This document shows positions 1 to 64,000 of a stretch of DNA of 64,000 nucleotides, piece after piece. Under the pieces are notes generated by a model. It was not told the origin of the DNA, did no database searches, and saw only the letters and a program-made list of their open reading frames with translations. The position numbers and the translations under genes are program-made. Within the stretch, counting starts at the first letter, position 1. The number at the start of each line of letters is the position of its first letter. The DNA comes from Desulfobacterales bacterium (GTDB taxonomy: Bacteria > Desulfobacterota > Desulfobacteria > Desulfobacterales > SG8-13), in contig DAXETY010000042.1 in NCBI GenBank assembly GCA_051155755.1, forward strand, positions 20,367 through 84,366, written 5' to 3'.

Positions 1-1
1 C

Positions 2-283
2 CTGCTGTCTCTGGCGGCTGACGACGTGCGGCGGCGACAGAAGACCGTGGTGGCGATTTTCCAGGACATCAACCTGGCGGCCCAGTTCTGCGACCGGCTG
101 GTGTTTATGCGGGCCGGGCAGGTGGCCGCCCGGGGCCCGGTGGATCGCGTGTTGACACCGGCCACGATCCGGGCGGTGTTCGGCGTGGAGGCCCGCGTTT
201 ACGACGAAGCGTTTTCGGGCCGCAAACAAGTTGCGTTTCGGGCCCGGGCGGATGAACATGCGCTGTCGCAGATTGGGGAGTGA
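2..283 (+). CDS. ABC transporter ATP-binding protein, C-terminal fragment (FepC/BtuD-type iron-siderophore/cobalamin importer ATPase); 5' end lies outside the window
   Basis: The frame is open from the window edge to the TGA at 281-283. The translation (AIFQDINLAAQFCDRLVFMRAGQVAARGPVDRVLTPATI) looks like the H-loop/C-terminal region of FecE/FepC/BtuD ATPases. The next gene is a matching periplasmic binding protein. Confidence 0.75.
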   Translation: MLSLAADDVRRRQKTVVAIFQDINLAAQFCDRLVFMRAGQVAARGPVDRVLTPATIRAVFGVEARVYDEAFSGRKQVAFRARADEHALSQIGE

Positions 284-292
284 AAAATTGCG

Positions 293-1294
293 ATGATGTC
301 GATTCCCAAAAAAGCCATGGGGGTCATGCTGGTGTGGCTGACGGCATGGATCGGCGCAATCACGATGACCGCCGGGGAATGCCGGGCTGCGGATCTCGCC
401 CGAATCGACGCGCGCACCGTCCGGGATCAGGGGGGGCGGACCATTGCGGTTCGAAAGCCTTTCGAACGTATCATTTCGCTTTACGGTGCCCACACCGAAA
501 ATCTGTTTTCGCTGGGCGCCGGTGCGCAGGTCGTTGGAGTGTCTCCCAACGATTCGTTTCCGCCGCAGGCCCTGCAGAAACCGGTATTCTCCTATCACGA
601 CGACCCGGAGAAATTGATCGCCGCCAAACCGGACCTGGTGCTGGTGCGCCCGATGATCGACCGGGGTTATCCCCGCTGGACGGCCGCCCTGGAGCGCAGC
701 GGCATCACCGTGGTATCGCTGCAGCCGTCCACGATCGAAGCGCTGTTTACCTACTGGGAGATACTGGGCCTCCTGGCCGGCCGCCCGCAGCAGGCCCGGG
801 CCATGATCGCTCATTTCCAGAAAACCGCCGCGGCACTGGCGGCCCGCGGCCGCAGCGTGGAACACCCCCGGACCGTCTATTTTGAAGCCATCCACAGTAA
901 AATGAAAACCTTTGCGCCGAACTCCATGGCCATTTTCGCCCTGGAGACGGCCGGCGGCGTCAATGCAGCCGCCGACGCCCGCCCGGTGCGCAACACCAAC
1001 ATCGCCGCCTACGGCAAAGAGCGGATTTTGGCCGGGGCCGACCGCATCGATGTGTATCTGGCCCAGTATGGCGCTATGAACGCCCCCTCGGTGAAATTGA
1101 TCCGCGAAGAGCCGGGGTTTCAGGCCATCAAAGCCGTACGCGCAGGAAATATCTATCTGATCGACGAAAAAATCGTATCGCGGCCGACCCTGCGCCTGCT
1201 GGAGGGTATTTATGAAATCGGCTGCCGTTTGTATCCGGAAGTGTTCGGTTCCGAGATCAAACCGCTGCTGGCCCTGCCCCAGCCATCGCAATGA
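293..1294 (+). CDS. Periplasmic substrate-binding protein of an iron-siderophore/cobalamin-type ABC importer (BtuF/FepB-like)
   Basis: 333-aa ORF with an N-terminal signal peptide (MGVMLVWLTAWIGAITMTAGECRA). It has class III binding-protein features (ISLYGAHTENLFSLGA, KPDLVLV, RPTLRLLEG) and sits 10 nt after the ABC ATPase gene. Confidence 0.8.
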   Translation: MMSIPKKAMGVMLVWLTAWIGAITMTAGECRAADLARIDARTVRDQGGRTIAVRKPFERIISLYGAHTENLFSLGAGAQVVGVSPNDSFPPQALQKPVFSYHDDPEKLIAAKPDLVLVRPMIDRGYPRWTAALERSGITVVSLQPSTIEALFTYWEILGLLAGRPQQARAMIAHFQKTAAALAARGRSVEHPRTVYFEAIHSKMKTFAPNSMAIFALETAGGVNAAADARPVRNTNIAAYGKERILAGADRIDVYLAQYGAMNAPSVKLIREEPGFQAIKAVRAGNIYLIDEKIVSRPTLRLLEGIYEIGCRLYPEVFGSEIKPLLALPQPSQ

Positions 1295-1411
1295 ACGCCG
1301 GGCTGCGGCGGCAGGCTGTCCGGAAATATGCAAATCCCGGGTCCGATTTCGAATCGGACAAACAACCGTGCCCTCCAACCGCAAGGACGGGCACTCGCCA
1401 AGGAACCGCCG

Positions 1412-2149
1412 ATGAAAAAAGAGACCGGTATCCTCTACGGACTGGGGGTCGGACCGGGAGATCCGGAGCTGATCACACTCAAGGCCGCCCGGGTGCTGAA
1501 CAGTGCCGATGTCGTATATGCCGCGGCTTCTTCGAAAAACACCTACAGCCTGGCGGTCAGCATCGCGCGCCCGCACATACCGGATCTGACTCCGGTCAAA
1601 ATGATGCACTTTCCCATGACCAAAGACCGGTCCAAAACAGAGCGCGCCTGGCAGAAAAACGCCCGCATTCTAGTCGAAGAACTGCAGCAGAGCAAAATCG
1701 TCGCCTTTATTACGCTGGGCGATTCCATGACCTATTCCACCTTTGGATACATCCTGCAATACGTTCAACAACTCGACCCGAATGTGCCGGTGATCAGCGT
1801 GCCGGGGATTACCTCTTATCAGGCCTCGGCCGCCTGCCTCAACGACCCGCTGGTCGAAGGCGAAGAAGCCCTGCTGATCGTCTCCGGCGTCAACGGCGGG
1901 GAATGTTTGCGGAGATTCGCCGTAGCCCCGGACAACCTGGTTTTCATGAAAGCGTATCGAAACATGCCCGATATCACCGCCGCACTGGGTGAATTCAACC
2001 TGCTCGAGGGCAGCGTGGCGGTAAAAAACTGCGGCCTGCCGGACCAGGAGATCGTCACGGATATCCGGGAACTGGAGAACTGCCCGCCCAACTACTGGAC
2101 CCTGATCCTGTCCCGGCGCCGAAAGCGCAATGTCCCGGAAAAATCGTAA
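1412..2149 (+). CDS. cbiL: Precorrin-2/cobalt-factor-II C20-methyltransferase (tetrapyrrole methylase family)
   Basis: MKKETGILYGLGVGPGDPELITLKAARVL is the N-terminal SAM-binding signature of the CobI/CbiL class. Length is about 245 aa. I chose the ATG at 1412 rather than the track start at 1328 because it aligns with the family N-terminus. Confidence 0.75.
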   Translation: MKKETGILYGLGVGPGDPELITLKAARVLNSADVVYAAASSKNTYSLAVSIARPHIPDLTPVKMMHFPMTKDRSKTERAWQKNARILVEELQQSKIVAFITLGDSMTYSTFGYILQYVQQLDPNVPVISVPGITSYQASAACLNDPLVEGEEALLIVSGVNGGECLRRFAVAPDNLVFMKAYRNMPDITAALGEFNLLEGSVAVKNCGLPDQEIVTDIRELENCPPNYWTLILSRRRKRNVPEKS

Positions 2150-3191
2150 ACCCACCCGATACCGCATCCTGATATCGCTCGGCATTTCCGTGCTGGCGCT
2201 GGTGCTCGGCTGGATCGTCGTAGCCGATATCACGGTGCAACACCTGCTGCATCGGCTGTTTTGGCCGTTGCTGCGGCTGCTTTTCTATATCGGCGTCGGC
2301 CTGCTGGCGGGCCAGATCGTGGAGGCCACCGGTTGGACCCGCTACCTGGCGGCAGTTGCCATGCCGGCCTTTCGGTTCGGCAACCTCGGTCCCCGCTGCA
2401 GTGCCGCGTTTACCACGGCATTTTTCTCCGGCGTGGCGGCCAATGCGATGCTGCTGGAGTTTTACAAAGAAAATCACATCAGCCGCCGCCAGCTGTTTCT
2501 GTCCAATTTCATCAACCAGTTCCCGGCTTATTTCCTGCACCTGCCGACCACGGTGTTTATCGTTCTGCCGCTGACCGGCTGGGCCGGCGGCTTGTATTTT
2601 CTGCTGACCTTCCTGGCCGTCGCATTGCGTTCGGCCCTGCTCCTGCTTTACGGGCATCTGCGGCTGGCGACCGAACCTTCCGAAGCGTCTCCGAGCGAAG
2701 CGTCGAACCACCCATCCGGGGCTTCACCGCGTCATGGCAGCAGCATCTGGGCAGGCATCCGCAACCGCCTTCCGGCCCGGCTGACGACCATCGCAATTTA
2801 CGTAGTTCCGATCTACATCGCGGTGTACATGCTCAACGCCATGGGATTGTTCGATTTACTGCAGGGCTGGATGGCCGATGCCGTGGCCTCCAGCCTGATG
2901 CCGGTGGAGGCCCTTTCGGTGGTGGTGCTCAGTTTCGCGGCCGAATTCACCTCCGGTTTCGCGGCCGCCGGTGCCCTGATGGATGCCGGCGTTTTGAGCA
3001 CCCGACAAACCGTGCTGGCGCTGCTGATCGGCAACGTGACCGCCTTTCCGATCCGGGCCCTGCGACACCAGCTGCCGCACTACATGGGTATTTACACCCC
3101 CCGGATGGGCACCCAGCTGCTGTTGATGGGACAGGGCTTGCGGGTGCTCAGCATATTGCTGGTGGGCTTTGTTTACTATCTTCTAAGCTAG
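2130..3191 (+). CDS. Polytopic inner-membrane protein, nucleoside-recognition (Gate) domain-like
   Basis: 353-aa, very hydrophobic ORF with multiple predicted TM segments. It overlaps the cbiL stop by 20 nt, which implies co-transcription. The family assignment is from memory of Gate-domain proteins (FeoB C-terminal/SpmA-like) and is tentative. Confidence 0.55.
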   Translation: MSRKNRKPTRYRILISLGISVLALVLGWIVVADITVQHLLHRLFWPLLRLLFYIGVGLLAGQIVEATGWTRYLAAVAMPAFRFGNLGPRCSAAFTTAFFSGVAANAMLLEFYKENHISRRQLFLSNFINQFPAYFLHLPTTVFIVLPLTGWAGGLYFLLTFLAVALRSALLLLYGHLRLATEPSEASPSEASNHPSGASPRHGSSIWAGIRNRLPARLTTIAIYVVPIYIAVYMLNAMGLFDLLQGWMADAVASSLMPVEALSVVVLSFAAEFTSGFAAAGALMDAGVLSTRQTVLALLIGNVTAFPIRALRHQLPHYMGIYTPRMGTQLLLMGQGLRVLSILLVGFVYYLLS

Positions 3192-3487
3192 TGCCGTATA
3201 CGATGCGTGGATGGACACCCACCCAAATTGAGCCTGGTCAATTTTGAAATCCGCAGCGGACCTCTTCGGGCCGTTTATCGCCGCAACCGCTCTCCGTCGA
3301 CCGGTGTCCTCTCCAACACATCGACTCATTCAAACGACTTCATGTTACCCCTAGCCTGCAATAATTTGAAATCATATAGGAAATTATCAAAACCCCTAGA
3401 TTCACCTAGTGGAAATTAGAGGTTTAATGGGGGTTGACCCGCAGCCGCCTGTCTCTGTACGAATGGCGAAAAGGTGAAAGGGGGGAG

Positions 3488-3820
3488 ATGAGGATGCCGC
3501 CGTCGATCGAACATATCGAGGAAATTCGCTATGCCGCCAGCAAATTGCTTGAAACCATCGATGTTGTCGAGCCGAACCAGCCACTGAGCACCTCCCAGAT
3601 CATTTCTCTTTATTTCTGGCTGATCGATCACGAAAACATCAAACGGGTCAAGCCGATTCGGTCCCTGATCGAAGTGCTGATGCCCTGCCTCGAAGACCAG
3701 GTCATCGACAAACAGCGCATGATTGAACTGCAGACAACCTGCCAGAAGATCATCGGATCCCGGGATTCGGAAAATGAAGAAGAAGGGGGAGTGGCCGAGC
3801 GGCAATTGATGTTTTTTTAG
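3488..3820 (+). CDS. Hypothetical protein (about 110 aa)
   Basis: ORF with a purine-rich RBS (AAAGGTGAAAGGGGGGAG) directly before the ATG at 3488 (alternative ATG at 3494). No recognisable motif. It sits in an AT-richer spacer region. Confidence 0.4.
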   Translation: MRMPPSIEHIEEIRYAASKLLETIDVVEPNQPLSTSQIISLYFWLIDHENIKRVKPIRSLIEVLMPCLEDQVIDKQRMIELQTTCQKIIGSRDSENEEEGGVAERQLMFF

Positions 3821-3975
3821 TTACTTAGCCGAATTTGTCGCAGCCGTGAAGGCGAAAAGTTCGCGTTAAATCCATTCCATATCAATGATCCTTCGCCCCT
3901 GCCGTAACGGGTCGGCCCCGGCTATATCGCGTTTCTATCTACGCCTGGTTACCGCACCTGGGGGCGGGTGAAACG

Positions 3976-4416
3976 CTACCCTTCGCCGGGTGACCGCCTG
4001 GATTCGGGCCGGCGGCCCGCTTTCTTGCGGGAAATGCTTTCGTAAAGAATTTCGACGAAGTCCTGATAGGGAAAGGGTTTGACCAGCACCGCATCGATGC
4101 CTTGCCGAAACAATTCCGAAACCGAATCGATATCGCCATAGGCCGTGACCAGAATTTTGGCCGCCCGCGGCTGCGTGGCCTGCGCCTGCTGCAGAAAAGA
4201 AAGACCGTCCATTCCAGCCAGTTCGTAGTCGCTGATAATGCCTTCGAAGAAATCGTCTCCCAGGGCCCGCAGGGCTTCTTCGGCGGACCCGACGGCAATC
4301 ACCATTGCGCCCTGGTCCCGCAGGCTGTCCCCCAGCACGTCGCGGAACATCGGATCGTGCCCCACAAGCAGGATTTTCATCGATTCCAGACGATCATCTT
4401 CGGATGGCATGTTCAT
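3976..4416 (-). CDS. Single-domain response regulator (CheY-like receiver)
   Basis: MKILLVGHDP...IISDYELAGMDGLSFL...KILVTAYGD...VLVKPF matches the receiver-domain DD/D/T/K pattern. The start at 4416 is preceded by GAGGAG. There is no output domain. Confidence 0.8.
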   Translation of the reverse strand: MNMPSEDDRLESMKILLVGHDPMFRDVLGDSLRDQGAMVIAVGSAEEALRALGDDFFEGIISDYELAGMDGLSFLQQAQATQPRAAKILVTAYGDIDSVSELFRQGIDAVLVKPFPYQDFVEILYESISRKKAGRRPESRRSPGEG

Positions 4417-4726
4417 TGTCGGCACTCCTCTTTCCCAAATGGAACAAGCGTGCGTCCCAACCTGGAGTTCAGCAAATAATGTGCCAGTGTAGCGGTCAAG
4501 CACAAACCGCTGAAAATAAATTGTTTTTCGTCTTCAAATCACCCTTCGGCCATCCGGAAACCTGGGTCATTTCACTCACATCCAAGCGGCAAATGCCCCA
4601 TGCTTTTGTACCACGCTAAGCCCGAATTCAAACCCTGCCCGTGCGTTGTGTTGGCGTTGAACAAGCGGTGCCCACGCAACCCGGCGACATCCATTTCCGA
4701 TCGAAGCCCGCCGAATCCGGATTCCT

Positions 4727-4755
4727 TTGACAGGCAAACGCAAAATGCGTTACAG
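4727..4755 (+). promoter_or_regulatory. Candidate sigma70-type promoter for the STAS-like gene (TTGACA-17 nt-TTACAG)
   Basis: Perfect -35 hexamer at 4727-4732, a 17-nt spacer and a weak -10 at 4750-4755, about 60 nt upstream of the ATG at 4815. Confidence 0.3.
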
Positions 4756-4814
4756 AATCCAACGGTTCCGAACGGGGCCTGCCTGCACCGGCTCCGACAA
4801 TGGGAGTAACAATC

Positions 4815-5195
4815 ATGTCCATCACCTTTGACTTCGAAAACACCCCGTCTTGTGCCGTATTTCACGCGGTCGGTGAAATTTCTTTCGACCAGGTCTGCGA
4901 CTCGCTGGCAGCCTTTTACCGGGAAACCGAATCCCACCCGGTTGCCAACGTGCTGTGGGACATTCGAGCGGCCGATGTCAGCCGCCTGACAAGTGCTGAG
5001 ATGGAGCGCTTGCCGTTGTTTGCCGGCCGCTTTACCCATGCGCGCAAGGGCGGGCGCACAGCGATCGTGGCCGCAAGAGAGGTGGACTTCGCCGTAACCC
5101 GGCTCATTTCCTTTTTTTCCCACAACCTGCCGGTCACCGTACGCGCCTTTCGCAATCTGGAAGAAGCCGAATCCTGGCTGCAAGAAAGTCGATAA
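4815..5195 (+). CDS. STAS/SpoIIAA-like domain protein (hypothetical)
   Basis: About 126 aa. The pattern VLWDIRAADVSRLTSAEMERL...RKGGRTAIVAAREVDFAVTRL...VRAFRNLEEAESWL resembles SpoIIAA-like/STAS proteins of unknown function. GGGAG lies 8 nt before the ATG at 4815. Confidence 0.5.
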   Translation: MSITFDFENTPSCAVFHAVGEISFDQVCDSLAAFYRETESHPVANVLWDIRAADVSRLTSAEMERLPLFAGRFTHARKGGRTAIVAAREVDFAVTRLISFFSHNLPVTVRAFRNLEEAESWLQESR

Positions 5196-5525
5196 ATGGT
5201 GGATTTACAAGCCAAGGTCGCCCTGATCCTGACCACCGAACTGGGAGGCGCCGGCGGACTTCAGTCGCTGTTCCGACCGAACAATATTGTCGAGGTCTCC
5301 AGCCGGATGCATTCGGCAAATCCGCCGGTGGATGAAAAAATCCGCTGGTATGCCAGAAACGACCGGGGGGAAATGGTAATCTGCCTGGGGATGAGCCTGG
5401 GGGAATTTTACGAGCAATACCAGAAAGGCAACACCATCGTGGATGAAAAACCGCAACTGTCGGCCTTTGGTATGCCGGCGCGCTTTATCCGCAAAAAATT
5501 CACCCTGATGTCCGGCGGGAAATAG
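5196..5525 (+). CDS. Hypothetical protein (109 aa)
   Basis: The ATG directly abuts the upstream stop (TAAATG). Third-position GC bias is consistent with coding. The ORF ends just before a strong terminator. No recognisable motif. Confidence 0.45.
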   Translation: MVDLQAKVALILTTELGGAGGLQSLFRPNNIVEVSSRMHSANPPVDEKIRWYARNDRGEMVICLGMSLGEFYEQYQKGNTIVDEKPQLSAFGMPARFIRKKFTLMSGGK

Positions 5526-5540
5526 CCGCCAAATCGAAAA

Positions 5541-5583
5541 ACCGAACGGGCCGATCGTCCGTGAGATCGGCCCGTTCGGTTTT
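5541..5583. terminator. Bidirectional intrinsic terminator (16-bp perfect stem)
   Basis: ACCGAACGGGCCGATC-gtccgtga-GATCGGCCCGTTCGGT, flanked by an A-run upstream and TTT downstream. It lies between the converging hypothetical gene and tRNA-Val. Confidence 0.8.
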
Positions 5584-5657
5584 GGTAGGCACGGGGAGAT
5601 TTGAACTCCCGACTTCTACCGTGTCAGGGTAGCGCTCTCCCCCTGAGCTACGTGCCT
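5583..5657 (-). tRNA. tRNA-Val (anticodon GAC), CCA encoded
   Basis: The reverse complement folds by hand as a cloverleaf: acceptor AGGCACG/CGUGCCU, D stem GCUC/GAGC, anticodon stem CUACC/GGUAG with loop CUGACAC, T stem GGGAG/CUCCC with loop UUCAAAU, then discriminator A and CCA. Total 75 nt. Confidence 0.9.
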
Positions 5658-5670
5658 GCAAAGAATTTGT

Positions 5671-5699
5671 TTGGTAGCATCGAAACCGATCGCTGTCAA
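5671..5699 (-). promoter_or_regulatory. Candidate sigma70-type promoter for tRNA-Val (TTGACA-17 nt-TACCAA)
   Basis: The minus strand reads TTGACAgcgatcggtttcgatgcTACCAA, ending 13 nt before the mature tRNA 5' end. Confidence 0.5.
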
Positions 5700-5766
5700 G
5701 AGATTCGATACCAGGCCGACCCCTTCGGTGGTTGCGTTCGGCCGGCATGACGCCCGGCGGCGCCGC

Positions 5767-6981
5767 TCAATTTCCGCCGGCGTGGGAAATCAGCTCGACC
5801 TTCAAGCGGTCCGTACCCACTTCGTAGATGTTGATGCCGAAGGTTTCGAATGCATTGCGCATCAGCGCGTCGGCAAGCTGCCGCGGCTCTCCCCGATAGC
5901 CGACACTCAACAGCGCGGTGTCCTGCTGAAGCGCTTTGACCTGGACCTGCTCCACCCCTTCGATCTCGCTCAGGCTGCGGCGAAACTGAACGAAGTTCGC
6001 AAGGTTCCGGGTTCCGGAAAGCTCGATTTCGATCCGATCGGCCGCCAGGGCCTCCTGCTGCCAGGCGGCGGCAACCTGAGCGGCCAGGGTTTCACCGGCC
6101 AGGCTCCCGGCGCCGGTCAGCGCGTCGCGTGCGCCGGCATCGGGATTCACGTTGGTGGTAACGGCCGTGCGGCTGATCGACGCAATTTCCGCACCGCTTT
6201 TGGTTCGATAGGCCTGTACATCCACCCGGCCCCGGAAGGAACGGACATCCGATCCCATGACGTTGGGGGCCTTTTCGGCGATCGCCCGGCCGATGATGAC
6301 CACATCGGCGTTAATGGCTCGGGCGAAGCCGAGAGCTTCCTCGGCGGAAATCACCGGCGAATCGTTCAGGCTGCGCTGGGCCATCTGCTGCATCTGGGGA
6401 CCGTGGTCGATCACGTTGAAGCCCTGTTCCCGCAACGCTTCTGCCATGGCTCTTTCCGCGTTCGGTTTCAGATACACCATGTCCTGGCCCCACCAGTACT
6501 GGGGCATGTTGGATTCCAGGTCCCGTTCGGCGACAAAAAACAGTACGCGCGGCATGCCCTGTCGGGCTCTCAGCATTCCGGAGCGGGTAAGTTGATCCCG
6601 GAGGCGGCCGGTTGCCACCGTCACCTGGACCAGCACGCTGTAGCTTTCTTCCATCCGGCTTTCAGCCAGCACCTTGTAATCCTGAACGTAACGGGCCGTA
6701 CTTTCATAAAGCAGGGGGTTGAGTTTCTCCAGGTTCGTCACCATTTCGTTCAGCGGCAATATCTCGGCCACCGCCAGCCCGACCGCCGATACCAGAGCAT
6801 TGGCGATGGCCGTCTTCCGCGCGGCGTTGACGTCGTTGCGATGAATCGACTCGGTACCGATGACCACAAAGGTACTCGGCTCGGTTTCAGCCGCCTCCAA
6901 ATTCGTACCGCACAGCGATATCACCAACGAACAGAGGATCGCTGCAAGCCACATTTTTCTGGTAATTCCGGTAATCATCAT
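5767..6981 (-). CDS. Exported protein of unknown function
   Basis: 404-aa ORF with an N-terminal signal-like segment (KMWLAAILCSLVISLCGTNLEAA). There is no canonical lipobox and I recognise no catalytic motif. Confidence 0.6.
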   Translation of the reverse strand: MMITGITRKMWLAAILCSLVISLCGTNLEAAETEPSTFVVIGTESIHRNDVNAARKTAIANALVSAVGLAVAEILPLNEMVTNLEKLNPLLYESTARYVQDYKVLAESRMEESYSVLVQVTVATGRLRDQLTRSGMLRARQGMPRVLFFVAERDLESNMPQYWWGQDMVYLKPNAERAMAEALREQGFNVIDHGPQMQQMAQRSLNDSPVISAEEALGFARAINADVVIIGRAIAEKAPNVMGSDVRSFRGRVDVQAYRTKSGAEIASISRTAVTTNVNPDAGARDALTGAGSLAGETLAAQVAAAWQQEALAADRIEIELSGTRNLANFVQFRRSLSEIEGVEQVQVKALQQDTALLSVGYRGEPRQLADALMRNAFETFGINIYEVGTDRLKVELISHAGGN

Positions 6982-7037
6982 GATTCCCCTTTTTCAGCGA
7001 AACGCGAAGATTTGAGACCGTATATCCCCGGTACCCA

Positions 7038-8021
7038 TCAGGCCTGCCGGGTCAAGGCATACCGGGCGATGTCGGCAAGCACTTCACGGGCCGGACCGGA
7101 ATCAAACACGGCCAGCGCGGCGCAGGCCCGCTGGATGTGCTCGCCCGCTCGCTGGCGTGTGTATTCGATGCCGCCGTAACGTTCCATCAACCGAATCAAC
7201 TCCAAAAATTCGGCGGTTTCAAAATCGGGCCTGGCAATGATCTGCCGGATGCGGCCCAGATCCTCGGCAGCAGCACGCGACAGGGTGTGGATGACAGGAA
7301 GGGTCAGTTTGCCTTCCCGCAAGTCCGATCCGGACGGTTTGCCGAGCGCGGCATTGTCCACCGTATAGTCCAGCAGGTCGTCGGCCATCTGAAATGCCAT
7401 GCCCAGGTGCAGGCCGTAGGCATCCAGGGCCGTTTCTTTTTCCCGGCCGGCGCCGGCCAAAATGGCGCTGACCCGGCAGGCCCCCTGAAACAACACGGCG
7501 GTTTTGCGGCGGATCACATCGCAATATTCCGCTTCGGTTACATCCAGAGCGCCCTTGCGCTGCAGCTGCTGAATTTCTCCCTGGGACATGTTTTCGGTGA
7601 TGCGGGCAATGACGTCGATGACCCGCGGGCTTCTGCTTTCCGCCGCCAGGGTCAAGGACCGTGCCAGCAAAAAATCCCCGACCAGAACAACGGTGGCATT
7701 GTCCCAGAGTTGATGGGCGGCCTGTTTGCCGCGCCGCATTCCGGAACCGTCCACCAGATCGTCATGCAGCAAGGTGGCGGCATGCAGGTACTCGAAAATG
7801 GTGGACATTTTGATCAGATGCTCGGCCTGATAACCACAAAGCCTAGCACTCAGAACGGTCAAAAGAGGGCGCAGGCGCTTGCCGCCGGCGAACAGAATAT
7901 AGCCGGCCACTTCGGAAACCAGGTCGAGGTAGGGGTCCAGATTTTCTGCCAGCGCCGCCTCGATCTGCACCAGGTCGTCTTGAACCTGCGAAAGGATCCG
8001 ACGCTTGAGGGCTTCGCTCAC
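7038..8021 (-). CDS. Polyprenyl diphosphate synthase (trans-isoprenyl diphosphate synthase, IspB-like)
   Basis: Both aspartate-rich motifs are present (LLHDDLVDG and FQMADDLLDY). The 327-aa length is typical of long-chain prenyl synthases. Confidence 0.9.
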   Translation of the reverse strand: MSEALKRRILSQVQDDLVQIEAALAENLDPYLDLVSEVAGYILFAGGKRLRPLLTVLSARLCGYQAEHLIKMSTIFEYLHAATLLHDDLVDGSGMRRGKQAAHQLWDNATVVLVGDFLLARSLTLAAESRSPRVIDVIARITENMSQGEIQQLQRKGALDVTEAEYCDVIRRKTAVLFQGACRVSAILAGAGREKETALDAYGLHLGMAFQMADDLLDYTVDNAALGKPSGSDLREGKLTLPVIHTLSRAAAEDLGRIRQIIARPDFETAEFLELIRLMERYGGIEYTRQRAGEHIQRACAALAVFDSGPAREVLADIARYALTRQA

Positions 8022-9337
8022 CGGCGTTCTCCAACCAGGTCGTATTCCAGTGTATCGATGATTTTCACGTCAACCATCGCGCCGATCGAAAGATGGTCGG
8101 CATGCACATAGGTCATCCCGTCGACTTCCGGCGCCTGGAACTCGGTTCGGCCGGAATACAACCCGCTTTCAAGCGCTGCTTCGATCAGAACCGGGCAGAC
8201 GGTCCCCAAATACCTGCGATTGCGCTGCAGTGACAGTTCCTGCTGGCGGACCATAAGGGTGTGATAGCGTTTCCGGGCCACTGCCGGCGGCACATGGGCA
8301 TCGAGCCGATGAGAGGCCAGATCTTCGGCGTCCGAATAGGTAAAAGCGCCGAGGTGATCGAATCCGATTTCTTCGACAAATTGCATCAGCTGCAGAAAGT
8401 CGTTGTCGCTTTCACCGGGAAATCCAACGATCACCGTGGTTCGCAGGGCTGCATCCGGCGCGGCGGCGCGAATCCGGTCAAACAGTCGCCGCAGGTCATC
8501 GACTGCATAGCGGCGACACATGCGCTGCAGCACGGAGCGACTGACATGCTGAATCGGTATGTCGAAATAGGAACAAATCCGGTCTTGTTCGGCAACCGTT
8601 CGGATCACCTCGGCATCGATGCTTTCCGGATGCCCGTACAGGAATCGAATTCGAAAATCACCGGGCAGTCGGACCAGCGATTGCAGCAAGCCGCCGAGAC
8701 CGGCGGATTTCGCAAGATCACGGCCGTAGGCGGTGGTGTCCTGGGCGACCAGCACCAACTCTTTCGCACCGCTTTGAACCAGTCGGCCGGCCTCGGCGAC
8801 GATCGCATCCGCCGAGCGGCTTTTCTGGGATCCCCGCAGCTTGGGAATGATGCAGTAAGTGCAGTGCCGGCTGCATCCTTCGGCGATTTTCAGATAGGCC
8901 GTCGGTCCGGGGGTGCGAAGCCGGGCCGTCCCGGAATCGTTCGGGGCGATGGTGTCCGGATCGGGAAGCAGGCAGGCCCGCGGGTCGGCGATACCCATCA
9001 CGGCATCGACGATCCGGTCGAAGGCGCCGGTTCCCAGGAAAACATCCACCTCCGGAAGGGCATCGAGGGTTTCTTCCCGGTAGCGCTCCGGCAGACAGCC
9101 GGTGACGATCAGTCGACGGCAGCGTCCGCGCTGCTTGTATCGCGCCAACTCTAGAATCGTCTCGATGGACTCATCGGCCGCCGACTCGACAAAACTGCAG
9201 GTGTTGACCACGATCACCTCGGCCCGCTGCGGCGCATCGATCAAGCGGGCCCCGGCATTTTTCAATCGGCCCAGCATAATCTCGGCATCGACCAGATTGC
9301 GGGCGCATCCCAGGCTGACAACATGTACGTTCAACAA
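8018..9337 (-). CDS. rimO: Ribosomal protein S12 methylthiotransferase (radical SAM MTTase)
   Basis: N-terminal UPF0004 Cys triad context (VSLGCARN...VNTCSF...VTGC), radical-SAM CSRHCTYCIIP, and a C-terminal TRAM-like domain. IPKLRGSQKSRS...KELVLVAQDTTAYGRD is RimO-like rather than MiaB-like. It overlaps the downstream gene by 4 nt. Confidence 0.8.
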   Translation of the reverse strand: MLNVHVVSLGCARNLVDAEIMLGRLKNAGARLIDAPQRAEVIVVNTCSFVESAADESIETILELARYKQRGRCRRLIVTGCLPERYREETLDALPEVDVFLGTGAFDRIVDAVMGIADPRACLLPDPDTIAPNDSGTARLRTPGPTAYLKIAEGCSRHCTYCIIPKLRGSQKSRSADAIVAEAGRLVQSGAKELVLVAQDTTAYGRDLAKSAGLGGLLQSLVRLPGDFRIRFLYGHPESIDAEVIRTVAEQDRICSYFDIPIQHVSRSVLQRMCRRYAVDDLRRLFDRIRAAAPDAALRTTVIVGFPGESDNDFLQLMQFVEEIGFDHLGAFTYSDAEDLASHRLDAHVPPAVARKRYHTLMVRQQELSLQRNRRYLGTVCPVLIEAALESGLYSGRTEFQAPEVDGMTYVHADHLSIGAMVDVKIIDTLEYDLVGERR

Positions 9338-9390
9338 AAGCCGGTCCGATCAACCTTTGACGATCTCGGAAAAGTCGGATTCAGTAGTGT

Positions 9391-9472
9391 GTCATCCCCG
9401 CGTAGGCGGGGATCTCGAGTTTAATAGACTGTTATTACATTGTTTTCTGGATTCCCGCTTTCGCGGGAATGA
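9391..9472. repeat. MITE/REP-like element: two inverted copies of a 24-nt hairpin motif flanking an AT-rich core
   Basis: Left arm GTCATCCCCGCGTAGGCGGGGATC (9391-9414). The right arm, reverse-complemented, is GTCATTCCCGCGAAAGCGGGAATCC (9449-9472). Each arm is itself an 8-bp hairpin, and the C/T difference is compensated by G/A in the partner strand. Confidence 0.6.
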
Positions 9473-9508
9473 CAGATTTTGATGAAATTGGGACTTTTTA
9501 CGAACGCA

Positions 9509-10471
9509 TCAACCTTTGCGCTTTTTGACTTCTTCGGTGATCTGGGGCACCACCTCGAAGAGATCGCCCACGATGCCGTAATCCGCTTTGGAGAAGATGG
9601 GTGCTTCCGGGTCCTTGTTGATGGCCACGATGACCTTGGACGAAGACATACCGGCCAGATGCTGAATGGCGCCCGATATCCCGCAGGCGACATACAGGTT
9701 GGGGGACACCACTTTGCCGGTCTGTCCGACCTGATCGGAGTGGGGGCGCCAGCCCTCATCCACTGCGGATCGCGAAGCGCCCACGGCTCCGCCCAATGCC
9801 TCCGCCAGTGCTTCTATCACCGCGTAATCGTCCCCGCCCATACCGCGGCCACCGGATACGATCACGTCGGCCTCGGTCAGCTCCAGGCGCTCGGCCTCCA
9901 GGGTTTTGTCGAGAATGGTCAGACGACTTGCGCCCGGGTCGATGTCCCGTTTTTCCACGGCGGCATCCCGGGCCGTTTCAACAATGGGGGCCGCATTGGG
10001 TCGTAGTGCCACAATCTGGGGGCTGCCGCTGAGCGCCACGTCGGCCAGCACCTTGCCGCCATACATGGGTCGAACGGCGACGATGGCCTCTCCTTCCACC
10101 CGCACGGCGGTGCAGTCCATGGCCAGGGCGGCTTCCAGCCGGGCGGCCAAACGGGCGGCCAGATCCTTGCCCTGGGTGGAAGCACCCAGGATCACAACCG
10201 ATGGTTTTTGCTCGGCCACCAGCGCGGCCACCACCGTCGTGTACACATCGGTGCGATAATCCGCCAGCGTGTCATGATCGACCACCAGCACGCGATCGGC
10301 GCCGTAATTTCCCAAAGAAGCGGCGGCAGCTTCCATGCCGGATCCCAGCACCACCGCCGTCAGATCGGTCCCGAGACCGTCGGCGATGCGCCGGCCTTCC
10401 GACACCGATTCGAAGGTCACTTTCCGAAACGCTCCGTCTCTTTGTTCCGCAATCGCAAATACCGTCATCAC
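9509..10471 (-). CDS. etfA: Electron transfer flavoprotein subunit alpha
   Basis: 320 aa. The C-terminal FAD-binding region (VSGGRGMG...LGGAVGASRSAVDEGW...QVGQTGKVVSPNLYVACGISGAIQHLAGM) is diagnostic of EtfA. Confidence 0.9.
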   Translation of the reverse strand: MMTVFAIAEQRDGAFRKVTFESVSEGRRIADGLGTDLTAVVLGSGMEAAAASLGNYGADRVLVVDHDTLADYRTDVYTTVVAALVAEQKPSVVILGASTQGKDLAARLAARLEAALAMDCTAVRVEGEAIVAVRPMYGGKVLADVALSGSPQIVALRPNAAPIVETARDAAVEKRDIDPGASRLTILDKTLEAERLELTEADVIVSGGRGMGGDDYAVIEALAEALGGAVGASRSAVDEGWRPHSDQVGQTGKVVSPNLYVACGISGAIQHLAGMSSSKVIVAINKDPEAPIFSKADYGIVGDLFEVVPQITEEVKKRKG

Positions 10472-10581
10472 TAGTCTCCAATACTATCGGAATCGATTTG
10501 ATTCGATCTGTTGCCGCTACACCGCCGCTCCGGGCAATCCGGGCGGACTTGGGCCCATTCGCCCCGGCGGCGGGCCGGCGC

Positions 10582-11364
10582 CTAAATCACTTTAGCCTCC
10601 TCGGCCAGCAACCGCACCAGCTCGGCGGCTTTTTCCCCGGCGCTTTCGCCTTCGATGAGGCGTCCGCCCTTGCGTTCCGGCGGCGGTTTCAAGGCCACGA
10701 TGCGGGTTTTCGGCTCGCCCAGTGTCGCGGCGTCCAGTCCGATATCCGCCAGTGATTTGACGGCGAGCGGTTTTTTCTTGGCCTTCATGATGCCCGGCAG
10801 CGACGCATACCGGGGTTCGTTCAAACCCCGCTGGGTGGTAAACAACACCGGCAGTTCGGATTCGATCTCCACAGTGCCGCCTTCGATGGTGCGCCGGCAG
10901 CGTATTTTGCCGTCGACGATTTCCTGCCGGTTGACAATTGAAATGTTGGCAATCCCCAACGCCTCGGCCACGGCGGTGCCCACCAGGAAATTATCGTCGT
11001 CCACCGCCCGTTGACCGGCAATAATCAGATCATAGGGCATCTGGGTCAGGGCCGCTGTCAGCACTTTGGCGATCTGCAGCCCGTCACAGCCCCGGGTGGC
11101 CTCGTCATTGATCAAAACGCCCTCATCGGCCCCCATGGCCAGAGCCGTTCGAACGGCCTCGGTGGCCTTATCCGGGCCGACGGTGAGAATGGTCACCTTT
11201 CCGCCTTGCGCCTCTCGAATCCGAAGGGCCTCTTCCACGGCAAATTCGTCATACGGGCTGATCACCCACTTCAGATCGGCGGTTTTGATGGACACGCCAT
11301 CGTCGGCGATTTGAATGGCCGACTCCGTCGCAGGCACCTGTTTGAGTAAAACCACGATTTCCAC
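10582..11364 (-). CDS. etfB: Electron transfer flavoprotein subunit beta
   Basis: 260 aa. MEIVVLLKQVP...ISPYDEFAVEEALRI...LIIAGQRAVDDDN and the C-terminal arm are typical EtfB features. It lies upstream of etfA. Confidence 0.9.
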   Translation of the reverse strand: MEIVVLLKQVPATESAIQIADDGVSIKTADLKWVISPYDEFAVEEALRIREAQGGKVTILTVGPDKATEAVRTALAMGADEGVLINDEATRGCDGLQIAKVLTAALTQMPYDLIIAGQRAVDDDNFLVGTAVAEALGIANISIVNRQEIVDGKIRCRRTIEGGTVEIESELPVLFTTQRGLNEPRYASLPGIMKAKKKPLAVKSLADIGLDAATLGEPKTRIVALKPPPERKGGRLIEGESAGEKAAELVRLLAEEAKVI

Positions 11365-11550
11365 AGCTCAAATCCTTTCCGATGTCGATAGGTTAATCAA
11401 ATTCCACCAGTGGGTGTTTCCACGGTTCGAACGTTACGGGGCAGATTGGCAAACGATACGGACAACGCCTGTCAATCGCCGGAAGAGACGGTGGCCGGTA
11501 CGAACGGACACCGGATAACCATTTTATTTGAGTGGATATTCAACCCGGTC

Positions 11551-11579
11551 AAACTACCCGAGGATGTCAGGCTTGTCAA
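11551..11579 (-). promoter_or_regulatory. Candidate sigma70-type promoter for etfBA (TTGACA-17 nt-TAGTTT)
   Basis: The minus strand reads TTGACAagcctgacatcctcgggTAGTTT, about 185 nt upstream of the etfB ATG. Confidence 0.3.
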
Positions 11580-11612
11580 GAAAAGCGTCAGTCTGCAGCG
11601 GCCTCGCCGGGC

Positions 11613-12647
11613 TCAAGGCGCCGACCGTTCGAAGAAACCGGATGAGTGCACATCCCGGTAGTTGCCATCCGCTGCGCCCACAATCACCAACGCCTCCACG
11701 TTTGGCAACGATTCGATCATCGGCAAGCCTTGGGTCGGTCCCATTACCATCAGGGCCGTAGCCAGCGCGTCCGCCAGGGTGCAGCTGTCGGCGGTCACGG
11801 TTACGCTGACCACCCCGTTGGTCACCGGGCGGCCGGTGCGCGGATCGATAACATGCGCGTAGCGGCGGCCGGCTATCTCAAAAAAATTCCGGTAATCTCC
11901 GCTGGTGGCCATGGCACGATCCGACAAGGCCGCCACCCGGTATACCGCGTCCTGAGGCGCATCGGCTTCCGGCCGATTCACCCCGATTTTCCAGGGTCCG
12001 CCGTCTTTTCGCCGGCCGGCGGCATAGACCTCGCCGCCGATTTCCACCAGGAAGTTTTTATAGCCGCTTTCCTTCAACAAAACGGCAACCTGATCCACGC
12101 CGTATCCCTTTGCGATCGAAGCCAGGTCAAGTTGGACATCGGCATCCCGCTTGGCCAGGACCCGGTCTTCAAAAAGGGTGATACGGTCGAAGCCCACCCG
12201 GGCCAGGGCCGCCCGAATCGCCTCCGCAGACGGAATTCCCTCCGGCGGACCCATGCGGCCGAATCCCCAGAGTTCCACCAGAGGTGCCACAGTCGGATCC
12301 CACGCCCCTCCGGAAAGGCGGTGTACTTGCTCGGCCACCTGCATGACGCGGCTGAAGTCATTTGAAATCGGAAAGCGTTCGCCGACCCGACCAAATCGAT
12401 TGAAGCGGCTGATTTCGCTGTCCTGCCGGTAGGTGGACATGCTTTGGTTGATCGCTTCCAGCCGTCGATCGATGCGTTCCTTCAGGTCGGCGGTGCTCGG
12501 CAGGGAAACAGCCACCACCTTGACCGTGTAGGTGGTGCCCATGGTATTGCCGGTCATCCGATATTCGGTGGGCCCGCAACCGAATATCACGGTCAGGAAA
12601 ATGCTGGTGCCCAGACACGCTGATAAAAAAAAAGATGTACGATTCAT
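11613..12647 (-). CDS. apbE: FAD:protein FMN transferase (ApbE family), probable lipoprotein
   Basis: 344 aa with a signal peptide that has a lipobox-like IFGC. ApbE hallmarks are present (MGTTYTVKV, DLASIAKGYGVD, ATSGDYRNFFE...HVIDPRTG). The start is 6 nt after the hypE stop. Confidence 0.85.
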   Translation of the reverse strand: MNRTSFFLSACLGTSIFLTVIFGCGPTEYRMTGNTMGTTYTVKVVAVSLPSTADLKERIDRRLEAINQSMSTYRQDSEISRFNRFGRVGERFPISNDFSRVMQVAEQVHRLSGGAWDPTVAPLVELWGFGRMGPPEGIPSAEAIRAALARVGFDRITLFEDRVLAKRDADVQLDLASIAKGYGVDQVAVLLKESGYKNFLVEIGGEVYAAGRRKDGGPWKIGVNRPEADAPQDAVYRVAALSDRAMATSGDYRNFFEIAGRRYAHVIDPRTGRPVTNGVVSVTVTADSCTLADALATALMVMGPTQGLPMIESLPNVEALVIVGAADGNYRDVHSSGFFERSAP

Positions 12648-12653
12648 AAGGGC

Positions 12654-13667
12654 TTAACATATCCGCGGCAGCTGTTCTCCGGTGAGCATGTCGACGATGC
12701 GCTCACCGCCGATGCGGGTCTGCATGAGCACCCGGCTAGGATGCTCCGCTACCACTTCACCGATGACGGCGGCATCCCGACCGAGGGCATCCGCCCGCAT
12801 CGCCGCCAGTACCGCATCGGCTGCATCCGGTGCCACAAAGGCAAGCAGTTTGCCCTCATTGGCCAGGTAGAGCGGGTCGAATCCGAGCAGCTCGCACACG
12901 CCGTTGACTTCGGGTTTAATGGGAATCTGCGTCTCGAAGACGCGCACGCCGACCTGGGATTTTTCGGCGATTTCGTTCAAGGCAGTCCCGATCCCACCGC
13001 GAGTGGGATCCCGCAGCACATGAATCCGGCCGGCGGCGGCATCGAACATGCGGGCCACCATGTGGTTCAGTGGGGCACTGTCGCTGGTCAGCCGGGTTTC
13101 GAATTCAAGGCCCTCGCGCTGGGTCAGTATGGTGATGCCGTGATCGGCCATGGTTCCGCTGACCAGGATTCTGTCGCCGGGCTTCGCCCGGGTGCTGCCG
13201 ACCCGGATGCCTTCGGGGATCCAGCCGAATCCGGATGTGTTGATAAAAATGCGATCCACCGCGCCCCTGGGCACCACTTTGGTGTCGCCCGTAACCACGG
13301 TGACGGCGGCGGTCCGGGCGGCCTGCCCCATCCGCCGCAGGATCGCCTCCAGATCCGACATCGGAAATCCTTCCTCGATGATCAATCCGACACTGAGATA
13401 CTTGGGCACACCGCCGCACATGGCAATGTCGTTCACCGTGCCGTTGATGGCCAGGTCGCCGATGCAGCCGCCGGGGAAAAAGATGGGATCGACGACATAG
13501 GAATCGGTGGAAAAGGCCAGTCGCCGCCCCTCCAATTCCAGGATCGCACCGTCATTGAGCTCGGCCAACACCGCATTGTCAAAAATCGGCAGCAGCAGGT
13601 CCGCCGTAAGGCGATGGGCCACCTTGCCGCCGCTGCCGTGATCGAGCATAATTCGGTCGTCAGTCAT
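12654..13667 (-). CDS. hypE: Hydrogenase maturation protein HypE (carbamoyl dehydratase)
   Basis: MLDHGSGG N-terminal motif, AIR-synthase-like fold and the invariant C-terminal PRIC. The ATG at 13667 overlaps the hypD stop by 8 nt. Confidence 0.92.
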   Translation of the reverse strand: MTDDRIMLDHGSGGKVAHRLTADLLLPIFDNAVLAELNDGAILELEGRRLAFSTDSYVVDPIFFPGGCIGDLAINGTVNDIAMCGGVPKYLSVGLIIEEGFPMSDLEAILRRMGQAARTAAVTVVTGDTKVVPRGAVDRIFINTSGFGWIPEGIRVGSTRAKPGDRILVSGTMADHGITILTQREGLEFETRLTSDSAPLNHMVARMFDAAAGRIHVLRDPTRGGIGTALNEIAEKSQVGVRVFETQIPIKPEVNGVCELLGFDPLYLANEGKLLAFVAPDAADAVLAAMRADALGRDAAVIGEVVAEHPSRVLMQTRIGGERIVDMLTGEQLPRIC

Positions 13668-14781
13668 GGTCTCGTTTCGCAATTCCGGTCGACGAAGTGT
13701 CATAGCGGTAATAGGCTGCGCAGGTCCCCTCGCTGGAAACCATACAGGGGCCCACCGGATCCACCGGCGTGCAGACCGTCCGGTACAGGGGGCATTGGGG
13801 CGGAATCTTGGTGCCGATCAGAATTTCTCCGCAGGCGCAGCCCCTGGGCTCGACTGCCGGTGCGACATCCAGCGCAAAAGCCCGGCGGGCGTCGTGGGCG
13901 GCATATCGCTCACGGATGCTCAAACCGCTGTGGGCAATGGTTCCGATCCCGCGCCAGTTCGCATCCGACACTTCGAAGACCGCGTCCATGATCTTGCGGG
14001 CGGCCGGATTGCCTGCGTCGGTGACGGCCCGACCATAGGCATTTTCCAGGAGCGGGGCCCCGGTTTCGATCTGCTCCACCAGCAAACCGATGCCGCGCAG
14101 CAGATCGACCGGCTCGAATCCGGCCACGACAGAGGGAACCCGGTGTCTTTCGAAAAACGCGCGGTACCCGTCCAGACCGATGATCACCGACACGTGCCCG
14201 GGCAGCAGAAAGCCGTCGATGCCGACGTCACAAAGGGACATGAGCGCTTCCAGGGCCGGCGGCACCAGTTTGTGGGCCGAATAGACGGAAAAGTTTTCGA
14301 CCCCGGTTTGGTCGGCGGCCTGGATCGCGGCCGCAATGGTCGGCGCCGTGGTTTCGAAACCTACCCCGGGAAACACCACCTGCTTGTCCGGATGCTTGCG
14401 GGCGATTTCCAGCGCATCCAGTGTCGAATATACGATGCGCACATCCCGCCCGTTGGACCGTTCGCGCTGCAGGGAACTGCCCGAACCAGGGACCCGCATC
14501 AGATCACCAAAGGTCGTTAAAATCACATTGTCCTGCCGAGCCAGCGCCACGAATGCGTCGATTTCGCCCTGGGCGGTCACGCACACCGGACAGCCCGGTC
14601 CGGACAGCAGGGTTACGGTCTGCGGCAGCAGAGAACGGATCCCGCTGCGAAAAATCGAAACCGTGTGGGTGCCGCACACCTCCATCAAACGCACCGGCCG
14701 GGTGCTAATCGAACGGATTTTCTCCGCCAGCGGCCGGGCCAGATCGGCATCGCGATATTCTTCCATATGTTTCAACGCCAT
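13660..14781 (-). CDS. hypD: Hydrogenase maturation protein HypD
   Basis: 373 aa with MEVCGTHT, GPGCPVCV and the C-terminal Cys cluster (GCACGEIL...). Confidence 0.92.
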   Translation of the reverse strand: MALKHMEEYRDADLARPLAEKIRSISTRPVRLMEVCGTHTVSIFRSGIRSLLPQTVTLLSGPGCPVCVTAQGEIDAFVALARQDNVILTTFGDLMRVPGSGSSLQRERSNGRDVRIVYSTLDALEIARKHPDKQVVFPGVGFETTAPTIAAAIQAADQTGVENFSVYSAHKLVPPALEALMSLCDVGIDGFLLPGHVSVIIGLDGYRAFFERHRVPSVVAGFEPVDLLRGIGLLVEQIETGAPLLENAYGRAVTDAGNPAARKIMDAVFEVSDANWRGIGTIAHSGLSIRERYAAHDARRAFALDVAPAVEPRGCACGEILIGTKIPPQCPLYRTVCTPVDPVGPCMVSSEGTCAAYYRYDTSSTGIAKRDHD

Positions 14782-14857
14782 AATTTTGTTCCGCGAGATC
14801 TATTTTTTTCGGAATGTTATCGATTGCCGTCCGAGGGCGGCAGGCCGTCGCCGTTGG

Positions 14858-17146
14858 CTAGCCCTGCCCGAGCATCGCCGCAGCCGCCACGGCCTGGCCC
14901 AGAGAGATGCCGCCGTCGTTGGACGGCACCTGTCGATTGGCAAGCACTTCGAAGCGCGCAGTTTCCAGCGCCGCCGTCAATCCTTCCAACAGGATCACGT
15001 TTTGAAAAACCCCGCCGCTCAATGCGACCCGGTTCAAACCGGTTTGACGCCGCAGATGCCGGCAGAGGTCGGTAAACAGGTCCACCAGGGTCCGATGAAA
15101 CCGGGCACTGATTTCGCCGACCGAGCGGCCGGCCCCGACATCGGCCGCCACGCCCCGGATGATCGGTGCGGTGGGAATCGAAATCGGATCGCCCGCGCCC
15201 CAGTCGAACGGGTAGGCGCCGGTCTGGGCGATCGAACCCTGCGCAGCCATTTCCAGTTCCATGGCGGCCTGGCCCTCGAAGGCCACTTTGTTTCGCAGGC
15301 CCGTGATCGCGGCCACTGCGTCGAATAAACGACCGAGGCTGGAGGTCAACGGCGCATTGACCCGGCGCCGGATCACCTGCTGCAGCACCCCGCGCCGGGA
15401 TGGCTCGACCACCTTCAGAGGCGGCAGGTCCAGCTCCCACATGGATTCCCCGAAAGCCTCGTAGAGATACGCCAGCGCCATGCGCCAGGGCTCCCGGATC
15501 GCCGCAGTCGCCCCGGGCATGCAGACATATCCCAGGTGAGCGGCCCGTTGAAACCATCCGGTGTCGGCAATCAGGACTTCTCCCCCCCAAACGGCGTGAT
15601 CGGGTCCGTAGCCGGTGCCGTCGAAGGCCAGCCCGATAATCGGGCCGTCGAGACGGTGTTCCGCCAGCACGCTGACGATGTGCGCGTGATGATGCTGAAC
15701 GCCGATTTTCGGCAAGCCGTTCTGCTGCCGGGCCCAGCGGGTGCTGAGATAATCGGGGTGCAGATCGTGGGCAACGGCCTGCGGTGAGATTTCCAAAACC
15801 CGCTGCATGTGTGCAACGGTCAACTGGAAGAAATCGTGAGTGGGTGCGTTTTCCAGGTCTCCGACGTGCTGGCTGACGAAAGCCTGACGGTTGCGGGTCA
15901 GGCAGACGGTATTCTTCAGTTCGGCCCCGACCGCCAGTACCGCCGGCTGTTCGTCTTTCAAAAAAACCGGCACCGGGACAAAACCCCGGGAGCGCCGCAG
16001 CGGCCGGGTTTGACCGGCGGCCCGCCGGACAATGGAATCGTCGCTGCGCAGATAGATGTCGCGGTTGTGCACCAGGAAGCCGTCGGCGATCTGCCCCAGT
16101 CTCCGGAAGGCTTCGTTGTTGTCGATGGCGATGGGCTCTTCGCTGAGATTGCCGCTGGTCATGACCAGAGCGGTAAACCCCCCGTCGAGCAGCAGGTAGT
16201 GCAGGGGCGTATAGGGCAGCATGATCCCGAAATAACCGTTGCGGGGCGATACGGACGAAGCGATGGGATTGGGCTTTTTTTTGTGCAGCAGCACGATCGG
16301 ACGCTGGGGACTTTCCAGCAACCGGGCTTCTTCGGCATTGATCTCGGCCAGCTGCCGCGCGATTTCCAGGTCGGCGCACATCAAGGCCAGGGGCTTTTCC
16401 TCCCGGAGTTTGCGCAGTCGCAACCTTTGCACCGCCATCTCGTTTTCGGCATCCACGGCCAGGTGAAAACCACCCAATCCCTTGACGGCCATCACGGCGC
16501 CGGCCCGGAGCCGTGTGATGGTTTCGGCGAGGGCATCTGCGGTGTCGACGGCAACTCCCTGCCGGTCGTAAAAGTCGATTTGCGGACCGCATGCCCGACA
16601 GGCGTTCGGTTGGGCGTGAAAGCGACGGTCCATGGGATTGTCGTACTCCGCCTGGCATTGCGGGCACATGCGGAAGTGCTTCATGGAGGTTTTGGGCCGA
16701 TCGTAGGGGATGTCCTCGATGATGGTATAGCGGGGGCCGCAGTTGGTGCAGTTGATAAACGGGTAACGGTAGCGTCGATCCTGCGGATCGAAGAGCTCGC
16801 GCAGACAATCGCTGCAGATGGACACGTCCGGCGAAATCAAAGTGGACATGGCCGCTCCGCCGCGACTTTCGACGATGGAAAAGTCCTTGAAGCCGTTGGG
16901 GGAGGCTTCCTGTCGGCGGATTTCGATAATCCGGGCCAGTGGCGGTGGGCTGCCGGTCAGTTCGGCGGTAAAGTCTTCCACCGCATTCATGGGGCCTTCG
17001 ATATGGATCGTCACCCCCGCAGAGGTGTTGGCCACCTGGCCGCGCAGGTTGTGTCGAAGGGCCAGCTGAAATACAAACGGACGAAAACCGACTCCTTGAA
17101 CGATCCCGTTGATTTCCAGCCTAGTGGCGATTTCCGCATCAGTCAT
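14858..17146 (-). CDS. hypF: Carbamoyltransferase HypF
   Basis: Acylphosphatase-like N-terminus (VQGVGFRPFV), two CxxC-x18-CxxC zinc-finger pairs (CSDCLREL...CTNCGPRY; CPQCQAEY...CRACGP), then YrdC-like and Kae1-like domains. The ATG at 17146 matches family N-terminal spacing better than the TTG at 17191. Confidence 0.92.
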   Translation of the reverse strand: MTDAEIATRLEINGIVQGVGFRPFVFQLALRHNLRGQVANTSAGVTIHIEGPMNAVEDFTAELTGSPPPLARIIEIRRQEASPNGFKDFSIVESRGGAAMSTLISPDVSICSDCLRELFDPQDRRYRYPFINCTNCGPRYTIIEDIPYDRPKTSMKHFRMCPQCQAEYDNPMDRRFHAQPNACRACGPQIDFYDRQGVAVDTADALAETITRLRAGAVMAVKGLGGFHLAVDAENEMAVQRLRLRKLREEKPLALMCADLEIARQLAEINAEEARLLESPQRPIVLLHKKKPNPIASSVSPRNGYFGIMLPYTPLHYLLLDGGFTALVMTSGNLSEEPIAIDNNEAFRRLGQIADGFLVHNRDIYLRSDDSIVRRAAGQTRPLRRSRGFVPVPVFLKDEQPAVLAVGAELKNTVCLTRNRQAFVSQHVGDLENAPTHDFFQLTVAHMQRVLEISPQAVAHDLHPDYLSTRWARQQNGLPKIGVQHHHAHIVSVLAEHRLDGPIIGLAFDGTGYGPDHAVWGGEVLIADTGWFQRAAHLGYVCMPGATAAIREPWRMALAYLYEAFGESMWELDLPPLKVVEPSRRGVLQQVIRRRVNAPLTSSLGRLFDAVAAITGLRNKVAFEGQAAMELEMAAQGSIAQTGAYPFDWGAGDPISIPTAPIIRGVAADVGAGRSVGEISARFHRTLVDLFTDLCRHLRRQTGLNRVALSGGVFQNVILLEGLTAALETARFEVLANRQVPSNDGGISLGQAVAAAAMLGQG

Positions 17147-17206
17147 GCTTGCCTGAGACGGCGGCCGCCGGCGCTCCGATTCGGGCCGCAAGCGACCGCC
17201 GGATGG

Positions 17207-17452
17207 TCACGACGGTTCCGGCGCTTGGCCGCCTTCGGCGAATGCGGCGGCTTCCTTTAGAAGCTGAAGCGATTCGCGGGCCGTGGCTTCGTCGATTTTG
17301 TGCAGGGCAAAACCGGCGTGAACGATAACCCAATCGCCCACCGCGGCATCCTCCAGCAGCAGCAGACTGCAGGTGCGTATCACGCCGTCCACGTCAATGG
17401 TGGCCATGCCCTGGTCGATCTTCGTAATTTTGGATGGAATTGCCAGGCACAT
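17207..17452 (-). CDS. hypC: Hydrogenase maturation chaperone HypC/HupF family
   Basis: 81 aa starting with MCLAIPSKI, the invariant N-terminal Cys2 motif. Confidence 0.9.
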   Translation of the reverse strand: MCLAIPSKITKIDQGMATIDVDGVIRTCSLLLLEDAAVGDWVIVHAGFALHKIDEATARESLQLLKEAAAFAEGGQAPEPS

Positions 17453-17455
17453 CGG

Positions 17456-17953
17456 TTAATTGGAAACCTTTCTGTAAGTAACGCCCAGATTTTCGAGCTC
17501 ATCGAGCACCATCGCAATCACCGCTTCGACGCGCGCCTCGGTGGTGGGGGTCAGATCGAGGCACAGCGTTTCGATGTCCTCGGGTTCGATTCCGATGATC
17601 ACCGGCTCCGGAACATGATCCAGGGCCTGGCACAGCGTCAGAGCCTCCAGGAAATCCACCTGGTGCAGTGAATTCTTGGCCCGGATCCGGTTCGGCACCG
17701 CATCGCCCTCGATCCGATACAAATCGCCCGGCTTTCCCCGGTTGCGAATCGCATCCACAACGATCAGGTGCTTGGGCTGGGATATGACACCCAGCAGATT
17801 GACACCCAGTACCCCGCCGTCCACGAGCAGCACCTCGTCCGGAAACTCATAGCGCGCCTGCATGCGCTCGATCACCCGCACGCCGAACCCTTCATCGCTG
17901 TAGAGTGTGCAACCGATGCCCAGTACCATAATTTCCGGCGGTGGCGTATGCAT
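17456..17953 (-). CDS. [NiFe] hydrogenase maturation endopeptidase (HyaD/HybD family)
   Basis: VLGIGCTLYSDEGFGVRV...LLVDGG...LIVVDA...HQV matches the family. It lies directly after the large subunit gene. The start is uncertain (17953 or 17929). Confidence 0.85.
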   Translation of the reverse strand: MHTPPPEIMVLGIGCTLYSDEGFGVRVIERMQARYEFPDEVLLVDGGVLGVNLLGVISQPKHLIVVDAIRNRGKPGDLYRIEGDAVPNRIRAKNSLHQVDFLEALTLCQALDHVPEPVIIGIEPEDIETLCLDLTPTTEARVEAVIAMVLDELENLGVTYRKVSN

Positions 17954-18102
17954 GAACCTGAACGGTCCTCTCGATGATCTCGTCAATTACACTACAAAAT
18001 AAAACCGGTTTGGCCGTTTTCAATCGGGCAAACCGGAAATCGCAAAAGCCAAAACGATGTTCGTTCCGGCCCCCTGAAACAGGGGGCCGGAACGAATCGA
18101 TA

Positions 18103-19752
18103 TCAGATCACCTTGATTTTGTAGACTTCGTTGGATTCCGGATCGATCACGTGCACGCCGCAGGCGATGCAGGGATCGAAGGAATGCACGGTCCGCAGCA
18201 CTTCGAGCGGTTTCTTGGGGTCGGCGACCGGCGTTCCGATCAGCGACTCTTCCACCGGACCGAGCTTGCCCTTGTCATCCCGCGGTCCCAGGTTCCAGGT
18301 GGATGGGACCACGTACTGGTAGTTGGCGATCTTTTTGTCTTCGATGCGAACCCAGTGTCCGAGCGCGCCGCGAGGCACGTCGTTCAGTCCGACGCCCATG
18401 CCGCTGTCCGGTATCTCGTAGGGCTCGTAAGTTGCCACGTTGCCGGCCTTCAGGTTGTCCACCAGCTCGCCCACCCAGCCCTGCATGGCTTCTCCGATCA
18501 CCACGGTCTCGATCCCGCGGGCGGCGGTGCGACCCAGAGTGGAGAACAGGTGCTTGGGTTCGATGCCGAGTTTCTGGAAGACCGCGTTGACCGTGGCCAC
18601 GATGTCCTTGTGCCCCCTGCCGTAAGCGACCAGCACCCGGGCCAGCGGCCCCACTTCACAGGGTTCACCCTCGTAGCGCGGCGCCTTGAACCAGGTGTAC
18701 TGACCGTCGCCGGGCCGGTACTCGGGATTTTCCTGCAGCGGCCGAGTTTCGCCCTCGTAGGGATGCTTGGCGGCACCGCTTTCGTACCATCCGCGGCTGA
18801 CGTCTTCGGTGACCTTGTCCTGGCTGGCCATGTGGATTTTGCCCAGGTCCCGGTTCTTGATGATTCCGCGGGGAAAGAACAGGCTCTCGGGCTCCTGGTC
18901 GCTCTGGGGAAATTCGCCCCAGGCCAGAAAGTTGGTGGTTCCGCCGATGGCACCCCAGTCCTTGTAAAAGGAAGCCACCGCCAGCAGATCCGGAATGTAG
19001 ACGTTTTTGACGAAATCCTGGGTTTCCTTGGTAATGTACAGGAATTCGGCAATGCGGTCCGGGGACAGATCGCGGGCGGAGGTTACGCCGCCAACCGTCA
19101 GGGATTGCGGGTGCGGGTTCTTGCCGCCGAAAATTGCGTGCATCCGGGCCGCCTTGGCCTGCAGCCGCAGCGCTTCGATGTAGTGGGCGGTGGCAATCAG
19201 GTTGGCCTCCGGTGGCAGCTTGTAGGCCGAGTGTCCCCAATAGGCATTGGCGAACGGACCCAGCTGGCCGCTCTCCACAAAGGTTCTCAGACGCTGCTGC
19301 ACGTTTTTAAAATAAGTTACTCCGCCCCAGGGTGCGTTGCTGACGTTGTCGGCCAGCACCGCGGTCTTGGCCGGATCGGCGTTCAAGGCGCTGACCACGT
19401 CAACCCAATCCAGGGCATGCAGGTGATAGAAGTGCACGATGTGATCGTGCTGGAACTGGGCGCCCATCAAAAGATTGCGGATAATTCGTGCATTTGCCGG
19501 AACTTTGATGCCAACGGCATCGTCGACTGCCCTCACCGAGGACAGAGCATGGGTGTACGTTCAGACGCCGCAGGAGCGCTGCACGAAATGATGGGCGTCG
19601 CGGGGATCCCGTCCCTGCAGGATCATTTCGATCCCGCGGAACATCTGCCCCGAACTCCAGGCATTGACGACCTTGCCTCCGGCAACTTCCACTTCAATGC
19701 GAAGGTGGCCTTCAATGCGGGTAATCGGATCGATTACAACTCGTTGCGCCAT
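18103..19752 (-). CDS. [NiFe] hydrogenase large subunit (periplasmic group-1 type): one 549-codon frame with a single in-frame TGA at 19561-19563, a candidate selenocysteine codon
   Basis: Track ORFs 19561..19752 and 18103..19536 are in the same frame. The N-terminus is [15 protein letters not shown]...QRSCGV[TGA]TYTHALSS and the C-terminus is [12 protein letters not shown] followed by a cleavable extension. The Tat-signal small subunit gene is upstream and the protease gene is downstream. Confidence 0.85.
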
Positions 19753-19809
19753 AGGATGTCCTCCCTGTTGATATAGGCAAACTGAAATCGTTGCGAAAAT
19801 CGCAAATCT

Positions 19810-20757
19810 TTAGAATTCCTCATAGAATGGCGTGAAATTGTCCCAGAAGGCGGGTTCGCTGCAGCCGATGCACGGAGCTCCGGCCTGAACCGGCCAGCTG
19901 GTGCCGTCGTTGAACTTGGCGATCGGGCAATTGTTGTAGGTTTCGGGGCCGCGGCAGCCCACCGTGTAAAGGCACCAGCCGAGCCGTGCGCCTTCGTCGT
20001 CGAACTGCTCCACGAACTCGCCGTTTTCGAAATGCGAGCGTCGCGGGCACTGATCGTGGACGGTCTTGCCGTAGGCAAACATCGGCCGGCCGAGACTGTC
20101 GAGCGCCGGCATTTTGCCCAGCAGCAGGTAGTTTACCACCGTTCCGACGAAATTCACCGGGTTCGGAGGGCATCCGGCGATGTTGACCACCTGCATTCCC
20201 AGAGCTTCCCCAACGCCCTTGTAGCCGCCGGGATTGGGTGCTGCAGCCGGGACGCCGCCGAAGTTGGCACAGGCTCCGATTGCGATAACGCCGGCGGCTT
20301 TCGGGCAGACCTCCTGGGCGATTTCCAGAAAGGTACGTCCGCCGACTTTTCCGTACCCGCCGTCGAACTTGGTCGGGATGGAGCCTTCCACCACGCAGAT
20401 GAACTTACCGTTGTATTTCTCCAGGGCTTCCTGCAGCTGCCGTTCGGCCTGGTGGCCCGTAGCGGCCATGATGGTTTCATGGTATTCCATGGAGATGATT
20501 TCCAGCAGCAGCTCATCGATCCAGGGGTACATGGTTCGCAGCGTGGCTTCGGTACAGCCGGTGCACTCACCGAAATGCAGCCAGATCACCGGTGGACGCT
20601 GCTTGGGGGCGGCAAACACCTCGGCCACTTTGGGGACAAATGAAGAAGACAGCCCCATGGTCGCAGTGAGAAAGGTGCAAAACTTCATGAAGTCTCGCCG
20701 TGTCACACCTTTCTGCGCCAACCGCTCGTAAAATTGTTTTTCCTTTTCCATCGGCAC
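19810..20757 (-). CDS. [NiFe] hydrogenase small subunit, Tat-exported
   Basis: Twin-arginine signal ([10 protein letters not shown]), proximal-cluster motif ([12 protein letters not shown]) and C-terminal Fe-S Cys ligands (CPRRSHFE...GCRGP...CIGC). 315 aa. Confidence 0.92.
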
Positions 20758-21053
20758 CTCCTTGATGCGTTGAAAGAGGCGGATCCGGTCCGCCGAACAT
20801 TGGGTTGTCAGCCGGAATTGGGAAACAAAAAAGCCATTTCGGTGAAACCAGCGTATCGAACGCCGTTTTGCGAAATGGCTTGATCTTGTTTGGCATTGGT
20901 CATAATTGAGGCCGCTTCTGCCGCTTGAGCTTCCTTCAATTCATACTTTGGTGGCATTGTCGAAACAGGCCGATGTTTAATCCAATCGATTCGGCACGTC
21001 AAGGCTAAAAAACCAACGCAAAACCAGTGAAAATAATGACCGCTGTACACCGA

Positions 21054-21527
21054 TCAGCTTTCTTCGTCGATGTCTCCGTATTCGTCGTCGGCCACTTTCA
21101 GTGACGAATTGAGGTTGCCGATCTCGTCTTTTTCCTCGTATTCGTCTTCAAAATCTTCCGCAAGCAACTCATCGAGGTCATCGGAATCGGCTTCCAGGTC
21201 GGTTTCAAATTCCTCGTCTCCCCTTTCCCGGGAAAGCAATTCGAGGTCATCGAAAAACAGCTCGGAAGTATCCCGATCTTCGGATTTGAGCATCTCCAGG
21301 ACGGCCACGGCGATGCGTTCGGCATAGGGGCCCGGCGGGTACATGTTCTTGGTTCGCAGGGCCGCAAGCAACGCATCCTTGCCGGCCGATGCCGCGGAAC
21401 GGATGTCCGGGACCTGGTAGGTTTCCTCGCACAGGGGCGAAAGGATGTCCTTATCGAGTTCGGCGAACTCCCGCAGGGTAATGGTCTTTTCCTGGCTGTT
21501 CAGGGTGATTTCATATTTCTGTTTCAT
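21054..21527 (-). CDS. Hypothetical protein with an extremely acidic C-terminal tail
   Basis: About 157 aa from the ATG at 21527 (MKQKYEITLNS...). The C-terminal 70 residues are dominated by D/E (DLELLSRERGDEEFETDLEADSDDLDELLAEDFEDEYEEKDE...). I recognise no family. Confidence 0.5.
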   Translation of the reverse strand: MKQKYEITLNSQEKTITLREFAELDKDILSPLCEETYQVPDIRSAASAGKDALLAALRTKNMYPPGPYAERIAVAVLEMLKSEDRDTSELFFDDLELLSRERGDEEFETDLEADSDDLDELLAEDFEDEYEEKDEIGNLNSSLKVADDEYGDIDEES

Positions 21528-21659
21528 GAATTGGACCCTTCCAAAATACGGTTTCATTAAGCATTTAAAGAGATCATACTCCAACAAGGGTGTCAAGCTT
21601 CTTTCTAAAACGGCGGCCCGCCGCTACTGCGCGGTTTCGGTGTCCGGTATGGTTTTGTA

Positions 21660-21688
21660 TTGACCAATCCACGGGTCGAATGTTACAA
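21660..21688 (+). promoter_or_regulatory. Candidate promoter for the tRNA-Ser pair (TTGACC-17 nt-TTACAA)
   Basis: The hexamers lie 18 nt upstream of the first tRNA-Ser 5' end. Confidence 0.35.
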
Positions 21689-21706
21689 AAGAACACGGTA
21701 CGACGC

Positions 21707-21796
21707 GGAGGGATGGCTGAGCGGTCGAAAGCGGCGGTCTTGAAAACCGTTGAGGGTTTACGCCCTCCGTGGGTTCGAATCCTACTCCCTCCGCCA
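21707..21796 (+). tRNA. tRNA-Ser (anticodon UGA), long variable arm, CCA encoded
   Basis: Acceptor GGAGGGA/UCCCUCC, anticodon loop CUUGAAA, long variable arm (UGAGGGUUUACGCCCUCCG), T loop UUCGAAU, then G-CCA. Confidence 0.9.
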
Positions 21797-21839
21797 CTTG
21801 GCTTTACCTACATATCCGCCAATACATCGTAAACTACCC

Positions 21840-21932
21840 GGAGAGATGGCCGAGTCGGCTGAAGGCGCTCGCCTGCTAAGCGAGTGTGCGGTGAAAGCTG
21901 CACCGAGGGTTCGAATCCCTCTCTCTCCGCCA
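21840..21932 (+). tRNA. tRNA-Ser (anticodon GCU), long variable arm, CCA encoded
   Basis: Acceptor GGAGAGA/UCUCUCC, anticodon stem CUCGC/GCGAG with loop CUGCUAA, long variable arm, T loop UUCGAAU, then G-CCA. Confidence 0.9.
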
Positions 21933-21936
21933 GTTA

Positions 21937-21979
21937 ACCGCCGGTTTCCCCAATCAAGGAAACCGGCGGTCTTTATTTT
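21937..21979 (+). terminator. Intrinsic terminator after the tRNA-Ser pair
   Basis: 13-bp stem ACCGCCGGTTTCC-ccaatcaa-GGAAACCGGCGGT followed by CTTTATTTT. Confidence 0.8.
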
Positions 21980-22035
21980 CATCCGCGGCGTCCTTAAATT
22001 GATACAAACCAACGAAACATTCCGGAGGCCGCTAC

Positions 22036-22185
22036 ATGAAGATAAAACCATGGTCGCTGATCGGCATTCTTCTGTGTTTATCATTTCTGGCCGCCTGTCA
22101 GGGCACGCAAGAGCAGTCGTCCCCGGACGATGATCGTGCTCCGATTGTCGAGCCCTACAAGTACCACCCCAAAAGCAACCGGTAG
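22036..22185 (+). CDS. Possible small lipoprotein (49 aa), below the ORF-track length cutoff
   Basis: GGAGG lies 8 nt before the ATG. The translation MKIKPWSLIGILLCLSFLAACQGTQEQSSPDDDRAPIVEPYKYHPKSNR has a signal peptide plus an LAAC lipobox. Strong hairpins follow it. Confidence 0.4.
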   Translation: MKIKPWSLIGILLCLSFLAACQGTQEQSSPDDDRAPIVEPYKYHPKSNR

Positions 22186-22215
22186 ATTTTGAAAACTCAA
22201 ACTGCCCGGATACGG

Positions 22216-22272
22216 CCTGAAAGCGCACATAGGGGGCTGCGTTATACGCAGCCCCCTATGTGCGCTTTCAGG
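22216..22272. repeat. 26-bp perfect inverted repeat (hairpin/terminator or protein-binding palindrome)
   Basis: CCTGAAAGCGCACATAGGGGGCTGCG-ttata-CGCAGCCCCCTATGTGCGCTTTCAGG. A second 9-bp hairpin follows at 22270-22297 and abuts the stop codon of the PilZ gene. Confidence 0.75.
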
Positions 22273-22296
22273 CAGAATTCGCCTGCGGATTCTGCC

Positions 22297-22788
22297 TCAG
22301 GCTTCACCCATGGTGTGGTTCAATATAAACTCATCCAGCTTGGTCACCTGTTGCGCGGAAAGCTCGCCGAAGGCCAGGTGCATCTGGCGGATCTGTAACG
22401 AACTCAGTGCATGTTCGCATTCGATTTCATAATCGGATACCGTGTGATAGGGCAAGTCATCCATCATCAGCCCGCTGCCGGCGAGTATGATTTTTAACAC
22501 ACTTTCGCTGTCGATGGTTTCCTCCGCGCCGATGTATCGAAAGGACAGGCCCACCAGGCTGATATCCCGTATCTGTCCCAGCCGATGATCGTGGTTGATG
22601 AGCGCGGCATAAGCGCCCTCCCGGACCCGATATCGTTTTTTTCTGCGGCGATCGTACTGGTTTCTGCGATCGTTGGAATGGGGCCGCATTTGCTTCCTGC
22701 GTTCGTTTTTACCGCGTCGATCTCCCACCGTCCTCGCCTCCGCAGGTCGAGTGAACATCGCGAACCGTTTTGCCGGCAATCCGGCCAT
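22297..22788 (-). CDS. PilZ domain protein (putative c-di-GMP receptor)
   Basis: An Arg-rich stretch (RRNQYDRRRKKRYRV) is followed by QIRDISLVGLSF, which matches the RxxxR ... D/NxSxxG PilZ signature. The true start is uncertain (22788, 22758 or further in). Confidence 0.7.
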   Translation of the reverse strand: MAGLPAKRFAMFTRPAEARTVGDRRGKNERRKQMRPHSNDRRNQYDRRRKKRYRVREGAYAALINHDHRLGQIRDISLVGLSFRYIGAEETIDSESVLKIILAGSGLMMDDLPYHTVSDYEIECEHALSSLQIRQMHLAFGELSAQQVTKLDEFILNHTMGEA

Positions 22789-23076
22789 ATTCGACAGAAA
22801 TTATATAAACAAATCCGATGTGAAGTCAACAACCACCCGCTTCGCGGGTGGCTTAAATTTTCTTGCTGCGGCACTCGCCGCCGGCAAGAAAGGACCGAAG
22901 CACGGTTGTGCTTCGATGCTGAACTTGCACCGGGTGTGTAGCACCCGGTTTGGGCAAGAATCAAGGAGAATCGATCGGTGTCCTTTGTATTTTCCCAACA
23001 ACCGGCAGGCGATTTTCCGCCCTGCTCAGAGCGGAAATGCGCCCGAATGCCGTTCCCCGCAGAGCCCCAAATTCGC

Positions 23077-23106
23077 TTGACAAACCGGCTTTGTTTAGAC
23101 TAATCA
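23077..23106 (+). promoter_or_regulatory. Candidate sigma70-type promoter for sat (TTGACA-18 nt-TAATCA)
   Basis: Perfect -35 at 23077-23082 and -10 at 23101-23106, about 78 nt upstream of the sat ATG. Confidence 0.4.
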
Positions 23107-23183
23107 TACCATTTTTAATGGTCTGTGCAGGCAATGGGTGGCACGACAACCCGAAAAAATACAATGAAAGGAGATCAGAGCAC

Positions 23184-24458
23184 ATGTCACAGTTAATCCC
23201 CCCCCATGGCGGAAAGGGCCTTACGAAGTGCCTGTTGGAAGGCAGCAAGCGTGAGGAGGAGCTGAAGAAGGCACAGGGTCTGAAAAAAGTCCCTGTTTCG
23301 CCCCGGGTCCTCGGCGACCTGATCATGATCGGCATCGGCGGCTTCAGCCCCCTGACGGGCTTCATGACCAAGGCGGATTGGAAAGGCGTTTGTGAAAAAT
23401 ATCTGCTGGCCGACGGCACTTTTTGGCCGGTGCCGGTATGCCTGGACGTTTCCAAGGAGCTGGCCGGCTCGATCGGCGAGGGCGAGGAGATCACCCTGTT
23501 CGATCCCAAAACCGACCAGATCATGGCCACCATGAAGGTGACCGAGAAATACGAGATGTCCGAGGCCGACAAAAAATTCGAATGTGAAAAGGTCTACATG
23601 GGTGAAGGCACCCCCTCGGCGGACGAATTCTGGAAAATCGCCATGGAAGATCATCCCGGCGTCGCCATGGTCATGGATCAGCGGGAATTCAACCTGGCCG
23701 GCCCGGTCAAGGTGCTCAGTGAGGGGCAGTACCCCACCAAATATGCCGGCATCTATCACCGTCCGGAAGAATCCCGAAAAATTTTCGAGGAAAAAGGCTG
23801 GAAAGAGATTGCCGCGCTGCAGCTGCGCAACCCCATGCACCGCTCCCACGAATACCTGTGCAAGATCGCCGTGGAAGTCTGCGACGGCGTTTACATTCAC
23901 TCGCTGGTGGGCAACCTCAAGCCCGGTGACATCCCGGCCGATGTGCGCGTTAAATGCATCGACGCGCTGGTCAAAAACTATTTCGTGGCCGACAACGTGG
24001 TCCAAGGTGGCTACCCGCTCGACATGCGTTATGCCGGCCCCCGCGAAGGCCTGCTGCATGCCGTGTTCCGTCAGAACTACGGCTGCTCGCGCATGATCAT
24101 CGGTCGTGACCATGCCGGGGTGGGCGATTTCTACGGCATGTTCGAGGCCCAGACCATTTTCGACAAGATTCCGAAGCCCGAGGGCGAAGGCAAGGCCCTT
24201 CTCTGCGAACCGCTGAAGATCGACTGGACCTTCTACTGCTACAAGTGCGACGGCATGGCTTCCCTGCGCACCTGCCCCCACGGCAAAGAAGACCGCGTGC
24301 TGCTGTCGGGCACCATGCTGCGTAAGCTGCTGTCCGAAGGCGGCCAGCTGCCGGATCACTTCGGCCGCGATGAAGTTGTCGCCATTCTGCGTGAGTACTA
24401 CGAAGGCCTCACCGAGAAGGTGGCGATCAAGACCCACAAGGCGGCCACCGGCGAATAA
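23184..24458 (+). CDS. sat: Sulfate adenylyltransferase (ATP sulfurylase)
   Basis: 424 aa from the ATG at 23184 (RBS AAAGGAGA). [10 protein letters not shown]..., [11 protein letters not shown] and IGRDHAGVG are the conserved ATP-sulfurylase motifs. It is adjacent to aprBA-qmoABC. Confidence 0.95.
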
Positions 24459-24482
24459 TTCACCGGCCCGTCTTCGAAAGGC

Positions 24483-24521
24483 AAAAAAAGGGAGTTCGGC
24501 ATTGCAGCCGGCTCCCTTTTT
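24483..24521 (+). terminator. Intrinsic terminator after sat
   Basis: AAAAAAAGGGAG...CTCCCTTTTT hairpin with a 3' T-run, 25 nt after the sat stop. Confidence 0.7.
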
Positions 24522-24653
24522 GGTTCCGAGACCCTCACTTCGCTAAGCGGCGATCCGAAGGGAAAGGTACTGTGCCGCCGGCAGGAATCGCGCCTGTGAT
24601 GCTCCCTTGGCTCGCTTCACGGGTCTTTTCGAGGGCGATGGCACATCCAACAC

Positions 24654-24690
24654 AAAAAGGGAGGCGCCGAGGCGGCCTCCCTTTTGTTTC
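24654..24690 (-). terminator. Intrinsic (bidirectional) terminator after qmoC
   Basis: AAAAAGGGAGGC-gccgaggcg-GCCTCCCTTTTGTTT. The stem is flanked by A and T runs and lies about 30 nt beyond the qmoC stop. Confidence 0.7.
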
Positions 24691-24715
24691 GAAAATGGAT
24701 AACGCTCCATTCGAA

Positions 24716-25867
24716 CTACTGGCGGTTGGTGTATTCCGCATACGCCATGGCCACCGTCCGGTATACCAGGTGGGCCAGCTTGGAAAACGGCAGATATGCA
24801 AACAACATGAACACGAACACCAGATGGACGAAATAGGTCCAGTACGTCACGTACCGCCACTCGGCCAGCCGGGTGACTTGGGCGCCCATGCCGGTGACGC
24901 CCAGCGCGAACACCAGCCCCAGCAGGTACCAGTCGAAGTAGCTGCTGGTTTCCTGCTCTTTTTTGCGGCGTTGTTGGATCAGCATCCAGCCGCCGATGAT
25001 CAACGCCACGCCGCCGGCATTGGCCAGCCACTTGATCGGGTTGAGCTGAGAATAGGGCCCGTGGATCTGCAGGATGTACAGGGCCACGAAAAAGCAGCTG
25101 GTGACGATGAACAGGGCGATAAAGGAGAACAGCACCAGCAGGTGGGCGGTGCTGCGGTCCTTGTTTTCACCGCATTCGTTGAACCGATCATGTTTCAAAA
25201 TGGTCGGAATGACCCGCACCAGGGACTGAATAAAGCTGCCGGCGTTGAATTCCTTGTTTTCGGCTTTGCCGGTGGCGATGGCCGAAGCGTGCATATCGCC
25301 GATAAAGCGTTTTAGTCCCAGCGCGAAAACGGCCACCGCCCAGATGGAAAGCGGCACAAAGATAATGTCCACCAGCCAGGTGGAAAAAAAGTCGGCATGC
25401 GCGATTTTACCGGTGGCCGGCGGTGTAAAGTTGAGCCAGTCGATCCCGGCGGCTTTCAGCAGCAGCCCCAATGCCACCATAATGACCGCGGGAAGCAGAA
25501 ACAGTATCGGCAGCTTGGAAGGATCGGCCACCCATTTGGCCAGGAATTTGGGCGTGGCGTACTCCTGGATGGCGTAGGCCCGAATGGCCGCCATGACATT
25601 GCCCGGTTTGGCACCCCGCGGGCACAGCGTGGTGCAGTCTCCGCAGTTGTGGCAAAGCCAGATGTCGTAATCGGGCACCAGCCGGTCTTTCAAGCCCCAG
25701 GATGCCGCAATCATCTCCTTGCGCGGAAACGGTTTGTTGTCGGGCGAGATCTTACAGGCCACCGAGCAGGTCGCGCACTGGTAGCATTTTTTCAGGTCCC
25801 CGCCGCCGAGTTTGCCCACCTCCTTGATGAAACTGAGATCCGGCTCCAGCGTTGTTGTCTCTGCCAT
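24716..25867 (-). CDS. qmoC: Quinone-interacting membrane-bound oxidoreductase subunit C (HdrC-like Fe-S domain fused to an HdrE/NarI-like cytochrome b membrane domain)
   Basis: The N-terminus has two ferredoxin-type motifs (CYQCATCSVAC, CHNCGDCTTLCP), followed by multiple TM helices. It lies after qmoA-qmoB and downstream of aprBA. Confidence 0.9.
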   Translation of the reverse strand: MAETTTLEPDLSFIKEVGKLGGGDLKKCYQCATCSVACKISPDNKPFPRKEMIAASWGLKDRLVPDYDIWLCHNCGDCTTLCPRGAKPGNVMAAIRAYAIQEYATPKFLAKWVADPSKLPILFLLPAVIMVALGLLLKAAGIDWLNFTPPATGKIAHADFFSTWLVDIIFVPLSIWAVAVFALGLKRFIGDMHASAIATGKAENKEFNAGSFIQSLVRVIPTILKHDRFNECGENKDRSTAHLLVLFSFIALFIVTSCFFVALYILQIHGPYSQLNPIKWLANAGGVALIIGGWMLIQQRRKKEQETSSYFDWYLLGLVFALGVTGMGAQVTRLAEWRYVTYWTYFVHLVFVFMLFAYLPFSKLAHLVYRTVAMAYAEYTNRQ

Positions 25868-25927
25868 ATCATACCTCCTGCGATACCGGATCGTCCGCAG
25901 ATGCAGACGATCCGGTCCTTGAATATG

Positions 25928-28264
25928 TTAGAAGCCCTTAAACGGGTTGGGTCCGAGCGCCTCGATGGATTCCACGAAATCGTTGATGACCTGTGGAATC
26001 TTGTCGTATTCGTCGATGGCCAGGGTGAACTGGGCCACGCGTTCATTCTCCAGGGCCAGGCTGGCCAGCGCATCGCCGATTTTTTTGATCCGGATGTCGG
26101 CCAGCTCACTGCCCTTGATGAAGTGGCACTGATAATCATCGCCGTGCTTGCAGCCCAGCAGGAAGACCCCGTCCATACCCTGGGACAGCGCATCCTTGAT
26201 CCAGATCACGTTCATGGACCCCAGGCAGCGAATCGGAATGATACGCACGTCGGCTGAATAGGAAAGGCGATTCAAGCCGGCGATGTCCAGCGCCGGATAG
26301 GCATCGTTTTCACAGACCAGGCCCAGAATCCGGAAGGGCGGCTCTTCGTAGTCGTCCTCGGAGGGCACTCCGATGGCCTTGACCATGGAGCCGATACTGT
26401 CGATGTTGTAATCGGCAAAACCGATAATGCGCTCCGGGCAGGCGCCCATACAGGTTCCGCAGCGGCGGCATCGGGCAGGATTCGGCTTCGGGGTGCCCTT
26501 GGCGTCGTCGTCGATGGCTCCGAACGGGCACTCTTCGGTGCAGCGTTTGCACTGGGTGCAGCGTTGAAAGAAGAAGTCCGGAAAGGTCAGGTCCCCGGAA
26601 CGCGGATGCACGGCCACCCCGCGGTTGACAGACTCGATGCACTGGATGGCCTTCAGGGCCGCACCGGCGGCGTCGTCGATGCTGTCTTCCACGGTCAGGG
26701 CCCGGCGCACACCACCGGCGGCGTAGATGCCGGTTCGCTGGGTTTCGTAGGGAAAACAGATGTAGTTGGAATCGACATAGCCGTCGAACAGGTCGATGTC
26801 ACGGAAACCCGGCCCCTGGCGATAGGCCATGTTCACCACCGGATCATCCTTGGTGGCCGGCACCATGCCGGCGGCCAGCACCACCATGTCGGCGTTGACC
26901 CTCAGCGTTTCTCCGAGCAGGGTATTTTCGGCTTCCACGGCCAAACCGTTTCCGTTGCCGGAAACACGCAGCACGCTGCCCTTGGTCATGAAGACGCCCT
27001 CGTCCTGCTGAACCGCCTTGTAGAACAGCTCGCTCAGCCCCGGAGTGCGCATGTGCTGATAGAAAATATAGGCCTTACCGTCTTCGGGATAGTCTTCCCG
27101 CACGTACTTGGCCTGTTTGAGGGCCACCAGGCTGGTCACGCCGCCGGCGTATTCGAAGTCCTGGTCTTCTTCTTTTCCCGGACTCTGGACGAATACCACC
27201 GACTTGGCTTCCCGGCCGTCGGAGGGGCACGTAATTTTGCCATTCTTGGCAATGACTTCGAACTCGGCATTGGTTACCACGTCGGGCAGATCGACCCCAA
27301 GGTGCGCATATCGCTCCCCTTCGAGTTTGGCCGGTCGCCATCCGGCCGCCAGGATCACGGCACCGTATTTTTCGCCGTTGGGATCGAGGGTCAGAATGTC
27401 CCGCCGGCCCTCGTTGTACTCCATAAATTTTTGGTGCAGGGCTTCGGCGTCGAGTTCCTTGCCGTTTTCGTCAACCTTCATCTCTTCGGGCAGCGGATAG
27501 GGCACGTCGAACTCGATTTTCTCACCGGGTTTTTTCAACGTCACCGTAAAATTGCCCGGCTCTCCCGCCAGACGCGCCACCATCGTTTCGGTTTTCACAG
27601 TGATGCGCGGGTGGTCCTGGACGGCCTTGATTTTTTCCTGGATCACCGGCGGGCTCAACTCCAGGTAGGGCGTGCCCAGGGGCAGCTGTTTGCGCCATTG
27701 ACGGGCATGCCCGCCAAGCTCGGCTTCTTTTTCCACCACGGTGACATCATAGCCGGCTTTGGCGGCATCCAGCGCGGCGCTCAGACCGGTGATCCCGCCG
27801 CCGATGACCAGGATGCGACGATTGAAATTCTCCACCTGATAAGGCTCGGGCAATTTGCATTTTTCAACCCGCGCCATGCCCATCTTAAGGTAATCTTCGG
27901 CCAGCATCTGGACCCGGTCGAAATGGACCCCGTCGTCTTTCTGATCTTCGGCCAGGGCCGGAAACTCGGAGCGGGGATGGGACCAGACGACCTGTTCGCG
28001 CAGGTTGACCCGGTCGACGATACAGCCCGGAAACCGGAACACTTCCCACATGACGCGGCGCGAGCAGGCCGCAAGCACCATCGAGTTGATGCCTTTCTCC
28101 TCGATGTCTTTTTGAATCAAGGCCACGCCTTCCTTGCCGCAAAACATCGGATGCGTCTGCACCGGATGACCTTCTTCCTCGGCAACCCCTTGGAGGGCTT
28201 CGATGTCGAGGGCGTCTCCGATGCCGCAGCCTGTGCAGATATACACACCATATTTTTTATCCAT
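25928..28264 (-). CDS. qmoB: Quinone-interacting membrane-bound oxidoreductase subunit B (HdrA-like flavoprotein with Fe-S clusters and an MvhD-like C-terminal domain)
   Basis: 778 aa with an FAD dinucleotide fold (VIGGGITGLSAALDAAKAG), ferredoxin motifs (CTQCKRCTEECP, CRRCGTCMGACP) and a C-terminal MvhD-like region (LGCKHGDDYQCHF). Confidence 0.9.
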   Translation of the reverse strand: MDKKYGVYICTGCGIGDALDIEALQGVAEEEGHPVQTHPMFCGKEGVALIQKDIEEKGINSMVLAACSRRVMWEVFRFPGCIVDRVNLREQVVWSHPRSEFPALAEDQKDDGVHFDRVQMLAEDYLKMGMARVEKCKLPEPYQVENFNRRILVIGGGITGLSAALDAAKAGYDVTVVEKEAELGGHARQWRKQLPLGTPYLELSPPVIQEKIKAVQDHPRITVKTETMVARLAGEPGNFTVTLKKPGEKIEFDVPYPLPEEMKVDENGKELDAEALHQKFMEYNEGRRDILTLDPNGEKYGAVILAAGWRPAKLEGERYAHLGVDLPDVVTNAEFEVIAKNGKITCPSDGREAKSVVFVQSPGKEEDQDFEYAGGVTSLVALKQAKYVREDYPEDGKAYIFYQHMRTPGLSELFYKAVQQDEGVFMTKGSVLRVSGNGNGLAVEAENTLLGETLRVNADMVVLAAGMVPATKDDPVVNMAYRQGPGFRDIDLFDGYVDSNYICFPYETQRTGIYAAGGVRRALTVEDSIDDAAGAALKAIQCIESVNRGVAVHPRSGDLTFPDFFFQRCTQCKRCTEECPFGAIDDDAKGTPKPNPARCRRCGTCMGACPERIIGFADYNIDSIGSMVKAIGVPSEDDYEEPPFRILGLVCENDAYPALDIAGLNRLSYSADVRIIPIRCLGSMNVIWIKDALSQGMDGVFLLGCKHGDDYQCHFIKGSELADIRIKKIGDALASLALENERVAQFTLAIDEYDKIPQVINDFVESIEALGPNPFKGF

Positions 28265-28280
28265 GGATCATCCCTCCTAG

Positions 28281-29558
28281 CTACTTTCTTACCAGGGTTT
28301 GAATCGCCTTCAAGGCCATGCCGGTTGCATTCTGGTTGGATGTGACCACATCCAGGGGCTTGTTGGCACACCCGGCGGCAAACATGCCGCCCTTGGCAAT
28401 ATCGTTGACGATGAATCCGTCCTCGGTGTATTTCAAGTCCGCCGGCAGTTTGACGTTGGCCGTGGTCGGCTGCATGCCGGTGGCCAGCACCGCCATGGCG
28501 ACCGTCTGATGAATCTTTTCCCCGGTCACGGCGTTTTCGGCCACCACGGTGACATTGCCGTCACCGGCATCGTTGACCTCGGCCACCTTGCCTTTGATGA
28601 ACACCACCTTTTCATCTTCTTTGATCTTCTGGTAAAACCGTTCGTAGCGCAGTCCCGGCGTGCGCATATCGATGTAAAAAACGTAAATGACGGCGTCCGG
28701 GTACTGTTCGCGCACATAGGTCGCCTGCTTGAGTGAAGCCATGCAGCAGATGTACGAGCAATACGGCAGGTGGTTTTCGTCCCGGGAGCCGGCGCACTGT
28801 ACGAAGGCCACGCTCTCCGGCGCCTTCTGGTCGGACGGTCGCAGGATCGTTCCCTTGGTGGGACCGTTGGGCGACGCCATGCGCTCCATCATCATATTGG
28901 TGATAATGTTCGGATACTTGCCGAAGGCCAAATTGTCGAGCTTGTTGGCGTCGTAAGGTTCCCAGCCGGTGGCCCAGACCATCGCGCCGACCTGAAACTG
29001 AACCGTTTTTTCCTCCATTTCGAAATCGACGGCGTCGTACTGGCAGGCCGCCTTGACCCGCTCGGCATCCGCCGGGTCGGCTTTCACGGCCGGATCGATG
29101 ACAAAACGCGGTGGGAAGGCCATCTCGAAGGGCAGGTAAGCGCCTTTGATGGTCTTCATGCCGAAGTCGAACCGGCTTTCGATTTCGGTCTGGCAAACCT
29201 CGTTGCAGGCATTGCAGGCGGTGCAGTTTTCATTGACATAGCGCGGAAAGCGCTTCACCGACACCGTGTAATTGCCCGGTCCGCCTTCGACCGCTTCCAC
29301 TTCGCTCAGGGTGAGCACCTTGATGAGCGGATTGTCTTTGATGCGGCGAAAATTGATTTCCAGCCCGCAGGAAGGCGGGCAAAGCTTGGGGAAATACTGG
29401 TTGAGCTGGGCGACGCGCCCGCCCAGATACGGGTTTTTCTCCACGAGAAAGACCTCGTAGCCGACCTCGGCGGCCTCCAGGGCCGCGGTCAACCCGCTGA
29501 TCCCGCCGCCGACCACCATGATGCTTCCGTTAGCCGGAGCTGCAGTGTTCTCTGTCAT
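28281..29558 (-). CDS. qmoA: Quinone-interacting membrane-bound oxidoreductase subunit A (HdrA-like flavoprotein)
   Basis: About 425 aa from the ATG at 29558 (RBS GGAGGA). VVGGGISGLTAALEAAEVG is the FAD fold. The gene lies between aprA and qmoB. Confidence 0.9.
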   Translation of the reverse strand: MTENTAAPANGSIMVVGGGISGLTAALEAAEVGYEVFLVEKNPYLGGRVAQLNQYFPKLCPPSCGLEINFRRIKDNPLIKVLTLSEVEAVEGGPGNYTVSVKRFPRYVNENCTACNACNEVCQTEIESRFDFGMKTIKGAYLPFEMAFPPRFVIDPAVKADPADAERVKAACQYDAVDFEMEEKTVQFQVGAMVWATGWEPYDANKLDNLAFGKYPNIITNMMMERMASPNGPTKGTILRPSDQKAPESVAFVQCAGSRDENHLPYCSYICCMASLKQATYVREQYPDAVIYVFYIDMRTPGLRYERFYQKIKEDEKVVFIKGKVAEVNDAGDGNVTVVAENAVTGEKIHQTVAMAVLATGMQPTTANVKLPADLKYTEDGFIVNDIAKGGMFAAGCANKPLDVVTSNQNATGMALKAIQTLVRK

Positions 29559-29638
29559 GCTGTCCTCCGTGAAATCGTTTGAGTCGCTTCGATCACGATG
29601 ATCGGAGCCGTGCGATCTTCGGGCGATATCCCTGGATT

Positions 29639-29685
29639 CGAAACTCGAAACTCGAAACTCGATACCGCTCCAGTTTCCAGTTCCC
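29639..29685. repeat. Heptamer repeat block: 3 x CGAAACT followed 9 nt later by 2 inverted copies (CAGTTTC, CAGTTCC)
   Basis: Read directly: CGAAACTCGAAACTCGAAACTCGAtaccgctcCAGTTTCCAGTTCCC, in the aprA-qmoA spacer about 80 nt upstream of the qmoA ATG. Confidence 0.7.
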
Positions 29686-29746
29686 AATTCCGAAGCATAC
29701 AGACATCGCCCAAAGAATTCGCCGAAAAAATCAGAGCCTGTTTACG

Positions 29747-29784
29747 AAAAACCTCCAGGTGCCAAAAGACACCTGGAGGCTTTT
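29747..29784 (-). terminator. Intrinsic terminator/attenuator hairpin after aprA
   Basis: The minus strand reads CCTCCAGGTG-tcttttgg-CACCTGGAGG followed by TTTTT, 37 nt after the aprA stop and before qmoA. Confidence 0.75.
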
Positions 29785-29815
29785 ATGCTGCAGTTACATC
29801 ACAGGGGTCTCCCGA

Positions 29816-31795
29816 TTAATTCGGGATGATCTGGATGTAGTCTTTCTTGAAGATATCCCATTTCTGCGCTTTGGGATCGAACTTGGAGTTGACGAAGCAG
29901 AACCAGTTCGCATCGTCCTGGCCCGGGTGGTCGGACTGGTAATAGAATCCGGGATAGCGGGTTTCCTTGCGGAACTGGATGTGGCGCAGGTGGGACTCCA
30001 CCGTCCAGATGCGGTGCAGTATCTCCCAGGCCCGCATCAGTTCGTGCAGGTCGCCGGCCGCCAGCTTTTCGCAGTCTTCGCGCATCGTCTCCAGCATCTC
30101 CATCACGATTTCCAGGTTCTTGCTGGTGGTCTGGTAGAAGGTGGCCGTCCCGGCGCCGTACTCGTGAGTGGCCTTCATCAACCGGTACATCATGCCGTTG
30201 GGCTTGAGGTAGCTCGGGTTGATGTCTGCCGACGTGGTGTATTTCACGCTATCGAGATAGGTTCGCACCGGCTTGTACACCATGTCGACGACATCCTGAG
30301 CGCTCATCGGCAGCTCGGGGGTAAAGTCGGCATGATCGGCCGCGTAGCGCACCATCTGCTTGGCGCAGATGCGGCCTTCGGCGTGGGAGCCGGAGGAGAA
30401 CTTGTGCCCGGAGCAGCCCACCCCGTCGCCGGCGGTGAACAGGCCGTTGACCGTGGTCATGCGGTTGTAGACCTTGCCGTTGTCGGCCTTGATCTTGTAA
30501 GCATCCGGCACCCAGTCAAAATCCGGACCGGAGACCCAGAAACCGCAGCAGCCCGAGTGCGATCCGAGCAGGTAGGGCTCGGTGGGCATAACTTCGGAGT
30601 TCTTCTTTTCCGGCTCGGTGTTGGTGGCGCACCACAGGTTGGCCTGACCGCAGGTCATGTCAAGGAAGTCTTCCCAGGCTTCGGACTCGAGGTGCTTGAG
30701 CTCTTTTTTATCCATAGTCTTGCCGAGCTCGGCCAGCGCGGTGACGGTGTCCATGATGATCGGGCCGCGGCCTTCCTTCATTTCGAAGAGCATCAGGTGG
30801 TTCCGCAGGCAGGTCGGGGTAATGGCGGCCGTGCCGTACGGAGCGTATTTCTCGAGCTCTTTCTTGGCTGCTTCGCTGCCGGCAAAAGATTCACCCAACC
30901 CATTGAGGGTTTTGGCCTTGAACAGCAGGAACCAGGCACCCACCGGGCCGTAGCCATCTTTAAAGCGCGCTGGGGTGAAGCGGTTTTCCATCATCGACAG
31001 CTCGGCGCCGACCCGCATGCCCAGGTAGTAAGTGGAACCCGAGTTCCAGACCGGGTACCAGGCACGGCCCTTGCCTTCGCCCACCGAACGCGGCTGGTAG
31101 ATGTTCACCGCACCGCCGCAGGCGATCAGAGCGGTCTTGCATTTGATGATGTAGACTTTGTTTTCGCGAACCGAAAATCCGCAGGCACCGGCGATCTGGT
31201 TTTCCTTGTTCTTGTCCAGGGCCAGCTCGACGATGAACACCCGCTCCAGGATGTCGTCTTCACCGATGGCTTTCTTGGCGGCTTCGGCAACAATGCGCTT
31301 GTAGGATTCACCGTTGATCATGATCTGCCACTTGCCGGTGCGCACCGGCTGGGCGCCGGACTTCAGGGTCCCCATTTTCTGACCCTTCTTGCCGTCCAGG
31401 TTCTTGCCCTCTTCGTTCTTTTTCCAGATCGGCAGGCCCCACTCCTCGAACAGGTGTACGGAGTCGTCCACGTGGCAGCCCAGGTCGAAAATCAGGTCTT
31501 CACGGACGATGCCCATCAGGTCGTTGCGGACCATGCGAACGTAATCATCCGGGCTGTTTTCGCCGATATAGGTGTTGATGGCCGAAAGCCCCTGAGCCAC
31601 AGCACCGCTGCGCTCCAAAGCGGCCTTGTCCACCAGCAGGACCGACTGGCCCTCTTTCATCCATTTTTTGACTTCGAAGGCGGTGCCGCAGGCGGCCATA
31701 CCACCGCCGACGATCAGGATGTCCACTTCCTTTTCCACAACTTCCGGGTCCCGAACGGCTTTCAGTTCACCCTTGGGTTTATTGGGTAATGCCAT
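29816..31795 (-). CDS. aprA: Adenylylsulfate (APS) reductase alpha subunit
   Basis: 659 aa with an FAD fold (ILIVGGGMAACGTAFE). Overall it resembles dissimilatory AprA. It lies immediately downstream of aprB. Confidence 0.95.
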   Translation of the reverse strand: MALPNKPKGELKAVRDPEVVEKEVDILIVGGGMAACGTAFEVKKWMKEGQSVLLVDKAALERSGAVAQGLSAINTYIGENSPDDYVRMVRNDLMGIVREDLIFDLGCHVDDSVHLFEEWGLPIWKKNEEGKNLDGKKGQKMGTLKSGAQPVRTGKWQIMINGESYKRIVAEAAKKAIGEDDILERVFIVELALDKNKENQIAGACGFSVRENKVYIIKCKTALIACGGAVNIYQPRSVGEGKGRAWYPVWNSGSTYYLGMRVGAELSMMENRFTPARFKDGYGPVGAWFLLFKAKTLNGLGESFAGSEAAKKELEKYAPYGTAAITPTCLRNHLMLFEMKEGRGPIIMDTVTALAELGKTMDKKELKHLESEAWEDFLDMTCGQANLWCATNTEPEKKNSEVMPTEPYLLGSHSGCCGFWVSGPDFDWVPDAYKIKADNGKVYNRMTTVNGLFTAGDGVGCSGHKFSSGSHAEGRICAKQMVRYAADHADFTPELPMSAQDVVDMVYKPVRTYLDSVKYTTSADINPSYLKPNGMMYRLMKATHEYGAGTATFYQTTSKNLEIVMEMLETMREDCEKLAAGDLHELMRAWEILHRIWTVESHLRHIQFRKETRYPGFYYQSDHPGQDDANWFCFVNSKFDPKAQKWDIFKKDYIQIIPN

Positions 31796-31860
31796 ATTCC
31801 ATCCTCCTTGATATCATGATTGGTTCAAATCCAATTTCCGTGTGACTGTTCCCGAAACGA

Positions 31861-32298
31861 TCAGACCGTTGCCTGGGGTTTCGGCATCTGATAGCCGTCG
31901 GCTTCCTCGGTGGACAGCAGCGGGCTTTCCAGGTCCTGGCCTTTCAGGCTGCCGTACTCGTTGGCGGCGCCTTCGGGGGTGGTCCGGATGGGGAACTTGA
32001 AGCGTTTGATGAGTCCATTGCGGAACTTGCAGGTCCACATCACGTCCTCGGTACCCAGCATGGGCATGATGCTGCTTCCAAGCGGCACAAAGTCGGCATA
32101 GCCGCGGACTTCGATGGCCTGGGTGGGGCAGATCTTGACGCAGGAGAAACATTCCCAGCACTGGTCCGGTTCCTGGTTGTAGGCTTTCATGGCGTCCGGA
32201 TCGAGCACCATCAGATCGTTGGGGCAAATGTACATACATGCCGTCTTGTCGCCGCCCTTGCAGCCGTCACACTTTTCATCGATAACATACGTTGGCAT
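31861..32298 (-). CDS. aprB: Adenylylsulfate (APS) reductase beta subunit
   Basis: 145 aa. MPTYVIDEKCDGCKGGDKTACMYICPNDLM and CWECFSCVKICP are the two [4Fe-4S] motifs. The C-terminal tail is typical of AprB. Confidence 0.95.
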   Translation of the reverse strand: MPTYVIDEKCDGCKGGDKTACMYICPNDLMVLDPDAMKAYNQEPDQCWECFSCVKICPTQAIEVRGYADFVPLGSSIMPMLGTEDVMWTCKFRNGLIKRFKFPIRTTPEGAANEYGSLKGQDLESPLLSTEEADGYQMPKPQATV

Positions 32299-32565
32299 TT
32301 AAAATACCTCCTGTTTAAAGTTTGGATGGATTGTTCGTAATGAAACATCCGCCAATCATCGCAGAGCACTGCTGAAGTCCGTCACACCTCCCTTCTGTTT
32401 TCGACCCAAAACGTGCAATTCCGTTTTGGCATATCGATTGGGTATCTATAGCGGTCTTCCGACCGTTAATCCCGAGCCTTGGAACCCCCGCAGGCAGGGC
32501 CGCGGGAGCGCCTGATACAAATATATTCATTAAATTCAATAAGATATGCGGTCCGCAAAGTAGAA

Positions 32566-32594
32566 TCAATATCACCTGACATATATGTTGTCAA
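32566..32594 (-). promoter_or_regulatory. Candidate sigma70-type promoter for aprBA (TTGACA-17 nt-TATTGA)
   Basis: The minus strand reads TTGACAacatatatgtcaggtgaTATTGA inside the roughly 500-bp AT-rich aprB upstream region. This would give a 5' UTR of about 260 nt. Other weaker candidates exist. Confidence 0.3.
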
Positions 32595-32806
32595 GGATTT
32601 TTGGAATCGCAATCACCAAAAGAGTTAGGTATTTAGCTGCAAACAACATGTGGATGCCTTGACTAAAAAACACACCACATATTGTATTGACTTCCGTTTT
32701 TGCCTTTTCCTTGCCCCGACAGCTGCAGCCGTGATACGAACGTCCCGATGCCGTACCCGCTACCCTTTTCGATCGGCTGCAAAGGGTTCCTTTTATATAT
32801 TCGGAA

Positions 32807-33559
32807 ATGTTTTCTGACAAGGCTAATTTTCAGATGGAAAATCGATTCGACCCCATCGCGGACAACGAAATATTCGTGTTCGACTGCCACCCGCAGGTGA
32901 CCTGCTTCAACGCCTGCTGCCGGGATTTGAACCAATTTCTCACCCCTTATGACATTTTGCGACTCAAGCAGCACCTGGGCCTTTCTTCCGGGTCATTTTT
33001 AGAAACATACGCCACCGAACACGTGGGTCCGCAAACCGGCCTGCCGGTGGTCACCCTTCGCTGCCAGGCGCCGGGGGCGCGATGCCCGTTTGTCAGCCCC
33101 GGGGGGTGTCAAGTGTATCCGGCGCGTCCGACATCCTGCCGGCTCTACCCCCTGGCCCGCGCCATCGCGCGGAACCCGGTCAGCCACCGCACCGAGGAAC
33201 ACTTCGCCCTGATCCGCGAATCGCACTGTCAGGGGTTTTGCTCCGGTACCGCCCGCAGTCCCCGCCAATGGATGAAATCCCAGCAACTTGAAACTTACAC
33301 CGAATTGAACGATCTTTTCCTGGAGCTCATCGGACTCAAAAACCGCATGCCCGCAGGTCCCCTGCCGCTGCGGGATCAGCACCTTTTCCGAACGGCTCTG
33401 TACGATCTGGACCGCTTCCGGCTTCAGATCAAAAAATCCGCCATCGCCGATGACTACGGGCTTTCGGCCGAGGCGGTGCAAGCACTGCAAACGGACGAAG
33501 AGGCGCTGTTGCGCTTTGCCCACCGATTCGTGAAACGGGAGGTGTTCGGAAAAAATTAG
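32807..33559 (+). CDS. YkgJ/UPF0153-family cysteine-cluster protein (paralog 1)
   Basis: FDCHPQVTCFNACCRDLNQFLTPYDILRLK plus CPFVSPGGCQVYPARPTSCRLYP matches the CxxCxxCC ... CPF...C..Y..RP..C pattern of the family. 250 aa with an extended C-terminal region. Confidence 0.7.
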   Translation: MFSDKANFQMENRFDPIADNEIFVFDCHPQVTCFNACCRDLNQFLTPYDILRLKQHLGLSSGSFLETYATEHVGPQTGLPVVTLRCQAPGARCPFVSPGGCQVYPARPTSCRLYPLARAIARNPVSHRTEEHFALIRESHCQGFCSGTARSPRQWMKSQQLETYTELNDLFLELIGLKNRMPAGPLPLRDQHLFRTALYDLDRFRLQIKKSAIADDYGLSAEAVQALQTDEEALLRFAHRFVKREVFGKN

Positions 33560-33606
33560 TTCAATTGGTTCAATTGGTTCGATCGGTTCGATCGGGTTGC
33601 GGGTTG
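33557..33606 (+). repeat. 9-bp-periodic tandem array (ATTGGTTY family), locus A
   Basis: TAGTTCAAT TGGTTCAAT TGGTTCGAT CGGTTCGAT CGGGTTGCGGGTTG. It starts at the stop codon of the YkgJ paralog 1 gene. Confidence 0.8.
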
Positions 33607-33650
33607 TAGCCGAGGCAAAGCGGGAGTGTCAAGATCGTTGAAAGGACATT

Positions 33651-34466
33651 ATGGAACTCGAAGGGAAAGTGGCCCTGGTGCTCGGGGCGATCAAGGGCAT
33701 CGGAAAGGAGATCGCCCTGGCGCTGGCCGGACGCGGCGTCTGTGTGGGCCTGAACTACTACGATTGGGAAGCGTCCCTGCCGCAGCTTCAGGACGATATG
33801 AACGCCACCGCTGCCGAGCACCTGATCGTCCGCACCAATCTGCTGGAAACCGAACGCATTCCGGAGCTTGTCCGCAAGGTGCTGGACCGCTTCGGCCGCC
33901 TGGACATCCTGATCAACAACATCGAACGCGGCGGCTGGCCCATCGTCCACGGTCCCTATGTCGAATCCCAGTGGGATCTGGAACTCCACACCACGCTGCG
34001 GGCCAAGCGCTGGGTTTTCGAAGCCTGCCTGCCGCACTTGAAAGCCTCCGGTGACGGGGCCGTGCTGAACTTTTCCTCCATTGCCGGACTTACGGGTCGC
34101 TGCGGACCGGCCAGCTACGTGTTCAACGAGGGATATTCCGCCGCCAATCGCGGCATTTCCCTGCTGACCGAAACCTGGGCCCGGTTGGGAGCACCGGAAG
34201 TGCGGGTCAACGAAATCATGCTGGGCCTGGTGGACACCCGCCACGGTGCGGACACCCGCGGCTGGGCTCTGCTGTCCGAAGCGCAGAAAACCGCGCTTTA
34301 CGAACACACCCTTCTTGGCAGGACCGGAACGGTGGCGGAGGTCGTCAAAGCCGTCCTGTTTCTCCTGCAGGATGCCACCTTTATGACCGGCAGCGTGCTG
34401 CGAATGGACGGCGGATATGTGCTGGGCGGCGAGAGGGTGGCCGACATGCCCCCCGGAGTAGAGTGA
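33651..34466 (+). CDS. Short-chain dehydrogenase/reductase (SDR) family oxidoreductase
   Basis: ALVLGAIKGIGKEIALALAGRG (TGxxxGxG-like cofactor motif), NNIE, and a Ser...YxxxK-equivalent region (SSIAG...YSAANRGI). 271 aa. Confidence 0.8.
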   Translation: MELEGKVALVLGAIKGIGKEIALALAGRGVCVGLNYYDWEASLPQLQDDMNATAAEHLIVRTNLLETERIPELVRKVLDRFGRLDILINNIERGGWPIVHGPYVESQWDLELHTTLRAKRWVFEACLPHLKASGDGAVLNFSSIAGLTGRCGPASYVFNEGYSAANRGISLLTETWARLGAPEVRVNEIMLGLVDTRHGADTRGWALLSEAQKTALYEHTLLGRTGTVAEVVKAVLFLLQDATFMTGSVLRMDGGYVLGGERVADMPPGVE

Positions 34467-34497
34467 AATTGAAAATGAATCCGTCGCTGGTGGTGCG

Positions 34498-34537
34498 GAA
34501 ACGGCGAAACGGCGACGCGGTGAAACGGCGAAAAAAA
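34498..34537. repeat. Short repeats of GAAACGGCG (3 copies) ending in an A-run
   Basis: GAAACGGCGAAACGGCGacgcggtGAAACGGCGAAAAAAA, between the converging SDR and YkgJ paralog 2 genes. Confidence 0.6.
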
Positions 34538-34566
34538 CAGAGCGCTGTTGGACCGGTTCTGGAGGT

Positions 34567-35349
34567 CTACCGGGGGCGGATCATCTGGCTGGGGATATTG
34601 AAGACGAACAACTTGACCCACTCGAAGCCCAGCTCCAGCAGGGCCGCGTCGTCTTTGCGGATCCGGCGAACGAGGTCGGGGTGAATCCGATAGCGCTTGC
34701 GCATACTGCTGTTGAAGACGAAATCGCGGAAGCGATCGATATTATAGGTGGACATGAACGCCATCTTGGCCCGGGAGCCTTCCGGTCCTTCCACCCCCCA
34801 GGGGTCGCCGGCAAAGAGCCGCTTGACCCGGGACCAGCGCACGGTCATGCGGTTGTAAACCACCGCCTCTTGATCCTTCTTCCACGACTCCGGCGTCCAT
34901 CGGGTTTCCTCGTGGCGGCCTTCACAGAAATCCGGCGGCCGGAAGAAATGAACCTCCTGTTCCGCGCCCGATTGGGCATCGATGATCAGTCCCTGCTCCA
35001 CCGGAAACGTTCGGCAGGTATCCGGCCGGTCCGGATAGACGCGGCAGCCCTGTTCTGTCAGAAACGGGCACGTGCGTTGCGGGTTGTCGGCCATCCGCAG
35101 CAGCACATCCGGAAAGGCGCTGCCGTCCCGCAGCACGATATCGGTGTATTGATCGATAAAACGATCGGAAGAAATCTGCAGGCTGTTTTTCAACCGCACG
35201 ACGTCATAGGGGTACAGAAACAGGTTCAAATTCCGGCAGCAGCGGTTGAAGCAGGCCATGCCCGGATGACAGCGAAACTGAAACGTGTCACCGGGTTTCA
35301 AACGGATGCCGGGCAATTGATCAAGATCGGAAGGATCGAGAGATTTCAT
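34567..35349 (-). CDS. YkgJ/UPF0153-family cysteine-cluster protein (paralog 2)
   Basis: FRCHPGMACFNRCCRNLNLFLYPYDVVRLK and CPFLTEQGCRVYPDRPDTCRTFP are colinear with paralog 1 over the full length. 260 aa. Confidence 0.7.
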   Translation of the reverse strand: MKSLDPSDLDQLPGIRLKPGDTFQFRCHPGMACFNRCCRNLNLFLYPYDVVRLKNSLQISSDRFIDQYTDIVLRDGSAFPDVLLRMADNPQRTCPFLTEQGCRVYPDRPDTCRTFPVEQGLIIDAQSGAEQEVHFFRPPDFCEGRHEETRWTPESWKKDQEAVVYNRMTVRWSRVKRLFAGDPWGVEGPEGSRAKMAFMSTYNIDRFRDFVFNSSMRKRYRIHPDLVRRIRKDDAALLELGFEWVKLFVFNIPSQMIRPR

Positions 35350-35438
35350 GGGGAAAATGGGCTCGGCGTTCGGCGTTCACGGTTTCCGGCAAGAATATCG
35401 GCTTTGCCGCCGGGGGCAGTCGTTTTGCGGTGCGACGG

Positions 35439-36053
35439 TCACGTTGGGTCATTGAACGTGGAAAGCGGAACCGGAAACAGGGTAACCATCTCGGCCACCG
35501 TCATCCGGATCCGGCCGTCCAGACCCAGGTCGGCTTTGATCTCCTGCTCCAGCCGGGCAACCCGGCGGTAAAAGGGCGTCCGATCAAACCGCGGTGAGTC
35601 CCCTCCGGATTCCGGAGCCGGAAACCGATCACAGCCCGGTCCGATGAGCCAGCCTCGGTACGGGTGATACAGTTTATGCGGGACGCCGTGCATGCGACAG
35701 ATCATCGGCCGGTAGTGATATAGCGAACAAATTCCGCCGGTGTTCAAGGGGCAGAGAATTTTTACCGCACCGCTTTCAACCTCCCGGCAGACCCGTTGTG
35801 CCTGTCGCACCATTCGCGCCTGCTGCCGATCGGGCAGTTGCCGGAATCCTTCCCGCAGTAGAATCAATTCCAGGAAGGTGTGATGGTAAAAATGGCTGCG
35901 GCAACAGGTGTCTTCACAGCCCGTGCATTGAAAGGCGCAGGCCGCAGCCACCTGCTGATAGGCGCGGTCGATGCCTTCAAAGACCGATTCGATCTGCGGC
36001 AGCCAGGCATCGACGCCGATCGGGACTTCAAGCCGGGAGGGTTGCATAGGCAC
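35439..36053 (-). CDS. YkgJ-like cysteine-cluster protein (divergent paralog 3)
   Basis: FQCTGCEDTCCRSHFYH and CPLNTGGICSLYHYRPMICRMHG follow the same architecture as the other two paralogs. The start overlaps the upstream dGTPase-like gene by 26 nt (alternative ATG at 36047). Confidence 0.6.
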   Translation of the reverse strand: MPMQPSRLEVPIGVDAWLPQIESVFEGIDRAYQQVAAACAFQCTGCEDTCCRSHFYHHTFLELILLREGFRQLPDRQQARMVRQAQRVCREVESGAVKILCPLNTGGICSLYHYRPMICRMHGVPHKLYHPYRGWLIGPGCDRFPAPESGGDSPRFDRTPFYRRVARLEQEIKADLGLDGRIRMTVAEMVTLFPVPLSTFNDPT

Positions 36054-37125
36054 CTCTTTCCACCCACAGAGGCGATGGAAAAAACACCTGCTCGTATAAA
36101 TCCATGGCGTGGCTGTCGGTTAAACTGGAGATAAAATCGCAAACCCGCCGCTCGAGCGGCTGATCGGCATGGTTTGCCCGGCCCATGGCCAACCGGGTCA
36201 ATTCTTGGTTCAAACGATCTTCCCGCTCCAGAAAAAAGTGATACAGTTCGACCAGAATTTTTTTGGCTTTCACGAATTCGTTGTGCACCCGCGGGGCGCG
36301 ATACACATTTTCGTATAAAAACACCCGCAGGGCGGTCATGGCAGAAAAAACCCGGTCACTCATGCGCAATTCCAGCTGACCGTCGACCACCTTGCTGCCG
36401 TAAACCAGGTCCCGGATCATGGTCGTGGCCCGCTCGGGATGGGTTTTGCCGAGAATCCGGCGGCACTCTTCGGGTACCTGGTGATCATCGATGACACCGC
36501 TTCGAACGGCATCATCCAGATCGTGATTCAAATAGGCCATAATGTCGGCGACGCGAACAACCCGGCCTTCCACGGTGAATGCGAGTTCCCCCTGATCGTC
36601 CGGCAGGATTTTTCCGTACCCTTTGGAATGTTTCAATATCCCGTCGCGCACTTCGAAGGTCAGGTTCAACCCCTCTCCGTCGCGCTCCAGAACGTCAATG
36701 ACCCGCAAACCCTGCGCCTTGTGAGAAAAATGCTCCGAATAGACCTCCCGCAAGGCGATTTCTCCGCCGTGACCGAAAGGCGGGTGGCCGAGATCGTGCC
36801 CCAGGGCGATGGCCTCGGCCAGGTCTTCATTCAGCCGCAGCGCCCGGGCAATGGTCCTTGAAATCTGGGCCACTTCCAGCGTGTGGGTCAAACGCGTGCG
36901 GTACTGTTCGCCCAGCGGTGCCAGAAAGACCTGGGTTTTGTGTTTCAATCGACGAAATGCGTTGGAGTAAACGATGCGATCGCGATCCACCTGAAAGACG
37001 GTCCGGATCGGACACGGCTTCTCCTCACGGCGGCGGCCGCGAGAGGCCGAACTGAGGCACCCGTAGGGAGACATGAAACTTTTTTCTCGTTTTTCGAATT
37101 CTTCGCGAATCGTCAGGGTCTTCAT
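36028..37125 (-). CDS. dGTPase-family HD-domain triphosphohydrolase (Dgt-like)
   Basis: RTRLTHTLEVAQISR...LGHDLGHPPFGH...DIMAYLNHDLDD is the HD-superfamily dNTP triphosphohydrolase pattern. 365 aa. Confidence 0.85.
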   Translation of the reverse strand: MKTLTIREEFEKREKSFMSPYGCLSSASRGRRREEKPCPIRTVFQVDRDRIVYSNAFRRLKHKTQVFLAPLGEQYRTRLTHTLEVAQISRTIARALRLNEDLAEAIALGHDLGHPPFGHGGEIALREVYSEHFSHKAQGLRVIDVLERDGEGLNLTFEVRDGILKHSKGYGKILPDDQGELAFTVEGRVVRVADIMAYLNHDLDDAVRSGVIDDHQVPEECRRILGKTHPERATTMIRDLVYGSKVVDGQLELRMSDRVFSAMTALRVFLYENVYRAPRVHNEFVKAKKILVELYHFFLEREDRLNQELTRLAMGRANHADQPLERRVCDFISSLTDSHAMDLYEQVFFPSPLWVERGAYATLPA

Positions 37126-37382
37126 TGTCAGCCGTTTCGGTTGAAAAAACTGCCGTATGCATGGCGTCCGGAAGGTGTCATCCCTTCCCGCGGAAATCGG
37201 GCCTCGCGGTAGAAAAGCGTTGGATTCGAAGGAGTTCAGCGCCGCAGGCGGCCAACGCCGACAGCATGTCGAATCCGGGGCCGGAATCCCATGGACAAAG
37301 AGGGTTTTTTTATCCTATTATATAACCTCCTGTAAAGGTTAAACCTTGGTTGAGCGTTTCAAATTTTCAAAAAGCACATCCC

Positions 37383-37937
37383 ATGAACGGACATCATCTG
37401 GTGCTCGGTGAACTGCGCGACCGCATTACGGGAAACTCGCTTGCAGATACTCACGACGAGCGCTATCGGCAGAAAATCGCCGCCCTGCTGCTCGACCGCA
37501 AAGGCTATCGAAAAAATGACATCCAACCCCGGTACCCGCTGATTGCCCGGGCCGGAGATAAAAAAGCCGTCGTACCCGTGGATTTTATCGTCAAGGTGGC
37601 GGGCCGCACGGCAATGATCATCAAGTATGCTCCCGGCTCTCTGGTCACACGGCATCGCAGTGTTCTGGCCGCCTCGCGCCTGATCACCGCCTACCAGGTG
37701 CCGGTGGCCGTCATTACCAACGGACAGGATGCCGACGTGTTGTGGGCGGATCGCGGCACACCGATGGACCGTGGGCTGGACGGGATTCCCGACCGGAAAC
37801 GCCTCGAAGCGATTGCGGCCGATTTTGACTTCGCTTCGATTTCGCCGCAAAGGGCTGAGCGGGAATCCCGGATTTTTTACGTTTACGAAGTCGACGGGGC
37901 CTGCCCCTGCGACGATACCATTTGCCGCCTGGAATGA
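37383..37937 (+). CDS. Hypothetical protein, possibly HsdR-N-terminal/PD-(D/E)xK-like, with a C-terminal Cys cluster
   Basis: ORF of about 184 aa from the ATG at 37383 (the track uses a TTG at 37350). The pattern PVDFIVKV...MIIKY...AVITNG recalls the small 'type I restriction enzyme HsdR N-terminal domain' proteins. It ends in ACPCDDTIC. The stop overlaps the deaminase ATG (ATGA). Confidence 0.4.
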   Translation: MNGHHLVLGELRDRITGNSLADTHDERYRQKIAALLLDRKGYRKNDIQPRYPLIARAGDKKAVVPVDFIVKVAGRTAMIIKYAPGSLVTRHRSVLAASRLITAYQVPVAVITNGQDADVLWADRGTPMDRGLDGIPDRKRLEAIAADFDFASISPQRAERESRIFYVYEVDGACPCDDTICRLE

Positions 37938-38440
37938 AAGACCATCATCACTTCATGGCAATGGCGCTCCGGGAAGCCGAAGCCGCTCTTGCGGCCGGGG
38001 AATTTCCGGTCGGCTGCATTCTGGTACACGATCAGCGCATGCTGGTTTCCGGGAGGCGTCACGGCACGGCCGACCCCGGAACGAACGAGGTCGATCACGC
38101 TGAAATGATCGCCCTGCGCCGCCTGACCGATAGCGTTGCCCACCGCGATCTTGCCGGCATCGCCGCCTACATTACGCTGGAGCCATGTTTGATGTGCCTG
38201 GGCGCTCTGATTCTAAACCGCGTCGAAACGGTCGTATATGCTTACGAAGACGTGATGGGCGGGGCAACCCGCTGCGACCTGGCCTCGCTGGGACCGCTCT
38301 ACCGCCAATCCGAACCGGTTATCATTGCCCACGTGCACAGAACCCGGAGTTTGCGTCTGTTTCAATCCTATTTCCGACGGCCGGACAATCATTATTGGAA
38401 CGACAGCCTCCTGGCGCGCTACACCCTGGATCAACCGTAA
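37934..38440 (+). CDS. Zinc-dependent nucleoside/tRNA adenosine deaminase (CMP/dCMP deaminase fold, TadA-like)
   Basis: HAEMIALRRL and the PCLMCLGAL zinc ligands (HAE ... PCxxC). 168 aa. Confidence 0.8.
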   Translation: MKDHHHFMAMALREAEAALAAGEFPVGCILVHDQRMLVSGRRHGTADPGTNEVDHAEMIALRRLTDSVAHRDLAGIAAYITLEPCLMCLGALILNRVETVVYAYEDVMGGATRCDLASLGPLYRQSEPVIIAHVHRTRSLRLFQSYFRRPDNHYWNDSLLARYTLDQP

Positions 38441-38676
38441 CCTTCGAAGTCTCTCGCAGAACTTGACAATCGGATGGACCTGATGCAGTATTGTCCCGAA
38501 TTGTTCCGGCGGCGATTTTTTCTTGAATTTTTCGCTTGCATTTCTTACCGTTATTCATTAATTCCTCTGCCAGAAATATCGCATCCGGCAGCATCCTGCC
38601 ACCGATCCGGCGGCAGCATCATTAATTCCATGAAAACGGAGGTGTCGGCATAGCAGTTAAGGGAAAACCGGGGAAA

Positions 38677-39189
38677 ATGAGGAAAGGGGACCGTACCAAT
38701 ATAAACAAGGATATCCGGGCCAGAGAAGTCCGACTCATTGACCCGGAAGGCAATCAGGTCGGCGTCGTACCGATCCAGAATGCATTGGATGCAGCCGTCG
38801 AGCATGGTCTCGATTTGGTGGAGGTTTCTCCGAACGCCAAGCCGCCTGTTTGCAAAATCATGGATTATGGCCGCTACAAGTACGAACAGGACAAGAAACG
38901 GCAGGAGGCCAAGAAAAAGCAGAGTACCTTCCAGCTCAAGGAAATCAAAGCCCGACCGAACACGGACGAACACGACCTGCAGGTAAAAATCGGCCGAATC
39001 CGTAAGTTCATCGAAAAAAAGGACAAGGTCAAGGTTACCGTGATGTTCCGCGGGCGGGAAATCACTCTGTCAAAACTCGGGTACGAAGTGCTGGAACGGA
39101 TCGTAGAAGACACGGCCGATGTTGCTGCCGTGGAGCAGGAGCCGAAATTCGAAGGCCGCAACCTGATGATGGTTCTTTCTCCGAAGTAA
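38677..39189 (+). CDS. infC: Translation initiation factor IF-3
   Basis: INKDIRAREVRLIDPEGNQVGVV...LDLVEVSPNAKPPVCKIMDYGRYKYEQDKK... is canonical IF-3. rpmI and rplT follow. Confidence 0.92.
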   Translation: MRKGDRTNINKDIRAREVRLIDPEGNQVGVVPIQNALDAAVEHGLDLVEVSPNAKPPVCKIMDYGRYKYEQDKKRQEAKKKQSTFQLKEIKARPNTDEHDLQVKIGRIRKFIEKKDKVKVTVMFRGREITLSKLGYEVLERIVEDTADVAAVEQEPKFEGRNLMMVLSPK

Positions 39190-39364
39190 GCGCCGCGGAG
39201 ACCCGCACGGCGAGCGATCCCCGCTTGGTTCAGGCACTGAAAACGGCAAATCATAAAACCGATCATAGCGAAGGAAGGCTTTCGAAGTTCTGTCGGCAGC
39301 CGGAGGCGGCGCCGTGAACGTTGAACCCCTTTAACAGGGAGCCATCGAAGCTCGTTTTCAAGGT

Positions 39365-39406
39365 GGCGCGGCAGGGATCGCATCATTCCGGCGCCATTTA
39401 TTTTTT
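39365..39406 (+). terminator. Terminator-like hairpin plus T-run just upstream of the rpmI RBS (possible attenuator)
   Basis: GGCGCGG...CCGGCGCC stem (7 bp with one bulge) followed by ATTTATTTTTT, 20 nt before the rpmI start. Confidence 0.45.
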
Positions 39407-39425
39407 GCGATCAAAGGAGACACCC

Positions 39426-39623
39426 ATGCCGAAAATCAAAACCAACCGCGCCGCGGCCAAACGTTTTAAACGGACCGGTACCGGCAAATTTGTGTATTTC
39501 AAGTCGCATCACAGTCATATCTTAACCAAGAAAACGGCCAAGCGTAAACGACAACTGCGAAGGTCCCAGCTTGCAAAGACAGCGGACCTGCGTGAAATTC
39601 GGCTGTTGTTGCCCAATCGATGA
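39426..39623 (+). CDS. rpmI: 50S ribosomal protein L35
   Basis: [22 protein letters not shown]..., 65 aa, RBS AAAGGAGA. Confidence 0.92.
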
Positions 39624-39671
39624 ACCGTTTACACGAAAATGTAGTTCGATTCGAATTCAGGAGTTCTACCC

Positions 39672-40022
39672 ATGCGAGTCAAACGAGGTTTCAAGGCGAG
39701 AAAACGCCGTAAAAAAGTGCTGAAACTGGCCAAGGGGTTCCGCGGCGGCCGCAGCAAGCTCTTTCGCACCGCCGCCGATGCCGTCGACAAGGCCCTGATG
39801 TATGCCTATCGCGACCGCAGACAGCGAAAACGCGATTTTCGCCGGCTCTGGATCACCCGTATCAATGCGGCCGCCAGAATGAACGACATTTCCTACAGCA
39901 AGTTTATCAACGGCCTGAAGCGGGCCGGGGTCGAACTCGACCGCAAGGTATTGGCCGAACTGGCAATCTTTGATCCGCCCGGCTTTCGCTGCCTTGCCGA
40001 TCTGGCTGCAAAACAACTGTAA
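39672..40022 (+). CDS. rplT: 50S ribosomal protein L20
   Basis: [32 protein letters not shown]..., 116 aa. Confidence 0.95.
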
Positions 40023-40232
40023 CCTGAGTCGAGCGTTTCAAATTCGGTGCGACGCTTCCAAACGTCGCAGGACGTCAACCTCGAAAGATCGCGGCCGCAA
40101 CATCGATCGAATCGAAATGAATGAAATTCGGTCCGATGACGGATGTGCGATCTTTTTACATTTTTCGGCAACCGCCGCGCATGGAACACCGGTCTGATTC
40201 GTTTGTCAGGGCGGCTGCCGCAGGGGTCGCCC

Positions 40233-41240
40233 GTGAACGAATCCATCGAGCATCTATACAACGAAGCCCTGCAGCGCATCGAAGCGGCTTTCGACGCGGA
40301 ACACGTCCAGGAACTCTCCGTGCGTTATCTGGGCCGCAAGGGCCTGGTTACCCGATACCTGCGGGGGATCTCCGACCTGCCGCCGGAACAACGGGCTGCG
40401 GCCGGCCGCCGGGCCAATGAAATCAAACGCAGCCTGGAGCAGGCCGTAGCCGCAGCCAAGGCCCGCATCGAATCCGAGCAGCGCAGCGCCGCCGACCGAA
40501 TCGATGTATCCCTGCCGGGCAGGCCCTGCGAAGCCGGGACCCTTCACCCGATTACCCGAATCAACCGGGAAATCTGCGAGATTTTCCAGCGACTGGGTTT
40601 CGATATTGTGGAAGGACCCGAGGTCGAAAGCGATTACTATAACTTCGAAGCGCTGAACATCCCCAAAAACCATCCCGCCCGGGACATGCAGGACACCTTC
40701 TACGTTTCCGAAAACATCGTTCTGCGAACCCACACTTCGCCGGTACAGATCCGCACGATGGAAAAAAAGCAGCCGCCGGTTCGAATCATCGCTCCGGGGA
40801 AAGTGTATCGCTGTGATTCCGACCTGACTCATACACCGATGTTCCACCAGGTGGAGGGCCTGCTGGTCGACGAAGGCATTTCGTTCGGCGACTTGAAAGG
40901 CGTTCTGACCTCGTTTGTCCATCAAATGTTCGATGTAAAAACGGCCCTGCGGTTTCGTCCCAGTTTTTTCCCATTCACCGAGCCCAGTGCCGAAGTCGAC
41001 ATCCTGTGCGTGATTTGCCGGGGCGCCGGCTGCCGGGTTTGCTCGCAAACCGGTTGGCTGGAAATCCTCGGTTCGGGCATGGTTCATCCGGCGCTGTTCG
41101 AAAATGTCGGATACGATGCAGAGCGGTTCACGGGATTCGCTTTCGGCATGGGCGTTGAACGGATCGCAATGCTCAAGTACGGGATCGACGATCTGCGAAA
41201 ATTCTTCGAAAACGATATCCGCTTTCTAAGGCAATTCTGA
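40233..41240 (+). CDS. pheS: Phenylalanine--tRNA ligase alpha subunit
   Basis: Class II aaRS motifs (HPARDMQDTFY, FRPSFFPFTEPS, GFAFGMGVERIAMLKYGI). I prefer the GTG at 40233 (AGGGG RBS) because it matches family N-terminal spacing. An in-frame ATG at 40143 is an alternative. Confidence 0.9.
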   Translation: MNESIEHLYNEALQRIEAAFDAEHVQELSVRYLGRKGLVTRYLRGISDLPPEQRAAAGRRANEIKRSLEQAVAAAKARIESEQRSAADRIDVSLPGRPCEAGTLHPITRINREICEIFQRLGFDIVEGPEVESDYYNFEALNIPKNHPARDMQDTFYVSENIVLRTHTSPVQIRTMEKKQPPVRIIAPGKVYRCDSDLTHTPMFHQVEGLLVDEGISFGDLKGVLTSFVHQMFDVKTALRFRPSFFPFTEPSAEVDILCVICRGAGCRVCSQTGWLEILGSGMVHPALFENVGYDAERFTGFAFGMGVERIAMLKYGIDDLRKFFENDIRFLRQF

Positions 41241-41242
41241 TT

Positions 41243-43657
41243 ATGAAGGTAAGTCTGAGCTGGCTCAAGGAATACGTTCCGATCGAAATGGATGTCGATC
41301 ACCTGGTGGAAGCATTGACGATGGCCGGTCTGGAGGTGGAGGAAGTCTCGGATCGTTACCATTATCTGGACCGCGTATTCGTGGGCCGCATCGCCGCTAT
41401 CGAAGATCATCCCAATGCCGATCACCTCAAGGTCTGCTCGGTGGATGTGGGCGATCGCGCCCTGCGGGTTGTCTGCGGGGCACCCAACGTGAGCGAGGGC
41501 ATGCGGTCGCCGCTGGCGCTTCCCGGCACGGTATTCCCCGACGAAACGGTTCTGCAACAGAATACCATCCGCGGGGTGGTTTCCGAAGCCATGCTCTGCA
41601 GCGAGAAGGAACTGGGGTTGGGGCCCGATGCCGGAGGGATCATGGACCTGAACCGGCACCTGCCCGTCGGCAAATCGCTGGCCGATGCACTGGCGTTGTC
41701 CGATACGGTCCTTGAAATCGCCATCACACCGAATCGACCGGATTGCCTGAGTATGATCGGAATTGCCCGTGAAATCGCCGCGATCCAGAAAATGCGTGTC
41801 CGCTATCCGGATGTCTGGATCGAAGATTCGGCCGACGAGATCCATCGCCTTGCAGCGGTGGTCATCGAGTGCCCCGAACTGTGCCCGCGTTACTCGGCCC
41901 GACTGGTCGTCGACGTATCGATCGGTCCTTCGCCATTCTGGCTGCAGGATCGTTTGATGTCCGTGGGGCTGCGTCCAATCAACAACGTGGTCGACATCAC
42001 CAACTTCGTGCTGATGGAAAGCGGCCAACCCCTGCATGCCTTTGACTTTGACCGGCTGGCCGGCAATCGCATCGTGGTCCGCACGGCGGGCGACGGCGAA
42101 GCGTTTACGACGCTGGACGGAAAGCAACGCCGCCTTTCGGCAGACATGTGCATGATCTGTGACGCCGAAAAGCCGGCGGCCGTCGGCGGCGTGATGGGCG
42201 GGCTGAATTCGGAGATCGAAGCGGGCACCGGCCGGGTGTTGATTGAAAGCGCCTATTTCAACCCGGTCAGCATCCGCAAGACGGCCAAAAGACTCGGTCT
42301 GAGCTCGGAAGCGTCGTTCCGGTTCGAGCGCGGTACCGACCCGGAGGGAACCCTGTCGGCGTTGAACCGGGCCGCCCGCCTGGTGGCTGAAATCTGCGGC
42401 GGCAAAACCATGGCCGGACTGATCGATGAATATCCCGTTCCGGTCCCACAGCGCACCATCCGGCTCAGTCCAAAGGCAACCAACCGACTGCTGGGTACCC
42501 GGTTTACGGCCGAATCCCTCGCGGAACACCTTCGATCCATCGAATTCCGCACCGAAACCGGGGCCGGCGGCCAGTTGACGGTCACTCCGCCCAGCTTCCG
42601 GGTGGACGTCACCCGGCCTGAAGATCTGATGGAGGAGGCGGCGCGACTGTCCGGATACAACGCCATTCCGATTACCTATCCGGCCACGCCGGCCGAAGGC
42701 CGCCCGGTGGCAAAGCCCCTGCGGACCCGAGAGCGGATTCGGGATTGCCTGACCGGATTCGGATTCCTCGAGTCGATTCATTATTCTTTTATTGCTGAAG
42801 CCTCCTGCGAACGTTTGCGCATTCCCGGCAACGACCGGCGTCGCAGCACGGTGGCCGTCATGAACCCGCTGACCGAAGACCAGACGGTCATGCGGACGTC
42901 GCTGGTCCCGGGTGTATTGTCGACACTGCAGCGCAACCTGGCCCAGCAGGAAAAAACGGTGAAAGTTTTTGAGATCGGCAAGGTGTATTATGCCACCGCA
43001 AACGAACAGCTCCCCCAGGAAGTCGAAATGCTGGCCGGCCTCTGGAGTGGCTTGCGAACACCGGCGACCTGGCACGGTAAAGCGGTTGCCTGCGATTTTT
43101 ACGATTTGAAAGGCGCGGTGGAAGGCCTGCTGGCGGTCCTCGAAGTGCCGGAGGTGCGATTTACGGCATTGCCGGAAAACCGTTGTTACTTTTTCCACCC
43201 CGGCCGGGCGGCGCAAATCCTGGCCGGGGGCAGCCGAATCGGCGAGATCGGCGAGATTCACCCGGAAGTGCGCTCGGCCTTCGAAATCCGACAGAAGGCC
43301 TACGTTTTCGAATTGGACGTCGACCGCCTGATGCCGCTGGTTCCGGAAACCAAATCCTATCGGCCGTTGCCGAAGTACCCCGCCGTCAGCCGGGATCTCA
43401 CGCTGATCGTAGCTGCACGATTCGAAGCCGGAGAAATTCTTCACCGCCTGGAGAACAGAGACGAGTCTCTGGTGGAAAGCGTCTCTCTGTTCGACGTGTT
43501 CGAAGGCGGGCCGATCGAAACCGGAAAGAAAAGCGTCTCTTTTCGCATCGTGTATCGCGCTCCGGATCGAACCCTAGAAGACGAAGAGATTAATCAGCTG
43601 CACCAATCATTGACGTCGGGTTTGATACAGGAGTTCAACGCTTCGCTACCCACGTGA
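41243..43657 (+). CDS. pheT: Phenylalanine--tRNA ligase beta subunit
   Basis: 804 aa. MKVSLSWLKEYV N-terminus, tRNA-binding, B3/4, B5 and FDX-ACB domains in order. It starts 3 nt after pheS. Confidence 0.95.
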   Translation: MKVSLSWLKEYVPIEMDVDHLVEALTMAGLEVEEVSDRYHYLDRVFVGRIAAIEDHPNADHLKVCSVDVGDRALRVVCGAPNVSEGMRSPLALPGTVFPDETVLQQNTIRGVVSEAMLCSEKELGLGPDAGGIMDLNRHLPVGKSLADALALSDTVLEIAITPNRPDCLSMIGIAREIAAIQKMRVRYPDVWIEDSADEIHRLAAVVIECPELCPRYSARLVVDVSIGPSPFWLQDRLMSVGLRPINNVVDITNFVLMESGQPLHAFDFDRLAGNRIVVRTAGDGEAFTTLDGKQRRLSADMCMICDAEKPAAVGGVMGGLNSEIEAGTGRVLIESAYFNPVSIRKTAKRLGLSSEASFRFERGTDPEGTLSALNRAARLVAEICGGKTMAGLIDEYPVPVPQRTIRLSPKATNRLLGTRFTAESLAEHLRSIEFRTETGAGGQLTVTPPSFRVDVTRPEDLMEEAARLSGYNAIPITYPATPAEGRPVAKPLRTRERIRDCLTGFGFLESIHYSFIAEASCERLRIPGNDRRRSTVAVMNPLTEDQTVMRTSLVPGVLSTLQRNLAQQEKTVKVFEIGKVYYATANEQLPQEVEMLAGLWSGLRTPATWHGKAVACDFYDLKGAVEGLLAVLEVPEVRFTALPENRCYFFHPGRAAQILAGGSRIGEIGEIHPEVRSAFEIRQKAYVFELDVDRLMPLVPETKSYRPLPKYPAVSRDLTLIVAARFEAGEILHRLENRDESLVESVSLFDVFEGGPIETGKKSVSFRIVYRAPDRTLEDEEINQLHQSLTSGLIQEFNASLPT

Positions 43658-43660
43658 ACC

Positions 43661-44005
43661 ATGCATTCAGATCACTCCCCCCAGTTGCCCGACAAACTGT
43701 ATTTCCGCATCGGAGAGGTGAGCCGCATCACGGAACTGGCCGCACACGTTCTGCGGTTCTGGGAATCGGAATTCCCGAAGCTGCGTCCCAAACGAACGAC
43801 TTCCGGCCAGCGGCTCTACCGCAAAAAAGACGTGGAAATGATCCTGAAAATCCGGCACCTGTTGCACGAAAAAAAATTCACCATCGCCGGAGCGCGCGAA
43901 TACCTGAATTCCGGGGCCGGCAAAGAGCCTGCCGCAGCACCCGAAGTGGACCTCGAAGAAATACGGACCGAACTTCAGCGGATTCGCCGCATCCTGGAAG
44001 ATTGA
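43661..44005 (+). CDS. MerR-family transcriptional regulator
   Basis: YFRIGEVSRITELAAHVLRFWESEFPKLRPKRTTSGQRLYRKKDVE is a MerR-type HTH. It lies immediately after pheT, a common position. Confidence 0.8.
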   Translation: MHSDHSPQLPDKLYFRIGEVSRITELAAHVLRFWESEFPKLRPKRTTSGQRLYRKKDVEMILKIRHLLHEKKFTIAGAREYLNSGAGKEPAAAPEVDLEEIRTELQRIRRILED

Positions 44006-44180
44006 GTCCGTTGGCCCGTTCGCCGGCTCGCCCGTGAGTCCCGTGAATTGTGGTAAATCGCAGCAAACAAACTGAAGAAGGAAGCGTTTTCCCTCTGCGG
44101 TATTTACGGTTGACTACCTTTTGGGGCAAATGATTCCGGGGCAAGGGAGAAACGGGCTGACTGGCCAACGGGCAAACCGA

Positions 44181-45134
44181 TTAGCCGACAGCAGTGGCGG
44201 GGCTTTGAGCAACAGCGGGCAGTCGACCGCAGATGGCATAGACGCGGATGGGATCGTGCTTGCCTTTGGCCCGCACCGGCTCGATCTCTCGGGCTTCGAA
44301 TCGACCGCCGAGCAAACGATAGGTGGGCTCGGAAACCAGAATCTGTCCCGGTGCGGCGGCGGCACACAGCCGCGAAGCTGTATTGACGGTGTCGCCGATC
44401 ACCGAATAGCTCATGGTCTGCGAAGAGCCGATATAACCGGCGACAAGTTTTCCGGTGTTGATGCCGACGCCGATGTGGATCTCCGGCTTGGCATGGCGGA
44501 GGCGCTCGCGGTTAAACGCCCGCAGCGCTTCCAATACTTCCAGGGCGGCCTGCACCGCTCGAATGGGGTCGTCTTCGTGCGGCACCGGAGCGCCCCAGAT
44601 CACCATGATTTCATCGCCGATGAATTTGTCGACGGTGCCCTCGTAGCGAAACACTACGTCCACCACCATCTCGAAGTATTCGTTGAGCATCTGCAGGACT
44701 TCATCGGGAGATGTGCTTTCGCTCATCTGGGTAAAGTCTCGTATATCGATGAATGCCACGGTGGCCACCCGGGCAACGCCGCCTTTTTCCACCCGCAGCT
44801 TCCCGGACACCACCATCTCGGCCAGATCCGGGGAAAGCAGCCGCTGAAAACGTTCCCGGGTGATTCGGTCCTGCTCGATTTTCCGGGCGGCTTCGCGGCG
44901 TTCGTTGATGGTGAACTGGGCATGGGACCCGAAAATGACAAAAAGGCACAAAACGATAATGCGCGTCCAGATTTCTTTCAGGTCGTTGCCGAAAATGCGC
45001 TGCAGGATCGGTCCCTCCGTGCTGATAAAAATCGCCACGAATGAATCCAACATCCAGTAGATCACCGCAATGGCGCAGGCAATCAAAACCATCCGGTCTG
45101 TCAGGTGTACGCGATTCTTCGGGGACGACTTCAT
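44181..45134 (-). CDS. Membrane-anchored class III adenylate/guanylate cyclase
   Basis: Two N-terminal TM segments, then a CYC domain (VATVAFIDIRDFTQMSE...KFIGDEIMVIWGAP...IGVGINTGKLVAGYIGS...YSVIGDTVNTASRL). The start at 45134 is preceded by GAGGAG. The track extension to 45455 has no support. Confidence 0.8.
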   Translation of the reverse strand: MKSSPKNRVHLTDRMVLIACAIAVIYWMLDSFVAIFISTEGPILQRIFGNDLKEIWTRIIVLCLFVIFGSHAQFTINERREAARKIEQDRITRERFQRLLSPDLAEMVVSGKLRVEKGGVARVATVAFIDIRDFTQMSESTSPDEVLQMLNEYFEMVVDVVFRYEGTVDKFIGDEIMVIWGAPVPHEDDPIRAVQAALEVLEALRAFNRERLRHAKPEIHIGVGINTGKLVAGYIGSSQTMSYSVIGDTVNTASRLCAAAAPGQILVSEPTYRLLGGRFEAREIEPVRAKGKHDPIRVYAICGRLPAVAQSPATAVG

Positions 45135-45448
45135 GCGGCGCTCCTCGGGACCGATCGATACCGGCGGGAAAAAATCATATTTTTGTAGTTTAGCAGAGCT
45201 TTTGCCATTCGTCCAGCGCCGCTTGCGCCGCCTGCCCGCGCGCGGATTCGGCGCTTCGACGCGGCCAACGACGTGGGTGGACGCTGAAGTATCTCTGCCG
45301 GGATGTTTCCAATCCGAATCGACCGGCACCGCTTCCACCGGCCGGGCCGGGCCGTTTGGGCGCCGCTTCTTTTTTGAATCGGCGTCGATCCGAGCCGTCG
45401 GCGACCGGGAAAATCCCTTCCATTTGCCTAAAATCCCGAATGAAAATA

Positions 45449-45477
45449 TTGACAAAGGGTAAATTTTGTCCTAAATA
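45449..45477 (+). promoter_or_regulatory. Sigma70-type promoter for tRNA-Gly (TTGACA-17 nt-TAAATA)
   Basis: Near-consensus hexamers with a 17-nt spacer, ending 14 nt before the tRNA 5' end. Confidence 0.6.
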
Positions 45478-45491
45478 ATGCAGTGATTTGA

Positions 45492-45567
45492 GCGGGCATA
45501 GCTCAGCTGGTAGAGTACAAGCTTCCCAAGCTTGGTGTCGCGAGTTCGAATCTCGTTGCCCGCTCCA
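45492..45567 (+). tRNA. tRNA-Gly (anticodon CCC), CCA encoded
   Basis: Acceptor GCGGGCA/UGCCCGC, anticodon stem CAAGC/GCUUG with loop UUCCCAA, T loop UUCGAAU, then discriminator U and CCA. 76 nt. Confidence 0.9.
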
Positions 45568-45705
45568 ATCAAACTTCGCCTGCTCCTTCCAGGGGCTGAG
45601 TGAAGCAGTGCATTCTGGTTTATGTAGCCTGGAGTCAACCCAAGGGTGGGAATCATGAACAGGTAACCTGACACTCCACTGCAGCGAACGCACTCGGACT
45701 TGAGG

Positions 45706-45736
45706 AAACGGGCGACAGCCCGTTTTTTGCGTTTTT
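45706..45736 (+). terminator. Intrinsic terminator/attenuator between tRNA-Gly and rimP
   Basis: ACGGGC-gaca-GCCCGT followed by TTTTTTGCGTTTTT. Confidence 0.7.
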
Positions 45737-45758
45737 AAGAGGCAATGGGTAAACCCGT

Positions 45759-46313
45759 ATGGCAAGAAAATCAAAACCGGCCGATCGAGCAACGCCGGCG
45801 GTTTCGGCGGCAATGCCGACATCTGCCGCACGCGGCAGTGGATGGATCGAAGAAATCCGCGATCTGGCGGAACCCCTGTGCGAATCCGAGGGCTACGAAC
45901 TGGTCCATTTGGAATTTCAAGCCGAACCGGGGGGACGCACCCTTCGGCTGTACATCGATCAACCGGGCGGCATTTCGCTGGACGACTGCGCCGCCGTCAG
46001 CCGGCAGCTCAGCGATCTGCTCGATGTTGCGCTGAATGACATCGGCGCCTACAACCTGGAGGTATCCAGTCCGGGGCCGGAGCGGCCGCTGGGAAAATTA
46101 GAGGATTTTTCACGTTTCCAGGGCTGTCGCGCGAAAATCCGCACCGCCCGACCCGTCGAGGGGCAAAAAAACTTCACCGGCATTCTGTCCGGCGTCGATA
46201 AGGGTGTGGTGAACCTGGCCACCGTAGCAAAAACCGTCGCAATTCCGTACGATTTGATTCAAAGGGCGCGACTGGCAGACCGTGGAGATTTCGGATGCAG
46301 ATCACAGACATAA
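45759..46313 (+). CDS. rimP: Ribosome maturation factor RimP
   Basis: LCESEGYELVHLEF...LRLYIDQPGGISLDDCAAVSRQLSDLLD...YNLEVSSPGPERPL is the RimP pattern. It lies directly upstream of nusA. The start is uncertain (45759 or 45813). Confidence 0.8.
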   Translation: MARKSKPADRATPAVSAAMPTSAARGSGWIEEIRDLAEPLCESEGYELVHLEFQAEPGGRTLRLYIDQPGGISLDDCAAVSRQLSDLLDVALNDIGAYNLEVSSPGPERPLGKLEDFSRFQGCRAKIRTARPVEGQKNFTGILSGVDKGVVNLATVAKTVAIPYDLIQRARLADRGDFGCRSQT

Positions 46314-47722
46314 AACGAGTCGTCGATCAAGTCAGCCGGGACAAGGGCATTTCACGCGAAGTGTTGATCAAGGCGTTGGAAGAGGCCCTGAAATCGGCGG
46401 CACGCAAAAAATTCGGCAACAAACTCGACATCGAGGTGCACTACAACGATGAACTGGGAGAAATCGAAGTTTTTCAGTTCAAAGATGTTGCCGAAGTCGT
46501 CACCGAACCGGCCCTGGAGATCAGCCTGGAGGAGGGACGCAAGCTGGATCCGGATTGTGAGGTCGGCGACAGCCTCGGCACCAAAATGGACACGACCACC
46601 TTCGGCCGCATCGCCGCACAGTCCGCCAAACAGGTCATCATTCAGAAAATCAAAGATGCGGAAAAAGACGCCGTATTTGCCAATTACGTGGATCGAAAAG
46701 GCGAAATCATCAACGGCATCGTCCAGCGCATCGATCGCGGGGACATCATCGTGAACCTGGGCCAGACCGAAGGCGCGGTGCCGGTCCGGGAGCAAATCCC
46801 CAAGGAAAGTTATCGCCGCGGCGACCGCGTCCGAGCGTTGATCGTAGATGTACTGCATGAAAGCCGCGGGCCGCAGGTGATCTTGTCCCGAGCCCACACG
46901 GACTTTCTGATCAACCTGTTCAAAACCGAAGTGCCGGAAATCAGTGAAGGCATTGTCAAAATCATGGGGGCGGCCCGGGAACCCGGGGTCCGGGCCAAAA
47001 TTGCCGTGGCTTCCAGCAACGCCGACATCGATCCGGTCGGCGCCTGCGTCGGCATGAAGGGCAGCCGCGTTCAAAATGTCGTGCAGGAGCTTCGCGGTGA
47101 AAAAATCGACATCATCTCCTGGCACGTCGACCCGGCCAAATTCGTCTGCAACGCACTGGCGCCGGCGGAGATTTCCCGGGTGATTATCGACGAAACCGAT
47201 CGGACCATGGAGGTCATCGTACCGGACGAATTTCTTTCCATCGCCATCGGCAAACGCGGCCAGAACGTGCGTCTGGCATCGAAACTATGCGGATGGCACC
47301 TGGAAGTGCAAAGCGAGTCCAAATACAGCGAAGCCATGCAGAGCGGCTATGATTCCCTGGTCGCCCTGCCGGGTGTGGGCGTCAGCATGGCCGATGCGCT
47401 TTATGAAAAAGGATTCTTTTCGGCCGACGAAATTGCCAAGGCCGGCATCGAGGATCTGGTTCAAATTCGAGGAATCGGCGAAGAAACCGCCCGCAAACTG
47501 ATCGACGCGGCCCATGACGCTCAAGCCGAGCAGCCCGCTGTTGAAGAAACCGCTCCGGCCGAAGCCGGTGCGGAAGCCGACGCCGAGGTCGAGCCGGAAA
47601 CCGCCGCTTCTGCAGCGGAAGTTCCGGCAACCGATGAAACCGGCTCAGAGGCGCAAGCCGGTGCCGAATCGAATGCCTCTGCGTTGGAGACGGCCGACGA
47701 CGAGAAACCGGCCGAGGAATGA
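46295..47722 (+). CDS. nusA: Transcription termination/antitermination factor NusA
   Basis: N-terminal domain, S1, KH1/KH2 (GACVGMKGSRVQNV..., AIGKRGQNVRLASKL), an HhH repeat, and an acidic low-complexity tail. Confidence 0.95.
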   Translation: MQITDIKRVVDQVSRDKGISREVLIKALEEALKSAARKKFGNKLDIEVHYNDELGEIEVFQFKDVAEVVTEPALEISLEEGRKLDPDCEVGDSLGTKMDTTTFGRIAAQSAKQVIIQKIKDAEKDAVFANYVDRKGEIINGIVQRIDRGDIIVNLGQTEGAVPVREQIPKESYRRGDRVRALIVDVLHESRGPQVILSRAHTDFLINLFKTEVPEISEGIVKIMGAAREPGVRAKIAVASSNADIDPVGACVGMKGSRVQNVVQELRGEKIDIISWHVDPAKFVCNALAPAEISRVIIDETDRTMEVIVPDEFLSIAIGKRGQNVRLASKLCGWHLEVQSESKYSEAMQSGYDSLVALPGVGVSMADALYEKGFFSADEIAKAGIEDLVQIRGIGEETARKLIDAAHDAQAEQPAVEETAPAEAGAEADAEVEPETAASAAEVPATDETGSEAQAGAESNASALETADDEKPAEE

Positions 47723-47955
47723 TGGAATGACCGGATCACAGGTTGACAAGGCCTACGGAGCGGATGTAGGAGCATGGGCGACTCCTCGTCTGTGTCCGTC
47801 CGGACGCAGGCTGTTGAAAGGCTGCTCCTGCGTAAAATATCGAGGATCATCCCAAGCGCTCTTATTTCCGGCCGGCAATCCAGGGCGTTGAACGCAACGA
47901 CGGCAGTACCGCAAAAAGCTACGCGGTTTGGTAAACAAACCATTGGGGGTATTGG

Positions 47956-50661
47956 ATGGCCAAAATCAGAGTTTATGAACTTGCCAGAGATCTGAATATG
48001 ACCAACAAGACGCTTATGGACAAAATGAAAGACATGGACATCAGCGTCAAAAGTCATATGAGCTCCCTGGAAGAGGAGGAGGTGGACCTGGTGAAGTCCA
48101 ATCTGTTCGGGAAAAAGGCCGAAACCGTCGTGGAAACACGCATCCGCCCGACAGTGATTCGAAGACGGCGCAAGGCCGTCCCGGTCACGCCGGAGGAGGC
48201 CGCCGAGGCCGAGACGGAAACGGCAGCGCCCGAAGAAGCCCCCCTCGAAGAATCACCGGGAGTCGAAGTCGTCCCTGAAGAAACCCCCGAGGAAACCACC
48301 GAAGAAGAGACCTTGCCGGCCGAGACTGCAGAAGCCGAAGGGGCCGAGCCCGCCGAATCCGAAATACCGGAATCCGAGACGGTTGAAGTGCCGGAATCGC
48401 AGGCGGAAACCACCCCCGTGGAAACCCCGAAAGAACCGCCGCCGCCCCCGGCGGAGACGACCGAGCCGGAGGAGACCGCCGAGGTGGAAACCAAACCGCA
48501 AGTCGTGGAGAAAAAGCCGCCCAAGAAAGTCAAAAAGCCGGACGGGTCCGCTAAAATCATTCAGCTCCCGACAGCTCCCAGAGAAGCCCCGGAAGAAAAA
48601 CCGGCGCCAAAGAAAAAACTGAGCAAGGACCGTGCCCGGATCGTCAAACCGGCGACCCCATCCAAGCCTCTGCCGCCCGAGGAAGAAATCGCCCAGGAGG
48701 CCCGCAAGAAAAAGCGCAAGAAACTGCAGGCCGAAGAAGGCGATGCCGACCGGAAATTTTTTAAAAAACGCATCTCTTTCCGCCGCAAGGAAGTGGTCGA
48801 AGGCGAAGACCTCTATGAGGGCCGCGGCCGACGACGCAAGGGCAAAAAAGGCATCAAGGCCAAGGCCGCCACACCGGCGCAAAAAACCACCATAACGACG
48901 GCCAAACAGATCAAGCGACGCATTAAGGTCGATGAAACCATCATGCTGTCGGAACTGGCCAAGCGAATGGGAATCAAGGCCAATGAAATGATCAAAAAGC
49001 TCATGGCGCTGGGCGTGATGGCCACGGTCAACCAGACCATCGACTTCGATACGGCCGTGCTGGTGGCTTCGGAGTTCGGCTACGAAGTCGAGCGCGCCTC
49101 CTTTGAAGAACAAGCCCTGCTCAACGTTCAGGAAGATGAACCCGGGCAATTGGCCGAACGGCCACCGGTGGTCACCATCATGGGACATGTGGATCACGGG
49201 AAAACCTCCCTTCTGGATGTCATTCGCAAGACCCACATCACCGACACCGAGGCCGGAGGCATTACCCAGCACATCGGCGCCTACAGCGTCAAACTCGATC
49301 GCGGTCAAATCGCGTTTATCGACACGCCGGGCCATGAGGCCTTTACCGCGATGCGGGCCCGGGGAGCGCAGGTCACAGATATCGTCATACTGGTGGTAGC
49401 AGCCGACGACGGGGCAATGCCGCAAACCATCGAGGCCATCAACCACGCCAAGGCCGCCAAAGTGCCGATCATCGTGGCTGTCAATAAAATCGACAAAGCC
49501 AATGCCGATGTCGACCGGGTTTACCGGGAACTTTCCGAGCAGGGCCTGACTCCCGAAGCCTGGGGTGGGGACACAATCTTCGTGAAGGTTTCGGCCAAAC
49601 AGAACACCGGGATCGAGGAACTGCTGGAAATGATTCTGCTCCAGGCCGAAGTCCTCGAACTGAAAGCCAATGCAAATAAACGCGCCTGGGGACATGTGGT
49701 CGAATCCAAAATTGACCCGGGCCGCGGTCCGGTGGCCACGGTACTGGTCCAGGAAGGTACGCTCAAAACCGGAGAACCCGTCGTTTGCGGGGTTCATTAC
49801 GGCAAGGTGCGCGCCATGCTCAACGACCGGGGCCAGCAGGTGGACACCGCCGGGCCTTCGATTCCGGTGGAAGTGATCGGACTTTCCGGGGTTCCGATGG
49901 CCGGCGACGAACTCATCGCCCTGGAGGACGAGAAAAACGCCAAGCAAATCAGCGAACACCGGATTCAAAAACAGCGCTCCATGGAGTTGGCCAAGACCAG
50001 CCGTCTGAGCCTGGACAAACTCTACGAGCAAATGCAGGAAGGCGAGGTCAAGGATCTGAACCTGGTTCTAAAAGCCGATGTGCACGGCTCCATCGAGGCG
50101 CTGGCCGATTCTCTGACCAAGCTGTCCAACGAAGAGGTCAAGATTCACGTCGTCCATTCGGCCACGGGCACGATCACCGAATCGGATGTATCCCTGGCTG
50201 CCGTATCCAACGCGATCATCATCGGATTCAATGTGCGTCCCACCAGCAAAGTGCAGGCGCTGGCCAACGAGGAAAGCGTCGATGTGCGCTATTACAACGT
50301 CATTTACGAAGTCATCAAGGACGTCAAGGATGCCATCGCCGGCATGATGTCCTCTACTTTCGAGGAGCGCACCCTGGGGCGCGCGGAAGTCCGGGAGGTG
50401 TTCCAGGTGCCCAAGATCGGGGCCGTGGCCGGCTGCTATGTGACCGAGGGTAAGATCGAGCGGAACCGCCGCGTGCGGGTGCTGCGCGACGGCGTGGTGC
50501 AATACGAGGGCAAAGTGGGCTCCCTGCGCCGCTTCAAGGAAGACGTGAAAGAAGTTGCCAGTGGCTACGAATGCGGCGTGGGCGTGGAGAACTTCAACGA
50601 CATCAAAGTCGGCGACGTACTCGAGTGCTACTATTTGGAAGAGATTCGACCGGAATTGTAA
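47956..50661 (+). CDS. infB: Translation initiation factor IF-2
   Basis: 901 aa with a low-complexity E/P/K-rich N-terminal region, a GTPase core ([29 protein letters not shown]) and C-terminal domains. Confidence 0.95.
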
Positions 50662-50668
50662 CAAATAC

Positions 50669-50712
50669 AATTGGATTGGTTCGATTGGTTCCTTTGGTCG
50701 AAAATGGAACCC
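50669..50712 (+). repeat. 9-bp-periodic tandem array (ATTGGTTY family), locus B
   Basis: AATTGGATTGGTTCGATTGGTTCCTTTGGTCGAAAATGGAACC, beginning 8 nt after the infB stop. Confidence 0.8.
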
Positions 50713-50814
50713 AGCGTTTAGCGACCTGCAGCGCCTTCTATGCGTCCTTGGGTTTTATTCTTTGTGCAGGCAATGAATTTACATGCAGCGAACGGACGTA
50801 TCGCAACGTTTTTT

Positions 50815-50854
50815 GAACCAATCAAACCAATAAAACCAATTGAAACAATCAAAC
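50815..50854 (-). repeat. 9-bp-periodic tandem array (ATTGGTTY family), locus C, inverted relative to locus B
   Basis: GAACCAATC AAACCAATA AAACCAATT GAAACAATC AAAC. It is complementary to locus B (for example GGTTCGATTGGTTC pairs with GAACCAATCAAACC at 13 of 14 positions). Confidence 0.8.
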
Positions 50855-50863
50855 TGAATATCT

Positions 50864-51151
50864 ATGGTCGTCGGTATCGGCATCGTCGTATTCCGGCTGC
50901 ACGACTGCCGCTCTTTGAAAAGCAAGCGCAAAGTCGTAAAGTCGATCATTCAGCAGGTCCGCAATCGGTTCAACGCATCGGTGGCCGAAGTGGGCGCCAA
51001 TGATGTCCACCAGCGGGCCGAAATCGGATTTGCCCTGGCGGGAAACGACCGCAAGGTGCTCAATGCCAAAATCGATAAAATCTTCAACATGATCGACGAT
51101 CTGGGCCTGGCGGAAATCGTCGATTCAGAGATGGAGATTATCAGTTTATGA
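50864..51151 (+). CDS. DUF503 family protein (YlxP-like)
   Basis: 95 aa. MVVGIGIVVFRLHDCRSLKSKRKVVKSII...FNASVAEVG...HQRAEIGFA is the DUF503 pattern. It occupies the conserved infB-rbfA position. Confidence 0.75.
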   Translation: MVVGIGIVVFRLHDCRSLKSKRKVVKSIIQQVRNRFNASVAEVGANDVHQRAEIGFALAGNDRKVLNAKIDKIFNMIDDLGLAEIVDSEMEIISL

Positions 51152-51501
51152 GATCGTATTCGCGCGCCGAACGGGTGGCCGGACTGATTCAGCAGACATT
51201 GTCTGAAATCCTGAACCGCAACGTCAAAGATCCCCGTCTGGCATTTACCACCATTACGCATGTCAAGGTGACCCGCGATCTTCGAATTGCGCGGGTGTAC
51301 TTTTCGACCGCCGGGGGTGAAGAAGCAAAAGTCCAGGCGGCGCTGCAGGGATTTCGCAGTGCCTCCGGATTTGTCAAAGGAGCGCTGGCAAAACGATTGG
51401 AACTGCGCTACATGCCGGAGCTGGAATTTTTTTATGATGAATCCTTCGATTACGGCTCACGAATCGACCAGCTGTTAAAATCCATACGTTCGAGCACATG
51501 A
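51148..51501 (+). CDS. rbfA: Ribosome-binding factor A
   Basis: RAERVAGLIQQTLSEIL...KDPRL...ITHVKVTRDLRIARVYFS. 117 aa. Confidence 0.9.
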   Translation: MRSYSRAERVAGLIQQTLSEILNRNVKDPRLAFTTITHVKVTRDLRIARVYFSTAGGEEAKVQAALQGFRSASGFVKGALAKRLELRYMPELEFFYDESFDYGSRIDQLLKSIRSST

Positions 51502-52472
51502 TGGAATCGATCGTTCGCCATTTGCAGAAAAGCTCACAGCTGTTGGTCGCCTCTCATATGAGCCCCGACGGAGATGCCGTCGGGACTCTGGTTGCCATGG
51601 GCCTGGCTTTGGAACAACTTCACAAGGACATCGTGCTGTTCAATGAAAGTCCGATTCCGGCAGTATACCGCTTTCTGCCCGCCGCCGAACGCATCGTCAA
51701 TCGAATCGAAAATTGCCGCCGGTTCGATACGGCGCTGATTCTGGATTGCGGCGACACGATGCGCCTGGGTCCCGTTTGGCAGCAGTTGAACGACATTCCG
51801 ACGGTGATCAACATCGATCACCATGCCACCAACACCGGCTTTGGCGACATGCAGCTTGTCGAACCGAACGCCTGCGCCACCGCCGAGTTGGTATATCGCA
51901 TCATCGCCGCACTGAATGTCACCATCGATGAAGAAATCGCCACCGCGATATACACCGGTATCCTGACCGACACGGGATCGTTTCGTTTTTCGAACACCAA
52001 TTCGGCGGCGTTCGAGATTTGCCGGGAAATGGCCGCCTGTGGCGTACAACCGCACCTGGTTGCCCAGCATGTATACGGCACCTACTCGCTGGGGCGCCTC
52101 AAGCTGCTCAACCTGGCGTTGGATTCGATCGAGATTTCCGACAACGGCAAGCTTTCCATGATGACCGTCACCCAGGAAATGCTGCACCAAACCGGCACGC
52201 TGCCCGAAGACGCCGACGGCTTGATCCACTATGCGCGGCGCATCGAAGATGTTCGGGTGGCGGCGCTGATCCAGGAGTTGCAAAACGGTCGCGGAACAAC
52301 GGCGCCGCGGCGACGTTTTCACGTCAGTCTGCGCTCCGACGGTTCCATCGATGTGGGTGCCATCGCCACCGCGTTCGGAGGCGGGGGCCATGCCAGTGCG
52401 GCCGGTTTCGGTGTCGAAGCCTCACTGGCTGAGATCAAGTCGGAAATCGCCGGTCTGGCAAAGATCCTGTAA
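51498..52472 (+). CDS. DHH/DHHA1 family phosphoesterase (NrnA-like oligoribonuclease/pAp phosphatase)
   Basis: SHMSPDGDAVG, ILDCGD, NIDHH, and a C-terminal GGGHASAAG (DHHA1 motif). Confidence 0.8.
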   Translation: MMESIVRHLQKSSQLLVASHMSPDGDAVGTLVAMGLALEQLHKDIVLFNESPIPAVYRFLPAAERIVNRIENCRRFDTALILDCGDTMRLGPVWQQLNDIPTVINIDHHATNTGFGDMQLVEPNACATAELVYRIIAALNVTIDEEIATAIYTGILTDTGSFRFSNTNSAAFEICREMAACGVQPHLVAQHVYGTYSLGRLKLLNLALDSIEISDNGKLSMMTVTQEMLHQTGTLPEDADGLIHYARRIEDVRVAALIQELQNGRGTTAPRRRFHVSLRSDGSIDVGAIATAFGGGGHASAAGFGVEASLAEIKSEIAGLAKIL

Positions 52473-53381
52473 GTGTCCGAACCGCAAATGGATAACGGCA
52501 TTGTGGTTCTGGACAAGCCCCCGAACATGACATCGGCCCAGGCCGTCGCCCGGGTGAAACGAATATTGCAGGCACGCAAAGTCGGACACGCCGGTACGCT
52601 GGATCCATTTGCCACCGGAATATTGATCTGTTGCGTCAACCAGGCCACGCGACTGGCGCGCTTCCTGCTCCACGGCAAGAAACGCTACCTGGCGGAACTT
52701 TCCCTGGGAGTGGTCACCGACACCCAGGACGGCACCGGCCGGGTGACCGCGGTCGGCAGCACGGCCGATATCACCGATCGCCAGGTCCGTTCGACATTGC
52801 AGCGCTTTACGGGTTACCAGTGGCAGAAACCGCCGATTTATTCAGCCCTGAAACATCGCGGCGTACCCTTGTACCGGTACGCGCGCAACGGCCGACCGGT
52901 CGAAAAACCCGCCCGGCGGATATGCATCGAGTCCATCGAGATCCGGTCGCTGGCACTGCCGCGGGTGCAATTCGAACTGACCTGCACGGCCGGCACTTAC
53001 GTGCGAACGCTTTGTGCCGATGTCGGTGAAGCGCTGGGCTGCGGCGGGCACCTGGCGTCGCTGCGCCGCCTCGCCAGCAGCGGTTTCGAGCTCAAAGAGG
53101 CTTTTGGTCTGGAGCAGTTGGAACGCCAGGCTGAGCGGGATCGGCGCAGCGTGATGCTGCCGATGACGGAGGCATTGCGCGAAATGCCCGGCATCGACGT
53201 CGATAACGCTTTGACGAATGCGATAAAGCATGGCAGAATGATCCCCGCTGAAACGGTCCCCGCGCTGCGGGACATGCCGGATGGACCGATCAAAGCCCTG
53301 GATCCCAACGGCCGTCTTGTTGCCGTAATCGATTATCACTCCAGCCGCCGGCAGTTGAAGTATTATTGTGTTTTCGATTGA
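52473..53381 (+). CDS. truB: tRNA pseudouridine(55) synthase
   Basis: [17 protein letters not shown]...[25 protein letters not shown] is the TruB catalytic Asp motif. The start is either the GTG at 52473 or the ATG at 52488. Confidence 0.9.
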
Positions 53382-53421
53382 TCGAGGCAGACCGGCATTC
53401 AAGAAAAAGGAGGAAGTAAAC

Positions 53422-53691
53422 GTGGTTTTCTCATCCGAAGAAAAAAAGAAATTGATTGAAAAGTTCAAATTGCACGAGAGCGACACCGGATCGCCGGAAG
53501 TTCAAGTGGGATTGCTGACCCACCGCATTTCCTATTTGACCGAGCATCTCAAGATCCACAAAAAGGACCACCATTCCCGCCGGGGTTTGCTAATGCTGGT
53601 CGGCCGGCGGCGCAGACTGCTGAACTACGTAAAAAACAAGGACGTCAATCGCTATCGCACAATCATCGAAACGCTTGGGTTGAAACGGTAA
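53422..53691 (+). CDS. rpsO: 30S ribosomal protein S15
   Basis: 89 aa from the GTG at 53422 (RBS AAAGGAGGAAG). It contains ...[37 protein letters not shown].... The N-terminal spacing matches E. coli S15. Confidence 0.92.
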
Positions 53692-53823
53692 CTTCGGAGC
53701 TTCCTGCGCCCAAGACCGCGCATTGCCGCGCGGGGAGGTCCGGTATTGCACCGCGGCCGCCTGCGACGGCCCATCAAAGCGGCGTCGTCACGAATGCCGC
53801 TTCATCTGTAGGAGTCTAAATCA

Positions 53824-55902
53824 ATGGAAATATCACTCAACGCTGACCTCAGCGGCAAGACGCTGAGCATTCAAACCGGCCGGTTGGCCAAACAGGCTTC
53901 CGGGGCGGTCGTAGTCCGATATGCCGACACGGTCGTGCTGGTGACGGCGGTGGCTTCCACGGAAGAACGGCAAGCCGACTTTCTGCCCCTCACCGTGGAG
54001 TACCAGGAAAAAATCTATGCCGCCGGTCGAATTCCGGGAAACTATTTTCGCCGTGAAATCGGGCGTCCCAGCGAAAAAGAGACGCTGACCGCCCGCCTGA
54101 TCGACCGTCCCATTCGTCCCCTGTTCCCGAAGGGCTGGCGATTCGAAACACAGGTGATCGCCACGGTACTTTCCATGGACCAGGAGAACGATCCCGACAC
54201 CCTGGCCATGATCGGCGCGTCGGCCGCGTTGGAGCTGTCCGACATCCCGTTTGCCGGTCCCATCGCCTGTGTGCGGGTCGGCCGCATCGACGGCACGCTG
54301 CAAATTAATCCCAGGATCAGCGAGCTGGAAAACTCCGACCTCAACCTCATCGTGGCCGGCTCGAAGACCGGCATCGTGATGGTGGAAGGCGGCGGCGACA
54401 TCGTCAGTGAAGCCGATATGCTGGAGGCGATTCACTTTGCCCACCAGGAGATGCAGCCCATCATTTCGATTCAGGAAAAACTCCGGGATGCAACCGGCAA
54501 ACCCAAGCGGTCCTTCGCGCCGCCGGTTCAAGACACGGAATTGGCCGCCAAGGTGACAGCCGAGCTTCGACCCCGATTGCGGGAAGCCGTCACCGTGCCG
54601 GCCAAAATCGAGCGCCGCGTCGCGCTGCGCAACCTGAAAGACGAATACCTGGCCGGTCTGGAAGAAGACCTGGCTGCGCGGGCCGACGAAATTTCGGCAA
54701 TCATTTCCGAACTGCAGAAAACCGTCAGCAGGGAGCTGATCCTGGAGGAAGGTCGTCGGATCGACGGCCGCAAGTTCGACGAAGTCCGGCCGATCACCTG
54801 TGAAGTCGGCATGCTGCCGCGCCCGCACGGCAGCGCCCTTTTCACCCGGGGCGAGACCCAGGTGCTCGGGGTGTTGACGCTCGGCTCCGGACAGGACGAG
54901 CAGCGGGTGGAAACCCTCAGCGGAGAAGAGTTTCGCCCGTTTATGCTCCATTATACCTTCCCGCCGTATTCGGTCGGTGAAACCCGGCGAATCAGCGGAC
55001 CCTCCCGCCGGGATATCGGCCACGGCGGCCTGTCGACCCGGGCACTCGAAAAAATCCTGCCTGACAAGGATGCTTTCGACTACACCATCCGCATCGTCTC
55101 CGAAGTGCTCGAGTCCAACGGTTCGTCCTCCATGGGAACCGTGTGCGCCGGCACGCTGGCCCTAATGGACGGCGGTGTGCCAATCAAGGCGCCGGTGGCC
55201 GGGATCGCCATGGGTCTGGTGAAAGAAGGCGACAAGGTCGTGGTGCTTTCCGACATCCTCGGCGACGAAGACCACACCGGAGACATGGACTTCAAAGTGG
55301 CCGGAACCAAAGACGGCATCACGGCCATCCAGATGGACATCAAAATCCTGGAGCTGCCCCGTGAGATTATGGCCAAGGCGCTGGAACAGGCCCGCAACGG
55401 CCGGAACTTCATTCTGGGCAAGATGATGGAGACCCTCAAGGAATCGCGGCAGGAGATTTCTCCCTATGCCCCCAAAGTGCTGACCATCAAGGTCAACCCC
55501 GATAAGATTCGCGAAATTATCGGACCGGGTGGCAAAGTGGTCCGATCCATTCAGAGCGAGACCAACACGCGGGTTGAAATCGATGACAGCGGACTGGTCA
55601 AAATCGCAGCCTTTTCTTCGGAGGAAGGCGAAAAAGCCCGGGAGATGATCAAGCAAATCGTCATGGAGCCGGAAGTGGGCGAAATCTACGAAGGCAAAGT
55701 GGTTCGAATTACCGATTTCGGCGCCTTCGTCCAGTTGACCCCCGGAACCGACGGCCTGGTGCACATTTCCCAATTGGCCAATCACCGCGTCAAAAAGGTG
55801 TCCGACGTGGTCAATGAAGGCGATGTCATCAAGGTCAAAGTTCTGGAAATCAGTCGGGACGGCAAAATCCGACTGAGCCACAAAGCGGTGGCGGATCAAT
55901 AA
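53824..55902 (+). CDS. pnp: Polyribonucleotide nucleotidyltransferase (PNPase)
   Basis: 692 aa with two RNase PH domains, KH ([11 protein letters not shown]) and S1 ([20 protein letters not shown]) domains. Confidence 0.95.
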
Positions 55903-55905
55903 TCC

Positions 55906-57177
55906 ATGCAAGCCGATGCACGTCATAAAACCTTGCTGAGCAACGGGGTCCGCATCCTGACGCAGTCGATGCCGTATGTGCGCAGCGTCTCGATGGGTGT
56001 GTGGGTCAACGTCGGAGCTCGTGATGAGTCGATTTCCGAAAACGGGATCTCTCATATGATCGAGCATATGATTTTCAAGGGGACCCGCAAACGTTCCGCG
56101 TTTCAGATTGCCAAGGAGTTCGACGCCATCGGCGGCCACTCCAATGCCTTCACCAGTTTCGAGAACACCTGTTACCATGCCCGGGTTATGGACACCGAGC
56201 TGGAAACCATGGTCGATATTCTCAGCGACATTTTTCTCAATTCGGTGTTCGATGAACGCGAGGTGGAAAAAGAACGGCCGGTCATCTTTCAGGAAATCGG
56301 GATGGTGGAGGACAATCCGGAAGAATTCTTACACCTGCTGGCCGGCAGCGCCTACTGGGGCGACCATCCGCTGGGCCGGTCGATTCTCGGGACCCGGGAG
56401 AACATCCTGAGCTTTACCTCGGAACATATCCGCGATTTTTTCCGCCGTTCCTATCAGCCCAACCATATCGTGGTTTCCGCGGCCGGCAACATCGACCATT
56501 CCCACATCGTCGATCTTGTCGGCCCTGCTTTCTCCGTGGTGCCGTCCAGTGAAACCTTTCCCGGTCGGGAGACCCCGTCGGCCAATGCCGGAATCACCAC
56601 CCAGCATCGCGATCTGGAACAGGTGCACATTTGCCTGACAACGCCGGGGATTGCCATCACCGATTCCCGCCGCTACGCGTTTTCCTTGCTCAACACGATC
56701 TTAGGCGGCAACATGAGTTCCCGGTTGTTTCAGAAAGTGCGGGAGCACCGGGGCCTCGCTTACGCGGTGTATTCGTTCGTATCGTCTTACGAAGACACCG
56801 GCATGTTCGGTGCCTATGCCGGCGTTCAACCCGATAAAGCGGCGGAAGCTGTGGCGGTCATCGTGGAAGAAATGCGCGACATGACCCGAAGGCCCATCGA
56901 TACCGCCGATCTGTACGATGCCAAAAATTACACCAAAGGCAACCTGTTGCTGGCCTCCGAAAGCGTGGACAATCAAATGGTGCGTCTGGCCCAGAACGAA
57001 ATCAATTTCGGCCGCCACATTCCAATGCAGGAAGTCATCGACCAACTGGAAGCCGTCACTGCGGCAGAGGTTCAGGAAATTGCCGCGGCGCTGTTCGGCG
57101 ATCACAGTCTGGCACTGACCGCTCTGGGCCCCGTACCGCAGGCGGATGGCTTCGAATCGATCCTTTACCCATCCTGA
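55906..57177 (+). CDS. M16-family zinc peptidase (insulinase-like)
   Basis: The inverted zinc motif HxxEH is present as [14 protein letters not shown]. 423 aa. Confidence 0.85.
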
Positions 57178-57191
57178 AGCGACATATCGAG

Positions 57192-57650
57192 ATGACCGAT
57201 TGTCCCACGATCCGACTGAAACGGCTGCACCCCGAGCGGGATGCCGATATTCCCCTGCCGGCCTACATGACCTCGGGGGCTTCCGGCATGGACCTGGCCG
57301 CGGCCGTCGATGCGCCGGTCACCCTGGCGCCCGGAGACACCGCTCTGCTGCCCACCGGTTTTGCCATGGCGCTGCCCCAGGGGTACGAAGCACAGGTTCG
57401 CCCCCGCAGCGGCTTGGCGATTCAGCACGGCATCGGGCTGATCAATGCCCCGGGAACCATCGATGCGGATTACCGCGGCGAAATTAAAATCGCCCTGATC
57501 AACCTCGGCAAAAAAGAATTTACCGTTCACCGCGGCGACCGTATTGCCCAGATGGTGATCCAGCGGGTCTGCCGGCCCGGTCTGGCCCTGGTGGATTCCA
57601 TCGACGAGACCGATCGCAGCGCCGGGGGATTCGGGCATACAGGGACGTAA
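57192..57650 (+). CDS. dut: dUTP diphosphatase
   Basis: [36 protein letters not shown] and [10 protein letters not shown] are the five trimeric dUTPase motifs. Confidence 0.92.
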
Positions 57651-57670
57651 GATGCGGATCGGATCGTACA

Positions 57671-58483
57671 TTGCACTGCCTGCCCGACAACTGTGAAACC
57701 GTTGCTTCCGCGCCCCGAACCGCCGAGTTGTGTGTGCTGGCCAGCGGCAGCCGGGGCAACGCTGTTTATGTTTCCGACGGTCATCACGCCGTTTTGTTCG
57801 ACGCCGGTCTTTCGGGCCGCGAAATCGAGCGGCGGCTGCGAAGCCGCGGACTGCAGCCGGATTCGCTCCGCGCCATTGTCGTATCCCACGAACACAGTGA
57901 CCATGTTCAGGGAGTGGGGGTTCTGTCACGCCGCTGGCAACTGCCGGTTTACATCAGCCGCAAAACCGCCGCCGGCACTGCCGTCGGCCGGCTTCACCGC
58001 TGCGTTCACTTCGAATGCGGCACCAGCTTCCAAATCGACACCCTCCGCATCCACCCGTTTTCCCTGTCCCACGACGCGGCCGATCCCTCCGGTTTCACCA
58101 TCGAAGTAAACGGATGGAAAATCGGCATCGCCACCGATCTGGGGTGCGTTACCGCCATGGTCCGTCATCACCTGGCCGGTTGCCGGGCCCTGGTCCTGGA
58201 AGCCAACCACGACCCCGATATGCTGCTCACCGGCCCCTACCCCTGGCCGCTGAAGCAGCGCATCCGAAGTCGGACGGGACACCTTTCCAATTCGGACTGC
58301 GGCGTTTTGCTGGGTGAGCTGCGACACGAAGGTCTGCACCAGGTGGTGCTGGCCCATCTGAGTGAAACCAACAACACACCGGAAAAAGCCTTCCAGACCG
58401 TTGCCCCCTTTTTGGAGCATCCCCGCATACGGCTGAGTGTGGCGGTACAGAACCGCTGCGGCGAGCTGCTCAAAATTGATTAG
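57671..58483 (+). CDS. MBL-fold metallo-hydrolase
   Basis: VLASGSRGNAVYV...VVSHEHSDHVQG (HxHxDH) ...AHLS. The start codon is uncertain. Confidence 0.8.
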   Translation: MHCLPDNCETVASAPRTAELCVLASGSRGNAVYVSDGHHAVLFDAGLSGREIERRLRSRGLQPDSLRAIVVSHEHSDHVQGVGVLSRRWQLPVYISRKTAAGTAVGRLHRCVHFECGTSFQIDTLRIHPFSLSHDAADPSGFTIEVNGWKIGIATDLGCVTAMVRHHLAGCRALVLEANHDPDMLLTGPYPWPLKQRIRSRTGHLSNSDCGVLLGELRHEGLHQVVLAHLSETNNTPEKAFQTVAPFLEHPRIRLSVAVQNRCGELLKID

Positions 58484-58669
58484 CGCATTGAACGTTCGGG
58501 ATCGATGACCTTCCCTTGCAATCACCCATTCCGGCCGGGGGCACCGACTTTCATGGTTTCAATCTTGGACGGAGGAGCGCGAGCCGCATCTTTTGACTTG
58601 CATCAATCCCATTTCGAAAATTTCGTGCGATCCTGTGATGAAATCCGGTCGGAAAGGAGTGATCGATTC

Positions 58670-59491
58670 ATGCAGTGGAATCCGGAAGCCGAAGCGGCGG
58701 TGAAAAAAGTGCCGTTTTTCGTGCGCAAAAAGGTCCGGGCGCGGGTGGAAAAAGAAGCGCGGGAGGCCGGGAAAAAACGCGTTACGCTGGCCGATGTGCG
58801 CGCTACCCAACAGCGCTATCTGAATGGCGGTATGGAAAAAGAAATCCGCGGCTATCGGATGGAGACGTGTTTTGGCCCCGGTGGTTGTCCCAACCGGGCG
58901 ATCGGCGGCAACCGCCTGGCCGAAGACCTTGAGACGCTGTTGCAGCGCGCCGATCTGCTGGATTTTCTGAAACAGTCCGTGCCCGGCGCCCTGAAGTTCC
59001 ATCATGAATTCCGGGTCACCCTGGCCGACTGCCCTAACGCCTGCTCACAGCCGCAAATCAAAGACGTCGGCATCATCGCAGCCGCGGTACCGCACGTCAG
59101 CGAGCCTGCCTGCTCAGGGTGTGAAGACTGCATCCGCGAATGTCGCGAAGGGGCAATCGAACTGGCCGAAAATCCGGTGGGTCCGGTCATCGATTTTCAG
59201 CGCTGCGTGGCCTGTGGACGATGCACGGCGGTGTGTCCGACCGGAGCGCTGGCGGAAGACCGCCGTGGCTACCGGGTGCAGCTGGGCGGCAAGCTCGGCC
59301 GTCATCCGCGCCTGGCCCGGGAGCTGCCGGAAATCTATACCGCCAGCCAGGTGCTGTCCATCGTCGGGGACTGCCTGAGACTTTACAAACAGAAGAGCAC
59401 CGGCGGGCGACGGTTTGCCGAAGTTTTCAGCGACGCGGACTTCGAAGCCTTCTGCCGCAAATATCCGGCCACTACGGTGGTGCGTTCCTAA
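58670..59491 (+). CDS. Small sulfite/nitrite-reductase-like Fe-S protein with an N-terminal PCP_red domain and a ferredoxin insert
   Basis: About 273 aa from the ATG at 58670 (RBS GAAAGGAG). WNPEAEAAVKKVPFFVRKKVRARVEKEAR resembles the ChlB/BchB C-terminal PCP_red domain. CFGPGGC (Cx5C) and CPNAC (Cx3C) match the siroheme-[4Fe-4S] ligand spacing. CSGCEDCIREC and CVACGRCTAVCP are two ferredoxin motifs. Confidence 0.7.
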   Translation: MQWNPEAEAAVKKVPFFVRKKVRARVEKEAREAGKKRVTLADVRATQQRYLNGGMEKEIRGYRMETCFGPGGCPNRAIGGNRLAEDLETLLQRADLLDFLKQSVPGALKFHHEFRVTLADCPNACSQPQIKDVGIIAAAVPHVSEPACSGCEDCIRECREGAIELAENPVGPVIDFQRCVACGRCTAVCPTGALAEDRRGYRVQLGGKLGRHPRLARELPEIYTASQVLSIVGDCLRLYKQKSTGGRRFAEVFSDADFEAFCRKYPATTVVRS

Positions 59492-59515
59492 AAGGGGGGG
59501 GGTCCGGTTGGACAC

Positions 59516-60379
59516 CTACCAGGGCCAGTGTCTCTCCAAATAGTTCAGACTCGGCCGGAGGGAATCTTCCGCGTGAGGCTCCAGGGTAACGACCGGTGGG
59601 GTGGGATGGATCCGGCGCAGGTGTTTGAGCAGCATCGGAAAATCGATGTTGCCCGTGCCCAGGGCGGTGTGCTCGTCACGGGCGCCCCGATTGTCATGGA
59701 GGTGCAGCTGGCCGACGGTTGGGCCGAGCACATCCAGCCAGCGCGACAACGGGGCTTTCGAAAAGGCGTTCTGGTGGCCGCTGTCCAGACAGAAGCCCAC
59801 GTGGGATTCGGCCAGTGCTTCGAGCAGGACGGCGATCTCCTCGGGGATTTCTTCATACACATTTTCCAGCATCAACCGACAGCCGCGATCGTAGAGGGCG
59901 GCGCCGAATTCCGACCAGGTTGCGATGCTGTGTTCCAGCCAGGCCTTCTGCAGGAATCCGTAGCGCCGCCGGTCATAGCCGGCGTGGCAGACGATCGTGC
60001 GGGGGCGAAACAAGGGCACCAGTTCCAGGACCTGGCCCAGCCGCGCCGCCGTCACCCGCCGAATTTGCGGATCCACCGATCCGGCCGAAAGATCGATAAA
60101 GGGACCGTGCAGGGTAACGGCAACCTGGTTTTCACGCAGCCGGTCGGCCATGGCGGCAAAGTCCCGGCGGGAGAACCGATCCAGGGCGGCGGCATCGATC
60201 CCGATTTCCGGGTTCAACCGGTTGCCAATGAACACGTCGGCATAGCGATCCCACAACATGGTAAACGGAATGTTGACCTGCACCCGCCGCACGATCGGCG
60301 GCAACGCATGGGGCGCAGAAAGTCTCGAACCGTTTGAGTCGGCTATATTCATTTGTTTAACAGCCTCATGAACGCACAA
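59516..60379 (-). CDS. Xylose-isomerase-like TIM-barrel protein (sugar phosphate isomerase/epimerase, AP endonuclease 2 superfamily)
   Basis: 287 aa. HGPFIDL...VCHAGY...MLENVYE...CLDSGHQN...LHLHDN shows the metal-ligand pattern of this superfamily. Confidence 0.7.
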   Translation of the reverse strand: MCVHEAVKQMNIADSNGSRLSAPHALPPIVRRVQVNIPFTMLWDRYADVFIGNRLNPEIGIDAAALDRFSRRDFAAMADRLRENQVAVTLHGPFIDLSAGSVDPQIRRVTAARLGQVLELVPLFRPRTIVCHAGYDRRRYGFLQKAWLEHSIATWSEFGAALYDRGCRLMLENVYEEIPEEIAVLLEALAESHVGFCLDSGHQNAFSKAPLSRWLDVLGPTVGQLHLHDNRGARDEHTALGTGNIDFPMLLKHLRRIHPTPPVVTLEPHAEDSLRPSLNYLERHWPW

Positions 60380-60434
60380 GACTTGCTGAGTCTAAACTGG
60401 ATGAAAATATCACGGAAAATGATTCCATGCGCCC

Positions 60435-60474
60435 GAACCAATGGAACCAATCAGACCAATCAAACCAATGAAAC
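60435..60474 (-). repeat. 9-bp-periodic tandem array (ATTGGTTY family), locus D
   Basis: The plus strand reads GAACCAATG GAACCAATC AGACCAATC AAACCAATG AAAC. On the minus-strand transcript this is ATTGGTTY repeats starting 10 nt after the stop of the ATP-grasp-like gene. Confidence 0.8.
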
Positions 60475-60483
60475 TTGATTTGT

Positions 60484-61317
60484 TTATTTCAGTCCGTGGC
60501 TGCGCAGCCACGCCCGAATCTCTTCCAGCAGCACATCGTAATAGGCCTCCGATCCGCCCAGACCGCGGCGGCCGAAATACCAGTTGATCTCCAGAAACAG
60601 CGGCTTTTTGCCGCCTTCTTCGAAAAGCAGATCGAAGCCGGCCAGATCGATCCCGGTGCGACGGCAAAAGCGATCCACCGCTGCGGCACCGGCCTGTTGC
60701 AAATCGCGATCGCTGGCGCAGTCGATCCAGGCCCCCCGGGAAACCGCGCTGTGAAAGGCGCCGACATCGCTGCCCACCCGCCAGTAGGTGTAACGACGAC
60801 GGCCGATCACCGCCACGCGCAGGGACCGATGCCCGCAGGCGACCCATCGTTGCAGCAGGAAGCCTTTCTGATCGGCACGTTCCAAATCGGCGGTCCGCTG
60901 CAACATTGCATCGAGAGCCGCGCGGGTTTCCAGGCGAAATACCGTGTCGCCTTCCCCGCCCCAGTCGAACTTGAATACCAGCGGAAATTCGAAATCCAGT
61001 GCCGGTGATCGGCCAAGCCGATGCCGGTGATAGTCCCGCAAATCCGAAAACAGCCGACTGGTCGGATGCGGGATGCCGGTTTCCCGAAAGAGCCGAATCT
61101 GTCCGGTTTTGCCCGGATATAGAAACCGCATCCTGTAATTCGGAAACACCCTGGGGCAGTGGCGGTGTGCCATCCAATACAGATCGGCGCGGCAGCCCTG
61201 CGGCAGAATCACCGCATCGGCTGCCTGGATCGCGGACCGTTCATGCGGACCGGGGGTGCGTCCGGCGCAATTGATATCGCAGTCGCCTTCAAACAGCGGA
61301 TGAAAAGATACAATCAT
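60484..61317 (-). CDS. ATP-grasp-like protein (RimK/glutathione-synthetase-like fold, tentative)
   Basis: About 277 aa from the ATG at 61317. FPLVFKFDWGGEGDTVF...GFLLQRWV...LRVAVIG...IDLAGFDLLFEE...PLFLEINW resembles ATP-grasp nucleotide-binding and C-terminal E-x-N motifs. Confidence 0.55.
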   Translation of the reverse strand: MIVSFHPLFEGDCDINCAGRTPGPHERSAIQAADAVILPQGCRADLYWMAHRHCPRVFPNYRMRFLYPGKTGQIRLFRETGIPHPTSRLFSDLRDYHRHRLGRSPALDFEFPLVFKFDWGGEGDTVFRLETRAALDAMLQRTADLERADQKGFLLQRWVACGHRSLRVAVIGRRRYTYWRVGSDVGAFHSAVSRGAWIDCASDRDLQQAGAAAVDRFCRRTGIDLAGFDLLFEEGGKKPLFLEINWYFGRRGLGGSEAYYDVLLEEIRAWLRSHGLK

Positions 61318-61324
61318 GCTTTGT

Positions 61325-62248
61325 TCAGTAGCCGAACCGGCGCAGTGCCCGGGTGTCCCGGCTCCAGTTTTTCTGCACCCGCACAAACAGCTCCAGAAAA
61401 ACGGCGGCGCCCAGAAACTGTTCGATTTCCTCCCGGGCCAGCGTGCCGATGGCTTTTAATTTGCTACCGCCCTTGCCGATGAGAATTCCTTTCTGAGAGC
61501 CTTTTTCTACATGGATCACAGCGTGAATGCGAACCCGGCCGCCGTCTTTTTCCTCCTTGAAAGACTCCACCGTCACGGCAACGGCATAGGGGATTTCCTC
61601 GCCCGTCAGGCGGAAGACTTTTTCGCGGATCAATTCCGCCACGATAAAACGCTCGGGTACGTCGGTGAGGGCATCCTCCGGAAAAAAGGGGTGTCCCTTG
61701 GGTAAAAGGTTTTCCATGGCCGCCAGAAGCCGATCGACCTGGGTGCCTTCCAGTGCGGAAACCGGGACCAGTGCTTCGAACGGATAAACGGTGGCCCAGT
61801 GATCGATTACGGCGAGCAGTTTGGATTTTTCGATCCGGTCGATCTTATTCAGCGCAAGAACGGTCGGTTTTTTGCGTTCCTGGATGTTGCGGATCATCAA
61901 CGCTTCGGCGGCCGGATCCGGCCGGACGACATCGATCAGGAACAGCACCAGATCCACCTCTGCCAGCAAACTCAGGGCGGTTTCCACGATCCGCACATTA
62001 AGGGGCTGATGGGCCTTGTGCACTCCGGGCGTGTCGATGAATACCATCTGGGCGGCGGGGCGGTGGACGATGCCGAGAATCCGGTTGCGGGTGGTTTGCG
62101 GCTTTCGGGAGGTGATGGAAATTTTCTGCCCCAGGATGCGGTTGAGCAGGGTCGATTTTCCCACATTGGGCGCGCCGATAATGGCGATATAGCCGGAGCG
62201 GAAGTCTTCCGGCATGTGATGGGGGGGGGCGACGCTCATGGATATCAC
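61325..62248 (-). CDS. era: GTPase Era
   Basis: GYIAIIGAPNVGKSTLLN, DTPG, NKID and a C-terminal KH domain (VIHVEKGSQKGILIGKGGSKLK). Confidence 0.93.
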   Translation of the reverse strand: MISMSVAPPHHMPEDFRSGYIAIIGAPNVGKSTLLNRILGQKISITSRKPQTTRNRILGIVHRPAAQMVFIDTPGVHKAHQPLNVRIVETALSLLAEVDLVLFLIDVVRPDPAAEALMIRNIQERKKPTVLALNKIDRIEKSKLLAVIDHWATVYPFEALVPVSALEGTQVDRLLAAMENLLPKGHPFFPEDALTDVPERFIVAELIREKVFRLTGEEIPYAVAVTVESFKEEKDGGRVRIHAVIHVEKGSQKGILIGKGGSKLKAIGTLAREEIEQFLGAAVFLELFVRVQKNWSRDTRALRRFGY

Positions 62249-62850
62249 ACTCCGGCTGCGGTAAACACGTCCGGAACCAGCCGTCCGATGGCCTCCCAGA
62301 CCGCTTCACGCCCCTGGCGGGTGCGGGCGGAAAACAGCGCCAGGGAATCACTGGCCGTCGACAGCTGATCGGCAATTTTCTGCTGTCGCACCGCTCGGTG
62401 CATTTTCGAAAGCTTGTCGATCTTGGTGAGGACCCACACGGTGGAAATATGATGCTGCCGCAGCCAGGCTGCAAGTGCGGTCTCTTCGACTTTGGGGTCG
62501 CGTCGAATATCTAAAATGACCACCAGTCCGGCCAGAACCGAGCGCGTGGTAATGTAAGTTTCGATCATCGGCGCCCAGCGCCTGCGAACCGCTTCGGGAA
62601 CTTTGGCGTATCCGTAGCCGGGGATGTCGACGAACATCAGCCGCTGGTTGATCCGGTAAAAATTGATCAACTGCGTGCGCCCGGGGCTGCTGCTGGTGCG
62701 GGCCAGATGTTTGCGGTTCACCAGGGTGTTGATCAACGAAGATTTGCCCACGTTGGACCTGCCGGCAAAAGCGATTTCAGGCAATTCGGGGGGCGGATAC
62801 TGAGAAGGTGCGGTGGCGCTTTTGACAAATTCGGCCGAGGTGATTTTCAC
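62245..62850 (-). CDS. engB: Ribosome biogenesis GTP-binding protein YihA/EngB
   Basis: EIAFAGRSNVGKSSLINTL...PGRTQLINFY...DIPGYGYAKV...TKIDK. Confidence 0.9.
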   Translation of the reverse strand: MKITSAEFVKSATAPSQYPPPELPEIAFAGRSNVGKSSLINTLVNRKHLARTSSSPGRTQLINFYRINQRLMFVDIPGYGYAKVPEAVRRRWAPMIETYITTRSVLAGLVVILDIRRDPKVEETALAAWLRQHHISTVWVLTKIDKLSKMHRAVRQQKIADQLSTASDSLALFSARTRQGREAVWEAIGRLVPDVFTAAGV

Positions 62851-63992
62851 TTGAACTCGCTTTGCAGATAGCGCTCCAGCCGGTTGATGCCTTCGGCGAT
62901 ATTCTCCATGGAATTGGCATAGGAAAAACGCAGGTATCCTTCCCCGTTGGGACCGAAGTCAACTCCGGGTGTCACGCCCACGTGGGCTTTTTCCAGAATA
63001 TCGAAGGCCAGATCATAGGAATTTTCCGAAAAATGACGTGCATTGGCGAACACGTAGAAAGCGCCGGTGGGCTCCACGGTGATGCCGAAGCCGATTTCCC
63101 TGAGGCGTCGGATCATGAAACGGCGGCGCTGGTCATAGGTTTGCTTCATGCGTGCCACGTCTTCGGCGGCTTCTTTCAAGGCCGTCAGGCCGGCTCTTTG
63201 AACCATGGCATTGGCCGAGATGAAAAAATTCTGGTGAATCTTCTGCATCGGCCGAATGAACGGCAGCGGCGCGATCACGTAACCGAGGCGCAGCCCCGTC
63301 ATGGCAAACAGCTTCGAAAAGCCGTTGAAAACGATGGCCCGGTCACTGAACTCCAGCATCGAATGCTCTTGGCCTTCATACACCAGGCCGTGGTAAATTT
63401 CATCGGAGACCACCCAGGTGTCCAGACCGGCGATCTCCTGCATGCGGTCGGCCGACAGCAGGTTGCCGGTGGGATTGGACGGAGAATTGATGAAAACCGC
63501 TTTGGTTTTCGGGGTCATCTGCTTTCGAATGGCTTCGGGCCGCAGCTGGAAGCCGTCTTCCTCGTAAACCTTTACCCGCACCGGGACGCCTTCCAGAAAA
63601 CGGATGAAGTTGGGGTAACAGGCGTAGTGGGGATCGGAGATGATCACCTCGTCGCCCGGATCCAGCAGGGCCGCAAACAGCAGAAACATGGCCGGCGAGG
63701 TGCCGGCTGTCACCAGCACCCGATCCGGGGTCACCGAAACCCCATAGCGCCGGTTGTAATCGTCACAAATGGCTTCGCGGAGCTCGTATATCCCGAGACT
63801 GTGCGTGTAGTGGGTGTGACCCTCCTCCAGGGCCCGGCAGACGGCATTTTTGACGCAGGCCGGGGTGTCGAAATCCGGTTCGCCAACTTCCAGGTGAACG
63901 ATATCGACGCCGGAACGTTCCAATTCGTTGGCTCGCTCCAGCACGTCCATGACGATGAAGGGGGTGATGTTTTGGGCGCGCTTGGCAATCAT
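62847..63992 (-). CDS. Pyridoxal-phosphate-dependent aminotransferase, class I/II (aspartate aminotransferase-like)
   Basis: 381 aa. LEVGEPDFDTP, INSPSNPTG and NGFSKLFAMTGLRLGY (PLP lysine motif SK). Confidence 0.88.
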   Translation of the reverse strand: MIAKRAQNITPFIVMDVLERANELERSGVDIVHLEVGEPDFDTPACVKNAVCRALEEGHTHYTHSLGIYELREAICDDYNRRYGVSVTPDRVLVTAGTSPAMFLLFAALLDPGDEVIISDPHYACYPNFIRFLEGVPVRVKVYEEDGFQLRPEAIRKQMTPKTKAVFINSPSNPTGNLLSADRMQEIAGLDTWVVSDEIYHGLVYEGQEHSMLEFSDRAIVFNGFSKLFAMTGLRLGYVIAPLPFIRPMQKIHQNFFISANAMVQRAGLTALKEAAEDVARMKQTYDQRRRFMIRRLREIGFGITVEPTGAFYVFANARHFSENSYDLAFDILEKAHVGVTPGVDFGPNGEGYLRFSYANSMENIAEGINRLERYLQSEFK

Positions 63993-64000
63993 GCCATCGA

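Follow-up and report, generated by a model that had tools for sequence, protein, structure and literature searches.

A putative selenocysteine at a Ni-Fe bridging position of a Hyn-type uptake hydrogenase in Desulfobacterales

Can a termination codon that lies exactly on a metal ligand of a [NiFe] hydrogenase be read as an amino acid, and which amino acid would that be? The question is raised by a 64,000-nucleotide stretch of a Desulfobacterales genome (hereafter, the window), in which the hydrogenase large-subunit gene contains a single in-frame TGA, located at the second Cys of the RxCGxCxxxH motif. Here we argue, with considerable confidence, that this TGA (19563..19561) would be a SECIS-directed selenocysteine (Sec) codon, and that the resulting Sec64 would occupy a bridging position in a periplasmic uptake hydrogenase of the Hyn type.

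An interrupted large-subunit gene and its operon

Around the codon, the minus strand reads CGC TCC TGC GGC GTC TGA ACG TAC ACC CAT GCT, i.e., R S C G V * T Y T H A. The two called open reading frames that flank it, 19561..19752 (63 aa) and 18103..19536 (477 aa), share one reading frame, as the initial annotation of this DNA had pointed out, and once joined they constitute a large subunit of 549 codons. Its relevant elements, with the putative Sec written as U, are the following:

18103..19752, minus strand: complete gene of the [NiFe] hydrogenase large subunit, with the internal UGA taken as a codon (549 codons, followed by the terminator TGA)
19561..19563, minus strand: in-frame UGA, codon 64 of the large subunit (from the sequence, the alignment with 2frv_L and the orthologs)
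19549..19578, minus strand: N-terminal Ni-binding motif R59-S-C61-G-V-U64-T-Y-T-H68 (RxCGxUxxxH)
18151..18177, minus strand: C-terminal Ni-binding motif DPCIACGVH (Cys528, Cys531, His534), with Cys throughout

The large subunit scores 601 bits against the NCBIfam model NF033181. An ungapped alignment to 2frv_L, in which query residue 3 faces chain residue 7, superimposes the TGA on Cys68 of D. gigas and the preceding Cys on Cys65, and thus agrees with the equivalence to Cys68 that had been proposed for the second Cys of RxCGxC. Cys68 of D. gigas is a ligand that bridges Ni and Fe. The C-terminal signature, for its part, is intact and uses Cys, also as first described. Mature PDB chains align as far as residue 534 of the query, and the 15-residue extension found beyond His534 would presumably be cleaved off by the maturation protease.

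TGA is also the terminator of the large-subunit gene itself and the normal terminator in 11 of the 24 other well-supported genes of the window. The recoding would therefore be local, and a global reassignment of UGA is ruled out. When the window was scanned for other split reading frames joined by TGA, none was convincing besides the hydrogenase, most of the candidates being antisense frames, spurious frames in GC-rich sequence or ordinary gene ends. No further selenoprotein gene was recognised in the window.

The surrounding genes follow the order small subunit, large subunit, protease and hypCFDE, and all of them are intact, in agreement with the initial annotation:

19810..20757, minus strand: hydrogenase small subunit with a Tat signal (TAT_signal_seq match, hydA model)
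17456..17986, minus strand: hydrogenase maturation endopeptidase of the HycI/HynC type
17207-17452, minus strand: hypC
14858-17191, minus strand: hypF
13660-14781, minus strand: hypD
12654-13703, minus strand: hypE

The match of the small subunit to the hydA model extends from position 2 to position 309 of 365; therefore the C-terminal part, taken to include the membrane anchor, is absent, and no gene for cytochrome b, HybA or HybB was found in the operon. The best PDB matches of the large subunit are the Desulfovibrio HynB chains 1h2a, 1frf and 2frv (E = 1e-217 to 1e-205), as against 1e-159 for Hyd-2, 1e-154 for Hyd-1 and about 1e-103 for the NiFeSe chains. Altogether, these comparisons point to an uptake hydrogenase similar to Hyn of Desulfovibrio, soluble and exported to the periplasm by the Tat route; it would be Group 1b-like, the subgroup being assigned by nearest neighbour only. 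The hydrogenase genes adjoin the sulfate-reduction genes sat-aprA-qmoABC of this Desulfobacterales sulfate reducer.

The downstream hairpin and the codon in orthologs

The segment that follows the UGA comprises two elements:

19546..19560, minus strand: 15 nt that separate the UGA from the stem and encode T Y T H A, variable at synonymous sites
19527..19545, minus strand: candidate SECIS hairpin with an 8-bp stem, CUGUCCUC/GAGGGCAG, and the apical loop GGU (ViennaRNA fold and comparison)

A hairpin at 19527-19545 had already been proposed, as a stem of 7 bp with a 5-nt loop starting 16 nt after the UGA. Its location stands, while its geometry is revised: ViennaRNA favours 8 bp and a GGU loop over 7 bp and a 5-nt loop, and the stem begins 15 nt 3′ of the UGA. 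The distance from the UGA to the start of the loop is 23 nt; the range that bSECISearch uses for this distance is 16-37 nt. Its sequence is GGU, or GGC in five genomes, and its positions 1 and 2 are G in every aligned sequence. [quoted passage not shown]

Taken in isolation, this fold says little. The 67 nt after the UGA fold no better than shuffled sequences (z = -0.91), so the single-sequence fold is uninformative alone and the caution initially expressed, that a hairpin by itself is weak evidence, was right. Rfam returned neither a SECIS nor any other relevant family for the whole window at the gathering threshold, and only noise matches, without SECIS, for 19450-19620 at E <= 10. To our knowledge, Rfam contains no general model of the bacterial SECIS.

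The comparison with orthologs is far more telling. In related GTDB species-representative genomes, 78 loci had a readable site, and the aligned codon is TGA in 58 of them (71-84% amino acid identity to the window gene) and TGC or TGT in the other 20. TGA is found as well in three independent metagenome contigs (87-91% amino acid identity). All 58 complete Sec-type genes carry exactly one internal stop, together with a Cys-containing DPCxxC motif. Between the window gene and 57 Sec-type orthologs, pS and pN are 0.66 and 0.07 upstream of the TGA (median dN/dS 0.05), and 0.71 and 0.12 downstream of it (median dN/dS 0.08), values by which the coding sequence is judged to be under purifying selection on both sides of the codon. 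Furthermore, among the best 120 of the 1261 protein clusters that match the 63-aa N-terminal piece, 106 are exactly 63 aa long, all end at the ...CG-x residue just before the Sec codon, and 116 do so in R[STA]CGV.

The constraint on the hairpin follows the codon. The stem is paired at 8/8 positions in 56 of 58 TGA orthologs and at 7/8 in the other two, while the 20 Cys-codon orthologs reach 6/8 at most. Third-position entropy over codons +6 to +11 is 0.00 bits in 62 Sec-type genes versus 1.4-1.9 bits in 20 Cys-type genes, and pS falls to 0.044 across the hairpin versus 0.66-0.71 in its flanks. Cys-type genes encode the same LSSVRA peptide over this region, with codons that are scrambled and a stem that is lost. 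The initial annotation had named TGC-bearing relatives with the same downstream sequence as the observation that would speak against its reading; in the relatives with a Cys codon, the downstream codons differ and the hairpin is absent. It had also suggested looking for base pairs that covary only in TGA-bearing genes. The nucleotide-level constraint is limited to those genes. The stem is almost invariant, and therefore true covariation is confined to one pair, the closing pair (CG in 25 aligned sequences, UG in 7 and a compensatory UA in 1). Mean folding energies, -11.2 kcal/mol in Sec-type versus -8.6 kcal/mol in Cys-type genes, discriminate poorly in GC-rich sequence, and the useful measure is the register-specific pair count. 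On this comparison of TGA and Cys-codon orthologs, the putative SECIS hairpin is more than a product of chance.

Alternative readings of the UGA

In the proposed mechanism, the hairpin located 15 nt downstream would act as a bacterial SECIS during translation of the large-subunit mRNA, recruiting SelB-GTP-Sec-tRNA(Sec) to the ribosome with the UGA in the A site. The result would be a full-length precursor of 549 residues with Sec64 in RSCGVU-TYTH, which would undergo Hyp-dependent insertion of the cofactor and then lose its C-terminal extension beyond His534. The selenolate of Sec64 would replace the thiolate equivalent to Cys68, one of the two bridging ligands of Ni and Fe, and the remaining three ligands, Cys61, Cys528 and Cys531, would stay Cys. 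The core of the initial annotation, a UGA decoded through a SECIS as Sec at the bridging Cys68 position, is thus strongly supported by the comparative evidence.

The host presumably encodes SelB and tRNA-Sec. In the 64-kb window and about 0.5 Mb of ortholog loci, none of selA, selB, selD and tRNA-Sec was found; the search covered some 45 window ORFs with NCBIfam and Pfam for the three protein genes, and the window plus 60 ortholog loci for the tRNA. A weak selB match of the infB product reflects the shared GTPase domain only and was discarded, and a syntenic pair of tRNA-Ser genes, with anticodons GCU and UGA that read AGY and UCA, does not represent suppressors. At the level of the lineage, a survey found 10 of 11 Deltaproteobacteria to be rich in selenoproteins (PMC1794560).

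Could the TGA be simply an error of sequencing or assembly, or a recent nonsense mutation of TGC, the gene being a fresh pseudogene and the hairpin a reflection of coding conservation? The initial annotation had kept this alternative, and it is true that TGA is one base away from TGC and that the hairpin of a single sequence is statistically ordinary. Nevertheless, the comparative data exclude it, leaving it a negligible probability: the same TGA recurs in three contigs and 58 species-level genomes obtained in many studies with many assemblers, the reading frames are otherwise intact with dN/dS of 0.05-0.08 on both sides, the downstream nucleotide sequence is absent from Cys-codon relatives, and the 63-aa fragments ending here make up 106 of the best 120 (of 1261) clusters. 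We consider just as improbable a true stop at the UGA and a large subunit built from two chains, the 63-aa peptide and a 477-aa product whose translation would start from the GTG at 19536; the analogy would be with Methanococcus, whose VhuU is a peptide of its own. These are exactly the ORFs that gene callers report, and methanogens offer a precedent in VhuA/VhuU (PMC13188914). However, the GTG sits in the loop and 3′ arm of the hairpin, without a ribosome-binding site, and a break at this point would leave three ligands in the active site. Moreover, between TGA and GTG lie nine codons whose amino acids (TYTHALSSV, with the invariant His of RxCGxCxxxH among them) are conserved while codons +1 to +5 vary synonymously, and which must therefore be translated; termination followed by re-initiation would also leave unexplained why the nucleotides of the hairpin are frozen. 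A large subunit made of two polypeptides was rejected on these grounds.

A subtler possibility is that the same SECIS/SelB recoding takes place, but that some or all of the residues delivered are Cys, brought by tRNA-ReC, a tRNA(Sec)-like tRNA that CysRS charges. The product would be either an ordinary [NiFe] hydrogenase with Cys only or a mixture of the two forms that depends on Se. In some Sec-using bacteria, tRNA-ReC does place Cys at a SECIS-directed UGA (Takano et al., 2026; PMC13582414). The comparative data speak for SECIS-dependent recoding and are silent on which aminoacyl-tRNA is delivered. Because some Sec-using bacteria carry tRNA-ReC, the chemical identity of residue 64 is given here as a prediction. 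Against this alternative, tRNA-ReC is said by Vargas-Rodriguez et al. to co-occur with canonical tRNA-Sec rather than to replace it, and neither the window nor the ortholog loci showed a tRNA-ReC gene. In addition, if only Cys were inserted, there would be no obvious benefit in keeping a UGA and a costly invariant SECIS in at least 58 species, since one change from TGA to TGC or TGT suffices and about 20 lineages have made it. We thus regard Cys delivery as improbable and take Sec to be the residue inserted at the UGA, whose selenolate would bridge Ni and Fe.

Relation to known hydrogenases

Among enzymes of known structure, the closest to the window enzyme are the HynAB hydrogenases of D. vulgaris Miyazaki F (1H2A), D. 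gigas (2FRV) and D. fructosovorans (1FRF), which match over the full length and align without gaps over the first 130 residues. They share with it an anchorless Tat small subunit and a C-terminal extension cleaved after His. Unlike the product of the window gene as read here, HynAB uses four Cys as metal ligands. The classical Group 1a [NiFeSe] hydrogenases (Desulfomicrobium baculatum, 1CC1; Hys of D. vulgaris Hildenborough) likewise belong to the periplasm of sulfate reducers and have Sec, introduced through UGA and SECIS, as one ligand of Ni. Nevertheless, their Sec is at the first, terminal Cys of the C-terminal motif, DPUxxC, whereas the window gene has DPCIACGVH and its predicted Sec is at the N-terminal bridging site. 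Identity with Hys was rejected, given the DPCxxC of the window and of 58/58 complete Sec-type orthologs, and the NCBIfam HysA model NF045518 gives 425 bits for a cut-off of 780; that the layout is not the classical one had been correctly recognised from the start.

Sec at N-terminal positions is not without antecedents. Group 4 [NiFeSe] hydrogenases have N-terminal CXXU, UXXC or UXXU motifs, and they resemble the present genes in several respects: a SECIS-like stem-loop, whose apical loop has a conserved G, occurs within about 50 nt, Sec and Cys forms are interspersed in the tree, and Cys-type relatives have lost the SECIS features (Takano et al., 2026; PMC13582414). They are membrane-bound, energy-converting and multisubunit enzymes, and rare, about 0.2% of the group (PMC13582414), whereas the window enzyme would be a soluble periplasmic Group 1 heterodimer whose Sec form is the majority in the sampled clade. 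A CxxU motif was described in FrhA (Zhang and Gladyshev, 2007; PMC1976440), and substitutions of a bridging Cys have been referred to as "purported examples" (Evans et al., 2021; PMC8020662). According to a citing paper, Baltazar et al. listed in 2011 (Eur J Inorg Chem; cited in Takano et al., 2026; PMC13582414) three sequences with N-terminal CXXU, two of Group 1 and one of Group 3, predicted to carry a Sec that bridges Ni and Fe. As conveyed by the papers that cite it, the Group 1 part of that set resembles the window enzyme in that it is periplasmic, its predicted Sec occupies the second, bridging position of the N-terminal motif and its C-terminal motif contains Cys only, and the window gene, with C61-G-V-U64, very probably belongs to it. 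The difference is one of extent, two Group 1 sequences there as opposed to 58 species-level genomes here, in which the SECIS is defined and conserved; a literature search for the organisms that carry those two sequences yielded nothing more specific.

The engineered C79U variant of E. coli Hyd-1 has Sec at the equivalent bridging position (Evans et al., 2021; PMC8020662). It retained 13% of native H2 oxidation, the best of four Cys-to-Sec variants, with a lowered Km for H2, and was almost inactive at 10% O2 (PMC8020662). The substitution is artificial: a UAG/EF-Tu system was used to introduce it into a Group 1d enzyme that tolerates O2 (PMC8020662). Together with the Baltazar sequences, as far as the citing papers present them, it means that a bridging Sec had been described before, contrary to the impression given in the initial annotation. 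The variant is uninformative on a protein matrix that has co-evolved with Sec.

As far as we know, the biochemical and structural knowledge of [NiFeSe] hydrogenases was obtained entirely with enzymes whose Sec is the terminal ligand of the C-terminal motif; we know of no study of a natural enzyme with bridging Sec, for which the engineered E. coli variant would be the only experimental proxy. Judged from the sequences compared, the bridging-Sec form does exist in nature at the level of the gene, strongly selected, equipped with a well-defined SECIS and common in uncultured sulfate reducers, and this gene set provides natural sequences with which to ask about the role of Se at the Ni-Fe bridging position.

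The near-identical SECIS string of all Sec-type genes suggests a single origin, and the scattered Cys-type genes within the clade would correspond to repeated Sec-to-Cys reversions or to gene transfer. We lean slightly towards a broader view, in which the CxxU form with a bridging selenolate would be the majority, and probably ancestral, Hyn-type uptake hydrogenase across a large environmental clade of Desulfobacterales and related Desulfobacterota, having arisen once, since all Sec-type genes share one SECIS, and having undergone some ten reversions to Cys, unnoticed because gene callers split the genes into fragments of 63 and 477 aa. If this were true, there would exist a second natural class of [NiFeSe] hydrogenases, abundant in sediments, in which H2 affinity, bias and sensitivity to O2 and sulfide would be set by a bridging rather than a terminal Se. 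Public annotation systematically presents these genes as a 63-aa fragment and an N-terminally truncated 477-aa protein; therefore, surveys of hydrogenases in sediments and metagenome-assembled genomes would miscount or misclassify them, and the selenoproteome counts of Desulfobacterota would be underestimates.

The in-frame TGA of the large-subunit gene

Re-reading of the minus strand upholds the initial annotation: the sequence runs CGC TCC TGC GGC GTC TGA ACG TAC ACC CAT GCT (R S C G V * T Y T H A). The TGA occupies 19563..19561, and the ORFs called here, one of 63 aa (19561..19752) and one of 477 aa (18103..19536), share one frame. Translated as a whole, 19752..18103 encodes a [NiFe] hydrogenase large subunit of 549 codons, interrupted by a single stop at codon 64 and with the C-terminal DPCIACGVH intact. 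Over its N-terminal 130 residues it matches D. gigas HynB (2frv_L; query 3 = chain 7) with no gap, so that the preceding Cys corresponds to Cys65 and the TGA to Cys68. It is established structural knowledge, credited to Volbeda et al. (1995), that the thiolates of Cys68 and Cys533 form the bridge between Ni and Fe.

In a protein search, the five database entries nearest to the window ORF (87-99% identity) all share its exact truncation, and every full-length match at ≤80% identity has Cys at the site; the DNA of three metagenome contigs behind truncated entries carries the same TGA. A GTDB scan with one genome per species gave 80 loci at 71-84% amino-acid identity. Of the 78 with a readable site, 58 have TGA as the aligned codon (Sec-type) and 20 have TGC or TGT (Cys-type); this ratio of about 3:1 is biased, since a Sec-type query was used to pick loci by similarity. 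Each of the 58 complete Sec-type genes contains a single internal stop, and its DPCxxC motif is of the Cys form; with the window and the three contigs, the Sec-type set comprises 62 sequences.

Substitution rates of the window gene against 57 Sec-type orthologs
Codons 1-63, upstream of the TGA: pS 0.66, pN 0.07, median dN/dS 0.05
Codons 80-179, downstream of the TGA: pS 0.71, pN 0.12, median dN/dS 0.08

These rates indicate that both sides of the TGA are translated and under purifying selection, which excludes a pseudogene as well as the TGC-to-TGA sequencing error or recent nonsense mutation previously entertained as the alternative. A global reassignment of UGA is rejected too, given that TGA terminates 11 of the 24 well-supported window genes, this one included.

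With the 63-aa N-terminal piece as query, 1261 protein clusters were retrieved at E ≤ 1e-10. Among the best 120 of them, 106 are exactly 63 aa long, and every one of the 120 terminates at the CG-x residue that directly precedes the Sec codon (116 in R[STA]CGV); public gene calls thus keep many such genes as two fragments.

The hairpin downstream of the TGA

The hairpin (19545..19527, minus strand) begins 15 nt past the TGA, and both ViennaRNA and RNAalifold favour an 8-bp stem, CUGUCCUC/GAGGGCAG, with loop GGU. Folding of the window sequence alone is no better than shuffles (z = -0.91). Third-position entropy over codons +6 to +11 from the TGA (L S S V R A) is 0.00 bits in the 62 Sec-type sequences, against ~1-2 bits nearly everywhere else and 1.4-1.9 bits at the same codons of the 20 Cys-type genes, and pS over the hairpin (0.044) lies some fifteen-fold under the flanks. 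All 8 stem pairs can form in 56 of the 58 Sec-type genes, and 7/8 in the remaining two. Its closing pair is C-G in 25 cases, U-G in 7 and U-A once (compensatory), while the loop becomes GGC in five genomes at the cost of a Val-to-Ala change. Loop positions 1 and 2 are G, invariant among the aligned sequences, in agreement with the G that bacterial SECIS elements conserve in their apical loop (Takano et al., 2026; PMC13582414).

Whether TGC relatives share these downstream nucleotides had been raised in the initial annotation. They do not, none pairing above 6/8 and the codons being different, which favours recoding. For the Arg in the 3' arm, Sec-type genes always use the rare codon AGG, and Cys-type genes mostly CGN. 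Furthermore, Leu70 and Ser71, which the SECIS constraint would fix, are invariable in Sec-type genes; Cys-type genes vary (L/I/V and S/A).

In a rough NJ tree the Sec and Cys forms are intermixed, with ~11 changes by parsimony and Sec at the midpoint root. Because the SECIS string is essentially identical in every Sec-type gene, the simplest reading would be that the form arose once and that reversion from Sec to Cys, or gene transfer, then took place repeatedly.

Some Cys-type loci (L059, L065, L083, L056) carry partial hairpins with 5-6/8 pairs, e.g., CTGTCTTCGGTCAGAGCCG, in the 19 nt that correspond to 19527-19545 of the window. Decaying SECIS remnants are described in other selenoprotein families, and these partial forms are consistent with such remnants after Sec-to-Cys reversion.

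Enzyme type and genomic neighbourhood

The operon annotation bears out the earlier statement that the small subunit, protease and hypCFDE are intact, and a sulfate-reduction set (22950-31795) lies within a few kb.

Features of the hydrogenase operon and of the adjacent sulfate-reduction set
12654-17452 (-): hypC, hypF, hypD, hypE
17456-17986 (-): maturation protease, HycI-type
18103-19752 (-): large subunit, read through the TGA
19810-20757 (-): small subunit, Tat signal
22950-24458 (+): sat
24716-25867 (-): qmoC
25928-28264 (-): qmoB
28281-29687 (-): qmoA
29816-31795 (-): aprA

Among solved structures, the closest matches come from the periplasmic [NiFe] hydrogenases of Desulfovibrio (E = 1e-217 to 1e-205 for D. 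vulgaris MF, D. fructosovorans and D. gigas), with E. coli Hyd-2 (1e-159) and Hyd-1 (1e-154) far behind. A Group 1a Hys identity is rejected, classical [NiFeSe] structures matching at only 1e-103. The small subunit matches the hydA model, which has 365 positions, from 2 to 309 only, so the C-terminal portion of the model, taken to include the anchor of membrane-bound enzymes, is absent. Judged by these matches, the enzyme is a prototypical Hyn-type (Group 1b-like), periplasmic hydrogenase.

The presence of sat, qmoCBA and aprA implies a sulfate-reducing host, and in the genome scan the nearest genomes to the window are Desulfobacterales MAGs. The ORF at 31816-32266, directly upstream of aprA in the expected place of aprB, has no Pfam match in the frame tested.

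A tRNA-Ser pair (anticodons UGA and GCU; 21707-21932, +) adjoins the operon. It is also present in most of L001-L058, the fetched loci that include the three metagenome contigs (L001-L003), ~2-2.5 kb upstream of the small-subunit gene, and in the majority of Sec-type and of Cys-type loci alike, which makes this a case of conserved synteny. Both encode ordinary serine tRNAs, the anticodon UGA reading UCA, and a tRNA-Sec identity is rejected. Between the pair and the small-subunit gene lies a conserved ORF (21054-21596, -) with a very acidic, D/E-rich C-terminal half and no Pfam or NCBIfam match; 157-aa homologs occur in L001 (7969-8442), L002 (7992-8465) and L003 (450-923). Lacking CxxCH motifs, it is rejected as a cytochrome c3 partner.

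Upstream of the Sec-type operon, L001 (2101-7287) and L002 (3362-7473) carry a second, Cys-type [NiFe] hydrogenase (RICGICSTAH), absent from the window, then a multi-PAS histidine kinase and a response regulator; together they look like an H2-sensing regulatory hydrogenase module. Its large subunit in L002 is called as 194 aa only and may be disrupted. Near the apr/qmo cluster, three small, paralogous, putative metal-binding ORFs, 32807-33559 (+), 34567-35349 (-) and 35439-36053 (-), match PF03692 (CxxCxxCC putative zinc- or iron-chelating domain), the last one weakly.

Decoding of the UGA and precedents

The sequence comparisons show that the UGA of this Hyn-type periplasmic hydrogenase is genuinely SECIS-directed. 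The enzyme is of a kind known but barely characterised, and the best explanation is standard bacterial Sec insertion. SelB with Sec-tRNA(Sec) would be recruited to the UGA by the hairpin; maturation of the full-length precursor would then fall to the co-encoded Hyp proteins and protease, with a cut after His534 (solved mature chains align up to residue 534 only), and Sec64 would take the place of the bridging Cys68 thiolate. The sel genes (selABCD, tRNA-Sec) were found neither in the 64-kb window nor in the fetched loci; the lineage is known for large selenoproteomes (PMC1794560).

The main remaining rival is the insertion of Cys at the same UGA by tRNA-ReC, a general caveat raised by Takano et al. 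(2026; PMC13582414). The two called ORFs could also be taken as a split enzyme of two polypeptides, but this is rejected, as the stretch from the TGA to the called GTG start shows conservation at the protein level and that start itself sits within the hairpin.

A bridging Sec had been considered undescribed; there are, however, earlier reports. According to Takano et al. (2026; PMC13582414), Baltazar et al. (2011) had noted N-terminal CXXU, with Sec predicted as Ni-Fe bridge, in two Group 1 and one Group 3 sequences; Takano et al. themselves add 27 sequences of Group 4. CxxU was reported in FrhA (Zhang and Gladyshev, 2007; PMC1976440). Evans et al. (2021; PMC8020662) mention "purported examples" of the bridging substitution and made E. 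coli Hyd-1 C79U, at the homologous position, which kept 13% of native activity, the best of four variants, with lower Km for H2 and poor O2 tolerance. The hydrogenase mentions retrieved from a 2026 review of prokaryotic selenoproteomes (PMC13188914) include no passage on the bridging-Sec form, and no systematic Group 1 survey was found in the literature searched. Specialists in hydrogenases or selenoproteins would not find the existence of the form a great surprise. Its scale, however, may be new: within the Desulfobacterales clade as sampled it is the majority form, with a single conserved SECIS and a systematic annotation split. Moreover, natural sequences make the role of selenium at the bridging position directly testable.

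SECIS-constrained codons aside, the protein position most strongly tied to the Sec/Cys state is residue 67 (19552-19554, -), three residues past Sec: Thr in 46 and Ile in 11 Sec-type orthologs, Val in 14/20 Cys-type orthologs and in the Desulfovibrio structures. This difference might reflect adaptation to Se as the larger atom, or simply phylogeny.

Follow-up and report, generated by a model that had tools for sequence, protein, structure and literature searches.

Inverted 9-nt repeat arms between infB and a DUF503 gene in a Desulfobacterales genome: probably an ORF-less IVS-type cassette from a dispersed repeat family

Between infB and the DUF503 gene of a Desulfobacterales bacterium, two arrays of a 9-nt unit face each other in inverted orientation around a core of 102 nt, and the question raised by this locus is whether such an element serves the operon in which it lies or is a repeat that has colonised one of its spacers. 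The window analysed here is a stretch of 64,000 nucleotides (C42:20367-84366) taken from an assembly of 4.29 Mb in 169 contigs, with 58% GC and a completeness of 85%, in which genes were called by our own crude codon-usage caller (3504 genes, 85% coding). The parts of the locus, and two further copies of the array in the window, are as follows.

47956..50661, plus strand: infB (IF-2), the upstream gene, with its TAA stop at 50659-50661 (Pfam IF-2, GTP_EFTU, IF2_N; ORF list)
50670..50712, plus strand: 5' arm (sequence; pattern match 50675-50690; pairs with the 3' arm)
50713..50814, no strand: 102-nt core (blastn against the genome, IVP HMM, Rfam, consensus scan)
50815..50850, minus strand: 3' arm, four units that read ATTGGTTYN on the minus strand (sequence; pattern matches; census array C42:71182-71215)
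50864..51151, plus strand: DUF503 gene (Pfam DUF503)
51148-51501, after DUF503: rbfA (Pfam RBFA)
33557..33606, plus strand: second copy in the window (sequence; pattern matches)
60435..60474, minus strand: third copy in the window, four units (sequence, ORFs)

The sequence of both arms and of their neighbours agreed with the initial annotation of this DNA, and the identities that it had given to IF-2, DUF503 and RbfA were confirmed by Pfam; rbfA is followed by a DHH gene and then by truB (Pfam DHH, TruB_N). The 5' arm starts after a gap of 8 nt (CAAATACA) behind the infB TAA and comprises, in order, ATTGG, the clean units ATTGGTTCG and ATTGGTTCC, then the degenerate units TTTGGTCGA and AAATGGAAC. 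On the plus strand, the 3' arm reads GAACCAATC AAACCAATA AAACCAATT GAAACAATC and ends 13 nt ahead of the DUF503 ATG (50864). This second array had been placed at 50815-50854, with a correct start and an end that must be moved, as the four 9-nt units stop at 50850. The site is an mRNA spacer and not helix 25 or 45 of the 23S rRNA; no 23S rRNA is assembled in this genome.

A CRISPR was rightly dismissed from the outset, the 9-nt units being directly adjacent, whereas CRISPR repeats measure 21-48 nt and are separated by unique spacers. The same is true of a terminator, as no intrinsic terminator-like site, that is a GC-rich hairpin followed by a T-run, was found in 50400-51100 by consensus scan, and such a scan also gave no convincing promoter in the spacer. 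Neither the spacer nor a composite copy of the array had a match in Rfam. As for the 102-nt core, no second copy was found in the genome by blastn, and no PF05635 remnant was detected in it when the IVP HMM was run against six-frame intergenic DNA.

The two arms can pair with each other. The 13 pairs out of 14 positions initially counted between them are correct, and the arm duplex comprises 23 bp, interrupted, at -28.7 kcal/mol versus -12.0 +/- 2.9 for shuffled arms (ViennaRNA). When the whole region of 216 nt was folded, the minimum-energy structure closed on the arms, with an energy that only modestly beats that of shuffled sequences (z = -1.9). The linkers of facing arms are complementary at 0.53 of positions versus a null of 0.585, hence not beyond chance, so that the stems consist of 7-bp helices with 2x2 loops between them. 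In the nusA-infB-DUF503-rbfA transcript, the arms would be expected to pair into a 23-bp stem made of helices of 7-9 bp with small interruptions. By analogy with the IVSs of 23S rRNA, RNase III, for which the genome has a gene, would act on this stem, and its putative cut would detach infB from the genes that follow; 2x2 loops every 7 bp may hinder the enzyme. Other fates of the transcript may be considered, as the AU-rich arm presumably offers candidate RNase E sites, and the C-rich strand, which we take to be a candidate Rho loading site, may be avoided for that reason. The hairpin, moreover, cannot be the whole story, since 57 of the 81 arrays counted genome-wide (see below) lack an inverted partner at a distance of up to 250 bp.

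The arrays at 33557 and 60435 were likewise confirmed, and each reads in sense behind a stop codon, as had been described. The former begins immediately after a TAG stop with four ATTGGTT-type units and runs into GCGGGTT heptamers (module d, see below), while the latter, in sense on the minus strand, lies about 10 nt past the stop of a RimK-like ATP-grasp gene (60484-61317, minus strand; Pfam RimK). Over the window, ATTGGTTNNATTGGTT with at most one mismatch gave 10 matches versus 0.02 expected by chance. Extended to the genome, with at least three ATTGGTTYN units and one mismatch permitted, the census yielded 81 arrays (73 by exact TTGG/CCAA spacing), of which 76 are intergenic, though intergenic DNA makes up 15% of the genome; this rules out a coding origin, in agreement with the first reading. 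Many arrays are found at contig ends, as expected of a repeat that breaks assemblies. One five-unit AACCAAT array (C44:59404-59492) overlaps the longest uvrC ORF, in which it would be translated as KPIEPIQPIQPIEPI, and the true start of uvrC is probably downstream of the array. Arrays of the ATTGGTT kind can therefore mislead start-codon calls, as in uvrC, as well as break assemblies.

Placement and orientation obeyed a rule. Read as ATTGGTT, 19 arrays have their 5' end no more than 20 nt from a gene boundary, and no array has its 3' end so close; of these 19 heads, 15 follow a same-strand stop and 4 precede the start of an opposite-strand gene. In co-directional spacers, sense arrays only were present in 17 regions, antisense arrays only in 12 and an A...a pair in 6; in spacers of any type across the genome, A...a pairs occur and a...A pairs were not found. 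The census that had been proposed for this repeat was thus carried out and revealed a dispersed, non-random and polar family, with random orientation or placement not seen. The proposal that the array reads ATTGGTTY in the sense of the transcript, on the other hand, does not survive at the genome scale. The boundary and pair counts point to a geometric rule instead: the head of the array lies at a gene boundary, past a stop or ahead of a start, and points inward, irrespective of transcript sense. Where arrays bracket genes, these are housekeeping ones (uvrB, uvrC, lexA, an acyl-CoA synthetase), with no transposases among them.

The 9-nt unit itself is unevenly constrained. Conservation was measured in units located between two perfect anchors (N = 105), which avoids detection bias: positions 1-6 of the core are conserved at 97% or more and position 7 at 91%, while the linker varies freely (position 8: T 50%, C 41%; position 9: G 46%, A 26%, C 25%). 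Neighbouring linkers are alike in 28 of 151 cases versus 24.5 expected, which is chance level, and the arrays are therefore not fresh slippage products. Chance and simple slippage were accordingly discarded on the basis of the 10 matches against 0.02 and of this likeness of linkers, as was independent slippage. The number of units per array was 3 in 16 arrays, 4 in 29, 5 in 32, 6 in 2 and 8 in 2, so that 77 of the 81 arrays hold 3-5 units. Core conservation was equal in solo and in paired arrays.

The ATTGGTT arrays belong to a larger mosaic, an aspect which had escaped the initial annotation, as had the use of the 9-mers as inverted arms of PF05635 cassettes (see below). Tandem Repeats Finder revealed several abundant families in the genome, namely AACCAATNN, AACGGAC, AGCTATG, AACCCGC, AAACGGCG and AAAGCTC. 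Read in the orientation of ATTGGTT, the modules follow a fixed order: A (ATTGGTTYN), E (GGCGAAAC-type), A, d (GCGGGTT), B (ACGGACA), the motif TTTAGGCATTT, f (GAGCTTT) and C (GCTATGAG). The composites often span a whole spacer, from the stop codon to about 12 nt ahead of the next ATG, with 70-93% identity between copies across 100-355 bp. The ATTGGTT arrays occur solo, as hairpins or stacked with other arm-type modules, and the infB-DUF503 copy is a minimal version of the mosaic, composed of two A arms and a unique core. Within the window, the aprA-qmoA spacer contains an inverted block of GAAACT heptamers (29559-29815), the subject of a separate initial annotation, which may be another arm-type module of a similar kind.

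The comparison of orthologous spacers that had been suggested was also made. Arrays of ATTGGTT were absent from the orthologous infB-DUF503 spacer in all 19 relatives of the same family, these being related genomes and not independent samples; these spacers measure 17-228 nt and cannot be aligned to the present one. The element is therefore lineage-specific at this site and, in all likelihood, no dedicated operon regulator. Other inserts were encountered at this site. One relative (L025, G015) has an unrelated insert of about 160 nt with inverted ends GGGCTCGC...GCGAGCCC, and another (G003) has GCGAAGCG-type repeats. It seems that, from one lineage to the next, the infB-DUF503 spacer takes up small elements of different kinds. 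The genomes of genus g3, with 70-81% identity, are too divergent for insertion borders to be defined by comparing filled and empty sites.

Outside this spacer, the motif is patchily spread. Matches to a three-unit pattern numbered 132 in this genome, 90 in one of another family of the same order (G035), and 13, 6, 2 and 1 in four others, with none in the remaining 35 of the 41 genomes compared. A GTDB-wide exact scan returned, among the matches listed, many Desulfobacterales, Desulfosarcina and Ca. Desulfatibia, together with Lewinella/Saprospiraceae, other Bacteroidota and Cloacimonadota. Many Desulfobacterales loci contain simple hairpins, with 3-5 units, a loop of 9-32 nt and 3-5 inverted units. 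At the loci of Lewinella/Saprospiraceae, Bacteroidota and Cloacimonadota, (ATTGGTTCG)n or (ATTGGTTGA)n starts directly past stop codons, and the non-coding arrays there have their 5' end after a stop in 22 cases versus 7 for the 3' end, again among the matches listed; the remaining matches listed are coding repeats. The pattern was also matched by several kb of (GTTGTAYTG)n-type 9-mers with an internal inversion in L081 and L141 (Stappiaceae MAG). G005 also contains a repeat of about 140 bp (L006/L029 and about 20 other places), whose copies, about 20 in number and 76-94% identical, have no relation to the ATTGGTT arrays. No relevant paper on ATTGGTT arrays was found in the literature searched.

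A link with PF05635 genes (23S-rRNA-IVS protein, Avd-like; IVP) is seen in relatives. In G010 (L160), a PF05635 gene (E = 2.3e-31) lies between four ATTGGTT units and an inverted AACCAAT arm, and in G035 (L169), at a non-orthologous site, another lies between about 20 and about 10 ATTGGTT/AACCAAT units. Both have ATTGGTTNN arms, and their IVPs, which share 64.8% identity, form a sister pair (support 100/99). The nearest IVP pairs have a common arm unit, against a median identity of 27.6%, so that arms track IVP clades. Of the 22 PF05635 genes inspected in G005, G010, G035 and Desulfosarcina alkanivorans PL12, most are flanked by inverted arms of tandem repeats, each with a unit of its own; strain PL12 carries ATTGGTT arrays and a total of 12 PF05635 genes. 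Exact inverted k-mer arms flank 35 of 54 full-length PF05635 genes in 13 genomes from at least four phyla (Desulfobacterota, Bacteroidota, Cloacimonadota and Cyanobacteria, with one unplaced genome, G050). The G-rich arm lies 5' of the PF05635 ORF in 26 cases versus 1. In the cyanobacterial copies, the arms are STRR-type heptamer arrays: the PF05635 genes of the heterocyst-forming Anabaena minutissima FACHB-250 and Calothrix sp. CCY 0018 (L220-L228) are flanked by inverted arrays, among them GTTAGTT/AACTAAT and AATTCGC/GCGAATT. One truncated cyanobacterial copy sits after (GGGGACT)n, which we take to be a complement rotation of the classical STRR1 unit. Cyanobacterial STRRs may be the arms of PF05635 cassettes.

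In the present genome, two PF05635 genes were found, each in a cassette which spans from the upstream stop to the next start and whose arms are mosaic modules (E and d). The first (C93:37450-38300) is preceded by about 25 GGCGAAAC-type units, beginning at the stop codon of the upstream gene, and followed by a short inverted TTCGCCG arm, so that the arms are very unequal in length. The second (C42:7500-8350, about 12 kb upstream of the window start) has GCGGGTT heptamers upstream and 13 AACCCGY heptamers downstream, the latter abutting the mutL start codon. This mutL-upstream cassette is common to G010, and a closely related GCGGGTT-armed cassette follows the same upstream gene in G005, on which account it looks old and vertically kept. 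A PF05635 gene with ATTGGTT arms was not found in this 85%-complete assembly, and no tandem-repeat-armed PF05635 cassette between protein genes was found in the literature searched. Two reverse transcriptase ORFs were noted, at C136:20015-21353 and on the minus strand of C169 at about 118-1602 (RVT_1 match 457-1125). A DGR-type link was nevertheless rejected, as these are the only RT genes, their C-terminal motifs are group II intron maturase-like by eye and neither is near an IVP gene or an array.

Four observations, namely a dispersed family, its polar placement at gene boundaries, a 7-nt core that hardly varies and the association of 9-mer arms with PF05635 in relatives, lead us to regard the infB-DUF503 element as probably an ORF-less IVS-type cassette, selfish or near-neutral, and a lineage-specific colonist of the spacer. 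Its anatomy, with inverted tandem-repeat arms from stop to start and gaps of 8 and 13 nt, is indeed that of the PF05635 cassettes. The reading draws on the fact that ATTGGTT arms bracket PF05635 genes in relatives, while mosaic modules bracket two such genes here. The plan of the family would be two inverted short-tandem-repeat arms around an interior, occupied by a PF05635 gene in full copies and by a unique sequence of 102 nt here; an intergenic repeat of this kind would have colonised the spacer in this lineage, with about 80 sister arrays elsewhere in the genome. The element is probably incidental to the infB-rbfA operon. Against the cassette reading stand the core, which holds no PF05635 remnant, the lack of an ATTGGTT-armed IVP gene in this genome, the predominance of solo arrays, the interrupted stems and the modest z of -1.9 for the whole region. 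For the arrays, the analysis revealed neither an empty site nor a target duplication nor a mobilising enzyme.

Three other explanations were weighed against this one. The arrays could act as a multivalent platform, each 7-nt core (ATTGGTT/AACCAAT) being bound by one subunit or domain of a protein, so that binding and not the hairpin would be under selection; although rather unlikely in our estimation, this explanation is compatible with the cassette reading. Two candidate binders may be envisaged, the Avd-like pentamer of the PF05635 family and a protein with a cold-shock domain, ATTGG being the core of the Y-box to which cold-shock domains bind. The pattern of constraint within the unit speaks for such a platform, with a core held at 97% or more over six positions and at 91% over the seventh, free positions 8 and 9, neighbouring linkers at chance likeness, paired-arm linkers that are not complementary, equal upkeep of the core in solo and paired arrays and few arrays above five units. 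The arm unit, moreover, co-varies with the IVP clade, and both S23p and Avd form homopentamers in which each subunit is a four-helix bundle (PMC4990558, PMC10053308). However, simple common descent would also make arm and ORF co-vary, the assembly lacks an ATTGGTT-armed IVP gene, and five is no general limit, given arrays of 6-20 units in G035 and Lewinella. Six modules in one genome would, in addition, need several binders, whereas two IVP genes are present.

A classical MITE appears improbable; it would have arisen by deletion from a DNA transposon, have 9-bp transposase sites reiterated in its terminal inverted repeats and be moved in trans by a transposase. The arrays are indeed inverted, terminal, dispersed, intergenic and patchy among relatives (6 of 41 genomes), and in Ca. 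Desulfatibia and other MAGs (L099, L112, L113, L125, L142; G041-G043) an ATTGGTT...AACCAAT palindrome travels within a MITE of about 215 bp whose terminal inverted repeats are distinct from it. The ends of that element, TTCAGCCACNAAGRCACNAAG, are two direct repeats of 8-9 nt, copies are about 95% identical in different flanks, the terminal-repeat motif occurs 88-101 times per genome, and one subfamily has the palindrome at its centre; its presence in different flanks indicates that the module travels. By contrast, the core of the infB-DUF503 element is unique in its genome, which argues against a classical MITE. Flanking direct repeats were not seen at 15 hairpins, examined with no empty site for comparison, the array-bracketed genes are housekeeping genes and not transposases, and most arrays are one-ended or are followed by the next module in place of the partner arm. 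The three Y1_Tnp (PF01797) genes are on contigs C146, C65 and C167, where no array is listed, and a link to RAYT was likewise rejected. The first reading had proposed a long interrupted stem or a MITE-like element with ends made of 9-mers, and as roles a miniature mobile repeat, a processing element or a binding platform; the census supports a dispersed, polar repeat family, and the unique core speaks against a MITE proper. As to an RNA structure dedicated to cis-regulation in the nusA-infB-rbfA operon, such as one that tunes rbfA versus infB through processing or stability, the location inside a conserved operon and the arms that can close a stem speak for it, and the counterpart operon of E. 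coli has processing sites. This explanation is nevertheless close to refuted and hardly credible any longer, since arrays occur at more than 50 unrelated loci, Rfam gave no match and the 19 same-family spacers, which cannot be aligned, never contain them.

A broader proposal, which we put forward as speculative and on balance doubtful, is that these arrays, the cyanobacterial STRRs and the IVSs of 23S rRNA form one unrecognised class of cassettes. A pentameric Avd-like PF05635 protein would recognise its own arms, one 7-nt core per subunit, and drive or guard insertion between a stop and the next start, ORF-less hairpins and solo arms being non-autonomous derivatives. IVSs and STRRs have both been on record since about 1990 and, to our knowledge, no origin or function has been accepted for either. 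The same tandem-repeat arms are now seen with and without a PF05635 gene, which bears on the puzzle of both. Strict polarity at gene boundaries, a constrained 7-nt core and a drifting linker turn what could pass for a "junk repeat" into a testable object. They also raise the questions of RNase III cutting in mRNA, of an Avd-like pentamer on its own arms and of placement between stop and start.

Compared with known systems, the infB-DUF503 element resembles REP/BIME sequences (REPIN-RAYT, enterobacteria) as multi-copy, non-coding, extragenic modular mosaics, often located after a stop in operons and capable of hairpin formation in mRNA. REP sequences are, however, single imperfect palindromes tied to RAYT (Y1), whereas tandem 7-9-mers are found here, with PF05635 as the associated gene. 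With MITEs such as the TTCAGCCACNAAGRCACNAAG-ended element of about 215 bp, it has in common a small size, the absence of an ORF, inverted ends, many copies and a location between genes, but no shared core, target duplication or cognate transposase was seen for it, and many sister arrays are solo. STRR sequences of cyanobacteria were reportedly described by Mazel and colleagues in 1990. They are alike in their short tandem units within intergenic and intra-operon spacers, in the hairpins formed by facing inverted arrays and in having no known function, and in Anabaena and Calothrix heptamer arrays bracket PF05635 genes. STRR hairpins inside operons, for example hupS-hupL, were described and left unexplained (PMC2670836). 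They differ by being heptamers of heterocyst-forming cyanobacteria, while the present unit is a nonamer (7-nt core and 2-nt linker) of other sequence in Desulfobacterales. Finally, the IVSs of 23S rRNA (Coxiella burnetii, Leptospira; S23p/PF05635 ORF) likewise have stem-forming terminal inverted repeats with short tandem repeats and a PF05635 interior in full copies, and both kinds of element are regarded as selfish. In Coxiella, the selfish IVS measures 428 nt and contains an S23p ORF; its terminal inverted repeats form a stem of 28 bp that RNase III cuts, and GACAGAT tandem heptamers in its 5' arm differ in number between strains (PMC4990558). PF05635 is similar to Avd, a pentamer that serves diversity-generating retroelements as an accessory protein (PMC10053308). 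The infB-DUF503 element differs from the rRNA cases, in which RNase III cutting was seen, by its location in an mRNA spacer, its 9-nt unit and its ORF-less interior.
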